In this document: one piece after another, positions 1-64,000 of the stretch | Position numbering within the stretch: position 1 is the first letter of the stretch | Layout of the letters: the number at the start of each line of letters is the position of its first letter | Virus record (IMG/VR): IMGVR_UViG_3300047160_018755 | Coordinates: 64,001 to 128,000 of that record | Strand: one strand, 5' to 3' | DNA from: a virus | Length of the DNA stretch: 64,000 nt | Notes under the pieces: generated by a model | The model's database searches: none | Seen by the model: the letters and a program-made list of their open reading frames with translations, nothing else | What the model was told of the DNA's origin: nothing | Position numbers and translations under genes: made by a program

Positions 1-2
1 CT

Positions 3-371
3 CCAACCATTCCCTGCCGCTGCCCCGGCCCCTGCGAGGCGCGCGTCGAGTACGAGCCCGAATTCGAGGGCGACGACGGCACGAACCACTGCCTCTACTG
101 CCCGCGCTGCGAGGAGGCGGGATGCGACATCGGCGACTTCGACCCGAGGAGTCAGAAACGCCAGGTCATCCCGTGCCGCGCCGACGTGCAGGACGAGGAG
201 GACCGCCAGCAGGCCATCGAAGACGCGCGCCTGGACGCCGAGGACGCGTGCGTGCCTTGCCCTAAGTGCAACGGCACGGCCTACCCGCTGGGCAAGCTGG
301 GGCGGCTCACGCACTACCGGTGCCGCGACTGCGGCGCCGACAGCAACAGCGACGGCGAGTACGAGGCCTAA
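3..371 (+). CDS. Cys-rich hypothetical protein, truncated at the window start
   Basis: Frame of the 186..371 ORF stays open back to position 3; several CxxC pairs (CPRC, CPKC, CRDC). Confidence 0.6.
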   Translation, partial: PTIPCRCPGPCEARVEYEPEFEGDDGTNHCLYCPRCEEAGCDIGDFDPRSQKRQVIPCRADVQDEEDRQQAIEDARLDAEDACVPCPKCNGTAYPLGKLGRLTHYRCRDCGADSNSDGEYEA

Positions 372-391
372 ACCTGTAAGGAGGAATACCG

Positions 392-3300
392 ATGTGGTAC
401 GACGAGAATGACGACGCGCATTTCGTGCCGGCCAGCACTCAGGACCTGATTCGTGAGCAGGCTTACTACGATGGGCACTTCTGCCCGGAGAAGGCGTGGC
501 TGCTCTCGGACTTCGACACCTGGGAGCGTAATCCCCACTACAAGGGCGAGCCCGTGCCGCACCCGGACGCGGACCTGGCCGACAACGAGGAGGCGCAGGC
601 CGAGGTGCCCAAGGTTGCAAACTGGGTGCCATTCTTCGAGGGCGAAGATGACCTCCCCTTCTGACGCGCTGTGTGAGGAGACCGGGCGCCCACACAACTA
701 CACCGCCGACCTGGAGTACGACGCGACGGGTCAGACCATCAACTGCGAGGACTGCGGCGAGCCGCAGCCGCAGGACGCCGGCAACTACGGTGACGCGACG
801 TTCCGCAAGCTGATGGACCTCGGCCTGCTGCTGCAAGACGGGGACCAAATGGTGGGCCTCAAGCTGTTCCTGGGCAGCATGGACCTGGAGACGCCAGCGC
901 TACGCAAACTTCGTGCCGAGATCGAGAAGTTCACCGCCCGCATCGAGGGCCTGACGCAGGCGGCCAAGGTCGCCACGGGAATGGAGTGACGCACGTGGAC
1001 ATCCGAGCGCAGCAATACGCCCGCCTGCTCGACCACGCCCACGCCGAGGCGCTGGCCCGGTCGCGTCTGTTCATCGGGTACCGGCGCCTCACCACAGTGG
1101 CCCTGGTTCGCATCAGGGACGCGCAGGACGAGTGTGAGCGCGACCGCTGCGCCCGTGTGGTCGGCTACCTCGCGCGGCGGCTTGCCCGCGAGCAGACGCG
1201 CCTCGACGAGGTGTTCTCTCACTTCCAGGATGGTGCGCAAGGATCTGCGCACCCTGCGTAACGAACTACGCAGAAAATCGCGCAGCGATCTACGCAGTCG
1301 GGGATCGAAACCGCACAGAATCAAGGCTTCGAGGTTGGCACGAAACGTGGATATCTCTGAGGCAGGAGGCAACGAAATGACGCGGACCAGGACAGACCGA
1401 TGGCACAACACGGGCGGCAACGGGCCGGCCGAGGCGGTGTGGTGCCGCAGCCGCAAGGGCCGCTCTGCGGTCGTGCAGGTGTACAGGTCCCACGACCTGC
1501 ACGCCGCCAAGACCTGCGTCCTGGAGCGCTGGGAGAACTTCAAGCAGACCGCCGTGGCAATCAGCGGTCTCTCGTTCAAGACCGCCAAGCGCCTCGGCGA
1601 CGAGTTCCTCGGCGTCAAGCCGCGCAAGAGCCGCGCGGGCCTCAAGAAGTTCAGCGTCGTCGGCTTCTATGTCGACAACAACCAGCCGCTCATCAGCTGG
1701 GAAACGTGCCTGACGCCGCAGGAGGCGGCGCAGAAGGCAAAGTACCGCCGCGATTCCGAGGTCAAGGTCGTGGAAGTTCTCCACGGTCACCGCAAGGGAA
1801 TTCTCACCAACGACGAGGTGCTGTGATGGCTACGGACTGGAAGAAGAGAGACGAGGAAGAGCGCAGCGAGCGCATCACCCTACACGACCTTGTGGGGCCG
1901 CTGGCCCAGCTACTGGGCGCCGGCTGGAGTGTCGAGGCGCCGCGCGAGGACGAGCCGAGCCTCCCGTCGTACTACACCCTGCACGGCCCGGACGGGGCCG
2001 AGCTTGGTCTGTCTGGCGGCACGTGGGGCAGCAAGGGCAAAATCACCATCACGGCGCACTTCAACGACCGCAAGGACGGCGTCACGTTCTGGTACCTGCC
2101 GTACAAGGTCGAGCGCCCGTCTATCTCTGTCACGGGCACTCGCGGCGCCCTCGTCGTCGCCAAGGAAATCGCCCGCCGCCTCCTGCCCGACTACATGCCT
2201 CTGCTCATCTCGTGCAACGAGGCGCGCGCCCGGTGGGAGACCCGCAAGCGCAACGGGCACGCCGTGGCCGTGAGCCTGGCCCACTACATCGGCGCGGCCG
2301 AGGCCAACATCGAGAGCGATGTGCGCAACAGCGACGGCAGCACGTACAAAATCAACGTCTACCGGTCGGAGGCCCTGGCCGGCTCCCACGTCGACGTCAA
2401 GGTGCGCGGCTCCGAGGACTCCGAGCAGAGCGTCCGCATCGACAACATCGACGTGCCGCCCCACGTGGCCGCCGAGCTTCTGGCGGTCCTGGTCCGCCAC
2501 CATCACGCCGTCAAAGAGGAGGACTAGATGCCGCTCATCAACCTGACCCCGTCCGAGGCCTGCTATCTGGCGGTCCTCGTGCGCGACCACGCCAACACCC
2601 CCGAGCGCCGGGCCATCTCTCCATCCGATGAGGCCGCCAACCGACAGCGTGACCTCGATCTGGCACTGGCGCACAAGCTCCTGGCCTCGGACGTGGCCTG
2701 CCGCCACTGCGCCGGGCTGCCCGGCTCCCCCTGCGAATACCACGAAAGGACCCGCTAACATGAGCGCAGCCATCGCCATCGATCTGTCCGAGGATGACAG
2801 CACGCCCATCCTGAGCGCCGAGACCCTCGCCTGGCTCGACGAGGAGGAGGAAACCGAGCTTCAGAAGCTCGCCCGCCTGGGGGCGCCCGTGGCCCTCATC
2901 TTCGCGCACCAGTGCGTCAGCAACGACGCCGGGTGGTGCACCGCCTGCCTCCGCTACCAGGCGGCCGGGGGTGCGCTGTGATTCGCTTCGGGCTGCACCT
3001 GTACCGCAATCTCTCCGACCTGGAGGGCGAGGGCCACAAGAGTCTCACGCCCGTTCGCCTTCAGGGCGAAACCACGAACGAGGAGTCCCTGCGCGCCATC
3101 CTCGACGGCGCTCTGGACGCCTACGGCACGAGCCTGAAGGACTTCGACCACCGCAGCGACGGGTGGGACCTCCGCCACCGCCAAGCGCGCTTCGCCAACT
3201 ACGTGGGCGCGCAGGAGGACGGCACCATCGACCCCGAGGGTACGTGGACCCTGGAGTTCGATCTGTTCGTGGCCGTCGTGGGCCACGACGGCACCCCCTA

Positions 3301-3895
3301 CCAGTGCCCCACCTTCGGCTGCCCCGAGGCGGACGACTGCGGTGTGGCCTGGGAGCCCGAGGACGAGGCGGCCGTCAAGGCCGGCCAGTTCGAGCCCAGC
3401 GAGTGTCTGGGCAAAGAGTGGACCGCCCGCTAACCCCAGCAAGGATCAGACCAAATGAAACTCTCCGACCTGACCGACAAGGCCGTCGTGCTCATCATCC
3501 AGCGCGACGTCAAGAACCCCAAGCCCGACCGGCGCAAGACCCGAGACTTCGCCTGCCTCGAAACCTGGAAGGCCGGCACCCGCCTGCTCTTCAAGAGGTC
3601 CCGAGCCCGCAACGAGGTGGGCCACGGCTACGTCGAGGCCAAGAGCCTCTACGGGTGGCTCACCGAGCGCGACCCCGGATTCGAGGCTCTCATCGATGCC
3701 TGCGAGAAGGCCCCCAGGACGCTCAGGAACGCGCTGTGGATCGCGGAGGAGGGCCGGGCCGTCACTCACCCCTCCGACGTCCTGGGCACGCTCCTGGTGC
3801 AGGGCAAGCTGTCCCTCGACGACATCGACGCCGCCGTCCTCGCCTACGAGGAGATGACCGAGGAAGAGCAAGACCACATCACCCACAAGCTGTAA
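392..3895 (+). other. Run of small co-oriented early hypothetical genes (392-664, 648-989, 986-1261, 1377-1826, 1826-2527, 2528-2758, 2760-2981, 2978-3433, 3455-3895)
   Basis: Abutting or overlapping stop-start junctions, GGAG-type RBSs, GC3-rich codons; no recognisable family. Confidence 0.65.
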
Positions 3896-3919
3896 ACCCC
3901 AAGCAAGGATCAAGCCATC

Positions 3920-4417
3920 ATGAAAACGACCATCCTGTTCCTCATCGCGCTCACCGTCGCCGCGTGCGACAACAGCCCTAACGACCCGCCCGTGACCCCC
4001 GTCCCCACCTGCGTGCCCGAGGGCATCGCCACCGGGGACACCTTCGAGGTCACGTCCTGCGGGGACGGCAAGACCGCCGCCTGCCGCATCAACGAGGTCG
4101 GCCCCGGCGGCGTCCTCGCCCCCTTGTGGGGATGCACCTACGGCGGCCTCCTCTGCGTCCAGGGCTGCGAGAGCGACGTCCAGCCCCCTTCGGACAAGCC
4201 GGCGCTCGATCCCTGCCTGTACGAGCTTACGAGCCGCTACCCGGACCACGACCAGGCATGCAAGTTGCTTCTCGATCCCAACTCCAAGGCATGCGCCGTC
4301 GAGTTGAGCTTCCCTGACGAGACTCTCGACCACCCGGCCGGGCCGGCGCTCTACAACGGCTGCGTGCACGCGGACGGCGTGTGCGTGCCTTCCTGCATCG
4401 GCCCCAACGGCATCTGA
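3920..4417 (+). CDS. Cys-rich lipoprotein
   Basis: MKTTILFLIALTVAAC signal peptide with lipobox; many Cys. Confidence 0.7.
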   Translation: MKTTILFLIALTVAACDNSPNDPPVTPVPTCVPEGIATGDTFEVTSCGDGKTAACRINEVGPGGVLAPLWGCTYGGLLCVQGCESDVQPPSDKPALDPCLYELTSRYPDHDQACKLLLDPNSKACAVELSFPDETLDHPAGPALYNGCVHADGVCVPSCIGPNGI

Positions 4418-4429
4418 AAGGAGATCATC

Positions 4430-5156
4430 ATGGCCACCACCTTCGTCACGCCCATGGTCCTCAAGGCCCGCAAGGCCTTGCGGCTCATCAACGCCCGCCT
4501 CAAGAAGGGGGACGTCAAGCTGGCCCCCGGCATCCCGTTCGATCGGCACGGCATGACCGTGTGCGCCCAGGCCGCCCTGGTGATCGCCCACAACCCCGAG
4601 GTCGACGCCGACACTGCCCTCCACGAGGACGAGCGCACCGTCGTCCAGATCTTGCGCGGGCACGGCTACACCCCGACCCAGATCGACCAGCTGGAGCTTG
4701 GCTTCGAGGACCGCTCCTACAGCTGGAACGGCAAGCCCCAGCCCAATCACCCCTTCTTCAAGCTCGGACGCAAGCTCCGGCTCCTGGCGAAGTCGTCATG
4801 AGCAACATGGGCTACTGTCGCTTCCAGAACACCGTGGGCGACATGGAGGACTGCGTCGATCATCTCGACGACGATCTGTCCGAGGACGAGCAGGAGGCGC
4901 GCAGGGAGTTCATCTCGATCTGCGTGCGCGTCGCCTCAGACTACGGGGAGCTTGACGAGTCATGAGCAGCCTCAAGAAGCTCGATAAGCAAATCTGGCAG
5001 GGATGCGAGTCGTACCAGGTTCTCGTCCCCGTGAAGTTCGACGTCAGGGACGGGGTCGTGGTGTCCGTCCAGCACCCCGCCTTCGAGGACGTCCAGGCCG
5101 CCTACGACGCCGCCCTTGCGGACCAGGAGGCGGGGCCGTCCCCCGTGACGCCATGA
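4430..5156 (+). other. Three small hypothetical genes (4430-4801, 4798-4965, 4962-5156)
   Basis: ATGA overlaps, coding-like codon use. Confidence 0.6.
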
Positions 5157-5308
5157 TCCGGGCGCTGCTCCTCGACGACAGCGCCACCACGGCGGTGGAG
5201 TACGCGTTCATCGCGAGCTTCATCGCCGGGCTCATCATCGTCGTAGCCTACGTCTTGGGCGGCAAGGTCAACGGCCTGTTCCAGAGCGCATCGAAGTGGG
5301 GTGAGTGA
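5153..5308 (+). CDS. Flp/Fap (type IVb, Tad) pilin-like protein
   Basis: LDDSATTAVEYAFIASFIAGLIIVVAYVLGGKVNGLF matches the Flp motif (D-x-G-A-T-A-x-E-Y plus hydrophobic helix). Confidence 0.8.
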   Translation: MIRALLLDDSATTAVEYAFIASFIAGLIIVVAYVLGGKVNGLFQSASKWGE

Positions 5309-5754
5309 TGACCAATGATCTGACCAAGCTCTACGGCAAGCGCGTGGGCGTGTACCGCAACCTGCACATGGGGCGCAAGCTCGGACGCAAGGTCTACAGC
5401 GTCGTGCGCTCAGGCAAGGTCGTGGCCCACGTGGAGCAGATCCTGCTCACCAACGTGGAGTTCAAGGTCCGTGCCAACGGCCGTGACAAGGTGCGCCAGA
5501 CCAAGCGCAAGAACGTGCACGCGTTCGTCGTGGGGGACGTGGTGTCCAGCGCCATGGGGATCGGCGCGGGCGGCAAGCTGGCCATCCCGACCACCTACAA
5601 CCCGTACGAGGACGACCACTTCGTGACCGACGCCTTCCGCCTCCGCTGCTGGGGCCCGCGCATGCACGTCTTCACGGCGCAAGTGACCGTGCTCAACCAG
5701 CATGGATGCAGCGCGGCGTACCTGGAGAAGGTCGTCGCCCAAACGAGCCCTTGA
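5308..5754 (+). CDS. Conserved phage hypothetical protein
   Basis: VYRNLH...RKNVHAFVVG motif recalled from phage proteins. Confidence 0.6.
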   Translation: MTNDLTKLYGKRVGVYRNLHMGRKLGRKVYSVVRSGKVVAHVEQILLTNVEFKVRANGRDKVRQTKRKNVHAFVVGDVVSSAMGIGAGGKLAIPTTYNPYEDDHFVTDAFRLRCWGPRMHVFTAQVTVLNQHGCSAAYLEKVVAQTSP

Positions 5755-5779
5755 CGTTGGCACGGAACTAGGATAGGCT
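5751..5779 (+). promoter_or_regulatory. sigma70-type promoter
   Basis: TTGACG-17nt-TAGGCT upstream of ATG 5787. Confidence 0.7.
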
Positions 5780-5786
5780 CTGAACC

Positions 5787-6583
5787 ATGGAAACACAACG
5801 GACGTGTCAGGTGTGCGAGGGCCTCGGCGTCAATGTCTCTGCCGGCTTCGAATTCGAGGGGCGCAAGTACCCCGAGACCCGCCGGCCGTGCAGCACGTGC
5901 CTGGGCAAGGGCGTCATGCAGGCGCCCGACTTCGTCGCCATCTTCAAGGCGGTGACCACCACGCGTGGGGCCAGCAAGGGTGGGCGGCGCTTCCGTCAGT
6001 CTGCTCCCGAGGGCTGGAAGCAGTCCAACCAGGGCGTCGACAACCGCCGCGCGTACTACGTGTGGCGCCTGGCGCGCTTCCACGGCGGCGCTGACGTCAC
6101 CATGCCCATGACGGCACAGCTGTTCTGCGGGCGTGACGCGTGGGTCGCGGAACTGGACTACTACGCTTCGCTGCTGGCCAAGAAGGTCTACGGGACCGAC
6201 CTGGCCGGCGCACATCGGTGGGCGCGCGCCCTGGGCGGCGACATCAACATCGAAGGGCTTCCGGCCACGGCCTACGAGTGTGGCCCGGTTCACGACGGCA
6301 ACAAACCCAGCTTCGAGCGAGAGGAACTCAAATGAACACGAACGTCGACGGCATCATCATCCAAGATCATGGCGAGCAGGTCCCCGACGACAAGGCGGTG
6401 GCCCGCGCGCAGCTGGAGGCCCAGTACGGCGAGGTGCTCGACACCAGCCAGATGCAGGCCAAGTACAGCGTCGAGGGCTTCGCGGCCCCCTACGTCGTCG
6501 TGACGCGCAAGGAGGACGGCGTGCGGGGCAGCCTGGCCTTCACTCACAGCCCGCGCTTCTACCACACGTTCTGCGCGGACTGA
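5787..6583 (+). other. Two hypothetical genes (5787-6335 with N-terminal Zn finger; 6332-6583)
   Basis: CxxC..CxxC motif; ATGA overlap. Confidence 0.6.
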
Positions 6584-6586
6584 GCC

Positions 6587-7021
6587 ATGGGCTCGCGGGC
6601 GTGGAGACTGGCGGGGGCGGCCGTGTTCCTGGTGGCGATGCTAGGATTCGCCATCAGGGGCCGGTGCGCCGAGCCTGATACGTACGACCTCGGCATCTAC
6701 GAGTGGGGCCCGAAGCCCGGCTACGTGCGCGAGGGCATGGTGGGGAAGTTCCGCAAGGTCATCGACCTTCGCGCGTACAGGCGTGACGGCCTGTCCTACT
6801 ACTGGATCATCGACACCCGCATCAGTGGGCAGGGCCGCGTCTACCAGATGAAGACGCAGCACGCCATGGACTGCACCGAGCACACGTACGCCATCAACGC
6901 CGTCAAGGAGTACGACAAGGCCGGCAAGATGTTCAAGAACGCGATCATCTCGCCCCTGGAGTGGAGCGCGATTGCACCCGACACTCTGGGCGCCCTGGAG
7001 TTCAAGATCGTCTGCGAATAG
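6587..7021 (+). CDS. Exported protein, surface-adhesin-E-like
   Basis: N-terminal hydrophobic signal; C-terminal DC...Y...G..F..W..I.P.T pattern. Confidence 0.45.
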   Translation: MGSRAWRLAGAAVFLVAMLGFAIRGRCAEPDTYDLGIYEWGPKPGYVREGMVGKFRKVIDLRAYRRDGLSYYWIIDTRISGQGRVYQMKTQHAMDCTEHTYAINAVKEYDKAGKMFKNAIISPLEWSAIAPDTLGALEFKIVCE

Positions 7022-7024
7022 TTC

Positions 7025-7053
7025 TTGACGGGGATCCCTGGTTCTGGTAGCTT
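7025..7053 (+). promoter_or_regulatory. sigma70-type promoter
   Basis: TTGACG-17nt-TAGCTT upstream of ATG 7060. Confidence 0.7.
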
Positions 7054-7059
7054 AGAACC

Positions 7060-7494
7060 ATGGAAACGAATTCATTCTACTGCCCGCGGTGTCATTCCGA
7101 CAACACGCAGTCAGCGCGCCTCGTGGTCGCCGAAGGCACCACGTCCGGTAGCGGGACCATCTTCATCCTGGACAGCCAGAACGACGTCGACGTCGGTGTC
7201 ATGAACACGGTCACGCAGACGAGCGTGGCCAGCGCTCTTGACCCGGGTCCGTACCCGTCGTCGTTCTTCTGGAACGTCCTGGCGGCGGCGCTGGTCGTGG
7301 GCCTGGTGTGCTGGTGGATGTCCGTCGACGGCGTCTTCGGGCTTGGCTGCGCCGGGCTCGTGGCTCTCGCTGCGCTCATCCTCATCAGCGGCCTGTTCCG
7401 CATCGGGCCTCGGCGCTCGTGGCCGGCGCGCTACGCCCGCTTCCTCAGGCAATGGTTCTGCCACCGCTGCGGCATCGTGTGGGAGCGGTCATGA
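7060..7494 (+). CDS. Membrane protein with split Zn ribbon
   Basis: CPRC at the N-terminus, CHRC at the C-terminus, two TM segments between. Confidence 0.65.
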   Translation: METNSFYCPRCHSDNTQSARLVVAEGTTSGSGTIFILDSQNDVDVGVMNTVTQTSVASALDPGPYPSSFFWNVLAAALVVGLVCWWMSVDGVFGLGCAGLVALAALILISGLFRIGPRRSWPARYARFLRQWFCHRCGIVWERS

Positions 7495-9434
7495 ACCCTC
7501 TCTTCGAGAAGGGCGCCACCATGGTGCTCAAGGACAAGAAGGAGCCCAAGCGCAAGCTGCGCTATGCGTTGGGCATCGACGCCAACGGCGTCCCCCTCAA
7601 GAAGGGCGACCGCGTGAAGTGGACCGAGGCGTACACGCGCCGGCTCTACTTGCGCTCGCGCCAGCACCGTGCCGAGTTCATGGGCCAGGTGGGCGTGGTC
7701 GAGGATCTGTGCAAGTGGGGCGAGGAGCGCGGCCCCGAGGTCAACGTCCGCTACTTCCACAGCAACTTCTTCGGCAAGTCCAAGAACGGCCTGCGCTACT
7801 CGGCGCACCCGAGCGACCTGGTCAAGGTGACCCCATGACGGGGATCTCATGTGAGAGGGCTCGATTTTTCCTTGACACGGATCCCCGATTGTGAGATAAC
7901 AAAACCATGCCAACACAAAAGTTCCTTCGTGAATCCCAAGAGCGGACCTACCAGGCGATCGAGACCCTCGGCGAGGTCTCGGCCTACGACGTCATGGACG
8001 TGGTTGCAGCCGGCCTGGAGGGAAACAGGGCCTTCGCGATGCGCCAGCGGGTGAGCGGCGCGTGCTCCGAGCTTCACGCCGAAGGCCGGATCGTCAAGGT
8101 CGGACGCAAGGTCAACCCTTCGTCCGGGGAAACTGTCAACGTCTACCGCGCCAACCCCGAAGGCACGTCGTGCAGCTGCGGCAACTGCCCCGGCGACGGC
8201 GCCGATGGCGAAGGGGCCGGCTACAAGAGCAAGTACGAGGCGCTCTTGGAGAAGTATCAAGCTCTTCTGGCCGAGCGCGTACCGCTCTGCCGTGACTGCT
8301 GCACAATCCTGTGCCGCAGCTGCACGACGAACCGCAACCGAGCCACTTTGGTTGCGGTTGCCTGACCAAGACCAGTTCTTCGCCTAAATCTCTGGTACGG
8401 AGCGCGGCATGCTGCGCAGGGAGAGCCTGCGAGGGGTGTCTCGGGAGTGTCCTACCTGTTGAAACACCGGCTCCGTACCCTCTTTTCCACCACATGAAAG
8501 GATCCACATGACGACCAGCGAGATGTCCACCGACCTCGTCAAAGAGGTGACCGCCAAGCTTCACGAGCAGATCGACGCCGCCATCGAGGCGCGCAACTCC
8601 GCCTTCCAGGCCATGACGCCGGCCGAGAAGCGCAAGACCGTCGCCTACGACGTCCTGGAGCAGCTGTACCAGAAGCGCTTCGTGGCCCATTGCGGTCAGT
8701 GGCTCTCGTCCAACGACGTGACGGGCCTGCGCAACATCGACCGCTACGAGATCATCCCCAAGGAGGCGCTGGACGCCGATGCGCAGACCGCCATCGCCGG
8801 CAAGACCTGCGACGTGTGTGCTCTGGGCGCGCTCTTCGCCTGCACCATCGAGCGCCAGAACAGCATCGACATCGCGGGCGTGCGGCGGGCCGACTTCCGC
8901 GGCATCAGCGCCTACCTGACGGGCATCTTCGATCGCCGCACCCTCAACCTCATCGAAGCGTGCTTCGAGCGCCGCCGCGACTCCTGCGACTTCATGGACT
9001 ACGACAGCACGACGCGCCAGGAGGACGAGGTCCGCGTCAACACGTGGCTCAAGTACCACGGCAGCGAAAGCTCCTCCGAGCGCATGGTCTCGATCATGCG
9101 CAACATCGTCCGCCACGAGGGCGAGTTCGCGGTCTAGATGACGTGGGCTGAGCTACGAGATGCACTCCAGTGCCGGCACCTGAGCGGGCGACACTGGAGC
9201 AACGGCGAGTGGCCGCACATCTACGAGTTCGCCTGCAACGACTGCGCCTTCTGGTGGACCAACACGGTGGTGACGACGCGCCCGCCACAGTGGGACTGGG
9301 CGGACTGGCTCATCGATCACTGGCTCGATCCGTACCACGCCTTCGCCGACTGCATCAAGCGGGAGGACGACCTGCCCTGCAAGGAGTGTCGCGAGTACGC
9401 GATGGATGCCGTGGGTGCGCCACGCAGGAGTTGA
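7491..9434 (+). other. Hypothetical genes 7491-7838, 7907-8365 (possible winged-helix), 8508-9137, 9138-9434
   Basis: RBSs; TTGACA at 7872 before 7907; coding-like composition. Confidence 0.6.
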
Positions 9435-9488
9435 ACCTGCAACCTTTCCCTTAGGAGGGGACTGCTCGTCCAATCGAGCTAGAGGCGC
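9416..9488 (-). tRNA. tRNA-Arg(CCT)
   Basis: Cloverleaf, anticodon loop CTCCTAA, T-loop TTCAACT. Confidence 0.85.
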
Positions 9489-9494
9489 GTGGGT

Positions 9495-9567
9495 GCTCTT
9501 CGTAGGGATCGAACCTACATCCACAGGGCTTAGAAGGCCCGGGTCTTTCCAGTTGATGTAGAAGAGC
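9495..9567 (-). tRNA. tRNA-Arg(TCT)
   Basis: GCTCTTC/GAAGAGC acceptor, loop CTTCTAA; overlapped by the 3' end of the HNH gene. Confidence 0.8.
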
Positions 9568-9952
9568 GCTGATAGGTCCGCTCGCGGTGGCAATTGGCGC
9601 ACACGAGATCACATTTGGCAATTTCTGCTAGAATCTTGGACCGAGAGCCGTACTCACTCAACATGGCGACGCCGGCTACCTTCTTCTCTCCCGGACGATG
9701 ATCCCAGTCCATCACGTACGGAGGGTAGGCGACTCCACAGTCGGAGCACGGCTTCCCAGCTTTCAGGGACCGAGCGAAAGCAACGATCTCTTTTCTGTGA
9801 ACCTTCGCCTTCTGTAGGTATTTCCTCTTGTTCTTGCGGTAGTGCTCGTCCTTGTACGCCTTCTGGCACGATCTACAGAACGGCTGGAGCCCGTTCCTCT
9901 TCTTAGAAAACTCAGAATCTGGCTTCGGACCACACTTGGAGCAAATTGCCAT
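9530..9952 (-). CDS. HNH homing-type endonuclease
   Basis: CSKC..CRSC N-terminal Zn finger; CSDC...DWDH...CDLVCANCHRERT; lower GC; AATCTT 6 nt before ATG. Confidence 0.85.
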   Translation of the reverse strand: MAICSKCGPKPDSEFSKKRNGLQPFCRSCQKAYKDEHYRKNKRKYLQKAKVHRKEIVAFARSLKAGKPCSDCGVAYPPYVMDWDHRPGEKKVAGVAMLSEYGSRSKILAEIAKCDLVCANCHRERTYQRSSTSTGKTRAF

Positions 9953-9979
9953 GTTTTCAAGATTGTGATCCGATGAAAG

Positions 9980-10051
9980 TAGCCTGTGAGGGTGCCGCCC
10001 CCTCTTTGCCGCCTTGAAAGGGCGGAAGCCTAGCTGTTGACCGAACAGGCC
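9980..10051 (-). tRNA. tRNA-Glu(TTC), atypical T-loop
   Basis: CCGCC-CTTTCAA-GGCGG anticodon arm; T-loop GGCGGCA. Confidence 0.7.
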
Positions 10052-10115
10052 GTGAATCCTCACTAAACTGCCATATCTCACCGCAAAGTGAGGATTGATA
10101 ATTTAGTGAGGTATG

Positions 10116-10186
10116 TAGCCCTATGGGGACTCGAACCCCATCCATCTGGCTGAGAACCAGAGATCCTACCCATAAACGATAGGGCC
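10116..10186 (-). tRNA. tRNA-Glu(CTC)
   Basis: TCTGG-TTCTCAG-CCAGA; GGTTCGAGTCC. Confidence 0.85.
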
Positions 10187-10191
10187 ATGAG

Positions 10192-10264
10192 CATGTCGTC
10201 AAGGAATCGAACCTTGCTTTTCCGTTTTGGAGACGGAACCGTTCCCAGGACCGGTCAACGACAT
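10192..10264 (-). tRNA. tRNA-Trp(CCA)
   Basis: TCCGT-CTCCAAA-ACGGA; GGTTCGATTCC. Confidence 0.85.
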
Positions 10265-10280
10265 ATAGAATTCTGCACGG

Positions 10281-10354
10281 TAGGCTCGGTCGGGTACGAT
10301 CCGACAGCCGTTCGCTTAAAAGGCGACTGCTCTGTCCGTTTGAGCTACGGGCCT
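10281..10354 (-). tRNA. tRNA-Lys(TTT)
   Basis: Loop CTTTTAA; T-loop ATCGTAC. Confidence 0.8.
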
Positions 10355-10410
10355 GTGTGTCGGCTGTTTATGAGCCCACCGATCCGCCGACCGATCGATG
10401 AGAATCCCTG

Positions 10411-10482
10411 AGCGCGCTGCGAGGATCGAACTCGCTCCGTCTGGGTGGAAGCCAGGTATGCCGCCAAGTACACCTAGCGCGC
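10411..10482 (-). tRNA. tRNA-Gly(TCC)
   Basis: GCGCGCT/AGCGCGC acceptor, U73, loop CTTCCAC. Confidence 0.85.
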
Positions 10483-10499
10483 AGAAAGGAAATAAAGGA

Positions 10500-10657
10500 G
10501 CCGGTGTGCTACCGTTACACTAAGTCCGACAGAGGCAGCGTTTCACTCTAGACGTTTTGGCGACTTGATCAGGGCCGCTACTGGCTGTCCTAGCTGCATG
10601 TCCCTCCCACCGTATCAGGGCAAGAGGTTTGGTGTGGAGTCGAACCACTCCACCGGC
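10500..10657 (-). ncRNA. Permuted tRNA-like RNA A (T-arm first, D-arm last, about 100 nt structured insert)
   Basis: GCCGGTG..CACCGGC closing stem; GTGG-TTCGACT-CCAC at 5'; TA-GTGT-AACGGTA-GCAC at 3'. Confidence 0.6.
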
Positions 10658-10660
10658 TTT

Positions 10661-10734
10661 TGGAGCACCTACCGCGAGTCGGACGCGGGCTTCCTCGTTG
10701 GCAACGAGGTTTGCTACCGTAACAACTTAGGTGC
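10661..10734 (-). tRNA. tRNA-Gly(GCC)
   Basis: GCACCTA/TAGGTGC, loop TTGCCAA, encoded CCA. Confidence 0.85.
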
Positions 10735-10757
10735 GTATTTCGTAGTCTTTGGCAAAC

Positions 10758-10880
10758 TTACATTCGTAGATCCGCCCTGTGTCCGTCACTAAAGGGAAGC
10801 AGGACCTTCTTCCCGGCGCGCACCAGGGCTGCCAAGATCATCGCCTTGGATAAATCACCAACTCCTGTTGTATCGCGCAT
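10758..10880 (-). pseudogene. Truncated PD-(D/E)XK homing endonuclease relic
   Basis: MRDTTGVGDLSKAMILAALVRAGKKVLLPFSDGHRADL then stop; resembles the N-terminus of PDDEXK_5-type endonucleases. Confidence 0.6.
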
Positions 10881-10882
10881 TG

Positions 10883-10955
10883 TTGCGGAGGTCGGATTCG
10901 AACCGACGTATGGCTGGGTATGGGCCAGCTGAATGGGCCACTTTTCTACTCCGCA
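10883..10955 (-). tRNA. tRNA-Met(CAT)
   Basis: GCTGG-CCCATAC-CCAGC; GGTTCGAATCC; initiator/elongator/Ile2 identity not resolved. Confidence 0.8.
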
Positions 10956-10975
10956 GTGTATTTCTATCGAATCTG

Positions 10976-11050
10976 TAGGTCCGGTGGGGGATGATCCCAC
11001 AACCTTTCGCTTAAGAGGCGATTGCTCTGAACCAGTTGAGCTACGAACCT
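10976..11050 (-). tRNA. tRNA-Lys(CTT)
   Basis: Loop CTCTTAA; T-loop ATCATCC. Confidence 0.8.
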
Positions 11051-11107
11051 GTGGGGGTCTCTCCCTCAGTCAAGCCTGGATTTCGCGGCGGCTTTCCCTA
11101 CTTTGGC

Positions 11108-11184
11108 GCTGGCGACTTAAACCACTCGTCCACAGGCCCGATCTTTCGAACGAGCCCGGCGGGATTCGAACCCGCGTCTCCAGC
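11108..11184 (-). ncRNA. Permuted tRNA-like RNA B (YrlA-like)
   Basis: GCTGG-AGAC-GCGGG TTCGAAT CCCGC-CGGGCTC-GTTC GAAA GATC-GGGCCTG-TG-GAC GAGTGGTTTAA GTC-G-CCAGC. Confidence 0.8.
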
Positions 11185-11191
11185 AATTCCG

Positions 11192-11458
11192 TTACCTGCG
11201 CTTCTTGCTGTCGAGCTTGGTCGCGAACGACCTCTCGGCAGAGCGCTGAAGATCGAGAGCCTTGCTGTCCATCGTCGAGCCACGCTCGGTCACGACCCAG
11301 CCCCTGCTCCACTTGCCCTCGTCGTCCTCGGCACTGTCGATCAAGATCTCGACGTGCTTGCCGACCTTGGCGAAGCTTGTTGGAATGAAGGCGGTGTGAA
11401 TCTGCTTGCCGCCACCTTCGCACGGCCTTTCCATCCTGCATTGCGTGTACGATGCCAT
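11192..11458 (-). CDS. Hypothetical protein inside the tRNA cluster
   Basis: AAGGA RBS; 88 aa. Confidence 0.6.
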   Translation of the reverse strand: MASYTQCRMERPCEGGGKQIHTAFIPTSFAKVGKHVEILIDSAEDDEGKWSRGWVVTERGSTMDSKALDLQRSAERSFATKLDSKKRR

Positions 11459-11481
11459 CTGACTTCTCTCTTCCTTGTTTG

Positions 11482-11553
11482 TGGACCAGCAGGGAATCGA
11501 ACCCTGATCTCCGCAGTGCGAAAGCGGCGTCTTCCCATTGATACGACCAGCCC
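11482..11553 (-). tRNA. tRNA-Ala(CGC)
   Basis: G3:U70 pair, loop TTCGCAC. Confidence 0.85.
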
Positions 11554-11617
11554 AAAGTAATGGGTCGGTTACGACCGACTGGCACCTCGTGGATGCCATG
11601 TAGCCGACTGACCCTCG

Positions 11618-11689
11618 TGCGCCTCGCTGGGATCGAACCAACGGCCTCTCCCGTGTCATGGGATTGCTCTTCCGCTGAGCTAGAGGCGC
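11618..11689 (-). tRNA. tRNA-Val(GAC)
   Basis: Cloverleaf, loop ATGACAC. Confidence 0.85.
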
Positions 11690-11692
11690 AGG

Positions 11693-11766
11693 CTCCAGTG
11701 TGCTACCTTTACACTACCGCGCCCATAGTGGTGGGCTTGGGCGGACTTGAACCGCTACTCCTGGAG
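11693..11766 (-). ncRNA. Permuted tRNA-like RNA C
   Basis: CTCCAG-GAGTA-GCGG TTCAAGT CCGC-CCAAGCCC-ACCACTAT-GGGCGCGG-TA-GTGT AAAGGTA GCAC-A-CTGGAG. Confidence 0.75.
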
Positions 11767-11771
11767 TTTCG

Positions 11772-11843
11772 TGCGTCTTGATGGGATCGAACCACCGGCC
11801 TTTCCCGTGTGAAGGGACTGCTCTACCGCTGAGCTAAAGGCGC
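11772..11843 (-). tRNA. tRNA-Val(CAC)
   Basis: Cloverleaf, loop TTCACAC. Confidence 0.9.
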
Positions 11844-11910
11844 ATGTTTGGGAGTCTTCTTCACTCCCCACGTCTTGGACTATTTAATTTTCAGAGATCC
11901 GAACCCACTC

Positions 11911-11987
11911 TGGCTCCGGAGGACCGACTCGAACGGTCATCTACATCTGGTTAACAGCCAGGCGCTCTGCCATTGAGCTACCCCGGA
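11911..11987 (-). tRNA. tRNA-Asn(GTT)
   Basis: TCCGGGG/CTCCGGA, loop CTGTTAA, CCA. Confidence 0.9.
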
Positions 11988-12013
11988 AAACGCCTGGCCT
12001 GATCGGCTCAGGG

Positions 12014-12133
12014 TTACTTCAGGGTGGCTTCTACTTTGGCGCCGCCAGCCCACCCCATGCCGGCAGCGCACACGTTCGCCTCGGCCTTATTGGCCTCCGC
12101 GATCATGACGTTGACGTTGGTGTTGGTGAGCAT
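12014..12133 (-). CDS. Putative leader peptide of tRNA operon 1 (39 aa)
   Basis: MLTNTNVNVMIAEANKAEANVCAAGMGWAGGAKVEATLK; TAATCT motif and GAGG upstream; 26 nt before tRNA-Asn. Confidence 0.65.
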   Translation of the reverse strand: MLTNTNVNVMIAEANKAEANVCAAGMGWAGGAKVEATLK

Positions 12134-12265
12134 GACTGGAACCCTCAGTAGATTAGGACTCGAAAACCGATCCACTACACTTCTATCGAATCTCGACGGA
12201 GAAAGCAAGCGAATACGTACATCCCCGCATTGCTTTTTCTGGCGTAACCTGTAGGGTGACGCGCC

Positions 12266-13057
12266 ATGGGAACAGAGGGTAGCAAGCGCAGGGCGGATGT
12301 GGTAGTATCGTCGAATGAGCACGGGGTTTGCATCTTCCACCCCACGAACCTGAGAGCACAGACGTGGCTGGCACAGAACGTGTCGGCCGAGTTCCACGAC
12401 AACGGCCACGTACGCTGTGGCCCGTTCAAGGCGGCGCAGCTGGTCTACTGGCTCGCCCTGGAAGGATTCGAGGTCAAATGACGAGCCGCATCAGACGCAA
12501 GACGCCGGTCAAGAAGCTCTACCCGTCCCAGGTCAAGGCCGAGTGGAAGAGCCTGGGACGTCGCGCCATACGCTTGTGGAAGCTGTCGGCGGGGCTCGAC
12601 CCCGAAATCGACAAGCTCTTCAAGCGCATGGACGCGTGTGATCGTGCGATGGCTAGGGAAGCTCGACGTCAGAGGCGCGAAGCTTCCGTACGATAGCGTC
12701 CGCCTCGTCCGGAGGCACGCCGTGCTGCTGGAGCAGTCCAGAGAGGCGCTCGAACACGTGGTTGACGCCGAACGTGAAGCTGTCGCTGTTGCGCGACACC
12801 ACCGCACCAGGTGGGCGCCAGCACACGATGCAGCGCTCCGCGGTGACATCCTCGTCCGTGGGGAGGGATTCCTGTGGCGCGGCGCCGCCCGGCACGGTCA
12901 CGTCTTCCTCTGCGTCTACAACAGATACGCTCATTTCGCACTCCTGGGGTTGACCGATCATGTTCGCCGGTATATCACACTGCATCCTGTCAGGGAAGCC
13001 CTTATCGCACAAAAGCGCCACGATCGTGACACCTACAATGGATCTCACAATACGTAG
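12266..13057 (+). other. Hypothetical genes 12266-12481, 12478-12696, about 12638-13057
   Basis: Overlapping ORFs, no family recognised. Confidence 0.45.
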
Positions 13058-13168
13058 GGCCCCGGATAGCTTTAACCGCTGCATGTGGTAGTTTGAAAAC
13101 CATGGAAGGCACGCAAGACACGGTGTCGAGCGGCCAGCAAAAAGCAGTTGGGGAGAAAGGAAACGACC

Positions 13169-14029
13169 ATGACCACCAGCACGAAGAACGGCAACCAGGG
13201 GCAGAACAACAACACCGAGAAGAAGGGCGGCACGCTCAGCTCAGCTGACGCATTGCAGCTCCTCTTCTCCACGGCAAACGCGCAGGGGTTGGAGCACGAC
13301 CGCGTCAACCCCGCACGGGTAGTGGAGCTGAAGAAGACGCTGGGCCGGTGGAAGAGGCCCAAGATCATCACGACGCCGAAGGGTGTCATCCTGCAAGGTG
13401 CCGACTACGTCGCGGCGCTGGCGGCAGCACCGAACGTCGAGGCCGAAGTGGACATCGACAGAACGGGCACGACCTCAAGGCGGGAGCTAAAGAAACCCGC
13501 AACTCCTGTCGAAGCTCTCACCAAGGCGGGAATCCAGGACGCAGCCTTCAAGCTGGCGGTCTGGCGCGGGCTCAGGGAGGGGGCAACATCCAACCCCGAG
13601 GCGGACACACCGAAGCAGCTGGTCGAGAAGCTCGCAGACCCGGCGTTCCTCAAGCCGTTCGAGGCGCTCAAGGCACCCTACGATGCCGTGTCGTCGCAGG
13701 GCGTGGCCAAAGCAGGGAGGCTGCGGTCCAAGATCGCATTTGCGGCCTTCCACCTGGCATACGCAGCCAACCCCAAGGTGATCGTCCAGCTGTACTCGGA
13801 CTTCATCGCAGGGAAGGCGCCCGCCGGCTCGCCGCTGGAGAAGCTCCTTCACGCAGCGAGGCACGACAACATCAACAGCGGCTCCGGCCGGCGTCCCTTC
13901 ATGCTGAAAGCCAGCATCCTGCTCGCAGCGCAGCTGGCAGGGGAGAAGGTCGAGCGCGCATCCGCAGACCCCGCGAAGGGTGAGAAGGCCGTCCAGATCT
14001 TCCTCTCCCAGACGCAGGGGAATGCCTGA
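13169..14029 (+). CDS. Degenerate ParB-like N-terminal domain protein
   Basis: RVNPARVVELKKTLGRWKRPKIITTPKGVILQGADYVAAL resembles phage ParB-N families, with QGADY where DGQHR is usual. Confidence 0.45.
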   Translation: MTTSTKNGNQGQNNNTEKKGGTLSSADALQLLFSTANAQGLEHDRVNPARVVELKKTLGRWKRPKIITTPKGVILQGADYVAALAAAPNVEAEVDIDRTGTTSRRELKKPATPVEALTKAGIQDAAFKLAVWRGLREGATSNPEADTPKQLVEKLADPAFLKPFEALKAPYDAVSSQGVAKAGRLRSKIAFAAFHLAYAANPKVIVQLYSDFIAGKAPAGSPLEKLLHAARHDNINSGSGRRPFMLKASILLAAQLAGEKVERASADPAKGEKAVQIFLSQTQGNA

Positions 14030-14056
14030 CGTAGCAGGCGGCGGCGTCGAGGATTT

Positions 14057-14089
14057 AGGCCGGTAGGGATCTTCCCTACCGGCCTTTTT
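14057..14089 (+). terminator. Rho-independent terminator
   Basis: AGGCCGGTAGGGA-TCT-TCCCTACCGGCCT then TTTT. Confidence 0.85.
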
Positions 14090-14156
14090 CATTTCTGCGG
14101 ATTCTCCTTACCTTACCTACACTTCCGAGAAAGGTGCCGGTCCTTACGTTTCACCG

Positions 14157-14185
14157 TTGACAGTAAAAATGGCCCGTGGTAATCT
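14157..14185 (+). promoter_or_regulatory. sigma70-type promoter
   Basis: TTGACA-17nt-TAATCT upstream of ATG 14193. Confidence 0.8.
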
Positions 14186-14192
14186 CTGATCC

Positions 14193-15417
14193 ATGGTGAA
14201 CGCACACAAGATCGAGGTCGTAGTTCCGAGGGATGACGAGAAGCGCTTCTGTGACCTTCTCCATCTGAATGGTTTCGTCACAGAGGTCGAGCGCCCCGAT
14301 GGGCGACCGGTGGTGATTCACGTCTCCATCGCAGCGGAGCAGGTCGAGGGCGCGGATGACACGCAGCCCTACCGCTTCGGGGCGGTGGCCTGATGAACGT
14401 CAAGATCAACCGGAAGGACGCGAGCGGCTGGGTCGGCGCCACCGTCAAGGTCCGCAAGCACGAGAACCCCGACTACGTGGGCCAGGAGGGTGTCGTCACG
14501 AACTCCCTGCCGGCGTCCGATGGGAGCGTGTGGTCGCTGCACGTGCGGCTGACCCGGTTCCCGGAGATGAAGAGCCCGCTCATCTTCGCGCCCGACGAGG
14601 TCGAGCGCCAGGGCCTGACGAACTAGCCCATGTGGCGGTTCCTCCTCGGCCTGGCGCTGGGGCTTCTCGTGGGGGCCGGCGTGGTGCCGGTCCGCAAGCA
14701 CCTGCGCGAGATCTTCCACGTCGTGGCCGAGGGCGTTCGATGAAGGCGTACGGCGTGCCTCGCAAGCACGCCCCGGGCAGGAAGATCCGCGGCACCAGCC
14801 GCGACTGCCCATGCTGCGGGTCCATCAAGGGCCACAAGTGTAACCGCAAGAGCCAGCGCAAGCGTGCGCGCAGCCAAGAGACCGAGGAGTGACCGTGGAA
14901 CAAGGCATCCAGATCTACGTCGACGGCCAGTGGCTCTACGTGCCGGCCGTGAACGCCGAGCACGCCGACAACCTCCACCGGCTCAGCAACGAGGTCGTCG
15001 CGCACATGCAGGTTCGTCGCGTCGCGAAAACTGCCGAGGGCCACATCGTCACGATCCACGCTACCGAGTGATCCCGACAAAGTCCTGGACTTCCAAGTAA
15101 CGATCTGGTAAATTCTAACCATGGACAGAGCAACTGATCTTTGCACTTGCGGCAAGCCTCGCGACGAGCACGGTGATTTCTTCGATCTCACGCAGCACAC
15201 GTTCTTCCCGAACCCGCAGCCGAATGCGGTGCCCAAGAAGAGCATGATCGAGCGCGTGGAGAAGTTCCTCGGCGCGCAGGGCTACGTGATGGCGTCCGCG
15301 GACAACGAGTTCCGCACCAACGATTCTACGTTCCGCGTCCGCGAGGACGACGGAACGATCTGGGAGGTCGCGGTGATTCTCCGGAGGGGTCCAGCAGCAA
15401 GCTCGGAGGGTGTGTAG
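14193..15417 (+). other. Small hypothetical genes (14193-14393, 14393-14626, 14889-15071, 15121-15417 and others)
   Basis: Stop-start coupling; TGGACT-17-TAAATT at 15086-15114. Confidence 0.55.
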
Positions 15418-15501
15418 CACGCGGTTTTTGGTCGGTTCCCCGCGTGTGAGTGGCCTCATGCAATTCCCCGGTCTGGGTAGTGCCGAGCTATGACGGGGGC
15501 G

Positions 15502-15540
15502 AGCCCCGGCAGCCGAAAGGTTGCCGGGGCTTTCTTCTTT
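15502..15540 (+). terminator. Rho-independent terminator
   Basis: AGCCCCGGCAGCC-GAAA-GGTTGCCGGGGCT then TTCTTCTTT. Confidence 0.85.
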
Positions 15541-15583
15541 CTGGGGTCTTGACTTTGTCGGGGATCCTGGTATGGTCGAATCC

Positions 15584-16003
15584 ATGAACAATTTCCAGCC
15601 CCGTTCGAGTCTCACCAAGTACGTCGTCGTCTCCGTCACCGGCCTGGTGGTGCTCGTCGCCACGCTGATGCTGGTCATCCCGCCCTACAGCGTTTGGAGT
15701 GCGACCAAGACCGGCCAGGCCGAGCTGGCGCAGGCGACGCTGAACCGGCAGATCAAGGTCCAGGAGGCCGAGTCCCTGAAGGCCGCTGCGGCCTACCAGG
15801 CGGACGCCGAGGTCATCCGAGCCCAGGGCGTCGCCAAGGCCAACAAGATCATCGGCGACAGCCTGAAGGACAACGACGCGTATCTGCGCTACCTCTGGGT
15901 GAACGCCCTGAACGAGAAGCAGGGCGACAAGGAGATCGTCTACGTGCCCACCGAGGCGAACCTCCCCATCTTGGAGGCTGGGCGCAGCACGAAGGGAAAG
16001 TAG
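15584..16003 (+). CDS. Short SPFH/Band-7-like phage membrane protein
   Basis: N-terminal TM, then AEAEVIRAQGVAKANKIIGDSL...YLRYLW...IVYVPTEANLPILEA; TTGACT-16-TATGGT upstream. Confidence 0.7.
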   Translation: MNNFQPRSSLTKYVVVSVTGLVVLVATLMLVIPPYSVWSATKTGQAELAQATLNRQIKVQEAESLKAAAAYQADAEVIRAQGVAKANKIIGDSLKDNDAYLRYLWVNALNEKQGDKEIVYVPTEANLPILEAGRSTKGK

Positions 16004-16004
16004 C

Positions 16005-16792
16005 ATGGCGCACCACAAGCGGGTCGTTTGGGAGTTCAACTGCCCGCGGTGTGGGAGTCACTACTTCGGCACCGTCGCCGGCCCGAACCCCAAAGACTAC
16101 TGGAACGGGGCCGAGGGCCACTGCAACGGCGACGGTGACAACAGCTGCAAGTTCAAGTGGCCGCGCTCGGAGGATTGGCTGTACTTCTCCGAGAACGTGA
16201 CCACCAAGTTCGACTCCAAGGAGGCGTACGACGTGGCGAAGAACCGAGCGGAGGGACCCTACCATGAAACGCCCAAGCGGTACAACTGAATACAGCGGAC
16301 GCGACCCCAAGCGCATCCAGCGCATGGCCAGGCAGATTGTCGACCTGTGGGTGTGCTACCCTGACATGAGGCTCGGCCAGCTGCTGTGCAATCTGGATCC
16401 CGAGTTCGGGAAAAACACGTGGAACTTCGAGGACGACAAGCTCGAAGCTTCCCTGAAGAAGGTGCTGGACAACGGCGGCTATTTCAAGTAGGGTGGATCC
16501 CATGGTGACAGAAAAGGACAAAGACCAGCTCCTCTTGGGGCTCCACGGACCCATCTTCCTCCGTCTCGAAGACGGCGAGCGCGTCGGCGTCGACGTCTCC
16601 CAGACCGGCCAGATGAGCCGCTGGGAGCCGGTCCTCGAAGCAGCCAAGGTCCTCGTGAAGGACGGCTTCCTGGAGAAGCCTGTCCACAACGGCACGCCGC
16701 ACATCTTCTACCGGTTCACGGAGAAGGGCAAGAAGGCCCACCGCGACCTGTGGGCGGCTGTCGAAACCTCTCGCGCAAGGCAGGCCCGATGA
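16005..16792 (+). other. Three hypothetical genes (16005-16289, 16264-16491, about 16502-16792)
   Basis: Contiguous coding-like ORFs. Confidence 0.55.
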
Positions 16793-17415
16793 GCAAGGTG
16801 ACGAGTCTCGACTCGCTGTACGACGACAAGGAGCGCCCCTACATCCCGCCGCCGCGCGGATGCATGGAATGCTACATCCCGGCCGCGGCCCGGAAAGCCA
16901 CCTGCGCCTGCTGCCCGCCGACGCGCAGCACCTGCATGCACGTCGAGCATTTCAGCTCGATCAAGACGGACTTCGACAAGCGCGGCTTCTTCTACGTCGG
17001 CTGCGGAGGTTCGCGCACGACCTACTCGCGCAAGGGATCGAACTACGTCTACAAGGTCCCCAGCGATCGATACGGCTACCTCGACAACTGGTTCGAGTCC
17101 CTGGTCTGGCAGGAGCGCGCCCACCTTCGCGCCCACAACATCCCCATGGGAGATCGTATCGCCCGCTGCTCGATGCTGCCCAGCGGCGTTCTCGTCATGG
17201 AGAAGATGGAGAACGCGAGGCACTGGGCACACAGCATCGAGATGGCCACTCAGATCGACCCGACCCTCGCCAACGACCCCGCGACAACCGCCTTCTACGA
17301 CATCGACGGTGGCCAGGGCGGCTTCGATCGCAACAAGCACTTCCGCCTGTACGACTACACCCACGGCACCCATCTCGTGGAGGATCCCGCCCTCGCCCAA
17401 ATGATGGCCATCTGA
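16789..17415 (+). CDS. Atypical protein-kinase-like protein
   Basis: GCGGSRTTY Gly loop, VYKVP Lys, LVMEK hinge, DIDGGQGG and LYDY in catalytic-loop and DFG-like positions. Confidence 0.5.
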   Translation: MSKVTSLDSLYDDKERPYIPPPRGCMECYIPAAARKATCACCPPTRSTCMHVEHFSSIKTDFDKRGFFYVGCGGSRTTYSRKGSNYVYKVPSDRYGYLDNWFESLVWQERAHLRAHNIPMGDRIARCSMLPSGVLVMEKMENARHWAHSIEMATQIDPTLANDPATTAFYDIDGGQGGFDRNKHFRLYDYTHGTHLVEDPALAQMMAI

Positions 17416-17418
17416 GGC

Positions 17419-17447
17419 TTGACTTCGGGATCGAGTTGTAGTACAGT
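17419..17447 (+). promoter_or_regulatory. sigma70-type promoter
   Basis: TTGACT-17nt-TACAGT. Confidence 0.7.
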
Positions 17448-17477
17448 CTTTTCAATGGCAACCACCCAGGAGAGCAA

Positions 17478-18212
17478 ATGACCGCCACCGTTCGCAGCCT
17501 TCCCCGTCCGGCCACCCGCCCCGACCTCGACACCAGCCAGTACCCGCTGCGCTACGTCGAGTTCTGGCAGATGCGCGGGCAGAAGTACAACCCGCAGAAG
17601 CGCGTCGATCGCGGTCGCAAGCAGCTCAAGGAGCTGAAGGAGAGCGTCGCCCAGTACGGCATCGTCGACGCCCCGGTGCTCACCTCCGACCTGGAGATCG
17701 TGGACGGCCACCGTCGTCGCGCGGTCGGCACGGACCTGGCCCTCGGCGGCTGCATGTGCCGCATCGCCCCCTTCGACTCGAAGGACCCGCGCGCCGATCT
17801 CCTCTACCAGGTGCTCAACACCGCGGAGGTCATGCCCGGCCGCCAGAAGCTGGAGGTGGTCGCCAAGGGCGGCCCCGGCTCGAAGGAGATCGTGGCCACG
17901 TGGGCCCAGATCAAGAAGTCCCTCGGCGACGAGGGGCCCTACATCGAGATGTTCGCCGAGCACGGCTACGTCGGGCAGTTGTGGAAGAACTGCACCCGCG
18001 TCGCGGACCTGCTGTTCAACAACGGCATCCTCAAGGACCGCCCTGCGCGCGAGTCCTTCGTCCACCGCGCCGTCATGAAGTGGCAGTGCACGGGCGAGCA
18101 CCGCCAGGAGGCGTGCAAGATCTACTGCACCAAGATCGGCAAGGGCATCCCGGGCTACAAGGTCCAGTCGCTCTGGAAGGCGATCGAGACCGGCGCCAAC
18201 GTCGAGGTCTGA
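17478..18212 (+). CDS. ParB/Srx N-terminal domain protein
   Basis: YNPQKR...LKESVAQYGIVDAPVL...IVDGHRRRA. Confidence 0.75.
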   Translation: MTATVRSLPRPATRPDLDTSQYPLRYVEFWQMRGQKYNPQKRVDRGRKQLKELKESVAQYGIVDAPVLTSDLEIVDGHRRRAVGTDLALGGCMCRIAPFDSKDPRADLLYQVLNTAEVMPGRQKLEVVAKGGPGSKEIVATWAQIKKSLGDEGPYIEMFAEHGYVGQLWKNCTRVADLLFNNGILKDRPARESFVHRAVMKWQCTGEHRQEACKIYCTKIGKGIPGYKVQSLWKAIETGANVEV

Positions 18213-18213
18213 C

Positions 18214-18555
18214 GTGAAGGTCAGGACCCCAGCCGAGCTTCTCACCGAAGCTCGGGCCCTCATCGCGAAGGGCTGGTGCCAGGGTGCGTCCGCTCGGGAC
18301 GTGCACGGGATCCCGGCCGACTTCTGGGGGCAGAAGGCGGTGACGTTCTGCATGTCCGGGGCTCTGTGCCGGATGGAGAACTTCATCTTCGACGCCCACC
18401 GGACCAGCCGCAACATCCTCTACAGCGTGATCGAGGTCAACAACCTCGCCACGTGGAACGACCGCGAGGGCCGCACCCAGGAAGAGGTGCTCGCCGCCTT
18501 CGACAAGGCCATCGCGATCGCGAAGGACCTTGACATCTCCGAACGGATCCGCTAA
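18214..18555 (+). CDS. DUF6197-like phage protein
   Basis: GWCQG...FCMSGAL...WNDREGRTQEEVLAAFDKA. Confidence 0.6.
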   Translation: MKVRTPAELLTEARALIAKGWCQGASARDVHGIPADFWGQKAVTFCMSGALCRMENFIFDAHRTSRNILYSVIEVNNLATWNDREGRTQEEVLAAFDKAIAIAKDLDISERIR

Positions 18556-18558
18556 GGT
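18530..18558 (+). promoter_or_regulatory. sigma70-type promoter
   Basis: TTGACA-17nt-TAAGGT. Confidence 0.75.
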
Positions 18559-18891
18559 ACACACCATGAACAAGTTCTCGAACGTCAAACGGAAGATCCT
18601 GGGGCTCGTCGAGCGCAGCGTCCAGGAAGGGTTCTACCTCGCCAAGGGCTGCCAGATGCAGTTCGGGTCCGACAACGGGGATGAGACCGGCTTCTGCCTG
18701 GTCGGCCTGATCGCCCACAAGGCGAACAAGACCGGCAAGCCGACCTACTACCTCACCGCGGGTGCCGAGTTCCTCGACATCAGCGTTGGCCAGGCCTGTC
18801 AGCTGGAGGCGGGGTTCGAGGGGTGGACCCACTACAACACCGAGGACGAGTTCTACAAGCTCGGCAACCACATCAGGGAGACGTACGCGTC

Positions 18892-19413
18892 ATGAAGCTT
18901 CGCGAGTTCAAGAAGATCATCGCCGGCATGCACCCGGCGGCGTTCGCGCCCGCCTTCGAGCGCTGCCACAACGTCTCCGAGGTCCAGGTGGCCATCGAGG
19001 CCTTCGGCCTGGCCCGCGCCGAGCTGAGCAACATCGAGAAGCGCTACCGCGAGCGCGACCTGGAGCAGATGCAGGCCGTCGCCGTCCTGGAGGCTCGGAT
19101 CGACCTGCTCGACCAACAGATCGCTTCCCGGCAGATGGTCCAGGTCCGCGAGGCCGAGGAACCCCGCGAGGAGGTGATCCTGACCAAGGTCCAGCCCCAG
19201 GTGGGCCGCACCTTCGTCGATCGCATCGAGGTCATCAAGGCGGTCCGCGAGGTCAGCGGTATGGGTCTCAAGGACGCCAAGGACCTGGTCGACGAGGTCG
19301 CCGACAAGGGCTTCGAGCGCAAGCTCTTCACGGGCGTGACGTCCAAGGCAGCCGTGGCGGCCCGGGTGCTCGAAGCGGCCGGCGGCGTCGTCGTGCGCAA
19401 GGAGGCGTTCTGA
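18892..19413 (+). CDS. Coiled-coil protein fused to a ribosomal bL12 (L7/L12) C-terminal domain
   Basis: RIEVIKAVREVSGMGLKDAKDLVD...KAAVAARVLEAAGGVV matches the bL12 CTD. Confidence 0.8.
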   Translation: MKLREFKKIIAGMHPAAFAPAFERCHNVSEVQVAIEAFGLARAELSNIEKRYRERDLEQMQAVAVLEARIDLLDQQIASRQMVQVREAEEPREEVILTKVQPQVGRTFVDRIEVIKAVREVSGMGLKDAKDLVDEVADKGFERKLFTGVTSKAAVAARVLEAAGGVVVRKEAF

Positions 19414-19795
19414 TGCTCACGAAGCTCCTGAACCCCATGGGGATCAGGCTCACGAACGCGAGCGCCGCCTGGATCGTCCTCGGCACCCTTCTTTCACTCG
19501 GTCTGCACGTGGCGTTCTACGGGACGCTGCTCCACTTCGTCATCAAGTTCTGGTAGGAGGCACATGTCGTTCGTTCCGAAGATCAAGAAAGCGAAGCGCA
19601 AGGCCATCGCCCGTCGTTCGGGCAAGACGATCGCGTCGGCCATCGACCGTCTCAACGCGAAGCTCACCAAGCCCCACCAGTTCCCGGTCCACGAGAACAA
19701 CCAGCTCCACAAGACCTCAGCGGCGATCGCCGAGGACGCCCGCCGTCAGGAGCGCCTGATGGACCGCAAGCGCTGGAGCCACGCGGGCTGATCGG

Positions 19796-21178
19796 TTAGT
19801 TCGAGATGACGCCGCACATGCTCGTCGTGATCGTCGAGTTGAGCGGCAACGAAGCCGTGGCGATGGCCGTGGCTGCGGCCTGGATGGGCGAGCCGTCACT
19901 CGTCGAGCCGTCCACAGTCACGGGCACCGACGCCGAGTTGTAGAGGAACGTCGTACCCGGGTTGACCTTGATCAGCTTGGCACTGTTGCCGCTACCCGCG
20001 ATGTTGTTCATGAGCATGAACGACCCTTGAGTGGAAAGGGTGAGGCAGTTGCCCGTGTTGTCGTAGAAGCACATCCTGGGTCCGTTCGCGTTCGAACCGC
20101 CGGAACCCATGGTGAAACCAACGGCGCCCTGGAAGAAGAGATTTCCAGACCACGAGAAGGTCATGCCGTTGCCGGTGAGGACGGCTGCGCCGACGAACGC
20201 AGCGGTGCGCATGTCGATGGAGCCGTGGCCGAGGAACTGCACGGAAGCCCAGAACGAGCAGTTCGAGAAGCGCCCGTTGGTGAAGTTCCTGGTCGTCGAG
20301 ATCGAGCAGCGGTCGTAGTTGATGTAGGAGAGCGTGTCGTTCGACACAGTCGAGCCGCCGTTAGCTGAGCGGTCATCGCAGAACAAGATCTGGAATCGCC
20401 CCTGGACGCTTCGCTGCATCTCTCGGGGGGCAGGGAAGCTCTGGGTGTAGATCTTGGGAAGCGACGAGATCGTGTAGGTGTCGCTCGCGGAGAGCGCACT
20501 GATTGCCGGCGTCGTCGCGTTGGTCACAGGATCGCTCATGCGAAGCGTGTTCGATCCGGAGTCCTTCATCGGGTGCCACCACACCTTCGTGCCGTTGGTG
20601 CGCTGGAAGATCACGCCGGCACGGATGAATCCAGACGCCGTCCACGAGCCGCCCGTGATGGAGTTGTCCACCATGTGGTTGTCTCCGGTGTTGGCGTTGC
20701 TCTGAACCTGCCCTGAGTACGAGGCCACGGTGCCAGTGTAGAGCACCGTGGGGGTGCCGATGAGGGAGATGCCGTCCGCGTTTGACGCAGCACCGGGCTG
20801 GAACTGGTACGTCCACACGGGAGAGTCCGTGCTCACGCAGTCCGACAGGAGGTTGATGGTGATCGACGTGCCCGACGGGATCGTCACCCACGCGAGGCGG
20901 TTGGCAATCTCCGTGAGGCTCTTGAGCGGCGCCGAGGCAGTGAGACCGGAGTTGCTGTCGCTTGCGATAGCGTTCTGCGGATCAACGTACCAGGTGGTTT
21001 GGATTCCCGGAGCCGTACCTTCACCGAAGGCAGCCCACCCCGTTGCCTTGTCTGCGATCTTGATGTAGAGCTTCCCCGTCAGAAACGAGTAGCCCATCTG
21101 ACCGATCGGAGCTTGCCAACCAGTGACGGTGGGATCCCCCTGAAGGAGGTATGCGACTGCGGTGTTGTTGTCAGCCAT
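19796..21178 (-). CDS. Tail fibre / receptor-binding protein, copy 1
   Basis: WYVDPQNAIASDSNSG...PLKS motif, S/T/G/N-rich beta-solenoid-like body; late motif upstream. Confidence 0.6.
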   Translation of the reverse strand: MADNNTAVAYLLQGDPTVTGWQAPIGQMGYSFLTGKLYIKIADKATGWAAFGEGTAPGIQTTWYVDPQNAIASDSNSGLTASAPLKSLTEIANRLAWVTIPSGTSITINLLSDCVSTDSPVWTYQFQPGAASNADGISLIGTPTVLYTGTVASYSGQVQSNANTGDNHMVDNSITGGSWTASGFIRAGVIFQRTNGTKVWWHPMKDSGSNTLRMSDPVTNATTPAISALSASDTYTISSLPKIYTQSFPAPREMQRSVQGRFQILFCDDRSANGGSTVSNDTLSYINYDRCSISTTRNFTNGRFSNCSFWASVQFLGHGSIDMRTAAFVGAAVLTGNGMTFSWSGNLFFQGAVGFTMGSGGSNANGPRMCFYDNTGNCLTLSTQGSFMLMNNIAGSGNSAKLIKVNPGTTFLYNSASVPVTVDGSTSDGSPIQAAATAIATASLPLNSTITTSMCGVISN

Positions 21179-21194
21179 GGTTTAAAGATTCAGA

Positions 21195-22577
21195 CTACGG
21201 AGTTGGCATGATGCCGCCCATGTAGCCGGTGTCAAAGAGACCGACCGTACTCGTGAGGCCGGCGCTATTCGTCGTCGTCGCGTGGCCGACCTTGATCGGA
21301 TTGGAGAGCGAGGTGGATCCATCCGTCGTCGGCGCCACGGTGTGGTTGTAGACGACGGTCGAGGAGTGAAGCACGTTGAAGAGGTTCGCGGTGTTGCCTT
21401 TGCCCTTGAGAGCCGTGATGGCGATGTTGCTGCCGTAGCTCGCGCTGATGCAGTCGAGCGTGCAGTCGTAGATCGCGACCAGCGTGAATGAGACAGCCGA
21501 CGCTTGAGACGCAGAGATCCCCACGCCTTGGAAGTGGGTAGTCGAAGAACCGCTGCCGGCCAATTGCGACCCACGAGAGATGTTGATAACAATCGACCCG
21601 CTACCGATGAACGCTCCACCAGCGATGGACAAGTTGCCGTTGAAGACGGTTCCCCAGCCGGCAGTGATCCAAGCGCCGCAGTTCCAGAGGACCGCGTTGG
21701 GGATAGTCCTGGTGGTCTGGAAAGCGCAGCGGTCGTAGGCCACCAGGGCCGTCTCCATCTGCGCCAAGCTGGTCGCCGCGGCCGAGTTGTCCGCGCAGAA
21801 CTGGATCGTGATGTGGCTCGTGGTGAGCGTGTTCGAACGATACACGAACGACTGGTCGTAGATCTTCGGCAACTGGGAAACGGTGTACGTGTCGCTAACC
21901 GAAAGCGCAGAGATGGTCCTACCAACCGTCATCGCGTCGCTCATGCGAATCGTGTTTGAACCGAGATCTTTGAGGGCGTACCACCACAACGCTGTCGAAT
22001 TCGTGCGCTGGTAGAGCAAACCGGAAGCCATAAGCCCCGCCGACGTAAACGAAGTGGGGACGCCAGAGTCGGTCATTTGGTTGTCGTCGGACGCAGCAAC
22101 GCTGCCTTGCGTTTGCTGAGCGCGCCCAGTGACCGTGCCCGAGTAGATAACCTTCGGCGTGCCGAGGATCAGGAGGCCATCTGCGACGATCGCACCGGGC
22201 TGGACCATGAAAGTCCAAACGGGCTTGTCGGTGTTCACGCAGTCCGAGAGAAGGTTGACAGTGACAGTGACGCCAGTTGGGATCGTGATCCAGGCGAGAC
22301 GGTTCGCAACCTCCGTCAACGTCTTCAGTGGGGACGAGGAGGTGAGACCGGAGTTGCTGTCGCTTGCGATAGCGTTCTGCGGGTCAACGTACCAGGTGGT
22401 CTGAAGACCCGGCGCCGTACCTTCGCCGAAGGCGGCCCATCCCGTAGGCTTATCAGCGATCTTGATGTAGAGCTTGCCCGTGAGGAACGAGTAGCCCATC
22501 TGACCGATTTGGGCTTGCCAGCCCGTGACAGTTGGGTCGCCCTGGAGGAGGTAGGCGACTGCGTTGTTATCGGCCAT
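21195..22577 (-). CDS. Tail fibre / receptor-binding protein, copy 2
   Basis: N-terminal about 120 aa nearly identical to copy 1; divergent C-terminal part. Confidence 0.6.
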   Translation of the reverse strand: MADNNAVAYLLQGDPTVTGWQAQIGQMGYSFLTGKLYIKIADKPTGWAAFGEGTAPGLQTTWYVDPQNAIASDSNSGLTSSSPLKTLTEVANRLAWITIPTGVTVTVNLLSDCVNTDKPVWTFMVQPGAIVADGLLILGTPKVIYSGTVTGRAQQTQGSVAASDDNQMTDSGVPTSFTSAGLMASGLLYQRTNSTALWWYALKDLGSNTIRMSDAMTVGRTISALSVSDTYTVSQLPKIYDQSFVYRSNTLTTSHITIQFCADNSAAATSLAQMETALVAYDRCAFQTTRTIPNAVLWNCGAWITAGWGTVFNGNLSIAGGAFIGSGSIVINISRGSQLAGSGSSTTHFQGVGISASQASAVSFTLVAIYDCTLDCISASYGSNIAITALKGKGNTANLFNVLHSSTVVYNHTVAPTTDGSTSLSNPIKVGHATTTNSAGLTSTVGLFDTGYMGGIMPTP

Positions 22578-22648
22578 GCCCAAAAGATTCCGCCTGGGAA
22601 CGGAACAAAACGCTGGACTTTGGCCCCGATCCGGAGTAACCTTTCTGT

Positions 22649-23221
22649 ATGGTCAAGGGCACAAAAGACCCACAGGTTGCGCGCTGGTACGCCATCGCCA
22701 AGCACGGCGATCAGATGTACGGCCAGCAGCCCTACGTCTACCACCTCGACGACTCCGTCCACGAGCTGGTGACCCACGTCATCGACCTGCCGGCGCTGCG
22801 CTACTACGACCACGACGTGATCATCTGCGCGCAGTACCTGCACGACGTCATCGAGGACACCGAGACCACGCGCGAGGACCTGGACGAGCTGTTCGACCCC
22901 CGCATCGGCGTCCTGGTCCAGGCCGTCAGCGACGGTCCGGGCAGGAACCGCAAGGAGCGCAAGGCGGGCGTCTACCAGGCCATCCGCGACACAGGGCCGG
23001 CGGCGCTGGCCGTGAAGCTCGGAGACCGCCTGGGCAACGCCAAGACCGCGGGGCTCGTCAAGGGCACGTCCGACCTGCTCCAGATGTACCGCAAGGAGCA
23101 GGTCACCTTCGAGCAGGAGCTGAGGTGGTCGGAGAATGGCCAGGGCGGCATCTTCAAGCTCAACCTGGAAGGGTTCGACCCGGCCTTCACCAAGATCCGG
23201 GAGTACCTTGGCATCGCGTGA
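22649..23221 (+). CDS. HD-domain hydrolase, RelA/SpoT small-alarmone-hydrolase (Mesh1-like) family
   Basis: AKHGDQ.Y...PYVYH, LHDVIEDT, VKLGDRLGN; TGGACT-17-TAACCT promoter at 22614-22642. Confidence 0.8.
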   Translation: MVKGTKDPQVARWYAIAKHGDQMYGQQPYVYHLDDSVHELVTHVIDLPALRYYDHDVIICAQYLHDVIEDTETTREDLDELFDPRIGVLVQAVSDGPGRNRKERKAGVYQAIRDTGPAALAVKLGDRLGNAKTAGLVKGTSDLLQMYRKEQVTFEQELRWSENGQGGIFKLNLEGFDPAFTKIREYLGIA

Positions 23222-24500
23222 GTACATCACCCTGAGCCGCAAGGACGCTCAGGTCAAGCTCGCCGCGGCGACGGGTGCCACCTACTTCATGCAGGTGACG
23301 GGCCAGTCCTGCCACTACAAGCCCGTGTCCGTGGCGCTGATGGTGCGCGCGTTCGAGCGCGACGACCGGGCCCGGCTGCGCATTCGGCTGTCCGACTCCA
23401 AGCACACCGTGTTCATCGAGAACGGCAAGGATCTCAAGAGTGGATACGAAGTCACGTTCTGAGCGCCGGCTGTTCAAGAACCTGCCGCCCGTGCCGCGGC
23501 AGAAGATCTTGGCCTACCTCCAAAAACCCTCGCGGAAGGCCTGGGAGGAGGTTCGAGACATCCCCGTGAGCTTCGGACAGTCCCTCGAAGACGTCATCAA
23601 TACCCTTGACTTTGCATGGGGAGCGTACTATCCTTCCATGATCCTCGTCGCCCGCGCGTCGCGCGTCATCGATCGACGGAACCAAGACCTCAGCGCACTG
23701 GAGATGTGACATGAGCTGGAAAACTGCCGAGAAGGAAGTTCTGACACGCATCAACAAGTTGCTGGCCGACGCCGGCCTCGACGGCCAGTTCGAGGCGGGA
23801 AGCGTCTACACCAACGACAAAACCGGCTTCGACATCCACCTCGAAAGCAAGGGCTACATGACCCTCAAGTTCTCGCACTTGGACGCGCTCGCCGAGGCGT
23901 TCAAGACGAAGAGGATCAACATCGAGGGCAGCACCCGCCAGACCGGCTACTGCGAAAGCTGCCGCGGCACCGAGGCCGTCATCGAGCTGACCGTCGAGGA
24001 AGCTCAAGTCTGATGGACGTGGACTGGAAGAAGGTCCTGGAGTGGTACATGTTCCACGTCCTGCACGAGGAGGGGACCACGTACGCTTCGAGCGCCTACG
24101 CCATGAGCTGCATGCCCATGGAGATCCGCATCGCGATCCGTGAGACCCACAACGAGACGATGACCCGCATCGTCAACAACCGCGGCATGATGACCAAGCC
24201 CGACGGAACGGAGTACTGATGGCCCGCAAGGTCAAAATCCAGGCCGGCGACTGGGTCTTCATGAAGGGCGGCGGCAAGCGCCTCTGGGTGGTCACCGAGA
24301 TCTACGACGACAAGTGGAACAAGGGCCGGTTCGGCGCCACGCTCCACGACGGCTGGGGCATGGGGGGCGCCAACATGAAGATCTCCGAGGTCCGCAAGAT
24401 CGCCAGCCAGCGCGAGTTGCTCGCCTCCGAGAATTTCAAGATCGGCTACCAGCGCTGGCTGCGCGACCACGGCGAGCTGGTCGTCAAGAACGACCGATGA
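23218..24500 (+). other. Small hypothetical genes (to 23462, 23440-23709, 23711-24013, 24013-24219, 24219-24500)
   Basis: Stop-start coupling. Confidence 0.55.
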
Positions 24501-25045
24501 TCCAGGTCTTCTGCGACGGCAGCATCACTGGCGGCGCGTGGGGGAAGAAGGACGCCAAGGCATCTCTCCCGCACGCGTGGTCCGGCTGGTGGGCCAAGGA
24601 CGAGCACGGCAAGGTGCTCCAGTGGCGCTCGCTCGATCTGGGCGAGGCCGAGTACATGTCCGCCAACGTGGCCGAGTACTTCGCCGTGCGCTCCGCGCTG
24701 ACCTGGCTGTACGGGAGCATCTGGAAGCACCACCAGATCGAGGTGCTCAGCGACTCCCAGGTCGTCATCTACCAGCTGACGGGCAAGCAGAACTGCTACC
24801 ACCCGAAGCTCATGGTCCTGCGCGACACCTGCCGGCGTGTTGCCGGCCACATGAACGTGCGCTTCGTGTGGACCCGCCGCGAGAACAACCGCGAGGCCGA
24901 CGTGCTCTCGAAGGCGCTCCAGATCTGGGGCCGGCAGGCCCAGAACTGGGAGGAGGTGCTGGCCTATCTCCGGAAGAAGCCGAGCGGCCGGGTCAAGAAA
25001 TCGGGCCCACGATCGGCGGTCCCGGAACCGAAATCAGGTGGGTGA
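24497..25045 (+). CDS. Ribonuclease HI
   Basis: VFCDGS, NVAEYFA, SDSQVV, RRENNREADVLS catalytic motifs. Confidence 0.85.
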   Translation: MIQVFCDGSITGGAWGKKDAKASLPHAWSGWWAKDEHGKVLQWRSLDLGEAEYMSANVAEYFAVRSALTWLYGSIWKHHQIEVLSDSQVVIYQLTGKQNCYHPKLMVLRDTCRRVAGHMNVRFVWTRRENNREADVLSKALQIWGRQAQNWEEVLAYLRKKPSGRVKKSGPRSAVPEPKSGG

Positions 25046-25532
25046 CGATGACGGTGTGGGTGAAGGCGTCGATGACAGCCGCCACCTGCGCCATGGCCTG
25101 ATCGGCGGGAGCACTGGCCGCGAAGTTGGCGGCCCAAGCTGAGATGAGTGCCGGCGCCAACGTCCCAGTGCCCACCAGGGTGACAATCCCGGGCAGCGCT
25201 GGGGGCGGAGGCGGGGTGCCGGCGGGCGTGAGCGGGAAGGCGACGGGCGGCCCGAACCAGAAGGCCGAGAAGGCCGCGTCGTAGATCTGGGCGGTCGAGG
25301 CCGGTGTCCCGTAAGGGTTGGCGAACACCGGCAGCAGCGTGGCCGCCAGGGCCTCCTCGTTCGCCGTCAGAGGCGCCGGAGAGCAGCCGGCGAGGGAGAT
25401 GGCGTCCTGGGCGTAATCGGCGTAGGCGCGAGCCCAGCGCGCGGCAGACTCGTTCGGGGTCTTGGGGTAGTCGCTACCGTTGCCGGTGATCGCGAGTAGC
25501 CCCTGCTTGAGCTTGGCGGCGAGAAGAGGCAT
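24993..25532 (-). CDS. Putative baseplate-associated structural protein
   Basis: Position downstream of the spike gene; Ala/Pro-rich. Confidence 0.5.
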   Translation of the reverse strand: MPLLAAKLKQGLLAITGNGSDYPKTPNESAARWARAYADYAQDAISLAGCSPAPLTANEEALAATLLPVFANPYGTPASTAQIYDAAFSAFWFGPPVAFPLTPAGTPPPPPALPGIVTLVGTGTLAPALISAWAANFAASAPADQAMAQVAAVIDAFTHTVIVTHLISVPGPPIVGPIS

Positions 25533-25948
25533 CAAGCCTTCTCCAGGTAATCTACCAAACGCCTAACATTTACGAGAGACTCCTTCAGCAAACCGACAGC
25601 CGTATTACACTGCCCGCAAAGAATTCCACGAACCCTGCCTGTCACGTGATCATGGTCAACATGAAAGTGAGACCGACCACGGTGTTTGCTAGGATCCTTC
25701 TCACCACAGACGGCACATCCGTCGCCCTGAGCTGCAAGTCGCTCACGATACTCAGCTAGAGTGATGCCGTAGGTTCTACGAAGATGGTAGTCGTGGATGG
25801 TATCTCGGTTCCTATCTCTCCACTTCTTGTGATAAGCGCGAACCCGATCACGATTCTTCGCGTTCCAAGCATTCTTTTGAGTGCGTTGGCCCACCTTGGA
25901 TTCGGGGTGATCAGCACGATACTGGCGCATATAAGCTGCTCTACTCAC
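25532..25948 (-). CDS. Endonuclease VII-family (HNH) homing-type endonuclease
   Basis: YGITLAEY...QGDGCAVC...HVDHDHVTGRVRGILCGQCNTAVG; lower GC. Confidence 0.9.
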   Translation of the reverse strand: MSRAAYMRQYRADHPESKVGQRTQKNAWNAKNRDRVRAYHKKWRDRNRDTIHDYHLRRTYGITLAEYRERLAAQGDGCAVCGEKDPSKHRGRSHFHVDHDHVTGRVRGILCGQCNTAVGLLKESLVNVRRLVDYLEKA

Positions 25949-26847
25949 ATTTTCACATATACCACACCCGACAGGATCGAGTCAAGGTTTTGTTGGATCT
26001 GCTGGAACTGGGCCGCGTTGATGGGAGGGCCCGAGGGGCCGACCGCGGTGGGGTGGGTCTGGGCGAGGATGGCCTGGATGAGCTGGTTGAGCAGGTCCTT
26101 CAGCTCGTTCCCGCCCACGGCCGGGTCAGTGGTCTGGTCGTCGCCGAGCTTCACGTCGGGGCAGATCAGGTCCATCTCAGTCTTGGCCGTGAGCTGAACC
26201 TTGCCGTTCACGCGGTCGATGAAGATCTTGTTGTCACCGTTGGCGTCGGAGACGGTGACGTTGCCGTCCTTGTCGATCTTGACGAACGTGCCGGCGGCGT
26301 CCGTGTTGGTGTCCTCAGTCGGATCGCCCGAGAGGTCCGTCGCGCCATTGTAGGTGAGCGTCAGCTCGCCGTCCTTGTTGATGAGCATGTCGATGCCGTT
26401 GAACACCGAGTGCATATGGTGTCCATCATCGATCGTGTCCTTGACGTCAGGCGCATTCGCGTTGCGGACGCCGCCGAGGATGACTGCGTTCTGCGACTCG
26501 CCATTGATGCAGAGGAGAATCACACGCGCGCCCTTACCCGGCGCCGGACGCTTCTGTCCATTCTGTCCCGAGGCGGACGAGTCCGCACGGTACGTGACGT
26601 ACGAGTAGTCCGCGATGCCGGCGAGATTGTCGATGGCGATGCAGTGGTCGTACATCTTCGTGACCGCCGTACCGTTCGCCTTGTGCGCGACCCACACCCG
26701 GTACTCGATGAACCTCTTCGAGACGTTCTCCTGATCCTCGGGGTAGTAGATGTTCTGCACCTCGCCGATGCGGAGCATGACGTTGCCCGAGACGCCGTTG
26801 TCGGGCAGGAAGCCGCCGTCTGCGTGGCCTGGGACTACGGGACGCAT
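25945..26847 (-). CDS. Baseplate spike (gpV/gp5-like) protein
   Basis: OB-fold-like N-terminus (IGEV.NIYYP), beta-repeat middle, C-terminal THPTAVGPSGPP. Confidence 0.7.
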   Translation of the reverse strand: MRPVVPGHADGGFLPDNGVSGNVMLRIGEVQNIYYPEDQENVSKRFIEYRVWVAHKANGTAVTKMYDHCIAIDNLAGIADYSYVTYRADSSASGQNGQKRPAPGKGARVILLCINGESQNAVILGGVRNANAPDVKDTIDDGHHMHSVFNGIDMLINKDGELTLTYNGATDLSGDPTEDTNTDAAGTFVKIDKDGNVTVSDANGDNKIFIDRVNGKVQLTAKTEMDLICPDVKLGDDQTTDPAVGGNELKDLLNQLIQAILAQTHPTAVGPSGPPINAAQFQQIQQNLDSILSGVVYVKM

Positions 26848-28958
26848 TAGAGCAGATCCTTCAGAGCTTCATCGTTGGTGTCAGGCGGTCCGAAGACCTC
26901 ACCCTTCTTGATGGCAGCTTCGGTGTCGTAGTGGTTGAGCGGGGACTTGGTCTGCACGTCAGTGGCGGGCTTCGGATCTTCGGTACGCTCTTTGTGCTTC
27001 GTGATTCCACCCGTCGTACGATCTCCCGTCAGAGTGAGGCCCGGGTCGTACTGGGTGTTGTCGTTGGGGTCGAAGCCCGGGTAGATGGGCTGGAGACCCT
27101 TGCCCAGATCCGACTCGTTGATGGCCGGGTCGACGTCCTGGTCGCGCATGCCGTTGGTGAGGTGGAGGATGGTGCCGAACTGCTTGTTGCCCCCCTCGGT
27201 GTCCATCGAGACGTAGTGGTCCACCTGCATGACGTGGTAGACGACGCCATCGAAGAGAACGTTGTCGCCCTCGGCGACGGGAGCCTGCACGCCGTACAGA
27301 TCGATCATGCCGTTGAGGGTGAGGTGCGAGCCCATCATCCAGTCAGCGACCAGTGCCATCCACTGGCCCGGCACTTTTCCAACAGTGTCGTCGACCCAGC
27401 AGTCGACGTGGCTCACATGTGTGCGGCAGCCGGCGCGGAAGATGTCCACGTCGTCACGGACGGGCGGGTTGATGAGCATCTGGTACTGCTGCGGGGTGCC
27501 GCCGTTCTCCAGGTTCGTCGCCGTGCCGTAGATGTGAACGAAGTTGGTGCGCGTGGCGTTGCTGCGGCCGACGTGCACGTGCTTCACCATCGCCGACGGG
27601 ATGTGCCAGCGCGGTAGATCGAGGAACTTGGTGGTGGCGATCTTGTTGTCGGTGGGAATCAGGAAGCTGTCATGACCCGCGGCGGTAAGCTCGTCGGTGG
27701 TGAGCGTGTTTTTCTTTGCAGGACTCGGGGGGAAGGTGAAAACGTCCGTGGTGAACGGGATCTGACGGAACACGATGGTGGGCACCACCTTGCCCTCGGG
27801 GTTCACCTTCATCGCGGTGTAGATCTCGTTGATGGTGTGGTTCACGTACTGCTGGAGCACGCCCCACAGCGGACGGTTCGCGAAGTCCGGCATGAACGGC
27901 AGGAAGGTGCCGAGGAGCCTGCCGCCTTTCATGATCCTGCGGTTGGGACCGATGGAGTAGTTGAACTCCGGAGTGAACGCCGAAGGTCCGTTCTTGTTGG
28001 CATACGACTGCACGCCCGTCCACAGCTCCAGGATGTCCGCGTAGGACATGAGCCCCTTGCTGGCGACCCGCTTGCCGAGGAGGTTGCCGACGGAGACGGG
28101 CACGAGGTACGAGAACGGCGGATCGTTGTCGCTGGAACGGCCCTTCTCATTCTGGTCCGACAGCTGCGGGGTGGCCGAGATGTTCCCGCCCTCGCCGTCG
28201 AGAGTGATGTCGCCCTTCTTGTCCGGGCCCTTGCCGAGCACCATGTTGAGGAGGATCGGGATGATGTTGTTGATGTTGTTCTGCTCGATACCGTCCTCGG
28301 AGCCGCTGCCGAAGAGCGCGTCCGTGCTGACACCGAAGCGAGCCATCCACCCGAAGTTGCCGCCCTGGGCATCCGACGTGGCGAGAGCGTAGTCGTAGTA
28401 CATGTACGTGTTCAGCTCAGAGAACCCCGTGCACTTCAGGTTGTAGTTGGAGATCTTGGTGCCGACCTTGGGGATGACCGTGGTGTCCTTGTAGATGTCA
28501 TCCACGCGCCCGACGAACTTGAGGCCGTCGTTGAAGTTGTTGCACGAGTCCGTCGTGTTGGCGCCCGAGGCGACCGGGCCAATGCGACTGAGCAGGTCCT
28601 CGAAGTCGGTCCGGTTGTTCACCATCCACGCCATCACCCAGTCGCCGGGGATGATCTCGATGAGGTAGTTGATGTCCGCCTGCTTGAGCGTGGCGTTCAT
28701 CGATTTCGTCTCGGCGTTCTTGCTCATCGTGACGTTCATCGACAAGCAGTCGCTGGTGATCACCAACGGCTCGTCGGCGCGGAGCAGAGCGCCAGCACTG
28801 AGGTCGGTGGAGTCGGATTTCATCTTCTTACGGTTGAACGACAGAGGCTCACCGAGGCGGATGATGGCGATGACCCAGTACGGGTCCATCTCCAACAGAT
28901 CTGCGCCCGGGTCGACTCCGAAGTCAGCGGAGAGCGGGTAGATTCCTGCGCGCGGCAT
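26847..28958 (-). CDS. Baseplate hub-like protein
   Basis: 703 aa between tape-measure-like and spike genes; FVGRVDDI, synteny. Confidence 0.55.
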   Translation of the reverse strand: MPRAGIYPLSADFGVDPGADLLEMDPYWVIAIIRLGEPLSFNRKKMKSDSTDLSAGALLRADEPLVITSDCLSMNVTMSKNAETKSMNATLKQADINYLIEIIPGDWVMAWMVNNRTDFEDLLSRIGPVASGANTTDSCNNFNDGLKFVGRVDDIYKDTTVIPKVGTKISNYNLKCTGFSELNTYMYYDYALATSDAQGGNFGWMARFGVSTDALFGSGSEDGIEQNNINNIIPILLNMVLGKGPDKKGDITLDGEGGNISATPQLSDQNEKGRSSDNDPPFSYLVPVSVGNLLGKRVASKGLMSYADILELWTGVQSYANKNGPSAFTPEFNYSIGPNRRIMKGGRLLGTFLPFMPDFANRPLWGVLQQYVNHTINEIYTAMKVNPEGKVVPTIVFRQIPFTTDVFTFPPSPAKKNTLTTDELTAAGHDSFLIPTDNKIATTKFLDLPRWHIPSAMVKHVHVGRSNATRTNFVHIYGTATNLENGGTPQQYQMLINPPVRDDVDIFRAGCRTHVSHVDCWVDDTVGKVPGQWMALVADWMMGSHLTLNGMIDLYGVQAPVAEGDNVLFDGVVYHVMQVDHYVSMDTEGGNKQFGTILHLTNGMRDQDVDPAINESDLGKGLQPIYPGFDPNDNTQYDPGLTLTGDRTTGGITKHKERTEDPKPATDVQTKSPLNHYDTEAAIKKGEVFGPPDTNDEALKDLL

Positions 28959-31564
28959 TAGTGGTGGTACCCGCGCTTACCGCCGCCCTGGGGAGCGGGG
29001 ACGCTGTGGTCCATGCTGGAGAGCGACGAGGCGAGGAGGTTGAGGGCCTCGGTCACCTTGTGGATCGCGTTCACCGTGTCACCGCCCGACACGATGCCGG
29101 CCTGGGCGTTGGTGCGCGCGTTGTTCTCTTCGTAGCGGGTGTGGGGAGCGGCGCTGATGTCCTTGCGAGTGGCGCTGCCCTCCTCGTGCTCCTGCTGGCC
29201 GACCTGGCCCTCGATGGCACCCTGAGCCTTGTTGGCCGTGTCCATGGTGGTGCCAGCGGCGATCTTGTGGTAGCTTCCCGGCCCGTGCGGCTTGCCGTAG
29301 ACGCCGATGTTGGCGGCTTGCTTGCGCAGCATAGTGAGGTTGTCGTTCATCGAGCCGGCGCCCGCAGCCCCAGCGCCCGCGAGGACGTTGAGGGCCTTCT
29401 CGATCTCACGCGGAGACTTGCCCTTCAGGAAGCCGAGGCCGCCAGCCTGACGGTACTGCGCGACCATGTCACGCTGCTGCTGGGTGCCGTACTCGTTCGA
29501 CGTGCCGAAGCGCGCGAACATCGTCGCGTTCTTCGCGCCATAGTACTTCGACACCATGTCGAACGTGATGCCGTTGTCGGTGAGGATCGACGGCATGTTC
29601 TTGCCGCCGGATTTGATGATGTCGTTGAGCTGGCCCTCGCTCAAGCTCGTGAGCATGTTGCGGATCGCCCACGGAGCTTCCGGCGAGGCCTTCATGGCCG
29701 CGCGCATGTTCAACGCCTTGTTGAGGTTGTCGACGCTGCCGCCGGCCTCGCGATCACCGAAGGCTTGGCCCTGGGACAGCTCACGCGCGACGCGCATCTG
29801 GCCACCGATGCCGGCGCCACCAGCTCCGACGGCCGCAGACATCAGCGTCTCCATGAGACCGCTGCCGCCAGTGCCCGAGCCAGCGTAGAAATCTCCACGC
29901 TGCATGAGCCCCATGGCCATGTTGGACAGGTTCATGCCGCCCGTGATGTCGAGCCCCTTCGGACCACCGATCATGCGCTGCACGCCGCCGAGCAGTGCGC
30001 CGGGCTTGCCAAACTGAGCGCCGCCGTACTGGAGGGCCGCGGCGTTGTGGAGACCACCGGCCTGGATGTTCAAGAGATTGTCGAGACCGCCGAGGCCTGC
30101 GCCGTTGGCGAAGCCACGGCCGTACTGCGCGACGTTCGCGAACGCGCCGCCGTACTCTCCGGCGTCACGACCATGAGTCGCGGCGAAGCTGCGCACGTAC
30201 TGACCGGCCGTCAGCGGGATGGCGGTCGGGTCGTTCTTGTTGCTGCCGTAGTAGACGTCCTTGCCGCTCATGCCGAGGGCACGCATCATGCCCGAGTCAC
30301 CGATCGAGCGGGCATACTGGTCGTTCATGCGCTCGTTGTACTCGGGATCGGCGCGCATCTTCGCTTCGAGCATGTCTTGGCGACGTTGCGCCTGGAGTGC
30401 AATCTCAGCGTTGCGAGCATTCTCCTGCTCGATGACCATCACGTTCCTGCTCTGGATGCCCGCCATCTGCGTGCCAGCGAGGCGCTGGCCAGCAAGCTCT
30501 CCAGCCGCCGCGCCCACGTACTCCCCACCCCTGCCAGCAACGCCAGCATCGAGAGCGTTGGTCGGGTGCAGCTTCTGACGACGCAGCTCCAGGAGGTCAT
30601 CCTGGGCCATCATCCGCTTGTAGTTCGGGTCCGAGTCCAGCGCGTGGATCGCGTGCACGCGAGCGATGTCGCCGTGACGAATCGAGAGCGCATTCTGGCC
30701 CAAAGTACCACCGAGCTGCGCGCGAGCGTTGGCCACCACCATCGTCCCCGTGAGGGCCTGGTTGATGTTGGCCATCTGGTTCTGGTACGAGGCGCCGATC
30801 GCGGCCTGAGCCAGCTCAACACCCTTGGTCACCGCCATGGCAGCAGTGGGGATGCCCGTGGGAAGACCGAACTGACCGGCGATGCCGGCCACGAGACCAC
30901 CCGAGCCACCCGGCCACCAGCTCGCACCGCCGCCCTTCGTGAGACCAGCCCACGTGGGGCGACCCCAGTTGCCCGGCGAAGGCGCAGCGGCACCACCGCC
31001 TCCTCCACCTCCACCGCCGCCACCTCCTCCACCCGGAGTCGTAGAGCCTGGACGAGGAGCGTTGGGCGGATTGCTCACGCCAACCGCACCGCCACCTCCC
31101 ATGCCACCGCCACCACCAGACACGGGACCACCGCCCATGCCGCCGAACATCCTGCGGAAGCGTCCGAAGATGCCCTCCATGCGACGCACGTCGCGGTCTT
31201 GGGCGTCGACCAAGGACTTGAAGTTGTCCTTCATCGACTTGAAGGACTTGTTCGTCTCCTCGGCAGTTTTGCGGATCTCGGCGGCGCCGGCCTTCGCGCC
31301 ACCAGCGATGGCGGCCGTGACGCCACCAAGGGCTCCGCCCGCGCCAGCGTGCGTGGCCTGCGTCGCGCCGGACATGCCGGGCTGCGCTGCCTTGTTTCCG
31401 ACCTTGACGGCTCCGAGGCCGCCGAGGAAACCACCCAAGCGCTGGGTCGACTCGACGAGGCGGTCGACCTCCTGCTTGATCTCCATGATCGAGCGCTTGG
31501 CTTTTTGAGCCGCAGCGTCGTCGACGACGATGGTGATTTTGATTGATTTGTCTGACGCCGCCAT
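28958..31564 (-). CDS. Tape-measure-like protein
   Basis: 868 aa, Gly/Ala-rich; SIKITIVVDDAAA N-terminus; follows chaperone-like genes. Confidence 0.6.
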   Translation of the reverse strand: MAASDKSIKITIVVDDAAAQKAKRSIMEIKQEVDRLVESTQRLGGFLGGLGAVKVGNKAAQPGMSGATQATHAGAGGALGGVTAAIAGGAKAGAAEIRKTAEETNKSFKSMKDNFKSLVDAQDRDVRRMEGIFGRFRRMFGGMGGGPVSGGGGGMGGGGAVGVSNPPNAPRPGSTTPGGGGGGGGGGGGGGAAAPSPGNWGRPTWAGLTKGGGASWWPGGSGGLVAGIAGQFGLPTGIPTAAMAVTKGVELAQAAIGASYQNQMANINQALTGTMVVANARAQLGGTLGQNALSIRHGDIARVHAIHALDSDPNYKRMMAQDDLLELRRQKLHPTNALDAGVAGRGGEYVGAAAGELAGQRLAGTQMAGIQSRNVMVIEQENARNAEIALQAQRRQDMLEAKMRADPEYNERMNDQYARSIGDSGMMRALGMSGKDVYYGSNKNDPTAIPLTAGQYVRSFAATHGRDAGEYGGAFANVAQYGRGFANGAGLGGLDNLLNIQAGGLHNAAALQYGGAQFGKPGALLGGVQRMIGGPKGLDITGGMNLSNMAMGLMQRGDFYAGSGTGGSGLMETLMSAAVGAGGAGIGGQMRVARELSQGQAFGDREAGGSVDNLNKALNMRAAMKASPEAPWAIRNMLTSLSEGQLNDIIKSGGKNMPSILTDNGITFDMVSKYYGAKNATMFARFGTSNEYGTQQQRDMVAQYRQAGGLGFLKGKSPREIEKALNVLAGAGAAGAGSMNDNLTMLRKQAANIGVYGKPHGPGSYHKIAAGTTMDTANKAQGAIEGQVGQQEHEEGSATRKDISAAPHTRYEENNARTNAQAGIVSGGDTVNAIHKVTEALNLLASSLSSMDHSVPAPQGGGKRGYHH

Positions 31565-31583
31565 CGTTCCCTAAAGATTGCCG

Positions 31584-32153
31584 CTACTTTGCCTTCGGTT
31601 CGGGCTTGTCGAGGAGGCCGAAGGAGTCCTGGTCGAGGTCGATGGTCTCGAAACTCATCTCGATTTTGCGGCCCGGGTCGACCTTCACGTTCGTCAGCTC
31701 CGCGGGCTTCGAGAGCTTGCCGCCCGTGATCTTCTCCTCGGCCGTGGGCGGGCGTAGCATGGACGCTACATTCCCGAGCGCCTTGACGGCCTCCTCAATC
31801 TTCTTGGCGGCCTCCTCGGACTTCTTGACTTCCTGGCCGAGGATGTACATCTCGGCGTCGTCCGCGTCCTCCAAACGACGCTCCAGCAGGAGCTGCTCGC
31901 GCGGCTTGGTCAGGGAGCGGGCTTCCTTTTCGAGGTCTTCGTCCTTCCAGTCCTCGTACACGTCCTCGATCCAGGCCTGCACGACGAACTCCACTGGCAG
32001 CTCGTACACGAGATGCAGCGGGGTGAAGAACTTCTGGCTGTACTCGCGGAAGATCCGGCGGAGGTGGAAGTCCTCCGACACGCCCGGCTGACGCAGACGC
32101 GTGAGCCAGACGTCGCGGAGAGCGATCAGCTCGATGTCGGAGAAGTCCGCCAA
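31584..32153 (-). CDS. Putative tail assembly chaperone
   Basis: LRRIFREYSQKFFTPLHLVYELP; directly upstream of the tape measure gene. Confidence 0.45.
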   Translation of the reverse strand: MADFSDIELIALRDVWLTRLRQPGVSEDFHLRRIFREYSQKFFTPLHLVYELPVEFVVQAWIEDVYEDWKDEDLEKEARSLTKPREQLLLERRLEDADDAEMYILGQEVKKSEEAAKKIEEAVKALGNVASMLRPPTAEEKITGGKLSKPAELTNVKVDPGRKIEMSFETIDLDQDSFGLLDKPEPKAK

Positions 32154-32159
32154 GGGATC

Positions 32160-32456
32160 TTACTCCGGCAGCGGTCCGACCTTGATCTCCATCGGAAGCG
32201 AGGCCTTGCCGTCCCAAGACCAGCGCACCTTGATGAGCTTGCGCCCCCTCTTGGTCACGATGTCGAAGTCGGTGTGCAGGCGGATCTTGACCAGCTCGCG
32301 CTTCTTACGGTCAACGAAGACCCTTCCACCGGAGCGGGGAACGTACAGATCCACCCACCCCTCGGTAGTGTCGACCGCCGAGGCCATGATCACGCCGCCG
32401 TCGACATCGAGGCAACGGACCTTGCGCCCGAGCTTGGTCTTGGCCGTGATCAGCAC
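32160..32456 (-). CDS. Hypothetical protein
   Basis: 98 aa ORF in the tail operon. Confidence 0.5.
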   Translation of the reverse strand: MLITAKTKLGRKVRCLDVDGGVIMASAVDTTEGWVDLYVPRSGGRVFVDRKKRELVKIRLHTDFDIVTKRGRKLIKVRWSWDGKASLPMEIKVGPLPE

Positions 32457-32876
32457 TTACTTCTTCTCGACGGCTTCGACGGTCTTGGCGATGTCGCCGC
32501 GGGCCTCGGCAGCAGCCTTGGCGACCGCTTCACGCGCATCGTTCTCGACCTTCAGGGCCTTGTCGTAGACGGCGACGATGACGTTCTCGTCCTCCAGGAG
32601 ACGACCCTCGTCAGCGTCGACCCACCAGGTGGGGGCCTCGACGAGACGCACGAGCAGCTCGGAGAAGATCTGAGCGACCGAAGCGGCGCGAGCTGAAGGC
32701 TCCCCGACCGCGGCGCCGAGCATCTGCCGGCGGAAGTTGTCGCGAGCGAGCTGGTCGTTGAAGCTCAGGCGCTTCTTGGCGATGAACTTGCCGGTCCAGC
32801 TGGTACCGGTGGTTTCGCCCACGACACCGTCGAGGACGAAGGTTTCGGAATTCGAGTTCACGGGCTTGGCTGCCAT
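32457..32876 (-). CDS. Putative tail assembly chaperone
   Basis: WTGKFIAKKRLS...LVEAPTWW pattern; GGAGG RBS; AATCTT upstream. Confidence 0.55.
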   Translation of the reverse strand: MAAKPVNSNSETFVLDGVVGETTGTSWTGKFIAKKRLSFNDQLARDNFRRQMLGAAVGEPSARAASVAQIFSELLVRLVEAPTWWVDADEGRLLEDENVIVAVYDKALKVENDAREAVAKAAAEARGDIAKTVEAVEKK

Positions 32877-33012
32877 CAGGTATCCCTCCTGACAACCAAG
32901 ATTAAGAGCGGAACAAAAAAGAAGGAAGGGTCAGGTCCCGCACCCTCTCCGTTTTCTGCGTTACCGGAGACTCCCGTGCAGTAAGGGATTGTGAGGTGAA
33001 GGACCTGATTTG

Positions 33013-33394
33013 TGGACCCGCGGGGAGTCGAACCCCGATGTCGGAAACTTTGCGATCGAGCTTGTACGTGCGTTTCCTCGTTTTCGGGGGCTAGGGATCG
33101 AGGTGTCCCGGACTACGGCGCCCTCCACCACCTGGTTTTGCTGACCAGGAACAGTTGGTTTCCCTCTGTAGTTGTTTCTCAGGCGGCTACTAAGGGGCCT
33201 CACCGTCTGAGATTCGATTAAGCCGCGAGCGCGCGAGCGCCGTAGCCACCGAAACCGTTCGCCTCGATCAGATCGAAGGGAACGTCGAACTCATCGTTCG
33301 CTTTTCTTTTTTGGTCTTCTTTTTACGAGGCCTGATGACCAACCTCGGCACGCGTCTCAGTCCCTCTGTTCCCGGTCGATGCCGGTTCGGGCCC
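33013..33394 (-). ncRNA. ssrA: tmRNA
   Basis: 5' GGGCCCG-AACCGGCATCGAC; 3' GGGGTTCGACTCCCC-GCGGGTCCA with G3:U70; tag ORF 33301-33218 ANDEFDVPFDLIEANGFGGYGARALAA*. Confidence 0.92.
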
Positions 33395-33400
33395 GAAATG

Positions 33401-33574
33401 CTACTCGGAAGCTGCTTTCTTGGCGCCCTCCTTGACGAGCGTGCGCACCTGGCCCGGGTCGAACCCGCGGTCGGTGAGCTTCTTCGTCGCCGTGTCGATG
33501 GCCTGCTTGGCGGCGTCGTAGCCGTCGCGGCGGACCTGTTCACGAACCTTGTCGCTGTTGATCTGCTCGTTCAT
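33401..33574 (-). CDS. 57-aa hypothetical protein ending 6 nt before the tmRNA
   Basis: MNEQINSDKVREQVRRDG...; GAGGGAG RBS; AATCTT at 33635-33640. Confidence 0.6.
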   Translation of the reverse strand: MNEQINSDKVREQVRRDGYDAAKQAIDTATKKLTDRGFDPGQVRTLVKEGAKKAASE

Positions 33575-33826
33575 CTTTGTTCTCCCTCAGTTGACCCACT
33601 GACAATAGCAGGGCTGGGGATCGGTTGCAAGAGAAGATTGCGGCGGCCACCCATTCTCCGCCAAGGGCTCATGGGACCTCGCTCCCACCACACGTCGTCC
33701 CAATCCAAGGCACGTTGGAGCCTAGCGTCAAAGAACATGCCACCCCGCGGGATGACGCCGTTGACGGGCTCGACCAAAACCATCGCAAACCCCACCAAGA
33801 GGGTCTGCTGGAGAGGCGGCCGTGGG

Positions 33827-34105
33827 CTAGAACTCATCGCCATACTTCTCGGGAATCTCTTCCAGAAGCTGCGCAAAGCCCTCCAACTCAGCCACCAGGC
33901 CCTCGTTCTCCCATTCCTGGCATCGCCCGCTGACGTTGATCGAGAGCTGCCGTTCCTCGCCCGTGTGCTTCTGGTGCAAGTACGTGTGAATGTTGCACGT
34001 GCCCCACTTCGAGCCGCGAGCGATGTTGGCGTGAATGCAGTTCCCGCAAGTCGGCTGTACGGTGTAGCCGATGTCCTTCAGGACCACAAGCTTGTTGGCG
34101 TCCAT
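33827..34105 (-). CDS. Small Cys-containing hypothetical protein
   Basis: CGNC...C...C. Confidence 0.6.
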   Translation of the reverse strand: MDANKLVVLKDIGYTVQPTCGNCIHANIARGSKWGTCNIHTYLHQKHTGEERQLSINVSGRCQEWENEGLVAELEGFAQLLEEIPEKYGDEF

Positions 34106-34220
34106 CAGACCGCTCGCTTCATCTCTTTCAACCTCTGCGCCGTGCGCAGGTCGAACTGATGCCCACGGAGCCCTCGCCGTCGAAGAAACCGGCTACGTAG
34201 CGAGGATCAACCCTTGACAC
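34105..34220 (-). pseudogene. Internally deleted LAGLIDADG endonuclease relic
   Basis: VSRVDPRYVAGFFDGEGSVGI starts at the rtcB stop; out-of-frame tail AQRLKEMKRAV* ends in a TGATG overlap with the next gene. Confidence 0.65.
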
Positions 34221-35463
34221 AGAGGACTTGCCTCAGCGTGTGGACGATCTCGACCAGGTCTTTCTGGTTCTCCATGACTTGGTCAATGTTCTTGTAGGCC
34301 GAGGGGATCTCGTCCAGGACTCCGGAGTCCTTACGGCAGCAGACACCCTTCGTCTGCTCGGCGAGATCCTCGACCGTGAAGGTCCTCTTTGCCTGCCCGC
34401 GAGACATCTTGCGCCCGGCCCCATGGGAAGCCGAGTTGAAGGAGTCGGGGTTCCCGAGCCCGCGGACGATGAACGACTTCGCTCCCATGCTGCCCGGGAT
34501 GATCCCCAGGCGGCCAGCCTCAGCGTTGATGGCCCCCTTGCGGGTGACCAGGACGTTCTCGCCGAAGTGAGTCTCCTCGGCGACGTAGTTGTGATGCGCA
34601 AGGATCGGCTTCTCGAACGTCACCTCCAGCGAGCCGCCCCAGAAGTCCGCGAACGTCCGCTTCAGGATGTCGAACATGACCATGCGGTTCAGCATGGCGT
34701 ACTCCTGCGCCCAGAACAGGTCGTGTCGATACGCCGTCATCTCCTTCGTTCCGGAGAGGAAGACCGCCATGTCCGGATCCGGGATGCGCTCGTTGTGGAT
34801 CAGGCCACGCGCGATGTCGATGTGGATCTCGGCCAGCTCCTTGCCGATGTTGCGCGAGCCCGAGTGCAGCATGAGCCACACGCGCGGCTCGTGCTTGTAC
34901 TGGTGCCACTCGCCGCAGTTGTCCTGACCGCAGTCGTAGATGCCGTTGTCCAGGCACACCTCGATGAAGTGGTTGCCGCCACCGAGCGTACCCATCTGCT
35001 TCTTCGCCTTCGCGAAGTCCACGCGCTCGCCCTGGTGCAGGTCCTTGAAGCGATCGAAGAGCTTCATGTGCTCGACGGCAGTCGCGTGGTCCGAGAAGTG
35101 GAAGACCGCCCGATCGTGGGCGTTGAAGCCCACCGGGATCGCAGCCTCGATGGCCGCACGCATCGGCTCCAGGTTGTCCGGGAGGTCCGAGGCGACGAGA
35201 TTCGTACGGATCGCGCCCATGCCACAACCGATGTCGACGCCCACCGCGGCCGGCGCGACTGCATTCTTCATGGCGATGACCGAGCCGACCGTACAACCTT
35301 TCCCAGCGTGGACGTCCGGCATGACGGCCACGTGGTGGTAGACCCACGGGAGCTTCGCGACGTTCGACAACTGGTCGAGCGCCATCGAGTCCACTTCGTG
35401 GATCGGTGCCCAAAGCTTGACCGGGACGAGCTGCCCGGCTTTGTTCATTTCCGAAAGAGACAT
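34207..35463 (-). CDS. rtcB: RtcB RNA ligase
   Basis: MPDVHAGKG, VDIGCGM, GTLGGGNHFIE, HSGSR, HHNY, SHGAGR. Confidence 0.95.
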   Translation of the reverse strand: MSLSEMNKAGQLVPVKLWAPIHEVDSMALDQLSNVAKLPWVYHHVAVMPDVHAGKGCTVGSVIAMKNAVAPAAVGVDIGCGMGAIRTNLVASDLPDNLEPMRAAIEAAIPVGFNAHDRAVFHFSDHATAVEHMKLFDRFKDLHQGERVDFAKAKKQMGTLGGGNHFIEVCLDNGIYDCGQDNCGEWHQYKHEPRVWLMLHSGSRNIGKELAEIHIDIARGLIHNERIPDPDMAVFLSGTKEMTAYRHDLFWAQEYAMLNRMVMFDILKRTFADFWGGSLEVTFEKPILAHHNYVAEETHFGENVLVTRKGAINAEAGRLGIIPGSMGAKSFIVRGLGNPDSFNSASHGAGRKMSRGQAKRTFTVEDLAEQTKGVCCRKDSGVLDEIPSAYKNIDQVMENQKDLVEIVHTLRQVLCVKG

Positions 35464-37189
35464 GATACTCCGAGACGGATGAAGTGGAACAGAAGGATCA
35501 CCGGCATCGCCGGCAGGAGACAGGTCTCCAGATGCGCGTCGAAGAACCACGCACCGATGTAGAGCCACGCGATGCAGAACACCACGTAGGCGAGGATGAT
35601 CAGAACCGCGAGCATCACGGCTCCTCGGGGAGCCACGTCACGCGGTACGTGGAGTTGAGCGTGTCGAACTCGAAGCCGTCGACGGTCTTGACGACCTCCT
35701 TAATGACGCTCGTGCGGGCGAGGTTGCCGTTGTCCTTGTACAGGCAGAAGCACCCCTCGACCCGAGGGTCGTAGTAGGTGTGCCCGAGCATGGACTTGTG
35801 ACGCTCCTCGACCGGGTGATTCGACTCGACGAGATCGAGCCGGCACCGCCGCCATTCACACTTGAGCTTCTCCATGAACGTACCTTACCTCACTTCCCGT
35901 CGATCGTCCAGGACTTTCGTTCGGCCCCCTTCTCGCCGTACTCCTCGGACTCGATCCAGACGTCCTTGGTGTGGTCGCCGTTCGGGTCCATCTTCCAGAA
36001 GCCCCACTTCTTGCCCCGATTCCAGCCCACGACCCAGGACAGCGTCGGGCCAATGAGCTTGACGATGTGGACGTGACCCTCCGGGTTGTGCAAGGTTGTG
36101 CCGACGCGCGCCACGTTGACACGGGGGTTGCCTGGCCTGCCGTAGCCGCCCTCGCGGGCGGGCACGCGCGGGTAGTAGACCTCCTCATCATAGCCGTTCA
36201 TGAGGATCGTGGTCGTGAAGGGCCCGGGGTGGTCATGCGGGTCGCGCCCCTCGTCGGGGAGCAGGATCAGGTGGAGGAACCGCGGCCGGTACCACTTCTG
36301 CTTCGGGGTCATAAACCAGCGCCGCAGGTAGAGCTTCCCCTCAGGCGTGAAGATGTCGAGGTGAGGCCAGAGCGCCGACATGAGGTGGACGAAGGTGGCC
36401 TTGTCGAAGAAGAACGCCACCAAGATGATCGGCGAGATGGCGACCGCGAAAAGCGCCTTGAACACCGACCAGATCGTGAACAAGTACTCCCAGCTGTAGA
36501 GCAGCGCGAGAACGACCAGGCCGCTGAACATCGCGAAGGACATTAGCTGATCAGCTCGTCCTTCGTCTTCCCAGACGACGGGGTGGTGGGAGCAGACGGC
36601 GCCGGGATGTCACCGCGACCCACCAGCGTCTGGTAGGCCGGCCCGATGTAGTTCTGGTAGACGCTGTTGATGGCGAGGACATCTTCGATCGTCGGCGACT
36701 GCTCGGCGCCACTGTTGTTGACGACCTCCTCCGCCATGTCGCAGGCGAACATCAGGTCCTCGAACAGCATCAGTCGGGCTTGCGTCTCGATGAGAGGGCC
36801 GTGCTTCCCGGGCTGGCCCTTGAGGTCGTTCAGGCGTTGCGTGAGCTGATCTTTCAGACTGCTCATAGTTTCCACTCTTTCGGCTTGTGTCCTGGGATCT
36901 TGAATTGCCAATGGTGAATCTTACACTGTTCCCCCGGCGGGATGCCAGGAAAAACGTACTCGCTCGTTCGGTGTCCGCGGATCCCGACCGCCTTCGAGGT
37001 CAGCTTGGACTCGCATTCGATCCAGAACCAAATCGACCTCCGGAACGGGTTGTGGACGGTGATGTGGCGCTCCCACTCGGGAGACGCATGTTGGGGTACG
37101 ACCAAGATCGAGATCTGGTCGGTGATGGCCGGCTGCGGGTGCTTCGCTGGGGCGAAGGCCAGCAACGTGGCAATCAGAAAGGACTTCAC
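35460..37189 (-). other. Hypothetical genes, including a TM plus cupin-like protein (35890-36543) and an exported protein (36863-37189)
   Basis: YLRRW...HDHP...HIV cupin-like His motifs; signal peptide MKSFLIATLLAFAPA. Confidence 0.55.
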
Positions 37190-37208
37190 GGCCCATTTCT
37201 ATCGAATC

Positions 37209-37237
37209 TTGACAACCACGCGAAGATCTGGCACTCT
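37209..37237 (+). promoter_or_regulatory. sigma70-type promoter
   Basis: TTGACA-17nt-CACTCT, back to back with a GATTCGATAG motif on the minus strand. Confidence 0.6.
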
Positions 37238-37470
37238 TGGTGCAAGATGAACAACGACGAACGCACGCATCGGTACGCCATGATGGGCGTGGTCGCCTAC
37301 GTCCAGGAGCGGATCATCATGTTCGAGAAGGACCGCCGCCAGCTCCCCGAGATCACCATCCTGGGCCAGCTGGAGTGGGAGGTCTTGGGGGCCAACATGG
37401 ACGAGGACTTCTCCATCGCCGGCATCCCCTGCGTCCCGGACCTAACGACCCCGTTCGGCGTCTTCTTCCG

Positions 37471-37890
37471 ATGAAGATCGCCGTCGTAGGGGCCCGAGCC
37501 TTCCCCAGCCGGGAGAAGGTGCAGACGTTCGTCCGCTTCCTTCCCGGAGACTGGGAGATCGTGTCCGGAGGGGCTCCGGGCGTCGACACTTTCGCCCAAG
37601 ACGCCGCTGCCGAGCAGCACCGACCCTACACCGTGTTCTACGCCGATTGGGATCGCGTAGGACGCGCTGCCGGCATGATCCGTAACACTCAGATCGCCAA
37701 CGAATGCGACGCGCTCGTAGCGTTCGTCCACGGCCCCTCGAAGGGCACCATGGACACCGTCCGCAAGGCCGGCGTCGCCCACAAGCCCATCTGGGTCATT
37801 ACCGTGGACGACGATCTCCCCACTTGGCAGGAGATCGAAGCCAAGGTCCAAGACTACCAGAGACGGCTCAGGGCTTTCCGTTCTGCCTGA
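37471..37890 (+). CDS. SLOG-family (DUF2493/YspA-like) protein
   Basis: IAVVGAR, VSGGAPGVDT, AAGMIRN, SKGTMDT. Confidence 0.85.
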   Translation: MKIAVVGARAFPSREKVQTFVRFLPGDWEIVSGGAPGVDTFAQDAAAEQHRPYTVFYADWDRVGRAAGMIRNTQIANECDALVAFVHGPSKGTMDTVRKAGVAHKPIWVITVDDDLPTWQEIEAKVQDYQRRLRAFRSA

Positions 37891-38671
37891 GGTAGAGAAG
37901 GTACTTGCCCGGGGGGCCGTCGATCACCACGTCGACGGCACCGCGCTGTTGGGCCTCCTCCCAATCCAGCCACCACTCACGTCCACCTTGGATACGCGTC
38001 ATCACCTCGGGGACCTTCGCGTTCATCCGATGGGTCACCCACTCGACGTAGGCTCGGGTAGCGACGCGGATCGTAGCCGCAGAGTTCTCCACCCTCAAGT
38101 CGGTCAAGCGCATGCCGGGCGAGACCATCAGCGACACCTGGTGGATCATGAGCATCGAACGCTTGGTCATCACGCGGTGGTCGCATGACTGGAGCACATA
38201 CATGCCCATGCTCGCCGACGTACCATCGACGACACAGACCACCTTGAACGGAGCCGCCTCGATGGCGCGCGAGATCTCATGTCCATCATCCATGCTACCG
38301 CCAGGCGTGTTCAGCTCGACCATGACGAGGTCGGCGCTGGCCTCGACCGCGGCCTCCATGAAGGCCTTGAACTTGCCCGCAGCGTCGTCGTCGATACTCT
38401 CGGAGAAGCGGTAGTAGGGGACACAGGGGTGCGTGTCACACTCGATCTTGGGCTTCTTGGGCGGCTCGGGCCCCAGAAGGTCCATCAGATTGATGTCCTC
38501 GGGCTCCACCTCGGTCGGCTCCGTGCTTGGAATCGCCGGAGGCGGCGGGGCCGTTTTGGTAGGAGCCGGTGCCATGATTGGCACAAAAGGCGGTGGCTGG
38601 GTCGGCTGGGGTGGCTTGGCGAAGGCCGGAATCGTGAGGAGCATCGACAGAGCAACCAGGGCAGCTTTCAT
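37868..38671 (-). CDS. ClpP-like Ser protease with signal peptide
   Basis: LNTPGGS, SASMG nucleophile, LMIHQ; MKAALVALSMLLTIPAFA signal; Pro-rich linker. Confidence 0.8.
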   Translation of the reverse strand: MKAALVALSMLLTIPAFAKPPQPTQPPPFVPIMAPAPTKTAPPPPAIPSTEPTEVEPEDINLMDLLGPEPPKKPKIECDTHPCVPYYRFSESIDDDAAGKFKAFMEAAVEASADLVMVELNTPGGSMDDGHEISRAIEAAPFKVVCVVDGTSASMGMYVLQSCDHRVMTKRSMLMIHQVSLMVSPGMRLTDLRVENSAATIRVATRAYVEWVTHRMNAKVPEVMTRIQGGREWWLDWEEAQQRGAVDVVIDGPPGKYLLYLRQNGKP

Positions 38672-38828
38672 GCGCAAAACCTCCAACTCTATTTCTATCG
38701 AATCTTTCGAAGAAACGCAAGTAGGATCCGTAAGCTACGAAACGGGCGGCGCCCGGGTCGATGTTCGGGAGAGGGAACCATCCAGACCGCGGGCGCCGCC
38801 ACCTTGGTGAGACTCCAAGAAGATTCGG

Positions 38829-38899
38829 TTCCCTCGCACCGATTCGAACGATGATCTGACGGGTCAAGGCCGTCGGTCCTGCCGTTAGACGACAAGGGA
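38829..38899 (-). tRNA. tRNA-Gln(TTG)
   Basis: GACGG-CCTTGAC-CCGTC. Confidence 0.85.
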
Positions 38900-38912
38900 G
38901 TATCGGACAATG

Positions 38913-38985
38913 TGCCGCCGGAGGGACTCGAACCCCCGCCCTTCCCGTTCGAAGCGGGTCGCTCGTCCAGTCGAGCTACAGCGGC
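38913..38985 (-). tRNA. tRNA-Arg(TCG)
   Basis: Loop CTTCGAA. Confidence 0.85.
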
Positions 38986-38986
38986 A

Positions 38987-39058
38987 TGGCCTCTCTGTCA
39001 AGAGTCGAACTTGAATTCCGGCCTTCGCAGGGCTAGATGGGATCCACTCCCCAAAGAG
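38987..39058 (-). tRNA. tRNA-Arg(GCG), atypical D-arm junction
   Basis: CTCTTTG/CAGAGAG, loop CTGCGAA, CCA; lacks U8. Confidence 0.6.
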
Positions 39059-39059
39059 A

Positions 39060-39133
39060 TGGTACGAGATGCTGGAATCGAACCAACGTCAGCCGCTAAT
39101 CGGGCAGCCGCACTACCATTGTGCTAATCTCGC
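39060..39133 (-). tRNA. tRNA-Ile(GAT)
   Basis: Loop CCGATTA, CCA. Confidence 0.85.
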
Positions 39134-39134
39134 A

Positions 39135-39208
39135 TGGTTGCCTCGGATCGATTCGAACGATCGTCGCCGGTTTCAGAGACCGGAGTCCTGCCGCTAGACG
39201 ACAAGGCA
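39135..39208 (-). tRNA. tRNA-Gln(CTG)
   Basis: CCGGT-CTCTGAA-ACCGG, CCA. Confidence 0.9.
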
Positions 39209-39217
39209 ATGTATTTG

Positions 39218-39288
39218 AGCTACTGGAAGGAATTGAACCCTCATTTCTGCCGTACGAAGGGAGTGTCCTGCCGTTGAACGACAGTAGC
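39218..39288 (-). tRNA. tRNA-Thr(CGT)
   Basis: Loop TTCGTAC; one mismatch in the anticodon stem. Confidence 0.75.
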
Positions 39289-39293
39289 ATCTG

Positions 39294-39364
39294 AGCCGAT
39301 CGAAGGAATTGAACCCTCGTGAACTGCTTACTGGGCAGTCGTCCTACCGTTGAACGAGATCGGC
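39294..39364 (-). tRNA. tRNA-Thr(AGT)
   Basis: ACTGC-CCAGTAA-GCAGT. Confidence 0.75.
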
Positions 39365-39366
39365 AT

Positions 39367-39455
39367 TGGTGGGCTACCCAGGAATCGAACCTAGCTGGAA
39401 CGTAAAGGACGCCTGTGTTACAGACAGGCCCGCCTCCATAGCGGTCTAGTAACCC
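39367..39455 (-). tRNA. tRNA-Tyr(GTA)
   Basis: Loop CTGTAAC, long variable arm, CCA. Confidence 0.85.
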
Positions 39456-39501
39456 AAACCAGTGACATGAGCGACTATTCAATTTTCAGAGAATCTTTCG
39501 G

Positions 39502-39576
39502 GGTGACCGGTGGGACTCGAACCCACAATTTGACTGATTCACAGTCAGCCGTGTCTACCAATTTCACCACGGCCAC
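39502..39576 (-). tRNA. tRNA-His(GTG)
   Basis: Loop CTGTGAA, C73. Confidence 0.85.
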
Positions 39577-39578
39577 AG

Positions 39579-39649
39579 TCTGGGTGACAGGAATCGAACC
39601 TGCATAACCTGGTTCCGGGCCAGGGAGCTAACCAATAGCCTACACCCAG
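39579..39649 (-). tRNA. tRNA-Pro(CGG)
   Basis: CCTGG-CCCGGAA-CCAGG. Confidence 0.8.
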
Positions 39650-39682
39650 AGATCGGGGCGCACGGCGAGGTTGCGTGTCTTG

Positions 39683-39755
39683 CGCTGCTGGCGGGATTCG
39701 AACCCGACCTCACGCGATAGACAGTCGCGCAGCCTCACCAGATGCTTACAGCAGC
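39683..39755 (-). tRNA. tRNA-Asp(GTC)
   Basis: Loop CTGTCTA, G73. Confidence 0.85.
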
Positions 39756-39763
39756 AGAGCTTG

Positions 39764-39835
39764 TCGCACCCGCAGGAATTGAACCTGCGCGCCCGGGATT
39801 TCAATCCGGTGCTCTACCAACTGAGCTAGGGTGCG
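39764..39835 (-). tRNA. tRNA-Phe(GAA)
   Basis: Loop TTGAAAT. Confidence 0.85.
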
Positions 39836-39873
39836 TTCTCGATCGTTTGTGCCGGGCTTCCCGGCTTGTCGCT

Positions 39874-40014
39874 TTACTTGATCCCGGAGGGATCGAAGCG
39901 ATCGAGCGCACCCTGTGCTGGGCGCTGGTGTTGCTGATGGCGCGGATAACGCACGATCCGGCCACCGGTCGTAATGCCGGTTCGAATCGTGGTGTATGTG
40001 GTCGCGGTCAGCAT
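39874..40014 (-). CDS. Putative leader peptide of tRNA operon 2 (46 aa)
   Basis: MLTATTYTTIRTGITTGGRIVRYPRHQQHQRPAQGALDRFDPSGIK; shares TAATCTACTGAGNGTTCCA with the operon-1 leader. Confidence 0.65.
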   Translation of the reverse strand: MLTATTYTTIRTGITTGGRIVRYPRHQQHQRPAQGALDRFDPSGIK

Positions 40015-40147
40015 TGGAACACTCAGTAGATTAAGTCTGCCTCAGACGATCGTTGGAGTCAAGAAAAAAGAGGAGCCCGATCCTGTGGGCCCAGATTGTA
40101 CTTCTCTTCCCGTAGCCGTACGGGCTCCTCGTGTACCTTCTATCGAA

Positions 40148-40570
40148 TCACTCGCGCTTCGAGGGCGGAGATCCCGCGCACTCCAGGACCGCCCAGCACT
40201 CGTTCAGGAACGTCTGGACGTGATAGAAGCTCCAGTCGCCGGCCCAGTCGTGCTCCTCGAAGAACGTGCGCGCCGCGGCCTTGTTGTCGAACCACCGCAC
40301 GCCGCTCTCGATGCTGCCGGCCAGCTCCATCACCTCTTCCTTGGAGTCGCAGGCTTCCATCGCGTCGCAGCCGCTGCACGAGCCGTAGCCGATCGAGACG
40401 AAGCCGTAGCGGTCGCCGTCCTGGATGAGGTAGAAGAGGTCGCCCTGGTAGTCGCCCGCGCGTTCGTAGACGACGGTCTTACCGAGCGCGTCCACGATCT
40501 GCTCGTAGCTCGGGTAGGCCTTGCCGTAGTCCGTGTCGGGTCCAAACAGCTCTTCGTAGGTCTTGTTCAT
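40148..40570 (-). CDS. Conserved phage hypothetical protein
   Basis: GDYQG...GYGSCSGCD motif; GAGGA RBS. Confidence 0.7.
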   Translation of the reverse strand: MNKTYEELFGPDTDYGKAYPSYEQIVDALGKTVVYERAGDYQGDLFYLIQDGDRYGFVSIGYGSCSGCDAMEACDSKEEVMELAGSIESGVRWFDNKAAARTFFEEHDWAGDWSFYHVQTFLNECWAVLECAGSPPSKRE

Positions 40571-40629
40571 GGCGATCCTCGTTTTCTTTCTATCGAATCT
40601 AGGAACCGAAAGCAAGAACTATCGAATCG

Positions 40630-40701
40630 TGCCCCCGCCGGGATTCGAACCCGGAGCTTCCTGGTTTGAGCAGGCTGTCTGTGCCGTTGAACTACGAGGG
40701 C
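40630..40701 (-). tRNA. tRNA-Leu(CAA), short variable loop
   Basis: Loop CTCAAAC, A73, 4-nt variable region. Confidence 0.75.
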
Positions 40702-40702
40702 T

Positions 40703-40779
40703 TGGTACCCGGAGCGGGATTCGAACCCGCAACCTCCGCGTTCTGAGCGCGTTGCCTCTGCCGATTGAGCTACCCGGGC
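40703..40779 (-). tRNA. tRNA-Leu(CAG), short variable loop
   Basis: Loop CTCAGAA, A73, CCA, 5-nt variable region. Confidence 0.8.
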
Positions 40780-40784
40780 GTGAG

Positions 40785-40869
40785 TGCGATCGACAGGACT
40801 CGAACCTGCACGCCCGTTACGGGCACCGGACTCTCAATCCGGCGGGTCTACCAATTCCCCCACGATCGC
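40785..40869 (-). tRNA. tRNA-Leu(GAG)
   Basis: CCGGA-TTGAGAG-TCCGG, long variable arm. Confidence 0.9.
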
Positions 40870-40889
40870 GTATGTCGGCGCCGAAGCGC

Positions 40890-40920
40890 AAAAATGCTGT
40901 ACTCGCTTACGCGAGCAGCA
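40890..40920 (-). terminator. Attenuator-type terminator overlapping the Leu leader ORF
   Basis: TGCTG-CTCGC-GTAA-GCGAG-TA-CAGCA-TTTTT. Confidence 0.75.
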
Positions 40921-40951
40921 ACGACAGACGGGATAGCAAGCGGGTGAACAT
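40907..40951 (-). CDS. Leu-rich leader peptide MFTRLLSRLSLLLA
   Basis: 6 Leu in 14 codons; TAATCTT upstream; stop codon lies in the terminator loop. Confidence 0.75.
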   Translation of the reverse strand: MFTRLLSRLSLLLA

Positions 40952-41121
40952 TGGTACTCGGAAGATTACTATCGAATCTAGGGAATGTCTAGAACAAAAT
41001 TCCGACAACCAAGCCGACGCCGAAGGTGACCGCCGCGATGCACACGTAGTACATCACGACGGGCAGCACCCCGGAGTTCTGCGGCTGGTGGTCGCGGATG
41101 AATTTCAGCGGGTTGATCATG

Positions 41122-41904
41122 TCAGGGAGCGCCGACGATCGAATCCGCCATCACGTTGATGGCCCAGAAGTCGCTGGCGAGCCTCGGGTTCGTGAGGTAG
41201 GCGTACGGGATCGTGAAGTACCCGCCCATGCCCCAGCTCGCGCCCCAGCTGTTGCGGCAGACGAAGCGCTGAGTGGCGTCGTCGTAGCCCACGCAGAGGA
41301 CGGCGTGGCCGCCCATGACCCGCTCGCCCTTGGCCGGCATCGGGACGACGCCGGTCTGCGCGACAGCGTCACTCTCGAACGACTCGTAGACGGTGAATCC
41401 CAGAACGAAGGGCGTCTTCGAGACGATGCACGCCTTCATCGCGTCGAGCGTCTGCGGCACCGACTGGTAGTTGAGCGAGCGAGCCTTGAGAGCCTCGGTG
41501 TACGCCGCGGCGGAGGGCTTCGTGGAGAACGGGCCCGGATTCGCGTCGCTGTACGGCCAGAGCGTCTCGCTGCACACGCCGAGCGTGTTGATGGTCTTGA
41601 TGCCATCGCGGATCGCAGCGCCGGAGTCGGTCGACGTCGTGCCCTCCATGTCGCGCTCGTTGTAGTAGACGAACAGGCGCGAGACGAAGAAGTACGGGTG
41701 GAGCCCCTGCTTCAGAAGGTCGAACTGGATCGCTGCGGCGATGGCGTTCGCCGTGCAGCTGCCGAGCTGTCCCTGGTCCTGGATCTTGTGCGGACACATC
41801 TTCCGCAGGTCGAACTTCACCGGCAGAACCGTGCCCTCCGCCTTCTTGAAGACGTGGTCGCGGTGGTCTCGATGATCTGGCTTCCAGCCGTGCTTGCGTT
41901 TCAT
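41122..41904 (-). CDS. Papain-like C1A cysteine peptidase
   Basis: QDQGQLGSCTANA, GGHAVLCVGYDD, RNSWGASWGMGGY. Confidence 0.92.
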   Translation of the reverse strand: MKRKHGWKPDHRDHRDHVFKKAEGTVLPVKFDLRKMCPHKIQDQGQLGSCTANAIAAAIQFDLLKQGLHPYFFVSRLFVYYNERDMEGTTSTDSGAAIRDGIKTINTLGVCSETLWPYSDANPGPFSTKPSAAAYTEALKARSLNYQSVPQTLDAMKACIVSKTPFVLGFTVYESFESDAVAQTGVVPMPAKGERVMGGHAVLCVGYDDATQRFVCRNSWGASWGMGGYFTIPYAYLTNPRLASDFWAINVMADSIVGAP

Positions 41905-41912
41905 CGTGCTCC

Positions 41913-43023
41913 TCACTTCGCCCAGTCGGGCAGTCCGTTTTGTTCCGCGAGGTCTTCGACAGCGTACGCCGCCGCCTCGTACTTGTTCCCGAAGTAGGCT
42001 TCCATCGACGCCTGCGTGACGCCGATCTTGAAGAGGTCACGGAAGGGGAAGTGCACGATGGACTGCCACGCGTACTTCACCCACGACACGCCGAAGAAGA
42101 GGTTCGAGTCGTCCTGCGCGATGTGCACCCACTCGTGCACGCGAACGAACGGGTCGACGTCACCGGTCGGCTGCGCGTCGAGCGTCCAGTACCAGATCGT
42201 GGAGAAGAAGGGCCAAGGGATGGTCATCGCGCCCCAGCCGTGGTTCCACATGAAGCGGCCGACGGGGCCGCCGATCTCCAGCTCGATGACCCGGCTCTTG
42301 TGCGGGGGCTGGTTCTTGCGAACGCGCTTGATCCAGTTGAACATCAGTCGATCTCCAGTTCCTCGCCCTTGTCCTTGACCTCGATCTTCTCGGGCGCGGG
42401 CAGATCGGTATTGATGGCCTGGCGCTGGCGGCTCATCTCGGCCGTGTCGCCGCCGCCGACGGAACCGCCGTACTTCAGGGTCTGCATGTCGCTGTACGCG
42501 CGACCGCCGACGAACGCCGTGTAGATGCCGGTGACGCCCATGACGAGGTTGCCGAAGGCCGTCAGAGGCAGCCAGAAGCCGCCTGCGATGAGCACAGCCA
42601 CGCAGAACACCATCCCCGCGAACTTCTGGGACGAGAGGTGACCGAGGTCGAACCCCTTCTTGTCCTTGTTCTTGCCCATCAGCCGCCGAACACGATCTTC
42701 AGGAAGATGCCCAACGCCGCGAAGAAGAGGGACCCCGCAGTCGCCCCGACCTTGAGGATCAGCATCCGGCGCTCCCGACGCCTGGCTCGATCTGCTTCGA
42801 GATGCGCCTCAGCCTGCGCCTTGACCTTCTCCGTGGTCTCCAGCACAGTCACACGCTCGTGAAGCGACGCCACGGCGTCCAGCTTCTCCGCCAGCATCTT
42901 CACACCGTCGTCGATGCGGGTCTTCACGACCCCCAGATCGACCTTGACGTCTGTCACACCCTCTTCAAGGCGTGCGATGCGGTCCTCGTAAACTTCAACG
43001 AGCGCTGGGTTCTGGGGCGGCAT
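41913..43023 (-). other. Membrane-protein trio (41913-42344; 42344-42679 holin-like 2-TM; 42679-43023 coiled coil with C-terminal TM)
   Basis: Hydrophobic segments; late motif 6 nt before 43023. Confidence 0.5.
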
Positions 43024-43059
43024 ACACCCAAGATTGGGGTGCCGTTCGGGACAAAACCC

Positions 43060-44790
43060 TTAGGAGTCGCTGGGTACGGGGATCAAAGAGCCGTCCGCCT
43101 GGACCTCGTAGCCGAGGTGGTCGTAGATGCAGCGGACGCAGGCGATCATGCTGTCCTTCGAGGCGCGGAAGAAGCGCCCGATGAACTGCTTCGAGCCGCA
43201 GAGGTAGCACTTGTCGGTCTTCATGAGACCTTCGGTGGTGACCTTGGGGTAGCCGTACTCCTTGACCAGCTGGGACGGTGTCATGGCCGCCCCGGTCCCG
43301 GGCTGCGTGATCAGCTCCTCCTCGTCCCAGTCCATCGTCGACTCTTCGCTGATCACAACCCCGCCGCCTCCAGGGCCGCGTTGGCCTGGTCCTTGACGCC
43401 GCCGAACGCGAAGGCAGGGCCGGTGTGATTCGGGTCAGGATCCTGCCCCGTGCGGTAGAGGTAGTGGTGGCAAAACTCGTGCGCGAGGGCGCACGTCGAG
43501 AGCTTGTACAGCGTCGACCACGCCACCTGCGAGGTCTTCGCCTCCACCTCCGAGAGCCCCGCCACGCAGCGGCCGAAGTCGTCCTTCCAGGCCAAACCAG
43601 GCTTGCAGTTGAGCCCGGCGCCGCCGATCCAGGTCACGACCGGGGGCGCGTCCGTGCGCTTGTACGTGTCGTTCCAGATGATCTTGATGGCCTTGGCCAG
43701 ATCCGCGGCCGGCGGTCCGCTGACGGCGCCGTTCTTCGACTTGAGATACCAGACGACGCCGCCGACTCCGCCAGCGAGCGCGAGACCGATCAGAGCGAAC
43801 ACGAGCATGAAAACTCCTACTGAGCCTTGACTTTGGCTCCGTGCTTGGCGACGATGGCCTTGATGAGATCGGCGTGCAGCTGATACTCGACTTCGAGCAC
43901 CTGGAGCAGGGCCTTGTACAGCTCGTCCGTGAACATGTCCATCCCGCAGCGGTTGCACTTCGGGATCACGAACGAGGGTGGGACATTGATGAAGACCTGC
44001 GGGTAGTCCACGTTGTTGCTGCGGTGGATGTAGAACCTGCCGTCCTTCTGCGTGGGCACGGCTTTCCCGCCGCAGCCCTCCACGGCACAGTCGATCGTGT
44101 TCACAGGATTATCTCCTTCTGGCCGCCGAAAGCGCCACACTGGCTTCCACACTTTCCTCGGAATCCTCTTCGCCGGGAAGGGGCTTCCGAAAGCACGCGC
44201 TGAAGTCGAAATTGGACGAGCAGACCGTCACCGTGATCGTGTCCGCCCGCGGACCGTTCTCGACCCTGACCTCTTCCTCCTCGACCTCGAAGAACTCGGC
44301 GATGTCCGACAGAACCCTCAGGTCGACGTGGAAGTCGTCGTCTTGGATGACGTCCAAGTAGACCGACCCGTCTCCTTTGCCCACCCTCGCCCCCACGATG
44401 ACCGGGATCTGACAGGCTGCCGCGAGACCTGACACAAGAGCTTGAGGTGCGGCGGGGAACGAATCGTGGTACCGATGGATCATGTAAGGGGCCCTCCAGG
44501 TTCAGAGTCTAGCGGATCCGTTCGCGAAATGCAAGGGCCCATCGGCGCAAATTGCGCGGGAAGGTCTCGAACACCGCGTAACCAATGGGCTTTTTGGCCT
44601 TCATATACGCTTCCCAGCCAGCTTGCGTATAAACGACCATCCCGGAGCCCAGGACCATGGGCAGGGATCGGTCCGAAAACCCCGCCAGCGAGCGCGCAGC
44701 GCGCCACAGCAGCATCAGGGCGATGATCAGCGAACCCGGGAACAGGGCCAGGAAGACGCCGACGTGGAACAGGATGAGAGTCACCAAAGA
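43060..44790 (-). other. Hypothetical genes (43060-43356, 43353-about 43808, 43817-about 44104, 44109-44483, 44509-about 44793)
   Basis: Contiguous minus-strand ORFs. Confidence 0.5.
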
Positions 44791-44829
44791 CATCCTATCG
44801 AATCTTCCTCTGGGCGTCAAGGTCCAGAT

Positions 44830-44861
44830 AAAGAAAGGGCCCCTCCGGGGAGGAGGGGCCC
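44830..44861 (-). terminator. Terminator after the tail tube gene
   Basis: GGGCCCCTCC-TCCCC-GGAGGGGCCC then TTTCTTT. Confidence 0.75.
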
Positions 44862-44902
44862 AGTCCAGCAGCCGGGGCGAAAGGAGGGAAAGACCCGGTA
44901 GC

Positions 44903-45415
44903 TTACGTGATCGCGGGGAGGTCGGCCGCGGTGACGTTTTCGGAGTTCTGCGTGGACTCGTCGTCCATGCCGAGCGCGACGAAGGTGACGGTCAGCTCTT
45001 CGAGGTTGCGGGCCGAGATCGTCGTCGAGAAGCCGGTGCAGCGCACGTTCTTGAAGTGCGCGATCGAGTCCGGCAGACCGAGGGCCTGGCGCTGGCGGTC
45101 GTAGATGTCCAGCGTGAGGTACTCGGTCAGGAGGAGGTCCTGGAGCTTCGGCAGACCCGCTTCGACCCAAGGGCCGTGCTCGATGACTCGGAAGCCCGAG
45201 CACGTGATCGAGACGAGGTCCATCGACGTGTAGTCCACTTCCGCGGCGCCGAAACGACCCAGCACGTAGGCTGGCTGCGTCTCGTACGTCATGTTGTAGC
45301 TCACGTTGTTGAACAGACCCACGACGTGGCTGGTACCGTCATTCGGGTTGAAGACGTTCAGCTTCGCGCGGGCGCCCGACATCACTTTCGGGGCAGTTTG
45401 CTTGGTGGCGGCCAT
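44903..45415 (-). CDS. Contractile tail tube protein
   Basis: 170 aa directly after the sheath; VMSGARAKL...VLGRFGAAEVDYT. Confidence 0.75.
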   Translation of the reverse strand: MAATKQTAPKVMSGARAKLNVFNPNDGTSHVVGLFNNVSYNMTYETQPAYVLGRFGAAEVDYTSMDLVSITCSGFRVIEHGPWVEAGLPKLQDLLLTEYLTLDIYDRQRQALGLPDSIAHFKNVRCTGFSTTISARNLEELTVTFVALGMDDESTQNSENVTAADLPAIT

Positions 45416-45449
45416 GTGTTCCTTCTAAGTGAAAGATTGAGTCAGGTCG

Positions 45450-47981
45450 TTACGAGGACTGCTGGACCTGCGTGATGCTGAACGTGATCGGGATGAAGTA
45501 CAGCGCGGTCGCCGCCTTCACCTCGGCGCTCACCACCATGGCGGGGCCGGAGATCTTGATGACCGGGTTCTTGTAACCCTTCGGCGCGTCGTCGCTGAAC
45601 GCGATGAGCTTCACGCGGCGGAGGTTGTCCATGATGGCGTCGAGGACCGAGAGGGCCTGCGCCACCGTGACGTCCGCGAGGGACTGACCGACGAACGCCT
45701 GCTCCATGATCTGCGCCGTGGTGAGCGAGATGATGTCCGCGTCGTACACAGCCTGGATGCTGTTGTAGACGAAGTTGTTGTCGCGACCGTACGTCGTCTG
45801 GTCGGAGACGTAGCGGAAGCCACCCGTCGGCGGGCGCGCGATCGTGAGGAGACCCGCCTCCAGCGCCAGCTCGACGGCGTCGTCGTCCTGGTCGTTGAAG
45901 TCCCCGGCCGCCTGGAGAGCGCCCGAGATGTTGATCCCCTTGTTGAAGATCGCCTTGTAGAAGCCCGCGGCCTGCATGCCCGCGGCCTTGACCGCGTTCA
46001 TCCAGGGCTGGAACTGCGCGAGCGTTCCGACCGAGTTGTTGTCGCGCACGTCTTGGAACGAGAGCGAGCAGCGGAACGAGGCCAGCTCGCCGGCCGCTTC
46101 CTTCGCGTTCGCGATCGTGTCGCGGAGCGAGAGGAACGCCTGGCGGTTGCGGCGCTTCTTCAGCGTCGACATCTGGAGGACGTGCGAGCGGGTGTTCGCG
46201 TGCACGGCCGCGATGGTGTACGTCGACGACGGATCGGTCAGACCATCCGCGATGTCGGCGCTCGCGTCACGCGAGAACAGCGGCACGACGAAGTTGCCAC
46301 GAACCATCTTGAGCGCGTCGAGAGCTTGCTGGATCAGCGCGTCCGTGGTCGCACCCTTGGCGCCGCCCGAGAGGAACGAGACGCCCACCGTCGGAGCCGG
46401 GAGGCCCTTGATGTCCGCCTTGTTCAGCTGCGTGAGGAAGCCGTTGGCCGCGAGGGTCGTGAAGAACTTGTACGCGTCCTGCTTGATGCGGCCGGGGGCG
46501 ACGCTGGCGAACGTCGAGCAGATGCCGTACGTGCCCTGGTCGAGGCTCGTCGACGGCTGCGATCCGAGGACTGCCGTGCCCGGGGCGCACGTGAAGCCGG
46601 TGAGCGAGTCGAAGTACGCCGCGAGGTCCGCGATCGTCGGGTAGTCCGCGAGGACCGCCGAGAACGTGCCCGCGTTCGCACCACCGACCGCCGTGACCGT
46701 GAGGGTCACGCCGTCGATCGTCGCCGTGGCCGTCGTGCCCTCGTAGCCGATCTCCAGGGCGATGGCGCCGCCCGCGAAGATGTCGTTGACGATGTTGTCG
46801 ACCTGGCGCGACTCCGTCAGGTCCGCGACGTACTCCGTCGCCGACGTGATGAGGTTGCCGTTCGTCGAGTTGGTGATCCAGTTCACCTTCGTCGGAACGC
46901 CGTTCACAAGCTTCCAGCAGATGAAGTTGAGCAGGCCCGTGTGGCTCGACAGCTCGTCGATCTGGAGGCTCTTGCCGGTACCCGGGACGGGGTTGGTGCT
47001 CGCGAGGCTCACCGTGATGGCGCTGAACGTCTGGACGTCCGCCGTGCCAACGATGGCCGTCGCGCCCTTGGACGTCGGCGTGGTCAGCTGGTTCGGCGTG
47101 CCCGCGACGTCGAGGAGCTTCGTCGCGTAGATGGTCTTGCCCGCGCCGCCCGTGCCCGTCACGATGTACGAGCCGGCCGCAGCCGCGTTCGACGTCGCCA
47201 TCGCCGACGTGGTCGGGATGTAGAGCGTGTCACCCGCGACCGGGAGGTGGTCGAAGACCACCGAACGATCGATCTGCACGTTGTTGCCCGTGAGGACCGT
47301 GATCGCGAGCGTGCCCGTGGTTCCCGTCAGCGGGGACTCCGCCGCACCGCCCGTCGTGGTGATGCCCGCGATGCCCGCGAGCGTCGTGATCCACGTGGTG
47401 GGAGGGTCGAGGGCCGCCATGTTGGCCGCGTGCGAAGCGCCGCCGTTGAGGCGGAGGTCGACGTCGGTCGCCGCGATGGGGAGCATGAGCGCGAACGCGC
47501 CCGTGGTCGGAACAGCCTCGGACGTCTTCGCCGTGACCTGGAACGAGATCAGGTTGCCGAGCTTGCCGTAGGACTTGTCCTGGAGCGCGCCGACGCCCGG
47601 GGCGTAGCCCGTGCCGTACTCGGAGCTGTCCCAGTGGTAGAGGTGCGCCGTCGCCTTGGTCGACGGGTTGGTCTTCACGAGGATGAAGCCCGCGGGCGCG
47701 CCCTGGATCTGGGGATCGTTGGCGGGCACAGCGCCGCCGTTGAACGCGTCGACCAGGCGGCCGGACACGTACTTCGCCTTGACGTCACCGATCTGGCCGG
47801 GACCGAAGAAGTTGGACGCGATGTCCGTCTCCTGCGTGAAGTCCGGCCCCTGCTCCGCCTCGCCGACGAGCATGATCACGCCCGTGGTCGCGAGACCCGA
47901 GTTTTGCTGGACGACGTTGTAGCGAGCGTAGCCGCCCGGGATAGTCAGGACGCCAGCGTCGGTGGGGTAATTCTGAGCCAT
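45450..47981 (-). CDS. Tail sheath protein
   Basis: IPGGYAR...LVGEAEQGP N-terminus; FLSGGAKG; VSDQTTY...YNSIQ C-terminus. Confidence 0.88.
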   Translation of the reverse strand: MAQNYPTDAGVLTIPGGYARYNVVQQNSGLATTGVIMLVGEAEQGPDFTQETDIASNFFGPGQIGDVKAKYVSGRLVDAFNGGAVPANDPQIQGAPAGFILVKTNPSTKATAHLYHWDSSEYGTGYAPGVGALQDKSYGKLGNLISFQVTAKTSEAVPTTGAFALMLPIAATDVDLRLNGGASHAANMAALDPPTTWITTLAGIAGITTTGGAAESPLTGTTGTLAITVLTGNNVQIDRSVVFDHLPVAGDTLYIPTTSAMATSNAAAAGSYIVTGTGGAGKTIYATKLLDVAGTPNQLTTPTSKGATAIVGTADVQTFSAITVSLASTNPVPGTGKSLQIDELSSHTGLLNFICWKLVNGVPTKVNWITNSTNGNLITSATEYVADLTESRQVDNIVNDIFAGGAIALEIGYEGTTATATIDGVTLTVTAVGGANAGTFSAVLADYPTIADLAAYFDSLTGFTCAPGTAVLGSQPSTSLDQGTYGICSTFASVAPGRIKQDAYKFFTTLAANGFLTQLNKADIKGLPAPTVGVSFLSGGAKGATTDALIQQALDALKMVRGNFVVPLFSRDASADIADGLTDPSSTYTIAAVHANTRSHVLQMSTLKKRRNRQAFLSLRDTIANAKEAAGELASFRCSLSFQDVRDNNSVGTLAQFQPWMNAVKAAGMQAAGFYKAIFNKGINISGALQAAGDFNDQDDDAVELALEAGLLTIARPPTGGFRYVSDQTTYGRDNNFVYNSIQAVYDADIISLTTAQIMEQAFVGQSLADVTVAQALSVLDAIMDNLRRVKLIAFSDDAPKGYKNPVIKISGPAMVVSAEVKAATALYFIPITFSITQVQQSS

Positions 47982-48023
47982 TTTGGTCGATCTCCGTAAG
48001 GAAAGATTGTGACGTTGCGGAAC

Positions 48024-50144
48024 TTAACGATTCTTTTTGGCGCGACGCTTTTCTCCGATTCGGAGCATCGTGCGGTTGTGGTTGATGCTGTTGAAGCCCT
48101 TGTCCAGCTCGTCGGCTTCCAGATCTTTCTTGGTGAGCGAGAGAGACGCCTTCTTCAGGTCCTCGCTGCGCTTGAGCGGGAGCGCGCCATGGAAGCGCTT
48201 GCTGGTGACCTTCGCGGCCTCCGGCTTCGGAGCCTCGGGCTTGACGGCTTCCTTCTCGCCGCGACGGAGCGGCATCGCGCCGTGCATGCGAGCGCTGCTG
48301 GTCTGACCCTGCTGCTTCCACTGCGGAGCACCCGCGATCGCCATCTGCGGCTTCGGCGAGTGGAACATCGACATCAAGCCGCGGAGGAACCCGACGCCGC
48401 CGCGCTGCTTGGAGGCAGCCGCGAGGTTGAGGTTGTCGCGCACGCCGCTGAGAGCGTCCGCGCCGCCACCAGCCGGAACCGGGCTGGCCTTGAGGCGCTG
48501 ACCGAGCGTCTGGGGCTTGGCCGGAGCCGCGGCAGGCGCCGCCAGATCCGACACGTCGATGTCGACGGACTCGGGGCTGCCGCCCGGACGCAGAGCCTTG
48601 ACGTCCGCGAGGCTGTTGGCGACAGCCGGGTGAGCCGGAGCCGCGCGCTTCGCCTGGATCGCCGCGAGGTCGCCCTTGAGCTTCTGCACCTTGGCCGCAG
48701 GAGACGGACCAGCCGCCTTCGTCGCCGGAGCGGGAGTCGCACCCTTCGCAGGCGCAGCGCCCTTCGCCGGGGCCGCGACCTTGTGCTTGTCACCACCGCC
48801 CTGGCCGACGGGCTGCTTGCCGCCGACGCCCTTGCCCTTCGGAGCCTTCGCCTTTGAGGCGCCACCCACGCCCGGAAGAGCCATCTGGTCCTTGCGAAGC
48901 TCCGTGCCCTTCTTGATCTCGCCGCCCGAGCCCTGCTTGGCCACGGAAGCGTCCTTGCCAGCCTTCGGGAGCTTCGTGCCCTTCACGGCAGCGGCGGGAG
49001 CCGCGTGCTGCGCGGGGATGGTCTCACCACCCTTCGCCACCGGAGCCATGCTGTCCTTCAGAGCGGAGGGCATGTTCTTCTGGCTCGCGTGACCCGGGCC
49101 GCCGTAGCGCTTGTCGCCAGCGCCCATCTCGGCTTTCGCGTTCGGGATCTCACCAGCCACGGACACCGTCGGACGGCCCATCGCGTGGACCGGCTTGCGC
49201 AGCGGCTTGGGGGCGCCGACGACAGCCGACGTTCCACCCATCGACGGGTGCGCGCCGAAGACCGACTTCGCGCCACCCAGCTCCGCGTTGGCCTGGTGGA
49301 CCGGCGTCACGGGGGCGGGCTTCGGGGGAGCAAGCGCAGCGGCGCTCGACGACGGCATGTGCTTCGCGATCGCCTCCAGCTCGCCCTTCTTGTGGTTGAC
49401 GGTGCCGTTCGCGATGGCGTTCGCCGTGGCGTAGGCCTTGGCCTTGCCTTCCTTGTCGTGACCGTACTCGTCCTTGAGCTTGTGCATCGTCTTCTCGGAG
49501 ATGCCCTCGGGGGTCTTCTTCCCCAGCGGCGCGCCCTGAGTCACGCCGTCCTTGTGCTCCACGTACTCGCTGTGACCGTCCTCGTCGTGGTCACCGTCAC
49601 CATCGGGATCCTTGTGCTTGCCGTACACGTGCTCGTAGCCGCACGCCTTGCACATCTCGGACTTCTCCGCCATCGCCAGCGGGGCGGTGTCGCCGCCACC
49701 GGCCGGACCGACGCCAGGGCCGGGACCGTAGCCGAGCTGCGCGTTCTTCTGGAGGGTCGAGATGCACTTGCAGGCACCGTTCACGTCGGGACCACCGCAG
49801 AGAGGGCACAGCTCGTGCTTCTCCAGCTTGCGTTCCTTCGTCGACGCCTCGCGGGCGCGCATCTCACGGATCTGAGTTTCGGTCTTGACCAACACCGCCT
49901 TCAGGTCGGTTGCGAACTTCTGAAGGGGCGCGGAAAGCTTGGATTCGTTTTTATTCATTTTGGGTGTGTACTCGCCGTAGCATCCCAGACAGGTCCGTGA
50001 CCCGTCCTTATGAGGGGTTGAATCTTTGCTTCCACACTTCGGACACGCCTCGTCGGTCTTCAGTTTCCCGTCTCGACGAGCCGCGGTGATCCCGGCATTC
50101 TCTTTACGACGTGCCGCCAATTCGTCTTCAGGCTGCTTGGGCAT
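48024..50144 (-). CDS. Low-complexity Ala/Pro/Lys/Gly-rich late protein with Zn ribbons, probably a head internal protein
   Basis: CPKC..CLGC, CPLC..CKC, CKAC; repeated L/M-x-K-[S/N/D/A/G] motifs. Confidence 0.6.
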   Translation of the reverse strand: MPKQPEDELAARRKENAGITAARRDGKLKTDEACPKCGSKDSTPHKDGSRTCLGCYGEYTPKMNKNESKLSAPLQKFATDLKAVLVKTETQIREMRAREASTKERKLEKHELCPLCGGPDVNGACKCISTLQKNAQLGYGPGPGVGPAGGGDTAPLAMAEKSEMCKACGYEHVYGKHKDPDGDGDHDEDGHSEYVEHKDGVTQGAPLGKKTPEGISEKTMHKLKDEYGHDKEGKAKAYATANAIANGTVNHKKGELEAIAKHMPSSSAAALAPPKPAPVTPVHQANAELGGAKSVFGAHPSMGGTSAVVGAPKPLRKPVHAMGRPTVSVAGEIPNAKAEMGAGDKRYGGPGHASQKNMPSALKDSMAPVAKGGETIPAQHAAPAAAVKGTKLPKAGKDASVAKQGSGGEIKKGTELRKDQMALPGVGGASKAKAPKGKGVGGKQPVGQGGGDKHKVAAPAKGAAPAKGATPAPATKAAGPSPAAKVQKLKGDLAAIQAKRAAPAHPAVANSLADVKALRPGGSPESVDIDVSDLAAPAAAPAKPQTLGQRLKASPVPAGGGADALSGVRDNLNLAAASKQRGGVGFLRGLMSMFHSPKPQMAIAGAPQWKQQGQTSSARMHGAMPLRRGEKEAVKPEAPKPEAAKVTSKRFHGALPLKRSEDLKKASLSLTKKDLEADELDKGFNSINHNRTMLRIGEKRRAKKNR

Positions 50145-50673
50145 CTGAAATCTCCGAAGAAAAGATTCGGGCTCCCTTGGACAGGTTTTGCTCTGCCCAC
50201 AGTGGCTGAAGATTGGTGAAGTGACAGGCCTGAAGAAATTGTCCCCGATCTGTCAAGTCGAACTTGGCCAGTGGCTTGATGTGGTCAATGTGCCACTCAC
50301 CATAGTTGCCCCAAGACATTCCCGGCTGAAACTTCGATTCCAAGTGAATCTTCAGCTCAGTGACGGTACAGCCGAGATCACGAACGGCCGACCCTGCGCG
50401 ACCCCGTTTCACAATCGAGTTGATTCGAGAGCGGAGGCTGTCAGAAATACGAACCTGAGGATCCGTAGCTCGTTTGCGGATGTGGTATGCCAAGGTCCTA
50501 GCAAAAACGCGGTCGCTGTTGGATCGGTAGTACGACTTCTTGCGCTTGCTCTCGCACGTCTTGCACGCCGAAGAACGCCCGTCCCGCTTCTGCTTGTCCA
50601 CGGAAAAATCCGTCAACAGGAGCGATTCTTCACACCTGGGGCAGATTTTGTTCCGTACAGACAAAGATTCCAT
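50128..50673 (-). CDS. HNH homing-type endonuclease
   Basis: CPRC..CKTC; LGCT..ELK.HLESKF..GMSW.NYGEWHIDHIKP...HFTNLQPLWAEQNLSKG; low GC. Confidence 0.9.
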   Translation of the reverse strand: MESLSVRNKICPRCEESLLLTDFSVDKQKRDGRSSACKTCESKRKKSYYRSNSDRVFARTLAYHIRKRATDPQVRISDSLRSRINSIVKRGRAGSAVRDLGCTVTELKIHLESKFQPGMSWGNYGEWHIDHIKPLAKFDLTDRGQFLQACHFTNLQPLWAEQNLSKGARIFSSEISDAQAA

Positions 50674-50713
50674 ATCACCTTCCAAGATTGGAATCCCCAA
50701 CGGAACAAAACGC

Positions 50714-51337
50714 TCACTTATCGGCCTTCTTCAGGACGCGCCCGATGACGTCCTTCAGCTCCGTTGCGAACTTCCGCATCAGATCTCGTTCCATCGGCGT
50801 GAGCGGTGGCTTCGCCGTGTGGTGCTCCAGCGGCACGGTCCCCTTCACGGGAGAGTCGTGCAGCTCGTCGCCGAAGTGGAGGCTGACGTAGCCCTTGCCG
50901 GGGAGGTGCGTGTAGAAGTCCTTCGGCTGCGTCGGCGAGTAGTGCATCTCCGGCTTCGACACGTGGTGCTTGCCGGCGTTGGGGCCGTGCGTGTAGAGCA
51001 GCTCGTGCTTGCCGTCCTGCGAGTACATGATCGCCTCTTGACCGTACTTGCGGCCGAGCGCGTACATGTTCTCGCGTGTGGGGTTGTGGATGATGAAGCT
51101 GTTCTCCGGCGCGCCGTACGATCCGTGTGTGGGCTCGTGGTGCAAACCAAGAGCTTTCAGGTCCGCGCTGAGGGCTTCGTTGCCACCTTCGGCCGTTGGG
51201 AAACGCGGCGACTCCGCCGTCATGATTCCAACCGTGTGCCCCTTGTTGAACAACGGATGGTCCGCAACCTGCGGCGGAACGGTGTGGTACAGGTTGTGTT
51301 CGTTGTTTTCGATTTCGTCTTTGCGCAGCGGTCGCAT
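50714..51337 (-). CDS. DUF3293-like domain late protein
   Basis: GIMTAESP...GSYGAPENSF...LGRKYGQEAI. Confidence 0.55.
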   Translation of the reverse strand: MRPLRKDEIENNEHNLYHTVPPQVADHPLFNKGHTVGIMTAESPRFPTAEGGNEALSADLKALGLHHEPTHGSYGAPENSFIIHNPTRENMYALGRKYGQEAIMYSQDGKHELLYTHGPNAGKHHVSKPEMHYSPTQPKDFYTHLPGKGYVSLHFGDELHDSPVKGTVPLEHHTAKPPLTPMERDLMRKFATELKDVIGRVLKKADK

Positions 51338-51340
51338 CGG

Positions 51341-52336
51341 TTACTCCAGCGGGAAGACGCCCCAGGGATCGTCGGGCGTAGGCGGTGACTGTCCTTGGTC
51401 GTTCACGGGCGGCAACTGGTCGTCGTCGCCGACGCCAGAGATCTCGATGGCCGAGAAGTCGGGCTGCGTTTCGACCACCTCGACAAGTGGGTTGACGCTC
51501 TTCGGCCAGTAGTAGCGCGCGTAGCCGGTGACCGTGATGAACCGCGAGAACACCACCTCGTTCTCGAATTCGAGGTTGCGACGGAAGTCGGTCGACGAGA
51601 GCTGCGTGCGCTCGAAGCCGCGCGTCTCGAACAGCTCCTGCTTGTACTTGAGGAGCATGAACTGGAGGATCGAGTGCAGGTAGAGCAGGTACGAGGGGTC
51701 TCCCTGCACGTGAATGCCGATCTGGTAGACCTCCTTGAAGGTCACGCTCTCGATGGTCGTCGCGTAGCGCTCCTTGGGACCGATGATGACGGCATCGGTG
51801 AAATCCGCGACCGTACCGGGCTTCAGCGAGATCTCGTCGTCGCCAAGATTCTGCTGGATGGGGAACTGACGACCGGCGCGCGTCTGCACGATCATGCCGG
51901 CAGCGACGGTGCTGTCGCCCATCAGAGCCTCCGGCAGTACCATGATGCCCGAGGTGGGCGAGTACGCGAGCGGTGTGAACTGCGGCGTCAGCGCGGGCCA
52001 GTCACCTGCGGTCGGCTCCTGCGGAACGTAGTGGACGTCGCCGTGGGTCTGGTCGGACTCCTGCGACTCCTGGAGCGAGATGGTGATGCACGGGATCGCT
52101 TCCTCGGCCACGCGGAAGTTCATGAACACCGGGACGTCGGTCTTCAGGAACCACTCCTTCGCCAGCTCGATCTGCTTCTCGCCGTACACGTCGCGAGTCA
52201 GCTCGTCCTCGGCCAGGTAGTGGAAGATGTAGTTGAGCAGCTTGGGGTCGTTACGGACGTTGTCCATGGAGCGGATGATCGCCGTGCGTACGACGACGTC
52301 TCCCTGGAATACGCCTTTGATTTCCGTATCGGCCAC
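51341..52336 (-). CDS. Tail terminator / completion-like protein
   Basis: IPCITISLQESQE...; synteny between neck and sheath genes. Confidence 0.5.
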   Translation of the reverse strand: MADTEIKGVFQGDVVVRTAIIRSMDNVRNDPKLLNYIFHYLAEDELTRDVYGEKQIELAKEWFLKTDVPVFMNFRVAEEAIPCITISLQESQESDQTHGDVHYVPQEPTAGDWPALTPQFTPLAYSPTSGIMVLPEALMGDSTVAAGMIVQTRAGRQFPIQQNLGDDEISLKPGTVADFTDAVIIGPKERYATTIESVTFKEVYQIGIHVQGDPSYLLYLHSILQFMLLKYKQELFETRGFERTQLSSTDFRRNLEFENEVVFSRFITVTGYARYYWPKSVNPLVEVVETQPDFSAIEISGVGDDDQLPPVNDQGQSPPTPDDPWGVFPLE

Positions 52337-52371
52337 GATCAGAAGATTGCCGCGCCCCCAATCTCTTAGGT

Positions 52372-52695
52372 ATGGACGAAGATGTCGCTTTCACGGTCGA
52401 AGTCTTCCAGAAGGTCCTGGCGAACGAGAAGCACCGCCTGGCTGTCGGCGCCGTCCTCAGGCGCTACATCCACGCGCAGCTCGCGAAGGGCATCGAGCCC
52501 GACCACTACCGCATGAAGTGGATGCACAAGGGTATCTCGCGGATGATCCACGAGCTGGAGCTGTTCGGCCGGGAGTTCAACGCCGCTCACCCGAGGGACA
52601 AGTTCTCCAAGGGCGACATGATCGACGTCGCCGAGTCAGCCGTGCTGACCCTGCGGAACTACATCGACGCGGAAGAGGACCCCGACAGCAACTAG
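52372..52695 (+). CDS. Hypothetical protein
   Basis: AATCTC 6 nt before ATG, divergent from 52336. Confidence 0.65.
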   Translation: MDEDVAFTVEVFQKVLANEKHRLAVGAVLRRYIHAQLAKGIEPDHYRMKWMHKGISRMIHELELFGREFNAAHPRDKFSKGDMIDVAESAVLTLRNYIDAEEDPDSN

Positions 52696-53543
52696 CTGTT
52701 GAGGTCGCTGACGGCCTTGTCGAAGAGGGCGGGGGCGACTTCCTTCTGCCACAACTCGACGGCTTCCTCGGCTGCCTTTTCGAGGATGTTCACCGCGGCG
52801 TTGCCCGGGTGCTCCCACTTCGCCATGCCCGACTGCGATTCGCTCGCCACGCGGAAGGTGAGGATCGAGCGCTTGGTCTTCCCGTCCTTGCCCTTCTTCT
52901 GGTAGATGGAGACGCCCTGGAGGAACGGGATGCCCGACTTCTGTCCGGGGCTCTTCGAGCCCTGCATGACCTCGCCCACGGGACCGCGGCGCTGGCCGGC
53001 GCCTGGGTCCTGCTTGAGGGGCGCGTTGGAGATCGTGAACGAGTGGAGCTTGCCGGACTTGTCCGTGCCGTCCGCGTTCTTCTCGATCTTGCCGAAGGGA
53101 ATGCCGCGAGCCTTCAGCTCTTTCTTGACAGCGTTGACAAGATCTTGCTGAGCAGCAGTACGCCCAGTACGACTATCATCGCCTTGAGGCCCCATAGGAC
53201 CGTGGTTGAATGGAACAGTGATGTACTTGCCGTTCTTACCCGACTTCGCTTTCGGCGAGGCGAGGAGGTACTTGAGCATGTCGAACGCAGATTGACCATC
53301 GTCGATCCATCGCACTTTGGCGTCGAGGGTGACCAGCCAGGTGTCGTCGCCGACCTTCTCCGTGCGAAGACCGTCCTGGTACATCTTGCGGCGCGTGTGG
53401 AGCTTGTCCGCGGCCATCTCCTTCGCTTTCGCGACGACCATCTTGGACAGCTCTTCGCCTGCGTCGTTGGCGATCTTCTTGAGCGCCGGACCGACCTCCA
53501 TCAGCTCGTTCAGCTGACTGAGATCAACGTTTATAGAGAACAC
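52692..53543 (-). CDS. Neck / head-completion-like protein
   Basis: KAKEMAADKLHTRRKMYQDGL...YITVPFNHG...FRVASE...WEHPG. Confidence 0.55.
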   Translation of the reverse strand: MFSINVDLSQLNELMEVGPALKKIANDAGEELSKMVVAKAKEMAADKLHTRRKMYQDGLRTEKVGDDTWLVTLDAKVRWIDDGQSAFDMLKYLLASPKAKSGKNGKYITVPFNHGPMGPQGDDSRTGRTAAQQDLVNAVKKELKARGIPFGKIEKNADGTDKSGKLHSFTISNAPLKQDPGAGQRRGPVGEVMQGSKSPGQKSGIPFLQGVSIYQKKGKDGKTKRSILTFRVASESQSGMAKWEHPGNAAVNILEKAAEEAVELWQKEVAPALFDKAVSDLNS

Positions 53544-53965
53544 GCGACACCATCGGCTCGCTGAGCCGTTCGAATGCGGTGACAACAGGCGCACACCAAC
53601 TCACACTTTGCCAGCTCTTCTTTAAGAGCTTCCATCGAATGTGTCCATGAAACCATCTGAGCAATTCCAAACCTCTTCACGCCACGCACGTGATCGAAGT
53701 CCATTGCAACACCAGGGAAACGCCTACCACAGTCGGTGCAAGGCTTTGACTTAAGCTCTGCCACCAGACCGCGCTTCTCCAAGATCTTTACCTCAGCCGC
53801 TTCTGTCATGCGATGGGTTCGCTTGTACTCGCGATGACACGGGAAGCACCACTGGTAAACGACCTTTCCATTACGGATGTAGCTTTGAAACTCTTCCACA
53901 GGTTTAGGAACCGAGCATTGAGCGCAGATCCTCTTGCCATCTACAGTCTGAACACGCCTGGGCAT
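53531..53965 (-). CDS. HNH homing-type endonuclease (paralogue of 9530-9952)
   Basis: PCTDCG...MDFDHVRG.K...KCELVCACCHRIRT. Confidence 0.85.
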   Translation of the reverse strand: MPRRVQTVDGKRICAQCSVPKPVEEFQSYIRNGKVVYQWCFPCHREYKRTHRMTEAAEVKILEKRGLVAELKSKPCTDCGRRFPGVAMDFDHVRGVKRFGIAQMVSWTHSMEALKEELAKCELVCACCHRIRTAQRADGVACSL

Positions 53966-53989
53966 GTTAAGAAGATTAAGACGGGATGG

Positions 53990-55264
53990 TTAACTGCTCG
54001 AAGGCTCGCGGGAGGAGACGGGATGACTGTTCGGGCCGATGATGGGCGCGTCCTTGTCCTGCGCCTGCACCATGCCGGAGTCGACCTGTTTCCAGCCCGT
54101 GCTGCCGTCACCGTGCTGGACCTTCACCTTGTCGCCGACCTGTGAGCCGAGCGGGAAGTTCATCTTGTGGTGCGGGGGCGTACCTTCGATCGGGTTGCTC
54201 GACTTCTCCAGTCCGTAGTCCTTGAAGCAGCCCTTGCAGGTCTTGGAGCCGTCCTTGTGCGGGATGAACTCCTTCTCCTCGCAGTGCGGGCAGGCATCTT
54301 CCGACTTCGCCATCGCTTGCTTGATGACGTCGGGCTCGTCGTCCATCGGAGGACCATCGCCCATCACTTCCTTGCCGAGGAGCACGACGCCCTGGACGAG
54401 GCCGATGATGGCCGCGTACGCATCGGGAGCGTACTGCTGGAGACGCTGGATGTCGGGCAGCTGCTTGCGGATGTTCGTGAGCGCGTCCGTGACCTTCTTC
54501 TTGACGGACTCGGTCTGCTTCTGACCGTCGCCCGCAGCCTGCTCGTCCTGCTTGCTGGAGTCCTCGGCCGCGTCATGGAGCTGCGACTCCATGTCCTGGT
54601 TCATGTTCTCCATGTCGCCCGCGGCGTGAGTCATCTCGGGCGAGGCCGGCTTGGGATCGTCACCCAGAACATCGCCCACATGCTTCATGTCGGTGAAGCC
54701 CGGGTCGTGCTGGACAGCGAAGCCCGCGTTGGGACCGGAGAGCTTCGCCGTGTTGTGCTCCAGGACTTTCTGCGTGTCCTTGCCGCCGGCCGCCTTGTGC
54801 TCTGGCGGCTTGGGCGTGTCGGCCTTGGCGAGGTACTCGTCCGTCAGCTTCTCCTGCTCGGACTTGGGGGCGTCGACCGCGCGCTGGTACTCGGCCGCCA
54901 TCGCGTCTTGGTCCCACACCAAAATCTGGTTGCCGCCGCGGAGCTTTGCGACCACGAGGGCCTTGGCGGAGTCGGACATCTGCATGCCCACGCCCACGGA
55001 GACGGTGGCGCCCACCAGGTTCGAGTACTGCTTCGCGATCGAGGGCATGTCGGCCAGCTTGCTGGCGTCGACCACGATGCGACCCTCGTCGCCACCCATC
55101 TCGATCACCGAGCCGCCGTTGTTCACGGCGAAGCTCTTCCACAGCTCGTTGCCGGCGTTGATGGCCTGGTCGACTCGACGAACCTCACCCACGTCGTTCG
55201 CGAGCACTGCTCGCCCGACGCGGCGGCCGATCTTGTCGCCGTCCCAGCAAACGAAAACGTCCAT
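53990..55264 (-). CDS. mCpol (minimal CRISPR polymerase) domain protein with linker, Zn ribbon and C-terminal domain
   Basis: MDVFVCWDGDKIG...GGSVIEMGGDEG...TVSVGVG...ALVVAKLRGGNQI matches mCpol (DGD and GGD motifs). Confidence 0.75.
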   Translation of the reverse strand: MDVFVCWDGDKIGRRVGRAVLANDVGEVRRVDQAINAGNELWKSFAVNNGGSVIEMGGDEGRIVVDASKLADMPSIAKQYSNLVGATVSVGVGMQMSDSAKALVVAKLRGGNQILVWDQDAMAAEYQRAVDAPKSEQEKLTDEYLAKADTPKPPEHKAAGGKDTQKVLEHNTAKLSGPNAGFAVQHDPGFTDMKHVGDVLGDDPKPASPEMTHAAGDMENMNQDMESQLHDAAEDSSKQDEQAAGDGQKQTESVKKKVTDALTNIRKQLPDIQRLQQYAPDAYAAIIGLVQGVVLLGKEVMGDGPPMDDEPDVIKQAMAKSEDACPHCEEKEFIPHKDGSKTCKGCFKDYGLEKSSNPIEGTPPHHKMNFPLGSQVGDKVKVQHGDGSTGWKQVDSGMVQAQDKDAPIIGPNSHPVSSREPSSS

Positions 55265-55274
55265 GTCCCTAAGA

Positions 55275-55613
55275 TTACGCCCGGTAGTGCTTGCAGGCCG
55301 TATTGCTGCACTCGATGGTTCGGAAGAGAATGAAGGCGTTTCCCCCACAAACGAGGCACGTGTGCGGGTACCTGGACGACTTCTGCTTCTGCTCTTCGTC
55401 CACCAAGATCGCAGCCACGCAGGTGTAGTGCCACGTCCCTTGACGGAAGCCCGCGGTCATGGTAAGGTGATGGGCTTGAGGATCGACAGTGTAGGTCGGC
55501 TTCCAGGCGCACTCGATGACGATCTGGGCCATGTCGTAGTAGTAGCCGACCACCCGTCCAAGCTTCTTCTCCCCGCCAGGCTCCTCCCGGAACCACACGA
55601 CGTACCCCGCCAT
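55275..55613 (-). CDS. Hypothetical protein with C-terminal Zn ribbon
   Basis: CLVC...CSNTAC. Confidence 0.6.
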   Translation of the reverse strand: MAGYVVWFREEPGGEKKLGRVVGYYYDMAQIVIECAWKPTYTVDPQAHHLTMTAGFRQGTWHYTCVAAILVDEEQKQKSSRYPHTCLVCGGNAFILFRTIECSNTACKHYRA

Positions 55614-55710
55614 CTTGTCGGCACGGTTGCGCGCGAAGTTCTTGAAGTCGATCGACGGCACTCTTAATAGATTCCTGCTGATTCGATAGAAATGGCCCGG
55701 AGGGATTACC

Positions 55711-56484
55711 ATGGGTTCAACACCGATTTTGATCGTCAGTGGCAAGGCCGGTTCGGGCAAAGACACGGTCGCCGCGTTCATCGCGGAGAAGTACAACGGC
55801 GTCTGCATCGCGCAGGCAGATCCGATGAAACGCCTGGCTGGAGCGCTCTTCGGGTTCACCGAGACCCAGCTCTGGGGACCGAGCGAATGCCGGAACGCGG
55901 CCACCAAGTGCACCCCCGTCAACCCCGACGCCATGGACACCGTCCAGCTCGCTCGGGACTTCTGCGAGGAGATGGGGCTCGGCAACGGATGGGAGGCGCG
56001 CAAGCTGCTCGACTGGTACGAGGGCCAGTTCGCCGAGTACCTGAAGAACGATGTTATCGCGCCGCGGACCGTGCTCCAGACCATGGGCACCGAATGGGGC
56101 CGCGAGATCAAGCCGTCGATGTGGATCGAGAAGGCCGTCGGAAACGCCCGCAAGCTGGTCGAGGGTGGTTTCGGCTACGCCCGCGGCGTCGGGCTGCGGC
56201 ACGACAAGGACAAGTCCTTCGACTACGCCATCATCACGGACGGCCGGTTCCGGAACGAGATGCTGGCCGTGCGCTTCCTGGGCGGCGCGGCGCTGCGCGT
56301 CATCCGCCCCTCCAAGGCGGCTCAGACCGTGGGCATCGCAGGCCACCGGAGCGAGAAGGAGCTTGACACGATCCCCGAACACTTCTACAGTGGGACCATC
56401 ATGAACGACTCCACCTTCGACGAGCTGTACGAGCGCGTCATGGACGAGATGGAGTTCCACTACTTCGACACCCGCGCACGGTAA
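55711..56484 (+). CDS. Deoxynucleoside monophosphate kinase
   Basis: SGKAGSGKDT, ADPMKR, PRTVLQTMGTEWGR, ITDGRFRNE, HRSE. Confidence 0.9.
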   Translation: MGSTPILIVSGKAGSGKDTVAAFIAEKYNGVCIAQADPMKRLAGALFGFTETQLWGPSECRNAATKCTPVNPDAMDTVQLARDFCEEMGLGNGWEARKLLDWYEGQFAEYLKNDVIAPRTVLQTMGTEWGREIKPSMWIEKAVGNARKLVEGGFGYARGVGLRHDKDKSFDYAIITDGRFRNEMLAVRFLGGAALRVIRPSKAAQTVGIAGHRSEKELDTIPEHFYSGTIMNDSTFDELYERVMDEMEFHYFDTRAR

Positions 56485-56488
56485 ACCC

Positions 56489-57664
56489 ATGAAAAACTTC
56501 CCCACACTGTACCAGAAGACCAACGCCGGGGCGATCCAGCAATGGACCATCTCGGTCGAGGGCACGACCATCAAGACCGTGCACGGCCAGGTGGGAGGCA
56601 AGCTCCAGGAGGCCCTCGACACCATCAAGGAGGGCAAGAACATCGGGCAGTCGAACGAGACGACGCCCGAGATGCAGGCCGAGCGCGAGGCGAAGGCGAA
56701 GTGGACGAAACAGCTCAAGAAGGGCTACGTCGACACGATCGCCGCCGCTGAGGCCGGCGAGGTCGACGCCATCATCGAGGGCGGCCTCCCGCCCATGCTG
56801 TCGCCGAACAAGTCGCACCCCAAGGACGACCTGCTCGCCAAGACCGCGAAGTTCCCGGCCTACGGCCAGCCGAAGCTGGACGGCATGCGCTGCATCGCCA
56901 TCATCGAGGGCGGCAACGCCACCGTCTGGAGCCGCACGCGCAAGCGCATCCCCACGATCCCGCACATCGTCGATGCTCTCGCCAAGATGTTCCCGACCGA
57001 GCAGCGTGTTGTGCTCGACGGCGAGCTGTACAACCACCAGTACAAGGACCACTTCGAGGATCTGATGTCGATCCTACGCGGCGACGGGCCGGACCCCGAG
57101 GGCGAGTACCTCAACGCCCAGTTCCACGTCTACGACTGTCCCGAGCGCTTCGTGCGGGCGTCGCAGCACACGCAGGACGCGCCGTTCGAGCACCGCAACC
57201 GTGCCGTCAGCGCGATGCTCGGCGGCCTCGACCCCCAGTCGCCCATCAAGCGCGTCGAGACGGTCGCCGTCGAGACCATGCAGCAGCTGCTCCTGTTCTA
57301 CGAGGAGTGTCTGACCCGCGGCTACGAGGGCTCGATGTACCGCTCTCCCGAGGGCAAATACGAGGCCGACAAGCGCTCGAAGTTCCTGCTCAAGATGAAG
57401 GAGTTCATCGACCAGGAGTTCCCGATCGTCGGCGCCAACACCGGCCGCGGGAAGGACGCGGACGTGGTGACCACCTTCGACGTGCAGCTCCCGAACGGCA
57501 AGGTCATGCCGGTGCGCTCGCCAGGGACCTACGCCAAGAAGCGCGAGTTTCTGAAGAAGCCCCAGCTGTGGCAGGGGAAGCAGCTCACCGTGAACTTCAA
57601 GCGGTGGACCGCCGACGGGATGCTCTACATCCCGACCGGGAAGGGGATCCGAGACTACGAGTAA
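56489..57664 (+). CDS. ATP-dependent DNA ligase
   Basis: QPKLDGMRC, LDGELY, YEGSM, LLKMK, OB domain; WGR-like N-terminus. Confidence 0.92.
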   Translation: MKNFPTLYQKTNAGAIQQWTISVEGTTIKTVHGQVGGKLQEALDTIKEGKNIGQSNETTPEMQAEREAKAKWTKQLKKGYVDTIAAAEAGEVDAIIEGGLPPMLSPNKSHPKDDLLAKTAKFPAYGQPKLDGMRCIAIIEGGNATVWSRTRKRIPTIPHIVDALAKMFPTEQRVVLDGELYNHQYKDHFEDLMSILRGDGPDPEGEYLNAQFHVYDCPERFVRASQHTQDAPFEHRNRAVSAMLGGLDPQSPIKRVETVAVETMQQLLLFYEECLTRGYEGSMYRSPEGKYEADKRSKFLLKMKEFIDQEFPIVGANTGRGKDADVVTTFDVQLPNGKVMPVRSPGTYAKKREFLKKPQLWQGKQLTVNFKRWTADGMLYIPTGKGIRDYE

Positions 57665-57678
57665 CCAAGGAGGCCTGC

Positions 57679-58392
57679 TTGAGTCCAGAGCTAATCGTTT
57701 TCGCATGCGTTCTGCGTACACTCGAAGTGGGCCCGCCAGCTGACGCACGCTGCCAGACACCGTTCATCCAGGAAGTCGTCACCGCCATCCAGAAGTACTC
57801 GCCCGAGACCAAGGTCCCCGCTCACATCGAGGCGGCCTTGATCTGGCACGAGTCGCGCTTCAAGAAGACCGCCCGCGGGACCCGCGGCGAGGTGGGGCTC
57901 ACGCAGCTACTTCGCCACGGCGCCGTGCAGGGTGCCGATCTGAAGCTCACGCGCAAGCAGCTGGAGGACGTCGACACCAACGTCCGCATCGGCATGCAGT
58001 ACTTGGGGACCTTCGTTCCCCAGTGCTCGACCGCGAGCCGCTGGCTAACCAAGTACAATCGGCCGGCGACGGGCTGCAAGTCGTCGCGCTACAGCCGGGG
58101 GATCCTCACGGATCTAGGTATGGCGCGAAGGGCAGGCCGACGATTGTTTGGGTCGTCGTTGGCAGAGGCATCGCCGGGTTCGTCACCACTTCCGTATACG
58201 TCCACGTGGCGATTAGATTGGGCGGCGCCTGACCACACTTCTCGCACGGAGGAGGATTCAGACCGTTCCACACCGCCGGATAGCGATGAGCTGCGCCATC
58301 CAGCGGGCACACGTCAGGGAACGTCCACACCGTCGGGACCGATACCGGCCCCCACTGAAACACAGCTGGCGGCTCCTTTCCAAGAGCCCTAA
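57679..58392 (+). CDS. Lytic transglycosylase (SLT domain)
   Basis: ALIWHESRF...GEVGLTQL...DVDTNVRIGMQYL; AGGAGG RBS, TTG start. Confidence 0.8.
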   Translation: MSPELIVFACVLRTLEVGPPADARCQTPFIQEVVTAIQKYSPETKVPAHIEAALIWHESRFKKTARGTRGEVGLTQLLRHGAVQGADLKLTRKQLEDVDTNVRIGMQYLGTFVPQCSTASRWLTKYNRPATGCKSSRYSRGILTDLGMARRAGRRLFGSSLAEASPGSSPLPYTSTWRLDWAAPDHTSRTEEDSDRSTPPDSDELRHPAGTRQGTSTPSGPIPAPTETQLAAPFQEP

Positions 58393-58468
58393 GCAGCTCC
58401 GCGATCTCGGCCGGCGTTCCTTCGATCTCGTACTCGGCGTACGAGCCCGGGTTCATCTTGAGCTTCAC
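58106..58468 (-). CDS. Hypothetical protein with Cys/His metal motif
   Basis: CPLDGAAH.YP.VW.G..PPPCEKCG; overlaps the preceding stop. Confidence 0.55.
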   Translation of the reverse strand: MKLKMNPGSYAEYEIEGTPAEIAELLRALGKEPPAVFQWGPVSVPTVWTFPDVCPLDGAAHRYPAVWNGLNPPPCEKCGQAPPNLIATWTYTEVVTNPAMPLPTTTQTIVGLPFAPYLDP

Positions 58469-59937
58469 GCGTCGCTCGTCTTCTTGGCCGGCGCGCCCTT
58501 GACGTGCGGCTCCAGCCGATCCCGCTGCGGAGGCTCCGCCGGGTTCTCGGGCATCGAGTAGGCGTCCCCGGGATGCGCCTTGAAACGAGCGATCTCGGAC
58601 TTCGGGTCCTTGGCGTGCTCCAGCACCTCCGGCGGCGGCGACAGCAGGTCCTTGTGGCCGAGCTGGTGAAGCGCGAGCGCGTACATCACGCCGTGCTTCT
58701 TGGCGGCCTCGTCGTTGCCGGCGGCGTGGGAGGCCTTCATGCCGTTCCAGTGGTGGGCCGCCGCCTTGGCGATCTGATCCTTGCGGTAGTCCTCGTGAGC
58801 ACGCGCCTGGGCCTCGTGACGAGGCATGCGGTGCATGTGCTCGTAGATGTCCGAGCGCATCTGGAGATCCGCCTCGTGCGTCGTGTCGGACATCGGGTAC
58901 TTGCCTTGCCACATGGGCAGGCGGGAGAGTTGGAATGCCATTTACTTGCGCCCCACAGCTTCTAGGAAGGTTACGACCGTCTCCCGATCCCAATCCTCAC
59001 CGAGGTGAAGCTCACTGTACTCCGGATGGTCGGTGACGTCAACTGACTTGGCGAGCGCTCGGAAGCAGAGGCACCCGACGAACTTGTGGTCCGCGTTGAA
59101 CTGGCGCATCGAGCACACCGGGCACGCCCGCTCCTGCTCCGAGCGCGTGAGCTTCACGGTCGACGACGTGACGGGCTTCGCTGGCTTCGCGCCAGGCGAG
59201 GCAGCCATCTTCGGGAGCTTCTGCTGCGTGGTGGGCGCAGCTGACGTCGCCGTCGGAGCTACAGGCGCTGCGGGAGCGACGGGACCGGCGGTCTTGCCGC
59301 TGCCCTCGCCCATCGCCTTCTTCTCCAGCTCCTGCTTCACGACCCGAAGGAGCGCCTTCGGATGCTTCAGGTGACTCTTGTGCTCAGGACAGGCGACGTA
59401 GCCGGTCTCCTTCACGTTCTTCGGATCGTAGTGGGTCGCCGGCTTGTCGCAGAAGTCACACTCGTGAGGAAGGTCCGACGGGGGCGTCTCTCCTGATCCA
59501 TCGCTGAGCTGCGCCTTGACCAGACTCTCGCCAACGAGGTGCGCCTTCGCCATCAGATCGATGGACTTGCCGAGACGCTGTAGCTCGGTATTGCGGCCGT
59601 TGCTGAACAACAGCGAGTCGAGACCCATCGCCGTCGACAACGCGCCAGCGACGTGGAAGATCGACTGCTCCTCGAACTTGTACATGTCCTCGCCGAGGGT
59701 GACATTGCCCGTGAAGCCCTTCTCCGACTTCGCGTAGCTCAGACTGCACTCGCCAAAGCCTGGGACGGTTCCGGCGTACGCTGGAACGGCCTCCAGCATC
59801 GCGAGGATGGTGCGCGGCACGATCATCTGCGCGAGGTACTCGGAGCGACCTGCGGCTTTCGCAAGGGCGAGAGCTGCGTCAGCGCCAAGAACGCCGATCA
59901 GAAACTGTGCACGGTTGAAAGACATCTGCTTCACCAA
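58465..59937 (-). other. Two late proteins (58465-58941 His-rich; 58942-about 59928 with Zn fingers)
   Basis: TAAATG coupling; L-x-K-[S/A] motifs. Confidence 0.6.
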
Positions 59938-59940
59938 AGA

Positions 59941-60768
59941 TTAGCGCGGTCCGAAGTCGGACTGGCGCGGACCTTTCACCTGGCGCTCGCTGTTGGGGTT
60001 CACCGCGAGATCGTCGTTGTCTTCCTTCTCGAAGACGTACTCGCGGGTCATCTGCCACTGCTGCGGGAAACGCCTCACCTCGCGACCATCGGGCGTCTCG
60101 ACCTGAGCGATGCGCACCTGGTGCTGGAGATTCTTCACGTACCAGTACGGGCGGTACATGAAGCGGATGGAGTAGATCGTGCCCTTGTGAGCGACGAGAT
60201 CGTAGCCGATGGACTGCTTCCACACGAGCTGACCGCCCTCGATCGTGTACTCCTCCGGACCGTGCTTCATCCCCTTCGAGTCGATGATGTCGACGACGGA
60301 CACGCACGGAAAGTCGAGGCGGTCGTGCAACGTCACGTGGTGCTCCACGCGCTGCGTGTGCGGAACGAGAATCGACTCCTCCTGGAGGTAGAAGCGATCG
60401 AACGGCATCACATCAACGATGGTGTCGTTGTTGTCGTCGTACGCGTACGGCGCGGTGACGTTGACCGTGCCTCCGGCCATGAGCCCCGTGTCGTGCTGGT
60501 CCATCTTGTTGCCAGCACTGAGCATCAGGCAGGTGACTTCACCGGCCTTGGTGTAGATGTGACCGTTGGAGCAGCCCGAGTGGTCGTGGAACGTGCGGCG
60601 CACGTCGTACCGATCTGACATGCCGACCGGACAGGGCATGCCACGCCAATGCACGAGCTTCGCTCCTTGCGAGCGAATGAGAACGTCGAAGGCATCTGCG
60701 TCCCAGTTGACTGTGGTCAACGTGGTCGTCAGATCGACGTTGCCCTCTGGTCCGCGGGGGATCGCCAT
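59941..60768 (-). CDS. Head-closure / neck-like protein
   Basis: FDVLIRSQG.KLVHW..M.CP...C..GHIY; YSIRFMYRPYWYV; synteny. Confidence 0.55.
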   Translation of the reverse strand: MAIPRGPEGNVDLTTTLTTVNWDADAFDVLIRSQGAKLVHWRGMPCPVGMSDRYDVRRTFHDHSGCSNGHIYTKAGEVTCLMLSAGNKMDQHDTGLMAGGTVNVTAPYAYDDNNDTIVDVMPFDRFYLQEESILVPHTQRVEHHVTLHDRLDFPCVSVVDIIDSKGMKHGPEEYTIEGGQLVWKQSIGYDLVAHKGTIYSIRFMYRPYWYVKNLQHQVRIAQVETPDGREVRRFPQQWQMTREYVFEKEDNDDLAVNPNSERQVKGPRQSDFGPR

Positions 60769-60774
60769 GGTCCG

Positions 60775-61080
60775 TTACTTGCGACCCTTGTTGAAGGCGT
60801 CGGTGATGGCGTCGTACTTCGGGACGATGTTCTGGAAGGTCGAGGGATCGACCCAGTCCGACTTCGCGAGCGTGGTCAGCTTGATGCTGGGCTCGCGCTT
60901 CTTGGCGAGGTAGCGGGCGACTGCGCGGTGAGGGCCGACTCCGAGGTAGTCGATCTTCGGTCCGCGGACGGAGCAGACGATGTGGAGGCCTCCCTTGAGG
61001 CCAAGCTCCATGACGGGGTTCCCATCGCTGGTCGAGCCGATTCGCTCTTTGTAATCGATCTCTTGGGGCTGAATCTGCAT
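60775..61080 (-). CDS. Small late protein
   Basis: AATCTT 6 nt before ATG; LAKS motif. Confidence 0.65.
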   Translation of the reverse strand: MQIQPQEIDYKERIGSTSDGNPVMELGLKGGLHIVCSVRGPKIDYLGVGPHRAVARYLAKKREPSIKLTTLAKSDWVDPSTFQNIVPKYDAITDAFNKGRK

Positions 61081-61098
61081 ACCCTAAAGATTAGGGGC

Positions 61099-61127
61099 TT
61101 GACAAGGAATTTTGATCGTGGTACCTT
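61099..61127 (+). promoter_or_regulatory. sigma70-type promoter
   Basis: TTGACA-17nt-TACCTT. Confidence 0.75.
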
Positions 61128-61134
61128 CTTGACC

Positions 61135-62044
61135 ATGGGAACAAACTGGACGTTCGACGACGGCGGTCGCAAGGCCGCGGGGTTCAAAGGATCAACGGGC
61201 GACTGCGTCTACCGCGCCATCGCCATCGCCACGGGCACGCCGTACGATCAGGTGTGCGCCATGGTCGCCAACGCGGCGTTCTACGAACGCCCGGGAGCCA
61301 AGCGGCGCAAGGGCCGGCGCTCCAACCAGAAGAACGGGGTCTTCAAGGCCACCATCGATCGCATCATGCGCGACAACTTCCCCCAGTGGAAGTGGACGCC
61401 CACCATGAGCATCGGGAGCGGCTGCAAGGTCCACGTCCGGGCGGACGAGCTTCCGAAGGGCAAGATCATCCTCTCGCTGTCCAAGCACCTGGCGGCGATG
61501 ATCGACGGCGTGGTGCACGACACTCACGACCCGAGCCGTGGCGGCACCCGCTGTGTCTACGGGTACTGGAGCCTGGCATGAGCGACCTCTGGGAAGAGCT
61601 GGTCTTCAAGCTCAACAAGCGCATCTTCCAGCTGGAGGCGGAGAACAAGCGCCTTCGCGAGGAGCACGGCAAGGCCATCGGCCTGGCTGCCTCGCTGGCC
61701 GAGACCAGCGATCGCATGAAGCTCCAGCTCATCCTCGCGGGGCGCCTCAAGTGACCTTCGCCGAGGAGGCCGAGCGAGCCGGCCGCGACCTACTCAAAGA
61801 GCCGCTGCCACCCGCCGACCCGGTCCGGAAAACCATCCGCTTCCGGGCTCGGGTTCCCGCTCGCCTGGGCAAGGGCGGCCGGCCGCGTGACGCCATCGTC
61901 ACGATCGACAAGGCCCTCACGCTGCACATCCGCCCGTTCCGGGGCCGAAAAGACTACTCGATGTCGCTGGAACAAGCCGTTGGCTGGCTCATCCAGAAAC
62001 TCGTCGTCGGCGACAAAGGTCGCCCACGCAAGCGCCGCCTTTAG
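61135..62044 (+). other. Three early genes (61135-61581 conserved phage GDCVYRAIAIA family; 61578-61754; 61751-62044)
   Basis: GDCV.RAIAIA...HL.AMIDGVVHDT motif; ATGA/GTGA overlaps. Confidence 0.65.
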
Positions 62045-62370
62045 CGCGTCCGGGTGATCTTGCACGCGCCATCGCTCGGGACGATCAGGAGGTCCTGGGC
62101 GGTGCGCGCCGGCACGTCGACGCTGTAGTAGTTGTTCTCGCAGTCGACCGCGAAGGTCACCGAGGTGAGCTTCGGGTTCTTGAACGTGAGGACGTGATTG
62201 GTCACCCAGTACGGGCGGCGAGGATCGGCCACCGTGTTCCAGTGCGTGTAGCGCACGTCGGTCACGACGGGGTTGACCTCATCGCCCGTGTAGGGGCGCG
62301 AGGTGGCGCAGCCCGCCCACAGAGTGAGCAGGGCAACGAATGCAACAGTGAGAAACGCTTTGAGCTTCAT
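62041..62370 (-). CDS. Lipoprotein
   Basis: MKLKAFLTVAFVALLTLWAGC lipobox. Confidence 0.65.
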   Translation of the reverse strand: MKLKAFLTVAFVALLTLWAGCATSRPYTGDEVNPVVTDVRYTHWNTVADPRRPYWVTNHVLTFKNPKLTSVTFAVDCENNYYSVDVPARTAQDLLIVPSDGACKITRTR

Positions 62371-62393
62371 GTGGTATCCCTCCGACCCTAAGA

Positions 62394-63998
62394 TTAGGTC
62401 GTTACCCACAACGAGTTGATGATCAAATCGAGGGGCTCGTTGCCGAGGCGGACAGACACCTTCTGCAAGCGATCCATCGTGGGAATCGTGTTGATTCCGT
62501 AGCGCTGGCAGATGAGGCGCACGTCACCCGGAACGATTTTCCCAAACCAAGTCTTCAGCTCCTCAGCAACAGACGCCGGCACCCGCGGCAACGACTTGAG
62601 CTTCGTTGCGGTGTCGAGCTGGTGGAAGTTCTCGTCGAGGCACCACGCGCGCAGGTAGTACGGCACGAACGAGTTGCCGTCGTGGCCAGGATCGAAGCTC
62701 GGGCCGGCGAAGGCCGAGCCGTGATCGATGAGCTGCACGTCACCCTTCGGGTCGACCATCACGTTCTGGCCGTGCGAGTCCGGGTTGCCGAGGATGTAGT
62801 CGATCACGGCCCACTTGTGGACCAGACCCTCGTGCAGGTACTTGTGCAGGACGCTGCGAGCAGTGCCCGGCTCCTTGCGCTCCATCTCGTCGAGCGTCTT
62901 GAAGTCGAGAGCGAGCAGGTGGAGCGCGGAGTACATCTTATCGTCGATGATGACAAGCTCCGCGCGCGGGTACCACTTGCCGATCTCCCACTGCTTCGCG
63001 ATGTGGTAGAACGCGGCCTCGCGAGCGTTGGGGTTCGACGGGTCCTCCTTCGAGCCTGCGGCTCCGCCAGCTCCACCGCTGCCGGACTTGAGCAACAGCG
63101 TCGTCTTCGTCTGCTCATCGTAGGCGATGAACGATCCCTTCGAGTGCTTGCCGCCGAGCGCGACCGGGAACACGAAGTGCGTCTTGAACGCACGCTCGAT
63201 CATTCGCGCCACATCCTCACCCTCAAGATGCGCGGTCACGACCTTCGAAGCGGTCGGCGTCGGCTCCATGATCGGATCCGACTTCGTCAGCCCGCAGATG
63301 GCGTGCAGGGCCTTCAGGTTCTCTTCGCTGCACGGCAGGCCGTACGCCTGGAGCGCAGCACGATCCACGTCACCATCCTCGAAGTAGAGGGCCTGGCGCA
63401 TCGACTCGTCCGAGATGAGCGCTCCGTTGGCGAGGAACTTGGCTGCCTTGAATGCGCGGTGGTTCGCCGGCTCGAAGCCGAGCTGCATGGTCACGATCGG
63501 ATGCTTCGCCACGCCCTCCATCGGAGCCGAGGCGGCCGGGGTGAGCAGATCGAGTGCCTTCGAGAGCATCTTCTGGAGGTGCTGCGGGCCGAAGGCGGGG
63601 TTCGACATCACGCCGGCACGAAGGAGCGTGTCCGGGTGCAGGGCGTGGGTCGCCTCGTCAGCCAGCGTCGGAGACACGCTCTTGTTGCGCAGGAGCGCCC
63701 CGATGAGGCCCGGCGCGGCCGAGGTCGGCAGCAGCTGGGCCTTGGGGAGCAGGTCCTTGAAGATCTCGGCCAGAGCCGGCGTCGACAGACCTTGGTTTGA
63801 CTCCAAGGCGCGCTCCGCGAGCGCCACCACGTGGGGCTCGCCGCGGTCGGCAGCGCGCTGGACGAGGGCCCGGAGGGAGCCGTAGGGCAGCTCCAGGTGC
63901 TCCACAGCGCGCGAGCCGAGGTCTCCTGACCCGCCGCCAGGGACCGTCAGGGCCGTCTTCAGGGCGTGATCCAAGACATCCGCGGCGGCCCTCTTGTG
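62394..63998 (-). CDS. Large late protein with C-terminal HipA/PI3K-like kinase domain, truncated at the window end
   Basis: LLLKS..., REAAFY, DYILGNPDSHGQNVMV, LIDHGSAF; frame open to the window edge. Confidence 0.7.
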   Translation of the reverse strand, partial: HKRAAADVLDHALKTALTVPGGGSGDLGSRAVEHLELPYGSLRALVQRAADRGEPHVVALAERALESNQGLSTPALAEIFKDLLPKAQLLPTSAAPGLIGALLRNKSVSPTLADEATHALHPDTLLRAGVMSNPAFGPQHLQKMLSKALDLLTPAASAPMEGVAKHPIVTMQLGFEPANHRAFKAAKFLANGALISDESMRQALYFEDGDVDRAALQAYGLPCSEENLKALHAICGLTKSDPIMEPTPTASKVVTAHLEGEDVARMIERAFKTHFVFPVALGGKHSKGSFIAYDEQTKTTLLLKSGSGGAGGAAGSKEDPSNPNAREAAFYHIAKQWEIGKWYPRAELVIIDDKMYSALHLLALDFKTLDEMERKEPGTARSVLHKYLHEGLVHKWAVIDYILGNPDSHGQNVMVDPKGDVQLIDHGSAFAGPSFDPGHDGNSFVPYYLRAWCLDENFHQLDTATKLKSLPRVPASVAEELKTWFGKIVPGDVRLICQRYGINTIPTMDRLQKVSVRLGNEPLDLIINSLWVTT

Positions 63999-64000
63999 GC

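Follow-up and report, generated by a model that had tools for sequence, protein, structure and literature searches.

A short leader ORF of a soil phage tRNA operon mirrors its downstream tRNA set and points to coupling of tRNA production to decoding speed

The operon-1 locus and its transcription signals

We analyzed a tRNA unit, designated operon 1, in a 64,000-nt stretch (the window, whose coordinates are used unless otherwise noted) of the 182-kb genome of a soil phage, which is related to Myxococcus phage Mx1, probably infects a myxobacterium and has a G+C content of 63%. Features of the unit are listed in Table 1. Its first tRNA gene is preceded by a short leader ORF, found exactly where the original prediction had placed it; both the translation and the coordinates agreed. 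The stop codon of this ORF occupies positions 12016-12014 and tRNA-Asn begins at 11987, leaving 26 nt between them.

Two promoter-like elements precede the leader. The motif GATTCGATAG occurred in ~30 copies in the 182-kb genome compared to <1 expected, and the copies were nearly always located 9-50 nt 5' of a start codon in the orientation of the gene. The second element belongs to a pattern, TAATCT[TA] followed by ATG 6-21 nt further on, which was present upstream of ~12 ordinary genes and of all four tRNA leaders of this genome (see below).

Twelve tRNAs had been claimed for operon 1. The first eleven, Asn through Glu(CTC), were found by ARAGORN and Rfam, with Gly(GCC) missed by Rfam. The second Glu was called by neither program and is represented only by a cloverleaf fold. 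In addition, an 87-codon ORF and two permuted tRNA-like pieces were interspersed among the tRNAs from Val(CAC) to Lys(CTT). The internal copy of GATTCGATAG implies that the Met, Gly, Gly, Lys, Trp and Glu tRNAs could be transcribed bypassing the leader, and thus half of the tRNAs whose amino acids might be sensed need not depend on it.

Table 1. Coordinates of the operon-1 features in the window
Feature	Position	Strand	Detail	Evidence
Promoter-like motif GATTCGATAG	12183..12192	-	49 nt 5' of leader ATG	
Second promoter-like element TAATCTA (-10-like)	12149..12155	-	15 nt before leader ATG	
Shine-Dalgarno-like GAGGG	12142..12146	-	8 nt before leader ATG	
Leader ORF	12014..12133	-	39 codons + TAA	Translation
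Predicted hairpin H1	12077..12101	-	GGCC/GGCC core, codons 11-19	RNAalifold consensus, five sequences
Predicted hairpin H2	12039..12069	-	11 bp, G+C-rich, codons 22-32	RNAalifold
Hairpin H3	11989..12015	-	Last two bases of stop codon to 1-2 nt before tRNA-Asn	Folding
tRNA-Asn(GTT)	11911..11987	-	First gene of the unit	ARAGORN, Rfam
tRNA-Val(CAC), Val(GAC), Ala(CGC), Lys(CTT)	10975..11843	-		ARAGORN, Rfam
Internal GATTCGATAG copy	10964..10973	-	8 nt before tRNA-Met; no leader ORF	
tRNA-Met(CAT), Gly(GCC), Gly(TCC), Lys(TTT), Trp(CCA), Glu(CTC)	10115..10955	-		ARAGORN, Rfam
tRNA-Glu(UUC)-like cloverleaf	9982..10050	-	Non-canonical T loop	Folding

Composition of the leaders and their tRNA sets

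The composition of the operon-1 leader matches its downstream tRNA set well beyond chance. The eight amino acids N, V, A, K, M, G, W and E account for 32 of the 39 residues and all of them are present, a claim that proved exact on recount. In the phage proteome, residues of this set have a frequency of 0.438, which gives a binomial P = 1e-6 for the leader, and at least 32 such residues were present in just 20 of 43,041 proteome segments of 39 residues; the predicted enrichment over the phage proteome was thereby confirmed. The peptide also contains Thr (3), Ile (1) and Leu (2), which are specificities of other tRNA units. Arg is absent from it, though tRNA-Arg genes (CCT, TCT) are located further down on the same strand.

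Besides operon 1, three other leader/tRNA units were identified in this phage, namely operon 2, a Leu unit and a Ser unit. The Ser leader (genome positions 15104-15060, outside the window) has 8 Ser in 14 codons and the same promoter cassette. Each of the four leaders is matched to its own tRNA set. In an exact partition test, in which the amino acids were distributed among the units in all 8.3 million possible ways, just 2 of these splits fitted the leaders as well as the real one (P = 2.4e-7), and the same test with three leaders gave P = 4.6e-6. An unbiased scan of ORFs located 5' of every tRNA returned exactly the Ser and Leu leaders, at a null rate of ~0.001.

It is extremely unlikely that the operon-1 leader is a coincidence, with the richness in Ala, Gly and Val of a normal small gene, or of an ORF arising spuriously in G+C-rich DNA, overlapping the tRNA list by accident. 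These residues are common at 63% G+C and the finding was post hoc, but the enrichment was preserved when Ala and Gly were left out (18/25, P = 3e-5), and the leader ranked first for in-set richness among 375 ATG-initiated ORFs of 30-60 codons in the 182-kb genome, none of the others being equally rich. The operon-1 set is represented almost entirely by purine-first codons, which inflates the composition signal, yet the enrichment survived stratification by first codon base (Fisher P = 0.0013 for A-first codons). The result of the partition test and the conservation of the ORF in four relatives, described below, also argue against coincidence. The bulk of the enrichment is located in a conserved, hairpin-forming block of high G+C content, and a constraint at the RNA level may therefore contribute to it.

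The enrichment in cognate codons is present at the amino-acid level and absent at the isoacceptor/codon level. Codons readable by the unit's own tRNAs numbered 23, compared to 25.5 expected, and tuning of the leader codons to these anticodons was rejected as an explanation for lack of such enrichment. For example, tRNA-Ala(CGC) does not read 7 of the 9 Ala codons of the leader. Cognate codons are dispersed across the whole ORF. Residue order had been suggested to follow tRNA order loosely; this trend was only nominal in operon 1 (rho ~0.5, P ~0.01) and absent in operon 2.

Conservation and RNA structure of the leader

Homologs of the leader were detected in four metagenomic relatives (L012, L013, L014 and L016). 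These sequences (P0002, P0003, P0004 and L016) have 39-40 codons and are 65-75% identical. The four relatives retain the Shine-Dalgarno-like block, the ATG, the ORF length and the TAA, and tRNA-Asn is the first tRNA after the leader in all of them. The upstream GATTCGATAG motif is retained in L012, L013 and L014, and TAATCTA is invariant across the leader alignment. In five of five homologous sequences, a purine-rich GAGG, GGAG or GAAGG stretch is located 7-9 nt 5' of the ATG despite differing flanks, and frame 0 is the sole frame open in all five. Indels within the leader stay in frame. At substituted sites, the in-set count was retained better than under random substitution at the same sites (P <= 0.001 for the window compared with L012 and L013). 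In the relatives, selection acts on the ORF itself and not on the peptide sequence, which changes freely with its composition retained.

A function of the 39-residue peptide itself, such as that of a small membrane or regulatory peptide, is very unlikely. A conserved core block is common to the five homologs, which could reflect such a function, but this conservation coincides with RNA hairpins, dN is approximately equal to dS, and the variable columns are distributed evenly over the three codon positions (16, 16 and 14). Neither Pfam nor PHROG gave a match for the peptide.

The tRNA sets of the relatives are the same as those of the window. Operon-2 and Leu leaders are also conserved in L002 and L006, whose contigs end short of operon 1; Asp and Tyr genes of both were missed by ARAGORN and are present by alignment. 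As a separate observation, no tRNA-Ala was found in L016, a cut contig, between the second tRNA-Val and the block upstream of tRNA-Lys. The nearest named phage is Mx1 (sheath protein 45% identical), which has one long tRNA array in which neither promoter motif is comparably placed and no convincing cognate leader was found. DNA and protein searches of a phage collection with the leader region gave no match. In IMG/VR, no relatives of the flanking proteins (13148-14026, 8508-9134 and 19799-21178) and no match to a pattern of the conserved core were detected. Two back-translated or DNA patterns gave chance matches only, none of them with tRNAs, and a word-indexed protein search returned the ORF of the window as its sole match. 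A search of public sequencing runs gave no RNA run for this phage, and soil DNA contigs matching the region were identical fragments or unrelated tRNA matches.

Two hairpins are predicted within the coding region. The evidence for H1 is weak because its pairs are mostly invariant. In H2, two pairs are kept via changes on both sides, with Ala and Gly swapped at residues 24 and 30. The third hairpin, H3, folds in all five homologs with energies of -11.6 to -14.9 kcal/mol; the stems differ among them and the AAC...GUU base is the same. For both the Leu leader and the Ser leader, the stop codon is located in the loop of a hairpin, the 5' arm of which consists of the last cognate codons. Alternatively, the operon-1 leader might be an RNA-level element whose translation is incidental. 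In this case, H3 would stabilize the 3' end of the leader after cleavage or modulate the cleavage of tRNA-Asn by RNase P. This would be consistent with dN being close to dS, with the conservation of H3 through changed stems and its position abutting the RNase P site, and with the compensatory pairs in H2. However, it leaves unexplained the match of the four leaders to their own tRNA sets, the retention of a single open frame with Shine-Dalgarno sequence, ATG and stop codon, and the retention of composition at substituted sites, and we consider it improbable.

No intrinsic terminator was called by a terminator scan between the leader and tRNA-Asn. H3 is followed by four U residues in only three of the five homologs and by none in the other two, in agreement with the original prediction that a clean U-tract terminator is lacking. 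When folding was constrained by a ribosome at every A-site position, the probability of H3 was 0.4-1.0 at codons before the last 3-4 and 0-0.5 on those codons; thus, in this model, H3 would form unless a ribosome occupies the last 3-4 codons. The same scan of the operon-1 leader revealed no alternative antiterminator fold at any ribosome position, and the whole leader folds no better than shuffled sequences (z = -1.7). Assignment to a T-box or other Rfam family was also discarded, as an Rfam search of positions 9000-13000 (E <= 1) returned only tRNAs and noise.

These data bear on classical attenuation of the his/trp type, in which a shortage would cause ribosomes to stall at cognate codons, an antiterminator would replace the terminator and the tRNA operon would be induced. 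The order of promoter, short cognate-rich ORF, hairpin and genes is similar to that in multivalent leaders. In the same genome, the last Leu codons of the Leu leader form a genuine terminator, which consists of a hairpin and five U residues. However, the operon-1 terminator is weak at best, no mutually exclusive fold was observed for any ribosome position, and the cognate codons occur throughout the ORF instead of being concentrated at positions at which a stalled ribosome would have an effect. We therefore regard attenuation of this type as unlikely for operon 1.

Rho-dependent polarity, with ribosomes masking or exposing a site for Rho loading at the beginning of the ORF, is similarly doubtful. 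Nucleotides 1-33 of the ORF have a C-minus-G skew of 0.17-0.33 in all five homologs, which is within the top 1-14% of genome windows, and the absence of an intrinsic terminator would fit this explanation. A rut site is usually 60-80 nt long, C-rich, G-poor and unstructured; here the skewed stretch is ~30 nt and the leader beyond it is G-rich and structured. Highly structured tRNA transcripts are also poor Rho substrates, which counts against Rho. Control by Rho or Nus factors had been suggested for this operon, and for its Rho part the evidence consists of this short C-over-G stretch.

Proposed function and comparison with known systems

Our preferred interpretation, held with moderate confidence, is that the ORF is a translated leader, the first cistron of the tRNA unit, which acts in cis as a gauge of decoding speed for the amino acids served by the unit. 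The time a ribosome takes to travel to the end of the ORF would decide whether the stop-codon hairpin H3 forms behind RNA polymerase, and formation of H3 would in turn set the level of transcript elongation into the tRNA genes or of processing at these genes. This could take place by pausing, by weak termination, or via access of Rho or RNase P. Slow decoding could mean either more or less tRNA. Since codon choice follows amino acids and not the unit's own anticodons, the leader is more likely to sense the charged tRNAs of each amino-acid family as a whole than only the phage isoacceptors. The multi-amino-acid sensing leader of the original prediction is thus retained in part: the ORF is conserved, its composition is tied to the downstream tRNAs and three more units are alike, but no terminator/antiterminator pair was found for the read-through control to which it had been coupled.

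A broader version of this proposal is more tentative. The phage may possess several sensors of translation speed, one for each tRNA unit and each composed of the amino acids that the tRNAs of this unit serve. These sensors would increase or restrict the output of each tRNA block depending on the supply of the matching charged tRNAs, for example when this supply falls through host tRNA-cleaving defenses or starvation. The hairpin embedded in the stop codon would provide this feedback on tRNA genes without a classical terminator/antiterminator pair.

Why phages carry tRNA genes and how these genes are regulated is an open question. Phage tRNAs have been tied to escape from tRNA-cleaving host defenses (PMC10264068, PMC11555353). 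In our literature search, no mechanism that adjusts phage tRNA output to need was described, and no published precedent for tRNA-matched leader ORFs was found. The operon-1 leader points to such an unpublished coupling, namely of tRNA production to the speed at which ribosomes decode the corresponding codons. With tRNA-matched leader ORFs, leader-peptide control would reach beyond amino-acid enzymes to include tRNA genes; such ORFs also provide a directly testable cassette of ~200 nt. The present case contributes a soil lineage that is G+C-rich and Mx1-like. It also shows that a leader and its tRNAs can be matched at the level of amino acids rather than anticodons and in the absence of a classical terminator switch, and both facts constrain models of how such leaders operate.

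Several known systems share features with this proposal. T-box riboswitches sense tRNA directly and control aminoacyl-tRNA synthetase and amino-acid genes. As in our proposal, the charging state of a specific tRNA is linked to downstream read-through; however, operon 1 has no match to Rfam T-box models, and sensing would occur here via translation of an ORF and not via tRNA binding. The trn operon of Anabaena PCC 7120, which contains 26 tRNA genes, is induced under translational stress and has a protein repressor, TrcR (PMC10272220). As in our proposal, the expression of an array of accessory tRNAs depends on how translation is proceeding; in a text search of this paper (PMC10272220), neither a leader nor attenuation or stalling was found to be mentioned.

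Analogy can also be drawn with pyrBI-type coupling and tnaC-type Rho control, in which the ribosome at the end of an ORF decides on a hairpin or on Rho access. Operon 1 resembles these systems in the C-rich start of its ORF and in that the first bases of H3 belong to the stop codon, so that formation of the hairpin could be prevented only by a ribosome that closely follows the polymerase. It differs from them in that its U tract is weak or absent, that neither a rut site of normal length nor a stalling peptide motif is evident, and that it shows no sign of nucleotide or ligand sensing. Multivalent leader-peptide attenuators of amino-acid biosynthesis operons (thrL, ilvL/ivbL of E. coli; also trpL, hisL, leuL and pheL) differ from operon 1 in that they control enzymes rather than tRNAs and are not encoded by a phage, and in that the operon-1 unit lacks a canonical terminator or antiterminator and has its cognate codons dispersed rather than in runs. 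Like operon 1, they have a short, translated and cognate-rich ORF right after the promoter, a hairpin next to it and a peptide with an unconstrained sequence, and they sense several amino acids together, as proposed for operon 1.

Leader ORFs and their tRNA units

The record is a single sequence of 182,279 bp (63% G+C), of which the window forms the middle. Compared with its counterpart in Myxococcus phage Mx1, the tail sheath protein showed 45% identity; for IMG/VR contigs the value was ~70%. DNA identical to the window was found only in soil metagenomes. A tmRNA gene and 30-odd tRNA genes are present, grouped on the minus strand into a small number of blocks, and a small leader ORF was identified in front of each of four tRNA units (see table).

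The operon-1 leader was present as originally predicted, 26 nt before tRNA-Asn, with 32 of its 39 residues belonging to the eight amino acids of the tRNAs behind it (N, V, A, K, M, G, W and E, hereafter set 1), all of which are represented. The seven remaining residues include Thr, Ile and Leu, the amino acids of other units, a point absent from the original prediction. Eleven of the twelve downstream tRNAs listed in that prediction were called by tools, but the twelfth, a second tRNA-Glu, was not; the corresponding candidate resembles a cloverleaf when folded, with UUC in its anticodon loop, but its T loop is aberrant. Two tRNA-Arg genes are located further along the same strand. The operon-2 and Leu leaders had likewise been spotted in the first reading of the sequence. 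The Ser leader, which turned up while promoter-like motifs were being mapped, contains 14 codons, 8 of which encode Ser using five different codons, and lies upstream of the lone tRNA-Ser(GCT) at a distance of ~100 nt; a cloverleaf-like fold was observed between the two.

Coordinates of leaders, tRNA genes and associated elements (window coordinates unless marked genome)
Feature	Position	Strand	Location or context
Operon-1 leader	12133-12014	-	before cluster 1
tRNA cluster 1	9414-11987	-	
Operon-2 leader	40014-39874	-	before cluster 2
tRNA cluster 2	38827-39835	-	
Leu leader	40951-40907	-	before tRNA-Leu genes
Three tRNA-Leu genes	40629-40869	-	
Ser leader	genome 15104-15060 (with motifs 15060-15135)	-	outside window (window coordinate ~-48,900)
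Lone tRNA-Ser(GCT)	genome 14872-14957	-	outside window
Second tRNA-Glu candidate	~10050-9982	-	
Candidate "tRNA-Thr(GGT)"	19612-19701	-	intergenic gap
tRNA-like pieces	11693-11766; 11108-11184; ~10500-10650	-	
40-codon ORF	10761-10880	-	
HNH endonuclease gene	9533-10081	-	between Glu and Arg tRNAs
GATTCGATAG copy	10964-10973	-	before tRNA-Met(CAT)
Conserved ~45-nt block	11060-11105	-	just upstream of tRNA-Lys(CTT)
Promoter-like motif and hairpin	40062-40149	-	between 155-codon gene and operon-2 leader
TAATCTT sites	62396; 61093; 59943; 55277; 53978; 32904	-	before structural/late-region genes

Additional elements were detected in and around these blocks. The candidate tRNA-Thr(GGT) is a 90-nt ARAGORN call. 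Several tRNA-like pieces, also observed in the metagenomic relative L012 (1680-1850), are interspersed among the normal tRNA genes and have a permuted order, in which the 3' half (T arm, acceptor strand and CCA-like end) precedes the 5' half (D arm) and an anticodon-stem-like helix closes the structure. L012 carries an equivalent of the piece that lies between tRNA-Gly(GCC) and tRNA-Gly(TCC). A 40-codon ORF, which matched the first 37 positions of PF11645 (PD-(D/E)XK endonuclease) below the cut-off (E = 4e-5), is probably a homing endonuclease remnant. Besides the HNH endonuclease gene of the window, an HNH-like gene occurs in another relative, L016, between its two Val tRNAs.

The composition of the operon-1 leader was compared with the phage proteome, as the original prediction had proposed, using a proxy of 150 long, high-GC3 ORFs. 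Set 1 accounts for 0.438 of this proteome, making the enrichment significant (binomial P ~1e-6), and only 20 of the 43,041 39-residue windows in the proteome reached 32 set-1 residues. Given the operon-1 peptide, 19-36 of the 125,970 possible 8-subsets of the 20 amino acids did as well. The enrichment persisted after removal of Ala and Gly (18/25 vs 0.31, P = 3e-5). A confounding factor is that nearly every set-1 codon is purine-first; among A-first codons alone, the operon-1 leader favours N/K/M and the operon-2 leader T/I (Fisher P = 0.0013). The cleanest control is the genome-wide ranking, which covered both strands and 375 ATG-ORFs of 30-60 codons: a single ORF had a set-1 fraction of 0.82 or more, namely the operon-1 leader itself, directly upstream of cluster 1. 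The compositional observation is confirmed and statistically strong.

Similar results were obtained for the other units. Among 979 small ORFs, the Leu leader alone combined five or more Leu with a Leu content of 40% or higher, and in the corresponding comparisons the Ser and operon-2 leaders were each one of two. When the small ORFs in front of each tRNA were screened without bias, exactly the Ser and Leu leaders emerged (null rate ~0.001). With the real split of 19 amino acids over the four units, 77 of 109 leader residues match, a score equalled by only 2 of 8,314,020 assignments (P = 2.4e-7, the four peptides being given). Based on this test and on the genome-wide and scan results, the link between leader make-up and the identity of the downstream tRNAs is taken to be real.

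Conservation and codon use

An exhaustive search with phmmer detected three homologues of the operon-1 leader (65-75% identity, 39-40 residues), and a fourth was recovered with a DNA pattern of the conserved core. At every locus, a TAATCT-like element is followed by a Shine-Dalgarno-like purine block, ATG, TAA and then tRNA-Asn. The promoter-like motif GATTCGATAG was found upstream of the leader in the relatives L012, L013 and L014 and was not seen in the 50-odd nt available upstream of the ORF in L016. Gene order in L012 is the same as far as its contig extends, and the tRNA sets of the relatives are the same as that of the window. The operon-2 and Leu leaders are also kept in two other relatives (L002 and L006), with in-frame indels. 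No such leaders were found in Mx1, a distant relative.

The leader frame is the only frame open in all five operon-1 leaders. Variable columns are evenly distributed over codon positions 1, 2 and 3 (16/16/14) and dN is close to dS, so that purifying selection is not acting on the peptide sequence. Random re-mutation of the sites that differ lowered the in-set count to ~25-26, compared with 30-32 in the real homologues (P <= 0.001 for the window versus L012 and L013; weaker for L014). A retained frame and composition combined with a free sequence form the pattern that would be expected of a regulatory leader ORF.

The leaders were not enriched for codons read by the anticodons of their own unit: 23 codons of the operon-1 leader are decodable by its own tRNAs (25.5 expected), tRNA-Ala(CGC) fails to read 7 of that leader's 9 Ala codons, and AGY accounts for only 3 of the 8 Ser codons of the Ser leader. 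Rare synonymous codons are unusually numerous in the Ser and Leu leaders, consistent with sensing at the level of an amino-acid family and not of a single isoacceptor.

Promoter-like motifs and RNA structures

TAATCT[TA] precedes all four leaders, with the ATG 10-15 nt downstream, a layout also found before about a dozen ordinary genes. The GATTCGATAG motif, present at the operon-1, Leu and Ser leaders, occurs ~30 times in the genome, almost always shortly before a start codon. One copy located only 8 nt before tRNA-Met(CAT), with no leader ORF, looks like an internal promoter, from which the distal half of operon 1 would be transcribable without the leader. This motif and the codon use both count against a simple tRNA-feedback reading.

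Both GATTCGATAG and TAATCTT precede the Ser leader. TAATCTT also occurs before many structural or late-region genes, with a start codon 6-21 nt on, and appears to mark promoters of a second type, which differ from those with GATTCGATAG and have very short 5' leaders. The conserved block before tRNA-Lys(CTT), which contains a TTGAC-like hexamer and is also present in L012 (1153-1207) and L016 (1-45, minus strand), may be a further internal promoter or a processing signal. Near the operon-2 leader, a promoter-like motif is directly followed by a ~80-nt hairpin ending in a T run, a candidate small RNA gene.

No terminator was called between the operon-1 ORF and tRNA-Asn. A single structure is strongly conserved, a stop-codon hairpin. 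Its base takes in the final two nucleotides of the stop codon, its 3' end stops 1-2 nt short of the tRNA, and it forms in each of the five homologues despite differing stem sequences, with four U after it in three of them and none in two. Two hairpins are predicted within the ORF; in one of them (H2, 11 bp), two pairs are kept by compensatory changes that exchange Ala and Gly. In both the Leu and the Ser leader, the last cognate codons form a hairpin with the stop codon in its loop, and the stop-codon hairpin of the window's Leu unit is a proper terminator with five U. The shared layout is thus an ORF end plus a hairpin, and not the three-hairpin switch of trp and his.

In constrained folding with a ribosome footprint set at each codon of each leader, the hairpin was predicted to form (P 0.4-1.0, mostly 0.7-1.0) for all A-site positions before the last three or four codons; folds across all ribosome positions contained no competing antiterminator. 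A closely following ribosome would block the hairpin and a lagging one would permit it, so that either sign of control is possible. In all five homologues, C is abundant and G scarce over the first ~30 nt of the ORF, a weak hint of a Rho site. The interpretation given in the original prediction is partly supported: the leader exists and its composition is tied to its own tRNA set, but regulated read-through is a proposal and the classical mechanism is absent.

Comparison with known systems

A T-box riboswitch was rejected, as there was no T-box match. Regulation of a tRNA operon is known for the Anabaena trn operon, which is under a protein repressor; the literature searched contained no account of tRNA genes being controlled by leader ORFs. 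Among described systems, the closest are the thr and ilv multivalent leader-peptide attenuators, with which the operon-1 unit shares a translated, cognate-rich leader. However, the terminator and antiterminator of such attenuators were not recognized in this unit, and it was therefore not classified as a leader-peptide attenuator. It may still act as a coupling attenuator similar to pyrBI or as a Rho-dependent one similar to tnaC.

Follow-up and report, generated by a model that had tools for sequence, protein, structure and literature searches.

A 158-nt element between two glycine tRNA genes of a phage, referred to here as element D, carries a T-arm and a D-arm in the reverse of their tRNA order, closed by a stem of its own. 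The best explanation of our results is that D is an enlarged, lineage-specific paralogue of a compact neighboring element, C, and that these two and another element of the same operon, B, are all tRNA mimics of the YrlA type. The fuller reading that we favor, to which we give about an even chance, is that D is a Ro60-independent mimic of this type that presents a tRNA elbow, and that its long insert is an expanded form of the variable middle stem. A previous sequence-only reading had described D as the third permuted tRNA-like RNA of the region and as a possible undescribed class of non-coding RNA with an extra structured domain. The count was correct, the other two elements being B and C (Table 1). 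The proposals of a new class and of an extra domain are not borne out by the results below.

Genome and operon context

The genome of this uncultured phage is complete (182,279 bp, direct terminal repeats, 63.4% G+C), and the window, i.e., the whole 64,000-nt stretch analyzed here, corresponds to its bases 64001-128000. ARAGORN detected 29 tRNAs and one tmRNA in the window, every one on the minus strand; the tmRNA (33012-33394) is a standard one of the phage itself. Element D is located in the first tRNA operon (9414-11987, minus strand). Reading along the minus strand, the upstream tRNA-Gly(GCC) stops with ...CTCCA at 10661, and an AAA spacer (10660-10658) separates it from D, which confirms the earlier observation that D starts 3 nt after the CCA. 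The closing stem of D is thus bounded by AAA on one side and by a pyrimidine tail on the other, followed on both sides by tRNAs. No promoter-like or terminator-like site was found between D and its tRNA neighbors.

Table 1. Positions of element D, its parts, its paralogues and the adjacent tRNA genes in the window
Feature	Positions	Strand	Basis
Element D, entire permuted tRNA-like RNA, 158 nt	10500..10657	-	sequence, scanner hit, MFE and constrained folds
Upstream tRNA-Gly(GCC) with encoded CCA	10661..10734	-	ARAGORN; 98.6% identity in relative L213
Closing stem of D, 5' strand GCCGGTG, analogue of the 3' strand of the anticodon stem	10651..10657	-	pairs with 10500-10506 in MFE
T-arm of D, GTGG-TTCGACT-CCAC, 4 bp, A.A mismatch at the would-be fifth pair	10634..10648	-	T-arm scan; covariance-model local match, 6.2 bits
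Middle piece (insert) of D, 111 nt	10523-10633	-	sequence
P1 hairpin, 9 bp including 3 G-U, 7-nt loop CUGAUAC	10603..10627	-	MFE; comparison with C
P2, branched region, 75 nt, without counterpart in B, C or other modules	10528..10602	-	MFE alone
U8-A9, D-arm GTGT-AACGGTA-GCAC and A26; 18-mer TAGTGTAACGGTAGCACA	10505..10522	-	sequence
Closing stem of D, 3' strand CACCGGC	10500..10506	-	sequence, MFE
Pyrimidine tail/spacer TCCTTTATTTCCTTTCT, 17 nt, 16 pyrimidines, reaching the RNase P site of tRNA-Gly(UCC)	10483..10499	-	sequence
Downstream tRNA-Gly(UCC)	10410..10482	-	ARAGORN
Element C, compact paralogue of D with closing strands CTCCAG/CTGGAG, a T-arm, a hairpin of 5 bp and the D-arm shared with D	11694..11765	-	fold, covariance model, alignment to D
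Element B, with a loop-capped acceptor-like stem of 7-8 bp and a class-II-like D-loop	11108..11184	-	fold, covariance model

Several other features of the tRNA genes were recorded. The tRNA-Gly(GCC) gene has an unusual T-loop, TCCGACT, and tRNA-Trp (10191-10264, minus strand) has an atypical D-arm, its best Rfam score being tRNA-Sec-like at a sub-threshold 37.8 bits. A 90-nt ARAGORN call of tRNA-Thr(GGT) at 19612-19701 (minus strand) is isolated, far from both operons, and has neither a canonical T-loop nor Rfam support; we take it to be probably spurious. The operon also holds an ORF for an HNH-like/zinc-ribbon endonuclease (9530-9955, minus strand), of which a 41-nt piece matches positions 6001-6041 of the metagenome contig L213, inside an ORF located 3' of tRNA-Lys(CTT) in that contig. 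An 88-codon ORF (11193-11459, minus strand) ends a few bases before element B and had no homologue among 5.8 billion proteins. No Pfam family matched this ORF or the ORFs on either side of the operon (E up to 1). Two stretches of the pyrimidine tail of D, CUCCUUU and UUCCUUUCU on the minus strand, are similar to the anti-Shine-Dalgarno 3' end of 16S rRNA; the plus strand of the tail reads AAAGGAG and then GTG, but the frame there is 15 codons only.

Wiring and folding of element D

From 5' to 3', D consists of a closing strand, 3-5 nt, the T-arm, the middle piece, U8-N9, the D-arm, one base and the second closing strand. The closing stem, the T-arm and the pyrimidine tail that had been proposed from the sequence are all present on the minus strand. 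The bases that build the elbow of a tRNA are in place: U8, A14, G18-G19, A21 and the T-loop UUCGA, within a T-loop TTCGACT, a D-loop AACGGTA and a TA preceding the D-stem. For the 15-48 pair, C has A with U, and D has the non-canonical A with G. The wiring of D corresponds to a tRNA in which the anticodon loop has been opened: the closing stem is the counterpart of the anticodon stem and the middle piece that of the acceptor stem. The two inner pairs of the closing stem compete with the last pair of the D-stem, and the closing stem is effectively 5-6 bp long plus a position-26-like A.

The minimum free energy (MFE) fold of D includes the D-arm and the closing stem as well as the two hairpins that had been named for the insert, P1 with its 9 pairs and 3 G-U between CCTCTTGCC and GGTGGGAGG, and GACA.GCAGC/GCTGC...TGTC. 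A rival 5-bp hairpin displaces the canonical T-arm in this fold. When the canonical T-arm, the D-arm and the closing stem were forced, the energy was -52.5 vs. -53.0 kcal/mol for the MFE, a cost of 0.5 kcal/mol, and P1 and the outer P2 stem also remained. With the connectivity and the bases for the tertiary contacts both fitting, the description of D as a permuted tRNA-like elbow mimic holds. The T-stem and P1 are 6 nt apart and are followed by the 75-nt branch; no helix directly abuts the T-arm in D.

Neither ARAGORN nor the Rfam tRNA model (RF00005) gave a canonical tRNA call over D, in which the arm order is reversed. Three other assignments were considered and set aside. A circularly permuted tRNA or a two-piece tmRNA does not fit, with no complementary acceptor strands around the insert and a 20-nt loop where the ends would be joined. 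The closing strand GCCGGTG is typical of a tRNA-Thr acceptor stem, and D could be drawn as a tRNA with swapped T- and D-arms on such a stem; this was rejected because its linkers, 3-5 nt on the 5' side of the T-arm and 1 nt behind the D-arm, are those of the YrlA wiring. The same linker lengths are common to B, C and the modules that other phages carry; in addition, GCCGGC is a short palindrome. The P1 loop CUGAUAC might be taken for an Ile anticodon loop; its YU...R pattern is a 1-in-16 coincidence, and no such loop occurs in B or C.

Elements B and C

We scanned both strands of the 64-kb window for T-arm hairpins (TTCRANN loop, stem of at least 4 bp) and found six outside the annotated tRNAs and tmRNA. 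Half of these (10634-10648, 11159-11175, and 11741-11755) are on the same strand as the tRNAs and are confined to ∼1 kb of spacer of this single operon, and behind each of the three comes a D-arm and then closure by a 5-7 bp stem. This clustering of T-arm modules in one operon exceeds chance. No long flanking stems were found around D, C or B.

Element C folds as a clean four-way cloverleaf whose MFE and centroid structures coincide (z -1.83). The D-arm 18-mer of D recurs once, with one mismatch, at 11699-11716 in C (expected 0 in 100 shuffles), in agreement with the earlier remark that the two D-arms are nearly identical. Over the shared core, 45 of 71 aligned bases of D and C are identical (63%), vs. 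39-55% between D and other modules. The closing stems of C and D are completely different and yet both pair, with 17 of the 18 D-arm bases and all elbow bases kept.

Folding indicated an acceptor-like hairpin in both B and C. After the T-stem, D and C share CCAA and then a C-rich hairpin strand, so that P1 of D occupies the place of the 5-bp hairpin of C and only the 75-nt P2 is additional. By this alignment D looks like C with an enlarged hairpin and a 75-nt extra branch. The insert therefore does not wholly replace the acceptor stem, as had been proposed: its first hairpin, P1, sits at the acceptor-like hairpin of C, and the second branch of 75 nt is the only extra part.

Evidence on the insert

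The insert is no more stable than shuffled sequences (z 0.06), and whole D gave a z of -0.37. Rfam searches over 9000-12500, run both at gathering thresholds and with E values of up to 10, returned only tRNAs and noise and left D uncovered, no family being matched. The insert occurs once in the genome and has no complementary site there, the matches elsewhere being of 10-11 nt, at chance level, in either orientation. Searches of 50,697 GenBank phage records with D, B and the region (megablast and blastn) yielded only short tRNA-like fragments.

The D-arm motif was found at 116 loci of IMG/VR, of which 82 belong to ordinary tRNAs (mainly those for Trp, Gln and Gly(UCC)). A pattern scan of IMG/VR for a T-loop, a gap of 98-128 nt and a D-arm gave 91 loci, and each one inspected proved to be either a pair of tRNAs or, as in L144, a tRNA of normal order with an insert; none of these was D-like. 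The exact arms of D had no match in JGI metagenomes, and the 3' end of tRNA-Gly(GCC) had none in IMG/VR. The large structured insert, or extra domain, of the sequence-only reading is accordingly unsupported as a conserved and folded unit: it lacks a stability signal, an Rfam match and a second copy, and, as described below, a homologue at the syntenic slot of L213.

The 18-nt D-arm of D also occurs in a normal-order tRNA-like gene of a GC-rich 172-kb phage (L144:4415-4545, minus strand), with acceptor strands GCCGGTG/CGCCGGC followed by ACCA and an insertion of ∼60 nt in the anticodon region; ARAGORN did not call it. L144, L125, L126, L131, and L186 are unrelated phages.

Relatives of the operon in metagenome contigs

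The 286-aa protein encoded next to the operon has homologues at 55-72% identity, which led to the metagenome contigs L211 and L213; further members of its family occur on contigs of 18-55 kb. Other window proteins used as probes gave no match, three of them in IMG/VR and a fourth in GenBank phages, and the GTDB genomes searched for protein relatives gave nothing. L211 and L213 share the start of the operon (leader, tRNA-Asn, and tRNA-Val) at 75-77% identity, and L213 additionally has tRNA-Gly(GCC), 98.6% identical to that of the phage. None of B, C and D is present in L211 or L213 where these contigs cover the slots, and the spacers between the Val tRNAs are unrelated in sequence, which makes the modules lineage-specific.

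L213 is the one relative spanning the slot of D between the Gly tRNAs, and it lacks D. The conserved insert structure expected of an extra domain is thus missing from the single informative relative, which leans, as far as one contig can indicate, against a conserved insert. In the place of D, L213 has a tRNA-like gene (acceptor GGTCTCG/CGAGGCC, encoded GCCA) split by an IS1595-family element. This element (L213:6250-8390) encodes a DDE_Tnp_IS1595 transposase and a 212-aa ORF with a weak DruA-like match, and has the inverted ends CATGCTTATCCGGTT/AACCGGATAAGCATG. It is inserted just 3' of positions 8-9 of the unannotated tRNA-like gene, whose acceptor stem has a G3-U70 pair.

Comparison with YrlA and other tRNA mimics

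The wiring of D is that of the tRNA-like module of YrlA (RF02553), described by Chen et al. (2014; PMC4201824) and seen in the 2018 crystal structure of the tRNA-like domain of S. Typhimurium YrlA, an L-shaped tRNA mimic (bioRxiv 10.1101/312249). Its elbow mimicry, for which an undescribed class had been suggested, is on this comparison not a new class, since the same wiring defines the YrlA module. YrlA RNAs are known from phages and beside tRNAs (PMC4201824), and their middle stem is variable in length and much longer in some species (PMC4201824; 10.1101/312249). Like YrlA, D has a terminal stem in place of the anticodon stem, a variable linker, a T stem-loop, a middle stem-loop and a D stem-loop, with the same elbow bases and with neither an anticodon loop nor a free CCA. 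It differs from YrlA in its 111-nt branched middle piece and in the lack of a helix stacked on the T-arm, and D, C, and B together differ in being three copies set as "genes" between tRNAs. We conclude that D is a lineage-specific variant of the already known YrlA-type mimic; its 111-nt insert would then be the variable middle stem in expanded form and not a conserved functional domain.

YrlA binds Ro60 through a long terminal helix with a conserved 5'-strand motif, GNCGAAN0-1G. D, C, and B have no such long Ro60-binding helix and the motif is absent; their closing stems of 5-7 bp abut tRNAs. The YrlA RNA of M. smegmatis has a 7-bp acceptor-like stem, which makes it a substrate of RNase P, and is bound by Rsr. 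Element B, with its stem of 7-8 bp, could likewise be an RNase P substrate; D is without such a stem, and RNase P cleavage inside D would not be expected. The tmRNA and circularly permuted tRNA genes also have a rearranged order, yet they keep a chargeable acceptor stem with CCA. D resembles them in mimicking a tRNA in rearranged order and differs in having no chargeable acceptor stem or CCA.

The Rfam YrlA model has a gathering threshold of 69 bits; it gave no match over D at E up to 10, and its best score in the operon was 15.2 bits, for B. A module scanner was run on 1.8 Mb of tRNA-rich loci of IMG/VR phages, with ARAGORN tRNAs excluded and at least 5 closing pairs demanded, and returned clean modules of the same wiring in L046, L072, L013, L021, L121, L204, and others. 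A covariance model was built solely from six modules of other phages, five of which scored 33-39 bits with the Rfam YrlA model (E 1e-9 to 1e-6), below the 69-bit threshold. This covariance model matched C at 29.2 bits (E 8e-8) and B at 28.6 bits (E 1.3e-7), scores equaled by ordinary tRNA-tRNA junctions (29.4 bits at 40749-40813), so that the model cannot by itself tell modules from dimeric tRNA junctions. Such junctions were pointed out as false positives by Chen et al. (PMC4201824). D could not be aligned to the model because of its 111-nt insert. In an alignment of nine modules (B, C, D, and the six phage modules), 92.8% of cells pair, vs. 36-50% with the partners slid. The closing helix is 100% paired in the nine modules and has two-sided changes at four of its five pairs, a figure inflated by the scanner, which selected for closing pairs.

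Permuted modules of another kind, single or double and set in long stems with the motif TTCAGCAA/TTCCGCAA, were seen in L062, L070, L175, L183, L018, L031/L051, and L026. D, C, and B differ from the modules of L062, L070, L175, and L183 in lacking the long flanking stems and the conserved motif. Rfam at gathering thresholds found nothing over the long-stem permuted RNA in L018, L026, L031, L051, L062, and L070. In L183 the double-module RNA (980-1180) is followed by a gene for a 483-aa protein with DUF2828 and DUF7788 (1194-2645), which may be a divergent Ro60-like partner. In the phage tRNA array of L086 (6259-6456), a Drum RNA (75 bits) adjoins a skipping-rope RNA (67 bits).

Search for a Ro60 partner

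We searched the complete genome with the TROVE HMM and obtained no candidates, positive controls being detected. The genome also had no match to DUF2828 or DUF7788, and its sole VWA protein (439 aa) is without the TROVE part. The only GenBank relative of the phage is Myxococcus phage Mx1 (OR576727.2), with 35.7% identity over one late protein. Mx1 encodes a TROVE protein (WNM70118.1; L210:13916-15565) in its tRNA region; used as a tblastn query by two routes, this protein had no match in our genome. Among the proteins of the Mx1 tRNA region, the VWA protein alone has a counterpart in our phage.

About 11.6 kb upstream of its TROVE gene, Mx1 has an unannotated YrlA-like RNA between tRNAs (45169-45297, 32 bits, E 3e-6), with the module at 45199-45265 (L210:2200-2266). 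This RNA holds one clean module, wired as in D and with the T-loop TTCGACT that D also has. Mx1 differs from our phage in its Ro60-type partner, in a longer, two-part terminal stem and in a 7-bp middle stem. Some 20 further T-arm hairpins were seen in Mx1 outside the annotated tRNAs.

Weighing of the alternatives

The main rival to a Ro60-independent mimic, which we judge rather unlikely, is that B, C and D are evolutionary debris: young, functionless by-products of recombination in a mobile tRNA array, with the insert as junk spacer. They might, for example, be what remained of two tandem tRNA genes after the loss of both outer halves, and look intact merely because they are young. If both genes of such a pair are of one tRNA species, the inner remnant has this exact wiring and, at no cost, a complementary closing stem; B keeps a 7-bp acceptor-like stem. 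The array is in flux: it holds the HNH endonuclease gene, L213 has an IS1595 element in a tRNA-like gene at the slot of D, gene order and tRNA content vary between relatives, and the corresponding arrays of L211 and L213 lack the modules, although the flanking tRNA-Gly(GCC) is 98.6% identical in L213. The insert, for its part, carries no thermodynamic signal. The difficulty with debris is the donor, as no tRNA of the phage has these D-arms, T-arms or stems, and three separate events would be needed, each trimmed precisely to an intact closing stem abutting tRNAs. Nor does it sit well with the agreement of C and D in their D-arm and elbow bases while their different closing stems still pair, or with the recurrence of the same wiring in Mx1 and in the unrelated tRNA arrays of many phages.

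Two further readings give D a different function. One is the original proposal of a new class of RNA, in which the elbow is a handle and the insert of ∼100 nt a conserved structured domain, for example, a binding platform or sensor. P1 and the outer P2 stem do occur in the MFE fold and persist with forced arms, and D has been retained although the operon is compact with little other spacer; the z values of insert and whole element, the single copy in the genome, the empty Rfam search, and the lack of a homologue in GenBank phages, the IMG/VR pattern scans, JGI metagenomes and the syntenic relative make it very improbable. The other is a true Y RNA partnered by a Ro60 or Rsr of the host, the RNA coming from the phage and the protein from the host. 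The TROVE gene and YrlA-like RNA in the tRNA region of Mx1 and the YrlA RNAs reported in phages and beside tRNAs (PMC4201824) would fit, but the long terminal helix and its motif are lacking in D, C, and B and the YrlA model scores are at most 15 bits, and we regard this as the least probable of the readings discussed here.

Proposed origin and role of the RNA

Under the favored reading, a Ro60-independent YrlA-type mimic, D would be co-transcribed with the operon tRNAs. Trimming of the 3' end of tRNA-Gly(GCC) would generate its 5' end, and RNase P cleavage at the 5' end of tRNA-Gly(UCC) its 3' end, so that the enzymes maturing the neighboring tRNAs would release an RNA of ∼160-180 nt; from its position in the operon, we infer that D exists at least transiently as such a processing product. 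In the released RNA the T- and D-loops would form a tRNA elbow, and the RNA would act without Ro60. The most speculative step is that D may occupy or titrate a host factor that recognizes the elbow, such as a tRNA-processing or -modifying enzyme or a tRNA-targeting defense protein. With no anticodon loop and no CCA end, D would be neither cut at an anticodon nor charged. A decoy role of this kind for an elbow-binding host factor is conjecture. The broader version, that phage operons hold a family of Ro60-independent, anticodon-less elbow mimics cut out by tRNA processing to serve as decoys, with the 75-nt branch of D as an add-on that traps a partner, seems to us improbable.

The claim of a domain-bearing new RNA class does not stand on present evidence. 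To our knowledge, tRNA mimics of the Y RNA type have been studied so far solely as partners of Ro60. Three such modules in a tRNA operon of a complete genome without Ro60, together with a relative, Mx1, that has both, suggest that the module can persist, or be put to new use, in the absence of Ro60. Should these RNAs accumulate, they would provide a simple test case for the binder of the YrlA-type elbow, a question left open by the structural work (10.1101/312249).

Follow-up and report, generated by a model that had tools for sequence, protein, structure and literature searches.

The locus considered here raises the question of what a tRNA-like RNA that has no anticodon loop, and whose two halves stand in reversed order, is doing between the tRNA genes of a phage. 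The phage (G000) is an IMG/VR genome of 182,279 bp with direct terminal repeats and a completeness rating of 100%, its source label is soil, and the window, that is the whole stretch of 64,000 nucleotides that was analysed, is bases 64001-128000 of that genome. There are 29 tRNA genes in the window, of 31 over the whole genome, and one standard one-piece tmRNA, and every one of those in the window is on the minus strand. The tail sheath (45453-47981) is 41-47% identical to its counterpart in Myxococcus phage Mx1, and a 45-kb fragment rated 28% complete, G001 (IMGVR_UViG_3300046517_002587), is closer to G000 than Mx1 is. Two of the tRNA genes in the window, tRNA-Leu(caa) of 73 nt and tRNA-Leu(cag) of 77 nt (40629-40779, minus strand), have short variable arms and a class-I shape; the counterpart of tRNA-Leu(cag) in G001 has a normal long variable arm.

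Anatomy and fold of the module

The module is 77 nt long, and its parts are given below in the order in which they would be transcribed.

11108-11184, minus strand: whole permuted, anticodon-less tRNA-like module, 77 nt (sequence, fold, and match to the covariance models R1 and R2 described below)
11180-11184, minus strand: 3' strand of the 5-bp "anticodon" stem, first in the transcript, perfectly paired with 11108-11112
11176-11179, minus strand: variable loop of 4 nt, with C48 (Levitt partner of G15) last (sequence)
11159-11175, minus strand: T-arm, with a 5-bp stem and a 7-nt consensus T-loop (sequence)
11152-11158, minus strand: 3' strand of the acceptor, then G73; 7 of 7 pairs with 11133-11139, two of them G-U
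11140-11151, minus strand: linker of 12 nt that seals the acceptor; G-C, U-U mismatch, U-A, C-G and a GAAA tetraloop (fold)
11133-11139, minus strand: 5' strand of the acceptor, G1 to G7 (sequence and fold)
11113-11132, minus strand: U8, G9, D-arm of class-II type, and G26 (sequence)
11108-11112, minus strand: 5' strand of the "anticodon" stem, last in the transcript (sequence and fold)

The preliminary description of this DNA had read the segment as a permuted, anticodon-less tRNA-like arrangement whose fully paired acceptor is sealed by a GAAA-capped extension, and both statements hold, as the parts are read on the minus strand in the order claimed, the minimum free energy (MFE) fold agrees, all seven acceptor pairs are formed, and the linker makes a helix with a GAAA tetraloop. 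Standard pairs are found at 20 of 20 positions, the five pairs of the "anticodon" stem being Watson-Crick, and the D-arm proper (11130-11114) has a 3-bp stem and an 11-nt loop that contains GG. The nucleotides for the tertiary contacts of a tRNA are present (U8-A14, G15-C48, G18/G19 with the T-loop, G53-C61 and G26-A44) and because they are in place the module should fold as an L-shape. The permuted cloverleaf is the MFE structure of the 77-mer, at -37.9 kcal/mol and 63% of the ensemble in RNAfold, and its z-score of -3.36 corresponds to a fold that was equalled by 1 of 200 shuffles. When 50-60 nt of flank were included on each side the fold was no better than that of shuffles (z -0.14), which indicates that the fold is a property of the module rather than of the surrounding sequence. 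The partly paired linker with its GNRA cap looks like a selected sequence rather than a random spacer. The D-arm is of the class-II, tRNA-Ser type, and the same pattern retrieved only tRNA-Ser-type genes from viral contigs; since the variable loop has only 4 bases, a length that is equal in the G000, G001 and Mx1 modules, mere rearrangement of a serine tRNA does not account for the module.

The pairing in the module exceeds chance. Its 3' half and 5' half form 12 of 12 pairs, and this was matched by 4 of 14,028 ordered combinations of two unrelated tRNAs of this phage group and by none of 126 ordinary tRNA-tRNA junctions, a null set from scans of viral contigs in which the pattern was a T-arm with a Ser-type or Gln-type D-arm after it. 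These scans found only ordinary tRNA-tRNA junctions and no new members. ARAGORN did not call the module as a tRNA, and the Rfam tRNA model (RF00005), whose threshold is 29, scored it at 18.3 bits in an alignment that drops the anticodon arm. No parent tRNA with the stems of the module was found in G000, G001, Mx1 or relatives. A tRNA at L074:2985-3060 has an anticodon stem, variable loop and T-arm near-identical to the corresponding parts of the G000 element, and ARAGORN gives it an 8-nt anticodon loop with the four-base anticodon tgaa; it was rejected as a parent gene as the similarity is limited to the anticodon stem and T-arm and does not extend to the 5' half. A two-piece tmRNA was also considered, in which, as in the module, the T-arm and 3' acceptor strand precede the 5' acceptor strand. 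The module, however, has no G3-U70, A73, CCA, tag reading frame or pseudoknots, and the phage tmRNA is in one piece; the Rfam tmRNA_permuted model (RF04321) gave 10.5 bits on the T-arm alone, and this candidate was rejected as G3 pairs with C70 and just 57 nt separate the module from the next tRNA.

The place of the module in tRNA operon 1

The module is in sense orientation within tRNA operon 1, which covers about 9400-12200 on the minus strand, and the last part of an 88-codon ORF forms the 5' flank of the module. The features around it are as follows.

11481-11553, minus strand: tRNA-Ala(cgc), upstream in the same operon (tRNA calls)
11192-11458, minus strand: upstream conserved ORF of 88 aa, with its stop codon 7 nt before the module
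11051-11107, minus strand: spacer of 57 nt to tRNA-Lys(ctt), kept in L073 directly after the ORF, without the module
10975-11050, minus strand: tRNA-Lys(ctt), downstream in the same operon (tRNA calls)
Window 11192-11458 (minus strand), L073:935-1186, L074:2365-2628, L075:434-676 and L076:667-906: ORF family of 80-88 aa in tRNA arrays
Window 11051-11095 (minus strand), L073:790-835 and 1195-1246, and L074:2855-2895: spacer motif

Six homologues of the ORF, 62-82% identical, were found in a large protein database, all in phage tRNA arrays and in different slots, as if the ORF moves within such arrays. Used as a probe it had no relative in the viral contigs, and Pfam, PHROGs, the ESM Atlas and Foldseek against the PDB gave no usable match; its AlphaFold model (pLDDT 73) has a four-stranded sheet, a C-terminal helix and a basic tail. 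In L073 the order is the same as in G000, namely an Ala-like tRNA, the ORF and tRNA-Lys(ctt), and the distance from the stop codon to tRNA-Lys(ctt) is 60 nt compared to 141 nt in G000. The spacer blocks on either side of the G000 module are recognisably the same as the L073 spacer, and the module therefore represents an indel of about 80 nt whose boundaries coincide with those of the closing stem. At the ORF slot the module is present in G000 only and absent in L073, L074, L075 and L076, the four loci to which this comparison extends (two homologue contigs, including the closest, P0002, which is 82% identical, were left out). Since it is found in one genome at this site, there is no conservation among orthologous loci and no covariation within the family. 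Elsewhere in L073, a match of 28.8 bits that resembles a permuted module lies between two tRNA-Val genes (L073:459-556) and has a 39-nt hairpin insertion at the position of the acceptor loop and an imperfect D-stem.

The spacer carries a motif made of a GAAAGCC block, then GGCTTGAC, then GGAGAGAC, which several related phages have ahead of tRNA genes; the window contains it once, where none is expected, and it has no sigma-70 match. A promoter and terminator scan around the element gave nothing beyond chance. An HNH endonuclease gene (9533-10081, minus strand) lies in the same operon between tRNA-Glu and two tRNA-Arg genes, the Mx1 tRNA arrays likewise contain HNH genes, and it is possible that such genes drive the reshuffling of the arrays among relatives. 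No match to the locus was obtained in the phage collection by megablast and blastn, nor was the exact 22-mer of T-arm plus acceptor found in viral contigs. The contigs of four soil DNA runs gave only short identical or unrelated tRNA pieces against the locus, with no variants within the element. Among the sequencing runs listed as containing the locus there is none of RNA.

Kinship with YrlA and the absence of a Ro60 handle

The preliminary description had likened the architecture of the module to that of YrlA-type Y RNAs and had suggested an Infernal search with the Rfam YrlA model (RF02553). This search returned 15.2 bits (E 3.2), below the gathering score of 69, over model positions 28-81 of 114, and the alignment covers exactly the part of the module made of T-arm, closed acceptor and D-arm. 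The likeness of the YrlA module to a circularly permuted tRNA whose acceptor stem is closed has been described before (Wang et al. 2018, 10.1101/312249). Two further covariance models were built, R1 from the G000 element alone and R2 from the G000 and G001 elements, and the sole match of either in the whole G000 phage was the module itself. The related elements discussed below, and the RNA ligase gene of the window, are these.

G001 33945-34018 (L007:13945-14018), plus strand: handle-less permuted module, directly after the CCA end of the tmRNA
OR576727.2 45169-45297 (L018:3170-3298), plus strand: YrlA-type Y RNA of Mx1, unannotated; full-length Rfam YrlA match with docking motif
L289:189-261 (IMGVR_UViG_3300044695_004155, 8 kb), minus strand: permuted module with unpaired flanks, upstream of tRNA-Phe and tRNA-Met
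L285:9598-9666 and 9724-9790: two tandem permuted modules in the complete 424,529-bp phage IMGVR_UViG_3300017565_000001
Window 34210-35568, minus strand: RtcB RNA ligase, context only, its link to the module not being established

Over 150 kb of related DNA R1 gave one other full-length match, of 26.4 bits, which is the G001 module, about 1.5 kb downstream of rtcB in the gene order rtcB, tmRNA, module. In it 20 of 20 pairs are standard and 12 differ from G000 on both sides in a compensatory manner, including 3 of the 5 pairs of the "anticodon" stem, this covariation being that of two sequences that are possibly not orthologous (two or three when others are counted). Its D-arm resembles that of the Mx1 YrlA. 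When R2 was run on Mx1 it gave 40.9 bits at 45199-45265, an unannotated stretch between tRNA genes, and there the Rfam YrlA model matched at full length with 32 bits (E 4.7e-5). The gene of the Mx1 TROVE/Ro60 protein WNM70118 lies 11.6 kb downstream of this RNA, and the RNA itself lies between two tRNA-like genes that are absent from the annotation (L018:3097-3166 and 3300-3373).

From the relatives of the Mx1 Ro60, 80 bacterial loci were fetched, and R2 gave 85 hits that cover most of these loci, nearly all on the same strand as the gene and just 3' of it. The Rfam YrlA threshold was reached at 5 of 20 bacterial Ro60 loci, where the Ro60-side RNAs scored 71-90 bits. R2 also gives ordinary tRNA-tRNA junctions scores of up to 31 bits, so that its E-values are too optimistic in tRNA-rich DNA, and a hit was accepted only with intact stems and no overlapping tRNA. 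The T-stem type of the G000 module is the second commonest among 83 Ro60-side YrlA modules (18 of 83), and it does not belong to the eight most frequent types (at most 3 of 97) among the phage tRNAs of the group. An acceptor of 7 bp and a loop of about 11 nt are common to the G000 module and the Ro60-side modules. Judged from its sequence, the architecture of the module is that of the YrlA effector module. Thus the architecture named in the preliminary description stands, as the Rfam alignment falls on the tRNA-like part and R2 finds the Ro60-side modules, and membership of the YrlA family is not supported, given the score and the absence of a handle.

The handle is the part of YrlA that docks on Ro60 and its motif was described by Chen et al. 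2014 (PMC4201824). This motif, GNCGAA(N)G, is absent within 60 nt on either side of the G000 module, and the duplex of the G000 flanks, at -14.9 kcal/mol (z +1.0), is no better than that of shuffles. The flanks of 18 Ro60-side modules have -19 to -38 kcal/mol (z -1 to -5.9), those of Mx1 have a z-score of -4.3, and the strict docking motif was found in 24 of the 40 top Ro60-side hits, with a near variant in most others. We consider it well supported that the element is a YrlA-type tRNA mimic without a Ro60 handle.

The gene for Ro60 is missing as well. That no Ro60 gene is visible in the window and that rtcB lies 23 kb away had been noted before, and we found the same, the latter gene being the RtcB listed above. 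The search of the rest of the genome for a TROVE/Ro60 gene, also suggested earlier, found none in the complete 182-kb genome by Pfam TROVE (PF05731), by tblastn with the Mx1 TROVE protein, or by a clade-specific Ro60 HMM, which scores Mx1 at 741 bits; in the 28%-complete G001 fragment, tblastn with the Mx1 protein and the clade HMM found none. The search was repeated with tblastn and the clade HMM because of the weakness of PF05731 on the Mx1 Ro60 clade. PF05731 scores Mx1 at 21.6 bits, below its cut-off (L009:2574-4223), and gave no match in G008, the genome of locus L223, despite a 49%-identical homologue there, and family-based statements that Ro60 is missing are unreliable for this clade. 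Of 201 genomes sampled from the phylum to which a Myxococcales MAG belongs, the presumed host phylum, 3 were found to have the clade, and this makes a host-supplied Ro60 unlikely. Taken with the absent docking helix and the unpaired flanks, the lack of Ro60 in the complete genome speaks against the suggestion in the preliminary description that the RNA may tether Ro60. A decoy for tRNA-targeting nucleases or toxins, which that description had suggested as well, is a possible role.

The module thus resembles YrlA in its permuted order of T-arm, loop-closed acceptor and D-arm, in the position of both chain ends at the anticodon stem, in having a common YrlA T-stem and the 7-bp acceptor and loop of about 11 nt of the M. 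smegmatis YrlA, and in its occurrence in a phage and in a tRNA array, of which the Mx1 YrlA is an example. It differs from YrlA in having no Ro60-binding helix, GNCGAA motif or pairing flanks, in the absence of Ro60 from its genome, in its D-arm of tRNA-Ser type, and in the size of the RNA, which would be about 77 nt compared to about 115-130 for YrlA. YrlA is a ligand of Ro60, and TruB and DusA modify its T- and D-loop.

Permuted modules are also found in other phages. A scan of viral contigs for a T-arm with a closed acceptor gave at least about twenty permuted modules other than tRNA junctions, and among the matches listed most have strongly pairing flanks; both of the two contigs with such flanks that were examined encode TROVE. 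The module in L289, with its unpaired flanks, is a possible second handle-less case. The tandem modules in the L285 jumbo phage were found by R2 cmsearch with 38.6 and 29.5 bits, each within an outer stem and with the loop motif UUACAGCAA common to both; this phage has RtcB and TROVE was not detected in its complete genome, and the outer stem and loop may be another kind of handle for another partner. In the window itself, between the tmRNA and the gene that follows it, there is a stem-closed module (32930-33009, minus strand; -35 kcal/mol, z -4.1) at the site of the G001 module; the two have short stretches in common, the T-arm has been lost, and the window segment is probably a degenerate homologue of the G001 module. 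Such modules therefore seem, on comparison of the sequences, to be gained, moved and degraded within the Mx1/G000/G001 group. In this group Mx1 has Ro60 and YrlA without RtcB, and G000 and G001 have RtcB (71% identical) and handle-less modules, with Ro60 not found; this pattern is suggestive and comes from three genomes only.

Possible origins and functions of the module

A reading in which the module no longer does anything is the main rival to a functional one, and it is a serious possibility even though we lean against it. The module would then be a non-functional remnant, either a YrlA that lost its handle after the loss of Ro60 or a by-product of tRNA rearrangement, that is a tandem duplication with its outer halves deleted, that has not yet decayed. 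The module is in G000 only and the same slot in L073 is empty; the G000 structure at the site of the G001 module is no longer tRNA-like, so that such modules do decay; tandem identical tRNAs, which are found in the phage arrays L319, L278 and L327, are raw material for permuted junctions; and the arrays are reshuffled and contain an HNH endonuclease. All of this speaks for a remnant; against it speak 20 intact pairs of 20 and every tertiary-contact nucleotide in place, a linker that makes a GNRA-capped extension, a discrete unit of 77 nt bounded exactly by its stem ends, and the absence of a parent tRNA having these stems from G000, G001, Mx1 and relatives. The two G-U pairs in the acceptor also fit a pairing that is maintained.

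That the module begins 7 nt after the ORF stop codon, within a tRNA operon, could mean that it serves the operon transcript, either by recruiting RNase P or tRNA-processing enzymes or as a nuclease-resistant 3' end for the ORF mRNA. [quoted passage not shown] In four relatives, however, an ordinary tRNA, which is already an RNase P site, follows the ORF at 9-60 nt. Pairing of base 73 with the base before G1 is expected to hinder RNase P cleavage, and in the module G73 is paired in this way, and we consider such a processing or stability element unlikely. A true Y RNA that uses a Ro60 supplied by the host is very unlikely. The YrlA-type module itself and the complete pair of Ro60 and YrlA in the relative Mx1 speak for it, but the RNA has neither a docking motif nor paired flanks, its Rfam score is 15 bits against a threshold of 69, and the Ro60 clade is as rare as described above in the phylum presumed to contain the host (3 of 201 genomes).

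Permuted tRNA genes of Cyanidioschyzon merolae and Thermofilum pendens have the 3' half upstream of the 5' half with a linker at the acceptor end, their anticodon loop is split between the termini, and they mature via a circular intermediate by splicing endonuclease and ligase. The G000 module is like them in that the 3' half comes first, a linker connects the acceptor ends and each half is fully complementary to the other, whereas it encodes no anticodon loop; to our knowledge, bacteria lack the tRNA splicing endonuclease of this maturation. This likeness raises the question whether the module could be a permuted gene for a decoding tRNA, Ser-like in its class-II D-arm and G73, that is matured by end joining, for example by the phage RtcB, with the acceptor opened by RNase P and the 3' end trimmed. 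Its order of 3' half, linker and 5' half is that of the Cyanidioschyzon and Thermofilum genes, the phage has RtcB, and ARAGORN finds no tRNA in G000 for the UCN serine codons. We nevertheless find this hardly credible. No register of the flanking bases builds a 7-nt anticodon loop with U33 and purine 37, the flanks are ancestral spacer that is also in L073, and no flanking ribozyme or bulge-helix-bulge motif was found in an Rfam scan. A GGA serine anticodon is readable 5' of the element, and an anticodon loop from the flanks was rejected as the same bases are contiguous spacer in L073. Bacterial SerRS needs a long variable arm, and the module has none.

Our preferred explanation is that the module is a Ro60-independent, stand-alone YrlA-type tRNA mimic that is made from the tRNA operon transcript and acts as a tRNA-shaped ligand or decoy, and for this identity and this function taken jointly our confidence is evenly balanced. 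The RNA would be a circularly permuted tRNA body with a hairpin-sealed acceptor and with its 5' and 3' ends at the position of the anticodon loop. As the module is sense-oriented in tRNA operon 1, it is most likely co-transcribed with the tRNAs of that operon and then released by the nucleases that excise them. It would then work without Ro60, as a ligand or decoy for a protein that recognises the elbow or body of tRNA. Candidate partners are the RNA repair and translation-rescue set of the phage (RtcB, tmRNA and the tRNAs) or, alternatively, a tRNA-targeting defence factor of the host. Against this explanation is the D-arm, which is like that of Ser-tRNA and is not the conserved YrlA D-arm, and no conserved partner gene that travels with the module was found.

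A wider proposal, tentative and rather doubtful at present, is that handle-less YrlA-type modules are a functional class of phage RNAs that do without Ro60 and serve RNA repair or the soaking up of host factors. A sealed acceptor together with open ends at the anticodon stem would give the RNA the shape of a tRNA that has been cut within the anticodon loop. A shape of this kind could serve RtcB and tmRNA as a ligand, regulator or ligation substrate, or could sequester factors with which the host senses damaged tRNAs or attacks them. The succession of rtcB, tmRNA and module in G001 and the distribution of Ro60 and RtcB among Mx1, G000 and G001 are compatible with such a class. A comparative genomics study of 2016 by Burroughs and Aravind is said to have proposed Ro60-independent tRNA-like RNAs with other protein partners; the G000 module is like these in being a Y-like module without Ro60 in the context of RNA repair or conflict and of phage tRNA clusters, whereas theirs are larger or have a conserved neighbour protein, and none accompanies the G000 module.

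Independent of which explanation is right, Mx1 gains an unannotated YrlA gene from this work and Pfam TROVE is seen to be weak on the Ro60 clade to which the Mx1 protein belongs. If the module is a decaying remnant, it documents the gain, movement and loss of Y RNA and tRNA modules in phage tRNA arrays. For the tRNA-shaped half of bacterial Y RNAs no binding protein has yet been named (Wang et al. 2018, 10.1101/312249). If the module is functional, a virus that lacks Ro60 would offer this half by itself as a clean bait for the partner protein of Y RNAs, and the module would have its own role, perhaps in the conflict of phages with host defences that target tRNA.

Follow-up and report, generated by a model that had tools for sequence, protein, structure and literature searches.

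A tRNA-like element between two valine tRNA genes

The phage examined here is an uncultured virus represented by a 182,279-bp IMG/VR record with direct terminal repeats (CheckV completeness 100%; GC content 63%). Our analysis centred on bases 64001-128000 of this record, a stretch of 64,000 nucleotides that we refer to as the window and whose numbering is used throughout for this phage. A blastn search of INPHARED returned generic tRNA matches only, with no close relative among deposited phages, and the majority of the large phage proteins have no Pfam or PHROG family match. The phage encodes about 30 tRNAs, and the following features of the window, including two tRNA arrays, form the setting of the analysis.

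9414-11987, minus strand: tRNA array 1
11771-11843, minus strand: tRNA-Val(CAC), the upstream neighbour of the element under study (discriminator at 11772; CCA not encoded)
11693-11766, minus strand: the element itself, a 74-nt permuted tRNA-like sequence whose minimum free energy (MFE) structure is a cloverleaf
11761-11766, minus strand: closing stem, 5' strand CUCCAG, replacing the 3' strand of an anticodon stem
11741-11755, minus strand: T-arm GCGG-UUCAAGU-CCGC, with G53, U54, U55, C56, A58 and C61 present
11717-11740, minus strand: acceptor-like hairpin CC-AA-GCCC / GGGC-GC-GG, with the loop A-CCA-CUAU
11729-11732, minus strand: ACCA encoded in the DNA, comprising the discriminator A and CCA; the 4-nt linker CUAU (11725-11728) comes next
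11700-11714, minus strand: D-arm GUGU-AAAGGUA-GCAC, with A14, A15, G18, G19 and A21; U8 and A9 precede it
11693-11698, minus strand: closing stem, 3' strand CUGGAG, pairing with 11761-11766
11617-11689, minus strand: tRNA-Val(GAC), the downstream neighbour, beginning at 11689
33012-33394: one-piece standard tmRNA gene, adjoining the RtcB gene
34207-35568, minus strand: RtcB RNA ligase gene (PF01139, E = 2.8e-125)
38827-40869, minus strand: tRNA array 2

Read on the minus strand from 11766 to 11693, the element consists of an entire tRNA body in swapped order from which the anticodon loop is absent. It runs CUCCAG, GAGUA, GCGG-UUCAAGU-CCGC, CC-AA-GCCC, A-CCA, CUAU, GGGC-GC-GG, UA, GUGU-AAAGGUA-GCAC, A and CUGGAG. 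The original prediction had described a 74-nt element closed by a perfect 6-bp stem, CTCCAG/CTGGAG, and all six pairs (6/6) are indeed Watson-Crick. The T-arm (TTCAAGT), the acceptor-like stem bearing ACCA, the 4-nt linker and the D-arm that it listed can all be read on the minus strand and agree with the RNAfold MFE structure. Its placement of the element between two Val tRNAs with spacers of 3-5 nt is likewise correct, the spacers being 5 nt (CGAAA) on the tRNA-Val(CAC) side and 3 nt (CCU) on the tRNA-Val(GAC) side. Spacers of this size resemble those that separate genuine tRNAs in the same array.

In RNAfold the four-way junction is both the MFE and the centroid structure (-26.9 kcal/mol, 37% of the ensemble), with a folding z-score of -2.56 and 2 of 200 shuffled sequences folding equally well; the same method returns a cloverleaf for only about half of the phage's own tRNAs. 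The element is predicted to fold as an L-shaped tRNA core made up of elbow, acceptor/T stack and D-arm, with no anticodon loop. This core is irregular in places. Only 4 pairs form in the T stem, where position 49/65 is an A.C mismatch; the acceptor-like helix contains two adjacent mismatches, G.A and C.A, and so forms 5 of 7 pairs; and the 7/8 junction holds one extra nucleotide. Neither ARAGORN nor Rfam makes a call on either strand of this region, and with its altered order and missing anticodon loop the element was rejected as a canonical tRNA (RF00005).

Elsewhere in array 1, the motif GATCNNTGAMAAYTWAATAG (11880-11899, minus strand) separates tRNA-Asn from the first tRNA-Val. Every related array has it at this place, pointing to a conserved promoter inside the array or a signal for processing. 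Another repeated motif, GAAAGCC..GGCTTGAC..GGAGAGAC, occurs 5' of other tRNAs. The tRNA-Trp(CCA) gene (10191-10264, minus strand) is aberrant in its D region and scores under the Rfam threshold for tRNAs. This oddity is conserved, the same region reading CCUCUGGGAGGGG in two relatives (L039, approximately 2092-2165; L041, approximately 395-465). Outside the array, a 90-nt ARAGORN 'tRNA-Thr(GGT)' (19612-19701, minus strand) with a poor T-loop and no Rfam support is probably a false call, and a 452-aa protein (53990-55348, minus strand) contains a minimal CRISPR polymerase (mCpol) domain (E = 1.2e-12), suggesting a phage-borne signalling or counter-defence enzyme.

Derivation of the element from a tRNA

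The element is clearly derived from a tRNA. The window contains 25 matches to the T-loop consensus GGTTCRANYCC, with 0.77 expected, and three of these matches lie in array 1 outside called tRNAs; the match in the element is at 11743-11753. All applicable universal tRNA nucleotides are retained (U8, A14, G18, G19, A21, G53, U54, U55, C56, A58 and C61), and A15/U48 and A26/G44, as read from the sequence, fit tRNA tertiary pairs. The T-loop enrichment, together with the complementarity of two stems, rules out a chance origin.

If its parts are put back into normal order around a 5-nt filler loop, the element is called as a tRNA by ARAGORN, a result that carries little weight because the program also accepts 26 of 195 chimeras of different neighbouring tRNAs. 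As a control for the fit of the two halves, the upstream 3' half was paired with the downstream 5' half at 195 distinct tandem-tRNA junctions in phage loci. A full anticodon stem (5/5 pairs) together with at least 5 of 7 acceptor pairs was found at just one of the 195, a Lys(UUU)/Lys(UUU) tandem. Since only this single junction fits as well, we conclude that the two halves of the element stem from one tRNA species. Of 195 real phage tRNAs, at least 191 form 6 or more of the 7 acceptor pairs; the acceptor of the element, with its mismatches, may thus be in decay and may make a poor substrate for RNase P.

The normal tRNAs nearest to the element are of the Trp/His/Gln type and come from unrelated phages, none of them from this one. 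A search of IMG/VR with the pattern T-loop...CCACCA...TAGTGTAANGGTAGC returned 27 loci, all ordinary tandem tRNAs; a D-arm of this type is therefore generic for phage Trp, Gln and His tRNAs and does not serve as a family marker.

Related arrays and sibling modules

About 10 related arrays were found by means of two conserved proteins (one of 293 aa, array-adjacent; one of 88 aa, array-internal) and a scan for a promoter-like motif. Anchored on the tRNA-Asn end, this motif gave 6 further related arrays in a metagenome scan, and in IMG/VR its matches were largely unrelated and low in GC. Single and profile searches of IMG/VR with the flanking proteins yielded nothing, or only a 45-kb fragment lacking array 1. 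Gene order in the related arrays is Asn-Val-Val-Ala/Lys-Met-Gly-Gly and so on. The 88-aa protein (ORF88; 11192-11458, minus strand) has no family match and an AlphaFold model of too low confidence for interpretation (pLDDT 52), and it is array-internal in all relatives at varying positions.

An orthologue of the element is missing from all of these approximately 10 arrays, all from relatives more distant than the two closest by ORF88 protein (82% and 65% identity), so that conservation and covariation lend the element no support. An exact 25-mer of the element has 0 matches in IMG/VR. A single-sequence model built from it (R1) scored 109.9 bits against itself and otherwise gave only weak matches, to tandem-tRNA junctions or to the D-arm of a sibling module described below, and a loose structural scanner applied to 951 kb returned chiefly tandem junctions with chance 5-bp clamps. 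Degradation as spacer and lack of conservation in related phages had been named at the outset as observations that would speak against a permuted tRNA mimic, and the second of these is what we see across the related arrays. What stands of that reading is the anatomy, a permuted order with an internal ACCA, no Ro-binding stem and a tight fit between tRNAs; release through tRNA processing and RNase P cleavage in the ACCA-CUAU loop are plausible by analogy.

The region occupied by the element differs greatly among relatives. Their spacers between the two Val genes measure 60, 62, 100, 112, 167, 298-299 or 482 nt, with unrelated contents that fold strongly in every case (-21 to -141 kcal/mol), and the order of the two Val genes is swapped in some. 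A small conserved hairpin with the loop GCAKAAU and a covarying stem, followed by CCYUG, occurs in the inter-Val spacers of L006, L066, L071 and L039; its counterpart in this phage (11563-11580, minus strand) has the loop CGUAA, lies in the Val(GAC)-Ala spacer and was flagged as terminator-like by a terminator scan.

Such strongly folding, sequence-unrelated spacers in every relative, and the recurrence of the covarying hairpin in several relatives and in the next spacer of this phage, would suit a structural spacer, in which any stable fold stops the near-identical Val tRNA halves from mispairing and presents clean sites for RNases P and Z, the fold here being one derived from a tRNA. We consider this explanation of the element improbable, as it leaves the retained tRNA tertiary nucleotides, the ACCA and the T-loop unexplained, and a plain hairpin is enough in relatives.

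Besides the 74-nt element, array 1 contains two modules in which the T-arm comes first and the D-arm last, here called elements 1 and 3.

10500-10657, minus strand: element 1, a sibling module; T-arm ahead of D-arm, the acceptor being replaced by a conserved core of about 100 nt
11108-11184, minus strand: element 3, a permuted module; T-arm, 8-bp closed acceptor without CCA, D-arm and closing stem

Element 1 belongs to a family of units of about 160 nt built from closing stem, T-arm, core, D-arm and closing stem again, the core being marked by the motifs CAUGC(A/G)NCUA and GAGAGUGAGA..GCUGYCUCUG. Orthologues or paralogues occur at L039:1612-1775, L071:1452-1623 and 1979-2140, L006:7296-7455 and L041:1-54. 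The closing stems of the family covary (GCCGGUG/CACCGGC, GGGGG/CCCCC, GGCGGUG/CACCGCC and GCCCG/CGGGC), compensatory changes affect 22 of the 37 consensus pairs across relatives, and the family has no match in Rfam. A permuted module different from the 74-nt element, followed by a second hairpin domain, lies in the inter-Val spacer of L039 (458-559). Its closing stem is GCGGC/GCCGC and its T-arm reads GACGG-UUCGAGC-CCGUC; the acceptor-type arm, long and closed, is accompanied by a D-arm. Element 3 begins 7 nt past the stop codon of ORF88, its acceptor is closed by UUCGAAAGAU, and its T-arm is identical over 19 nt to the tRNA-Glu(UUC) T-arm of L006 and L007.

A further relative, L007, encodes a Ro60 protein (TROVE plus vWA; locus 17700-19839). 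Upstream of the Ro60 gene lie two tRNA-shaped RNAs (17831-17958 and 18050-18196) whose ends are normal and in which a long insert stands where the anticodon arm would be. Two repeats of a GAUCGGACCGA..AUUGGGUUA stem-loop are also located upstream of this gene, and Rfam recognises neither the RNAs nor the repeats. Because L007 combines Ro60 with tRNA-shaped RNAs, and because the array contains siblings of which the element 1 family covaries, we conclude that this phage group uses tRNA mimics. The present phage has no Ro60/Rsr (TROVE) gene: PF05731 has no match across the complete 182-kb genome, and the L007 Ro60 protein as query has none at E <= 10. In L008 (7305-7412), another tRNA-shaped RNA is situated upstream of tRNA-Asn; it ends in ACCA, its anticodon arm is extended, and it is not called by ARAGORN.

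The element may instead be a young, functionless by-product of array rearrangement that is transcribed and then degraded as spacer. It could be the inner junction left when a gene for a Trp/His/Gln-type tRNA or a tRNA-shaped RNA was duplicated in tandem and the outer halves were then replaced, or a Y-RNA-type module that was left without its handle after the lineage lost Ro60. We judge this rather unlikely in itself and nearly as likely as the reading that we favour below. It is consistent with the absence of the element from all related arrays examined, with its position in a turnover hot spot (spacers of 60-482 nt, unrelated contents, swapped Val order), with the acceptor and T-stem mismatches and the extra nucleotide at the 7/8 junction, and with the HNH endonuclease genes present in these arrays. 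Ro60 is found in the relative L007 and not in this phage, and the only control junction with matching halves, a same-isoacceptor tandem, shows a possible route of origin. On the other side, the anticodon-type stem has its base precisely at the two boundaries of the element, with normal spacers, which would be rare from random deletions; all tertiary nucleotides and three stems are intact; and the topology occurs three times in the array and once more in L039.

Proposed release and role, and comparison with known systems

The CGAAA that precedes the element is found after tRNA-Val in element-free relatives as well, and it therefore belongs to the Val gene. This bears on another possibility, namely that the element is a true permuted tRNA gene whose processed ends are joined into an anticodon loop and whose acceptor loop is opened to give a decoding tRNA. 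Permuted tRNA genes are known in red algae, which provides a precedent, and CCU joined to CGAAA gives CCUCGAAA, which contains CU-CGA-AA and follows the loop pattern Y-U-NNN-R-N. We find this scarcely credible. The joined ends would form an 8-nt loop on a 6-bp stem, the encoded ends stop at the stem, the CGAAA trailer is a property of tRNA-Val, and a loop of this pattern would be expected by chance in about 1 of 8 cases. A Ser anticodon would moreover require a long variable arm, the acceptor is mismatched, and a search for an Rnl2-type RNA ligase found none. RtcB joins 3'-phosphate or 2',3'-cyclic phosphate ends to 5'-OH ends, and RNases P, Z and E leave a 5'-phosphate and a 3'-OH (PMC7824862). 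RtcB would thus be unable to join these ends, and for the same reason the RtcB assay suggested in the original prediction is poorly suited to the element.

The reading that we favour, and hold tentatively, is that the element is a handle-less tRNA mimic freed by tRNA processing, possibly opened by RNase P, and a non-cleavable competitor for host tRNA-binding proteins. We infer that it is co-transcribed with the tRNA operon and would be released by the RNase P cut at the 5' end of tRNA-Val(GAC) and the 3' processing of tRNA-Val(CAC). RNase P may also open its loop between CUAU and the following G, because a 12-layer acceptor/T stack precedes the A-CCA and the 4-nt 'leader'; trimming could then yield a two-piece RNA with a CCA end, a step proposed solely by analogy to M. 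smegmatis YrlA. The most likely role, although speculative, would be tRNA mimicry without decoding and without a cleavable anticodon loop. One may further speculate that, beside the phage tRNAs, tmRNA and RtcB, the element acts as a competitor or decoy towards host proteins, anticodon nucleases for example, that recognise the body of a tRNA.

Several lines of evidence argue for a handle-less mimic: the exact anatomy, the MFE cloverleaf, the universal nucleotides, the matching halves and the tRNA-like spacers within the locus, and beyond it the sibling modules, the covarying element 1 family, the L039 module and the Ro60 gene of L007 with its tRNA-shaped RNAs. Against it stand the missing orthologue, the acceptor and T-stem mismatches, and the lack of Ro60 or a Ro-binding motif. 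In a bolder form, which we regard as decidedly improbable, the element would be a Ro60-independent, anticodon-less two-piece tRNA mimic with a genuine CCA end, one of three permuted 'tRNA clamps' in one operon. It would shield the translation of the phage by engaging host defence enzymes that target tRNAs (anticodon nucleases, CCA-end modifiers), or would itself be aminoacylated by a synthetase indifferent to the anticodon. As a single lineage-specific copy the element is a lead and not a result, and the conserved sibling family represented at 10500-10657 offers a better entry point.

Permuted arrangements of tRNA-like sequences occur in several known systems. In Cyanidioschyzon merolae, circularly permuted tRNA genes carry the 3' half ahead of the 5' half, with a short linker after the CCA; these genes keep the anticodon loop, and they mature via a circular intermediate and the eukaryotic/archaeal splicing machinery. 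The element resembles them in placing the 3' half first and linking the acceptor ends after the CCA, and differs in that no anticodon is encoded. Two-piece (permuted) tmRNA shares with it a permuted gene order and an internal CCA end exposed by processing. The mRNA-like part is absent from the element, however, whose 74 nt hold no ORF, and the permuted tmRNA model RF04321 does not match there.

Within the same phage group, the tRNA-shaped RNAs of L007 offer another comparison. The first of them resembles the element in its near-identical D-arm, in a T stem of 4 bp with an A mismatch and in ending 3' in GCCCACCA, yet the L007 RNAs are not permuted: their ends are those of a normal tRNA, and a long insert takes over the site of the anticodon arm. 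Because the D-arm is generic for phage Trp, Gln and His tRNAs, it does not establish common descent.

YrlA (RF02553; Chen et al. 2014, PMC4201824) resembles the element in ending at the anticodon-stem position and in consisting of a T-arm, a closed acceptor and a D-arm, so that the permuted-order tRNA-like domain of YrlA is present here; both are also found in phages. The YrlA of M. smegmatis undergoes RNase P cleavage and acquires CCA in vivo (PMC4201824). An acceptor loop cut by RNase P, with a 5' piece ending in CCA, is a feature that the element may share: its ACCA-CUAU-GGGC segment is at the right place for an M. smegmatis-type cut (between CUAU and GGGC), on an acceptor with 2 mismatches. 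Unlike YrlA, the element has its CCA encoded and not added (a phage CCA-adding enzyme was searched for and not found), and it is a single unit in a tRNA operon, clamped by only 6 bp. The Ro60-binding helix with its GNCGAAN0-1G motif is absent, the 6-bp stem CUCCAG/CUGGAG being all there is, which bears out the early claim that the element has no long Ro-binding stem; the 5' spacer does contain CGAAA, without the motif's G two bases before it. RF02553 has no match at E <= 10 in 9300-12300 and none at gathering score in the window. Given no Rfam match, no Ro60 gene and no Ro-binding helix or motif, membership of the element in YrlA is rejected. YrlA itself has been proposed to act as a competitive inhibitor of anticodon nucleases (Hughes et al., PMC7790460). 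If our favoured reading is true, the element would represent a natural Y RNA tRNA-like domain stripped of its Ro60 handle, and would isolate that domain's own action.
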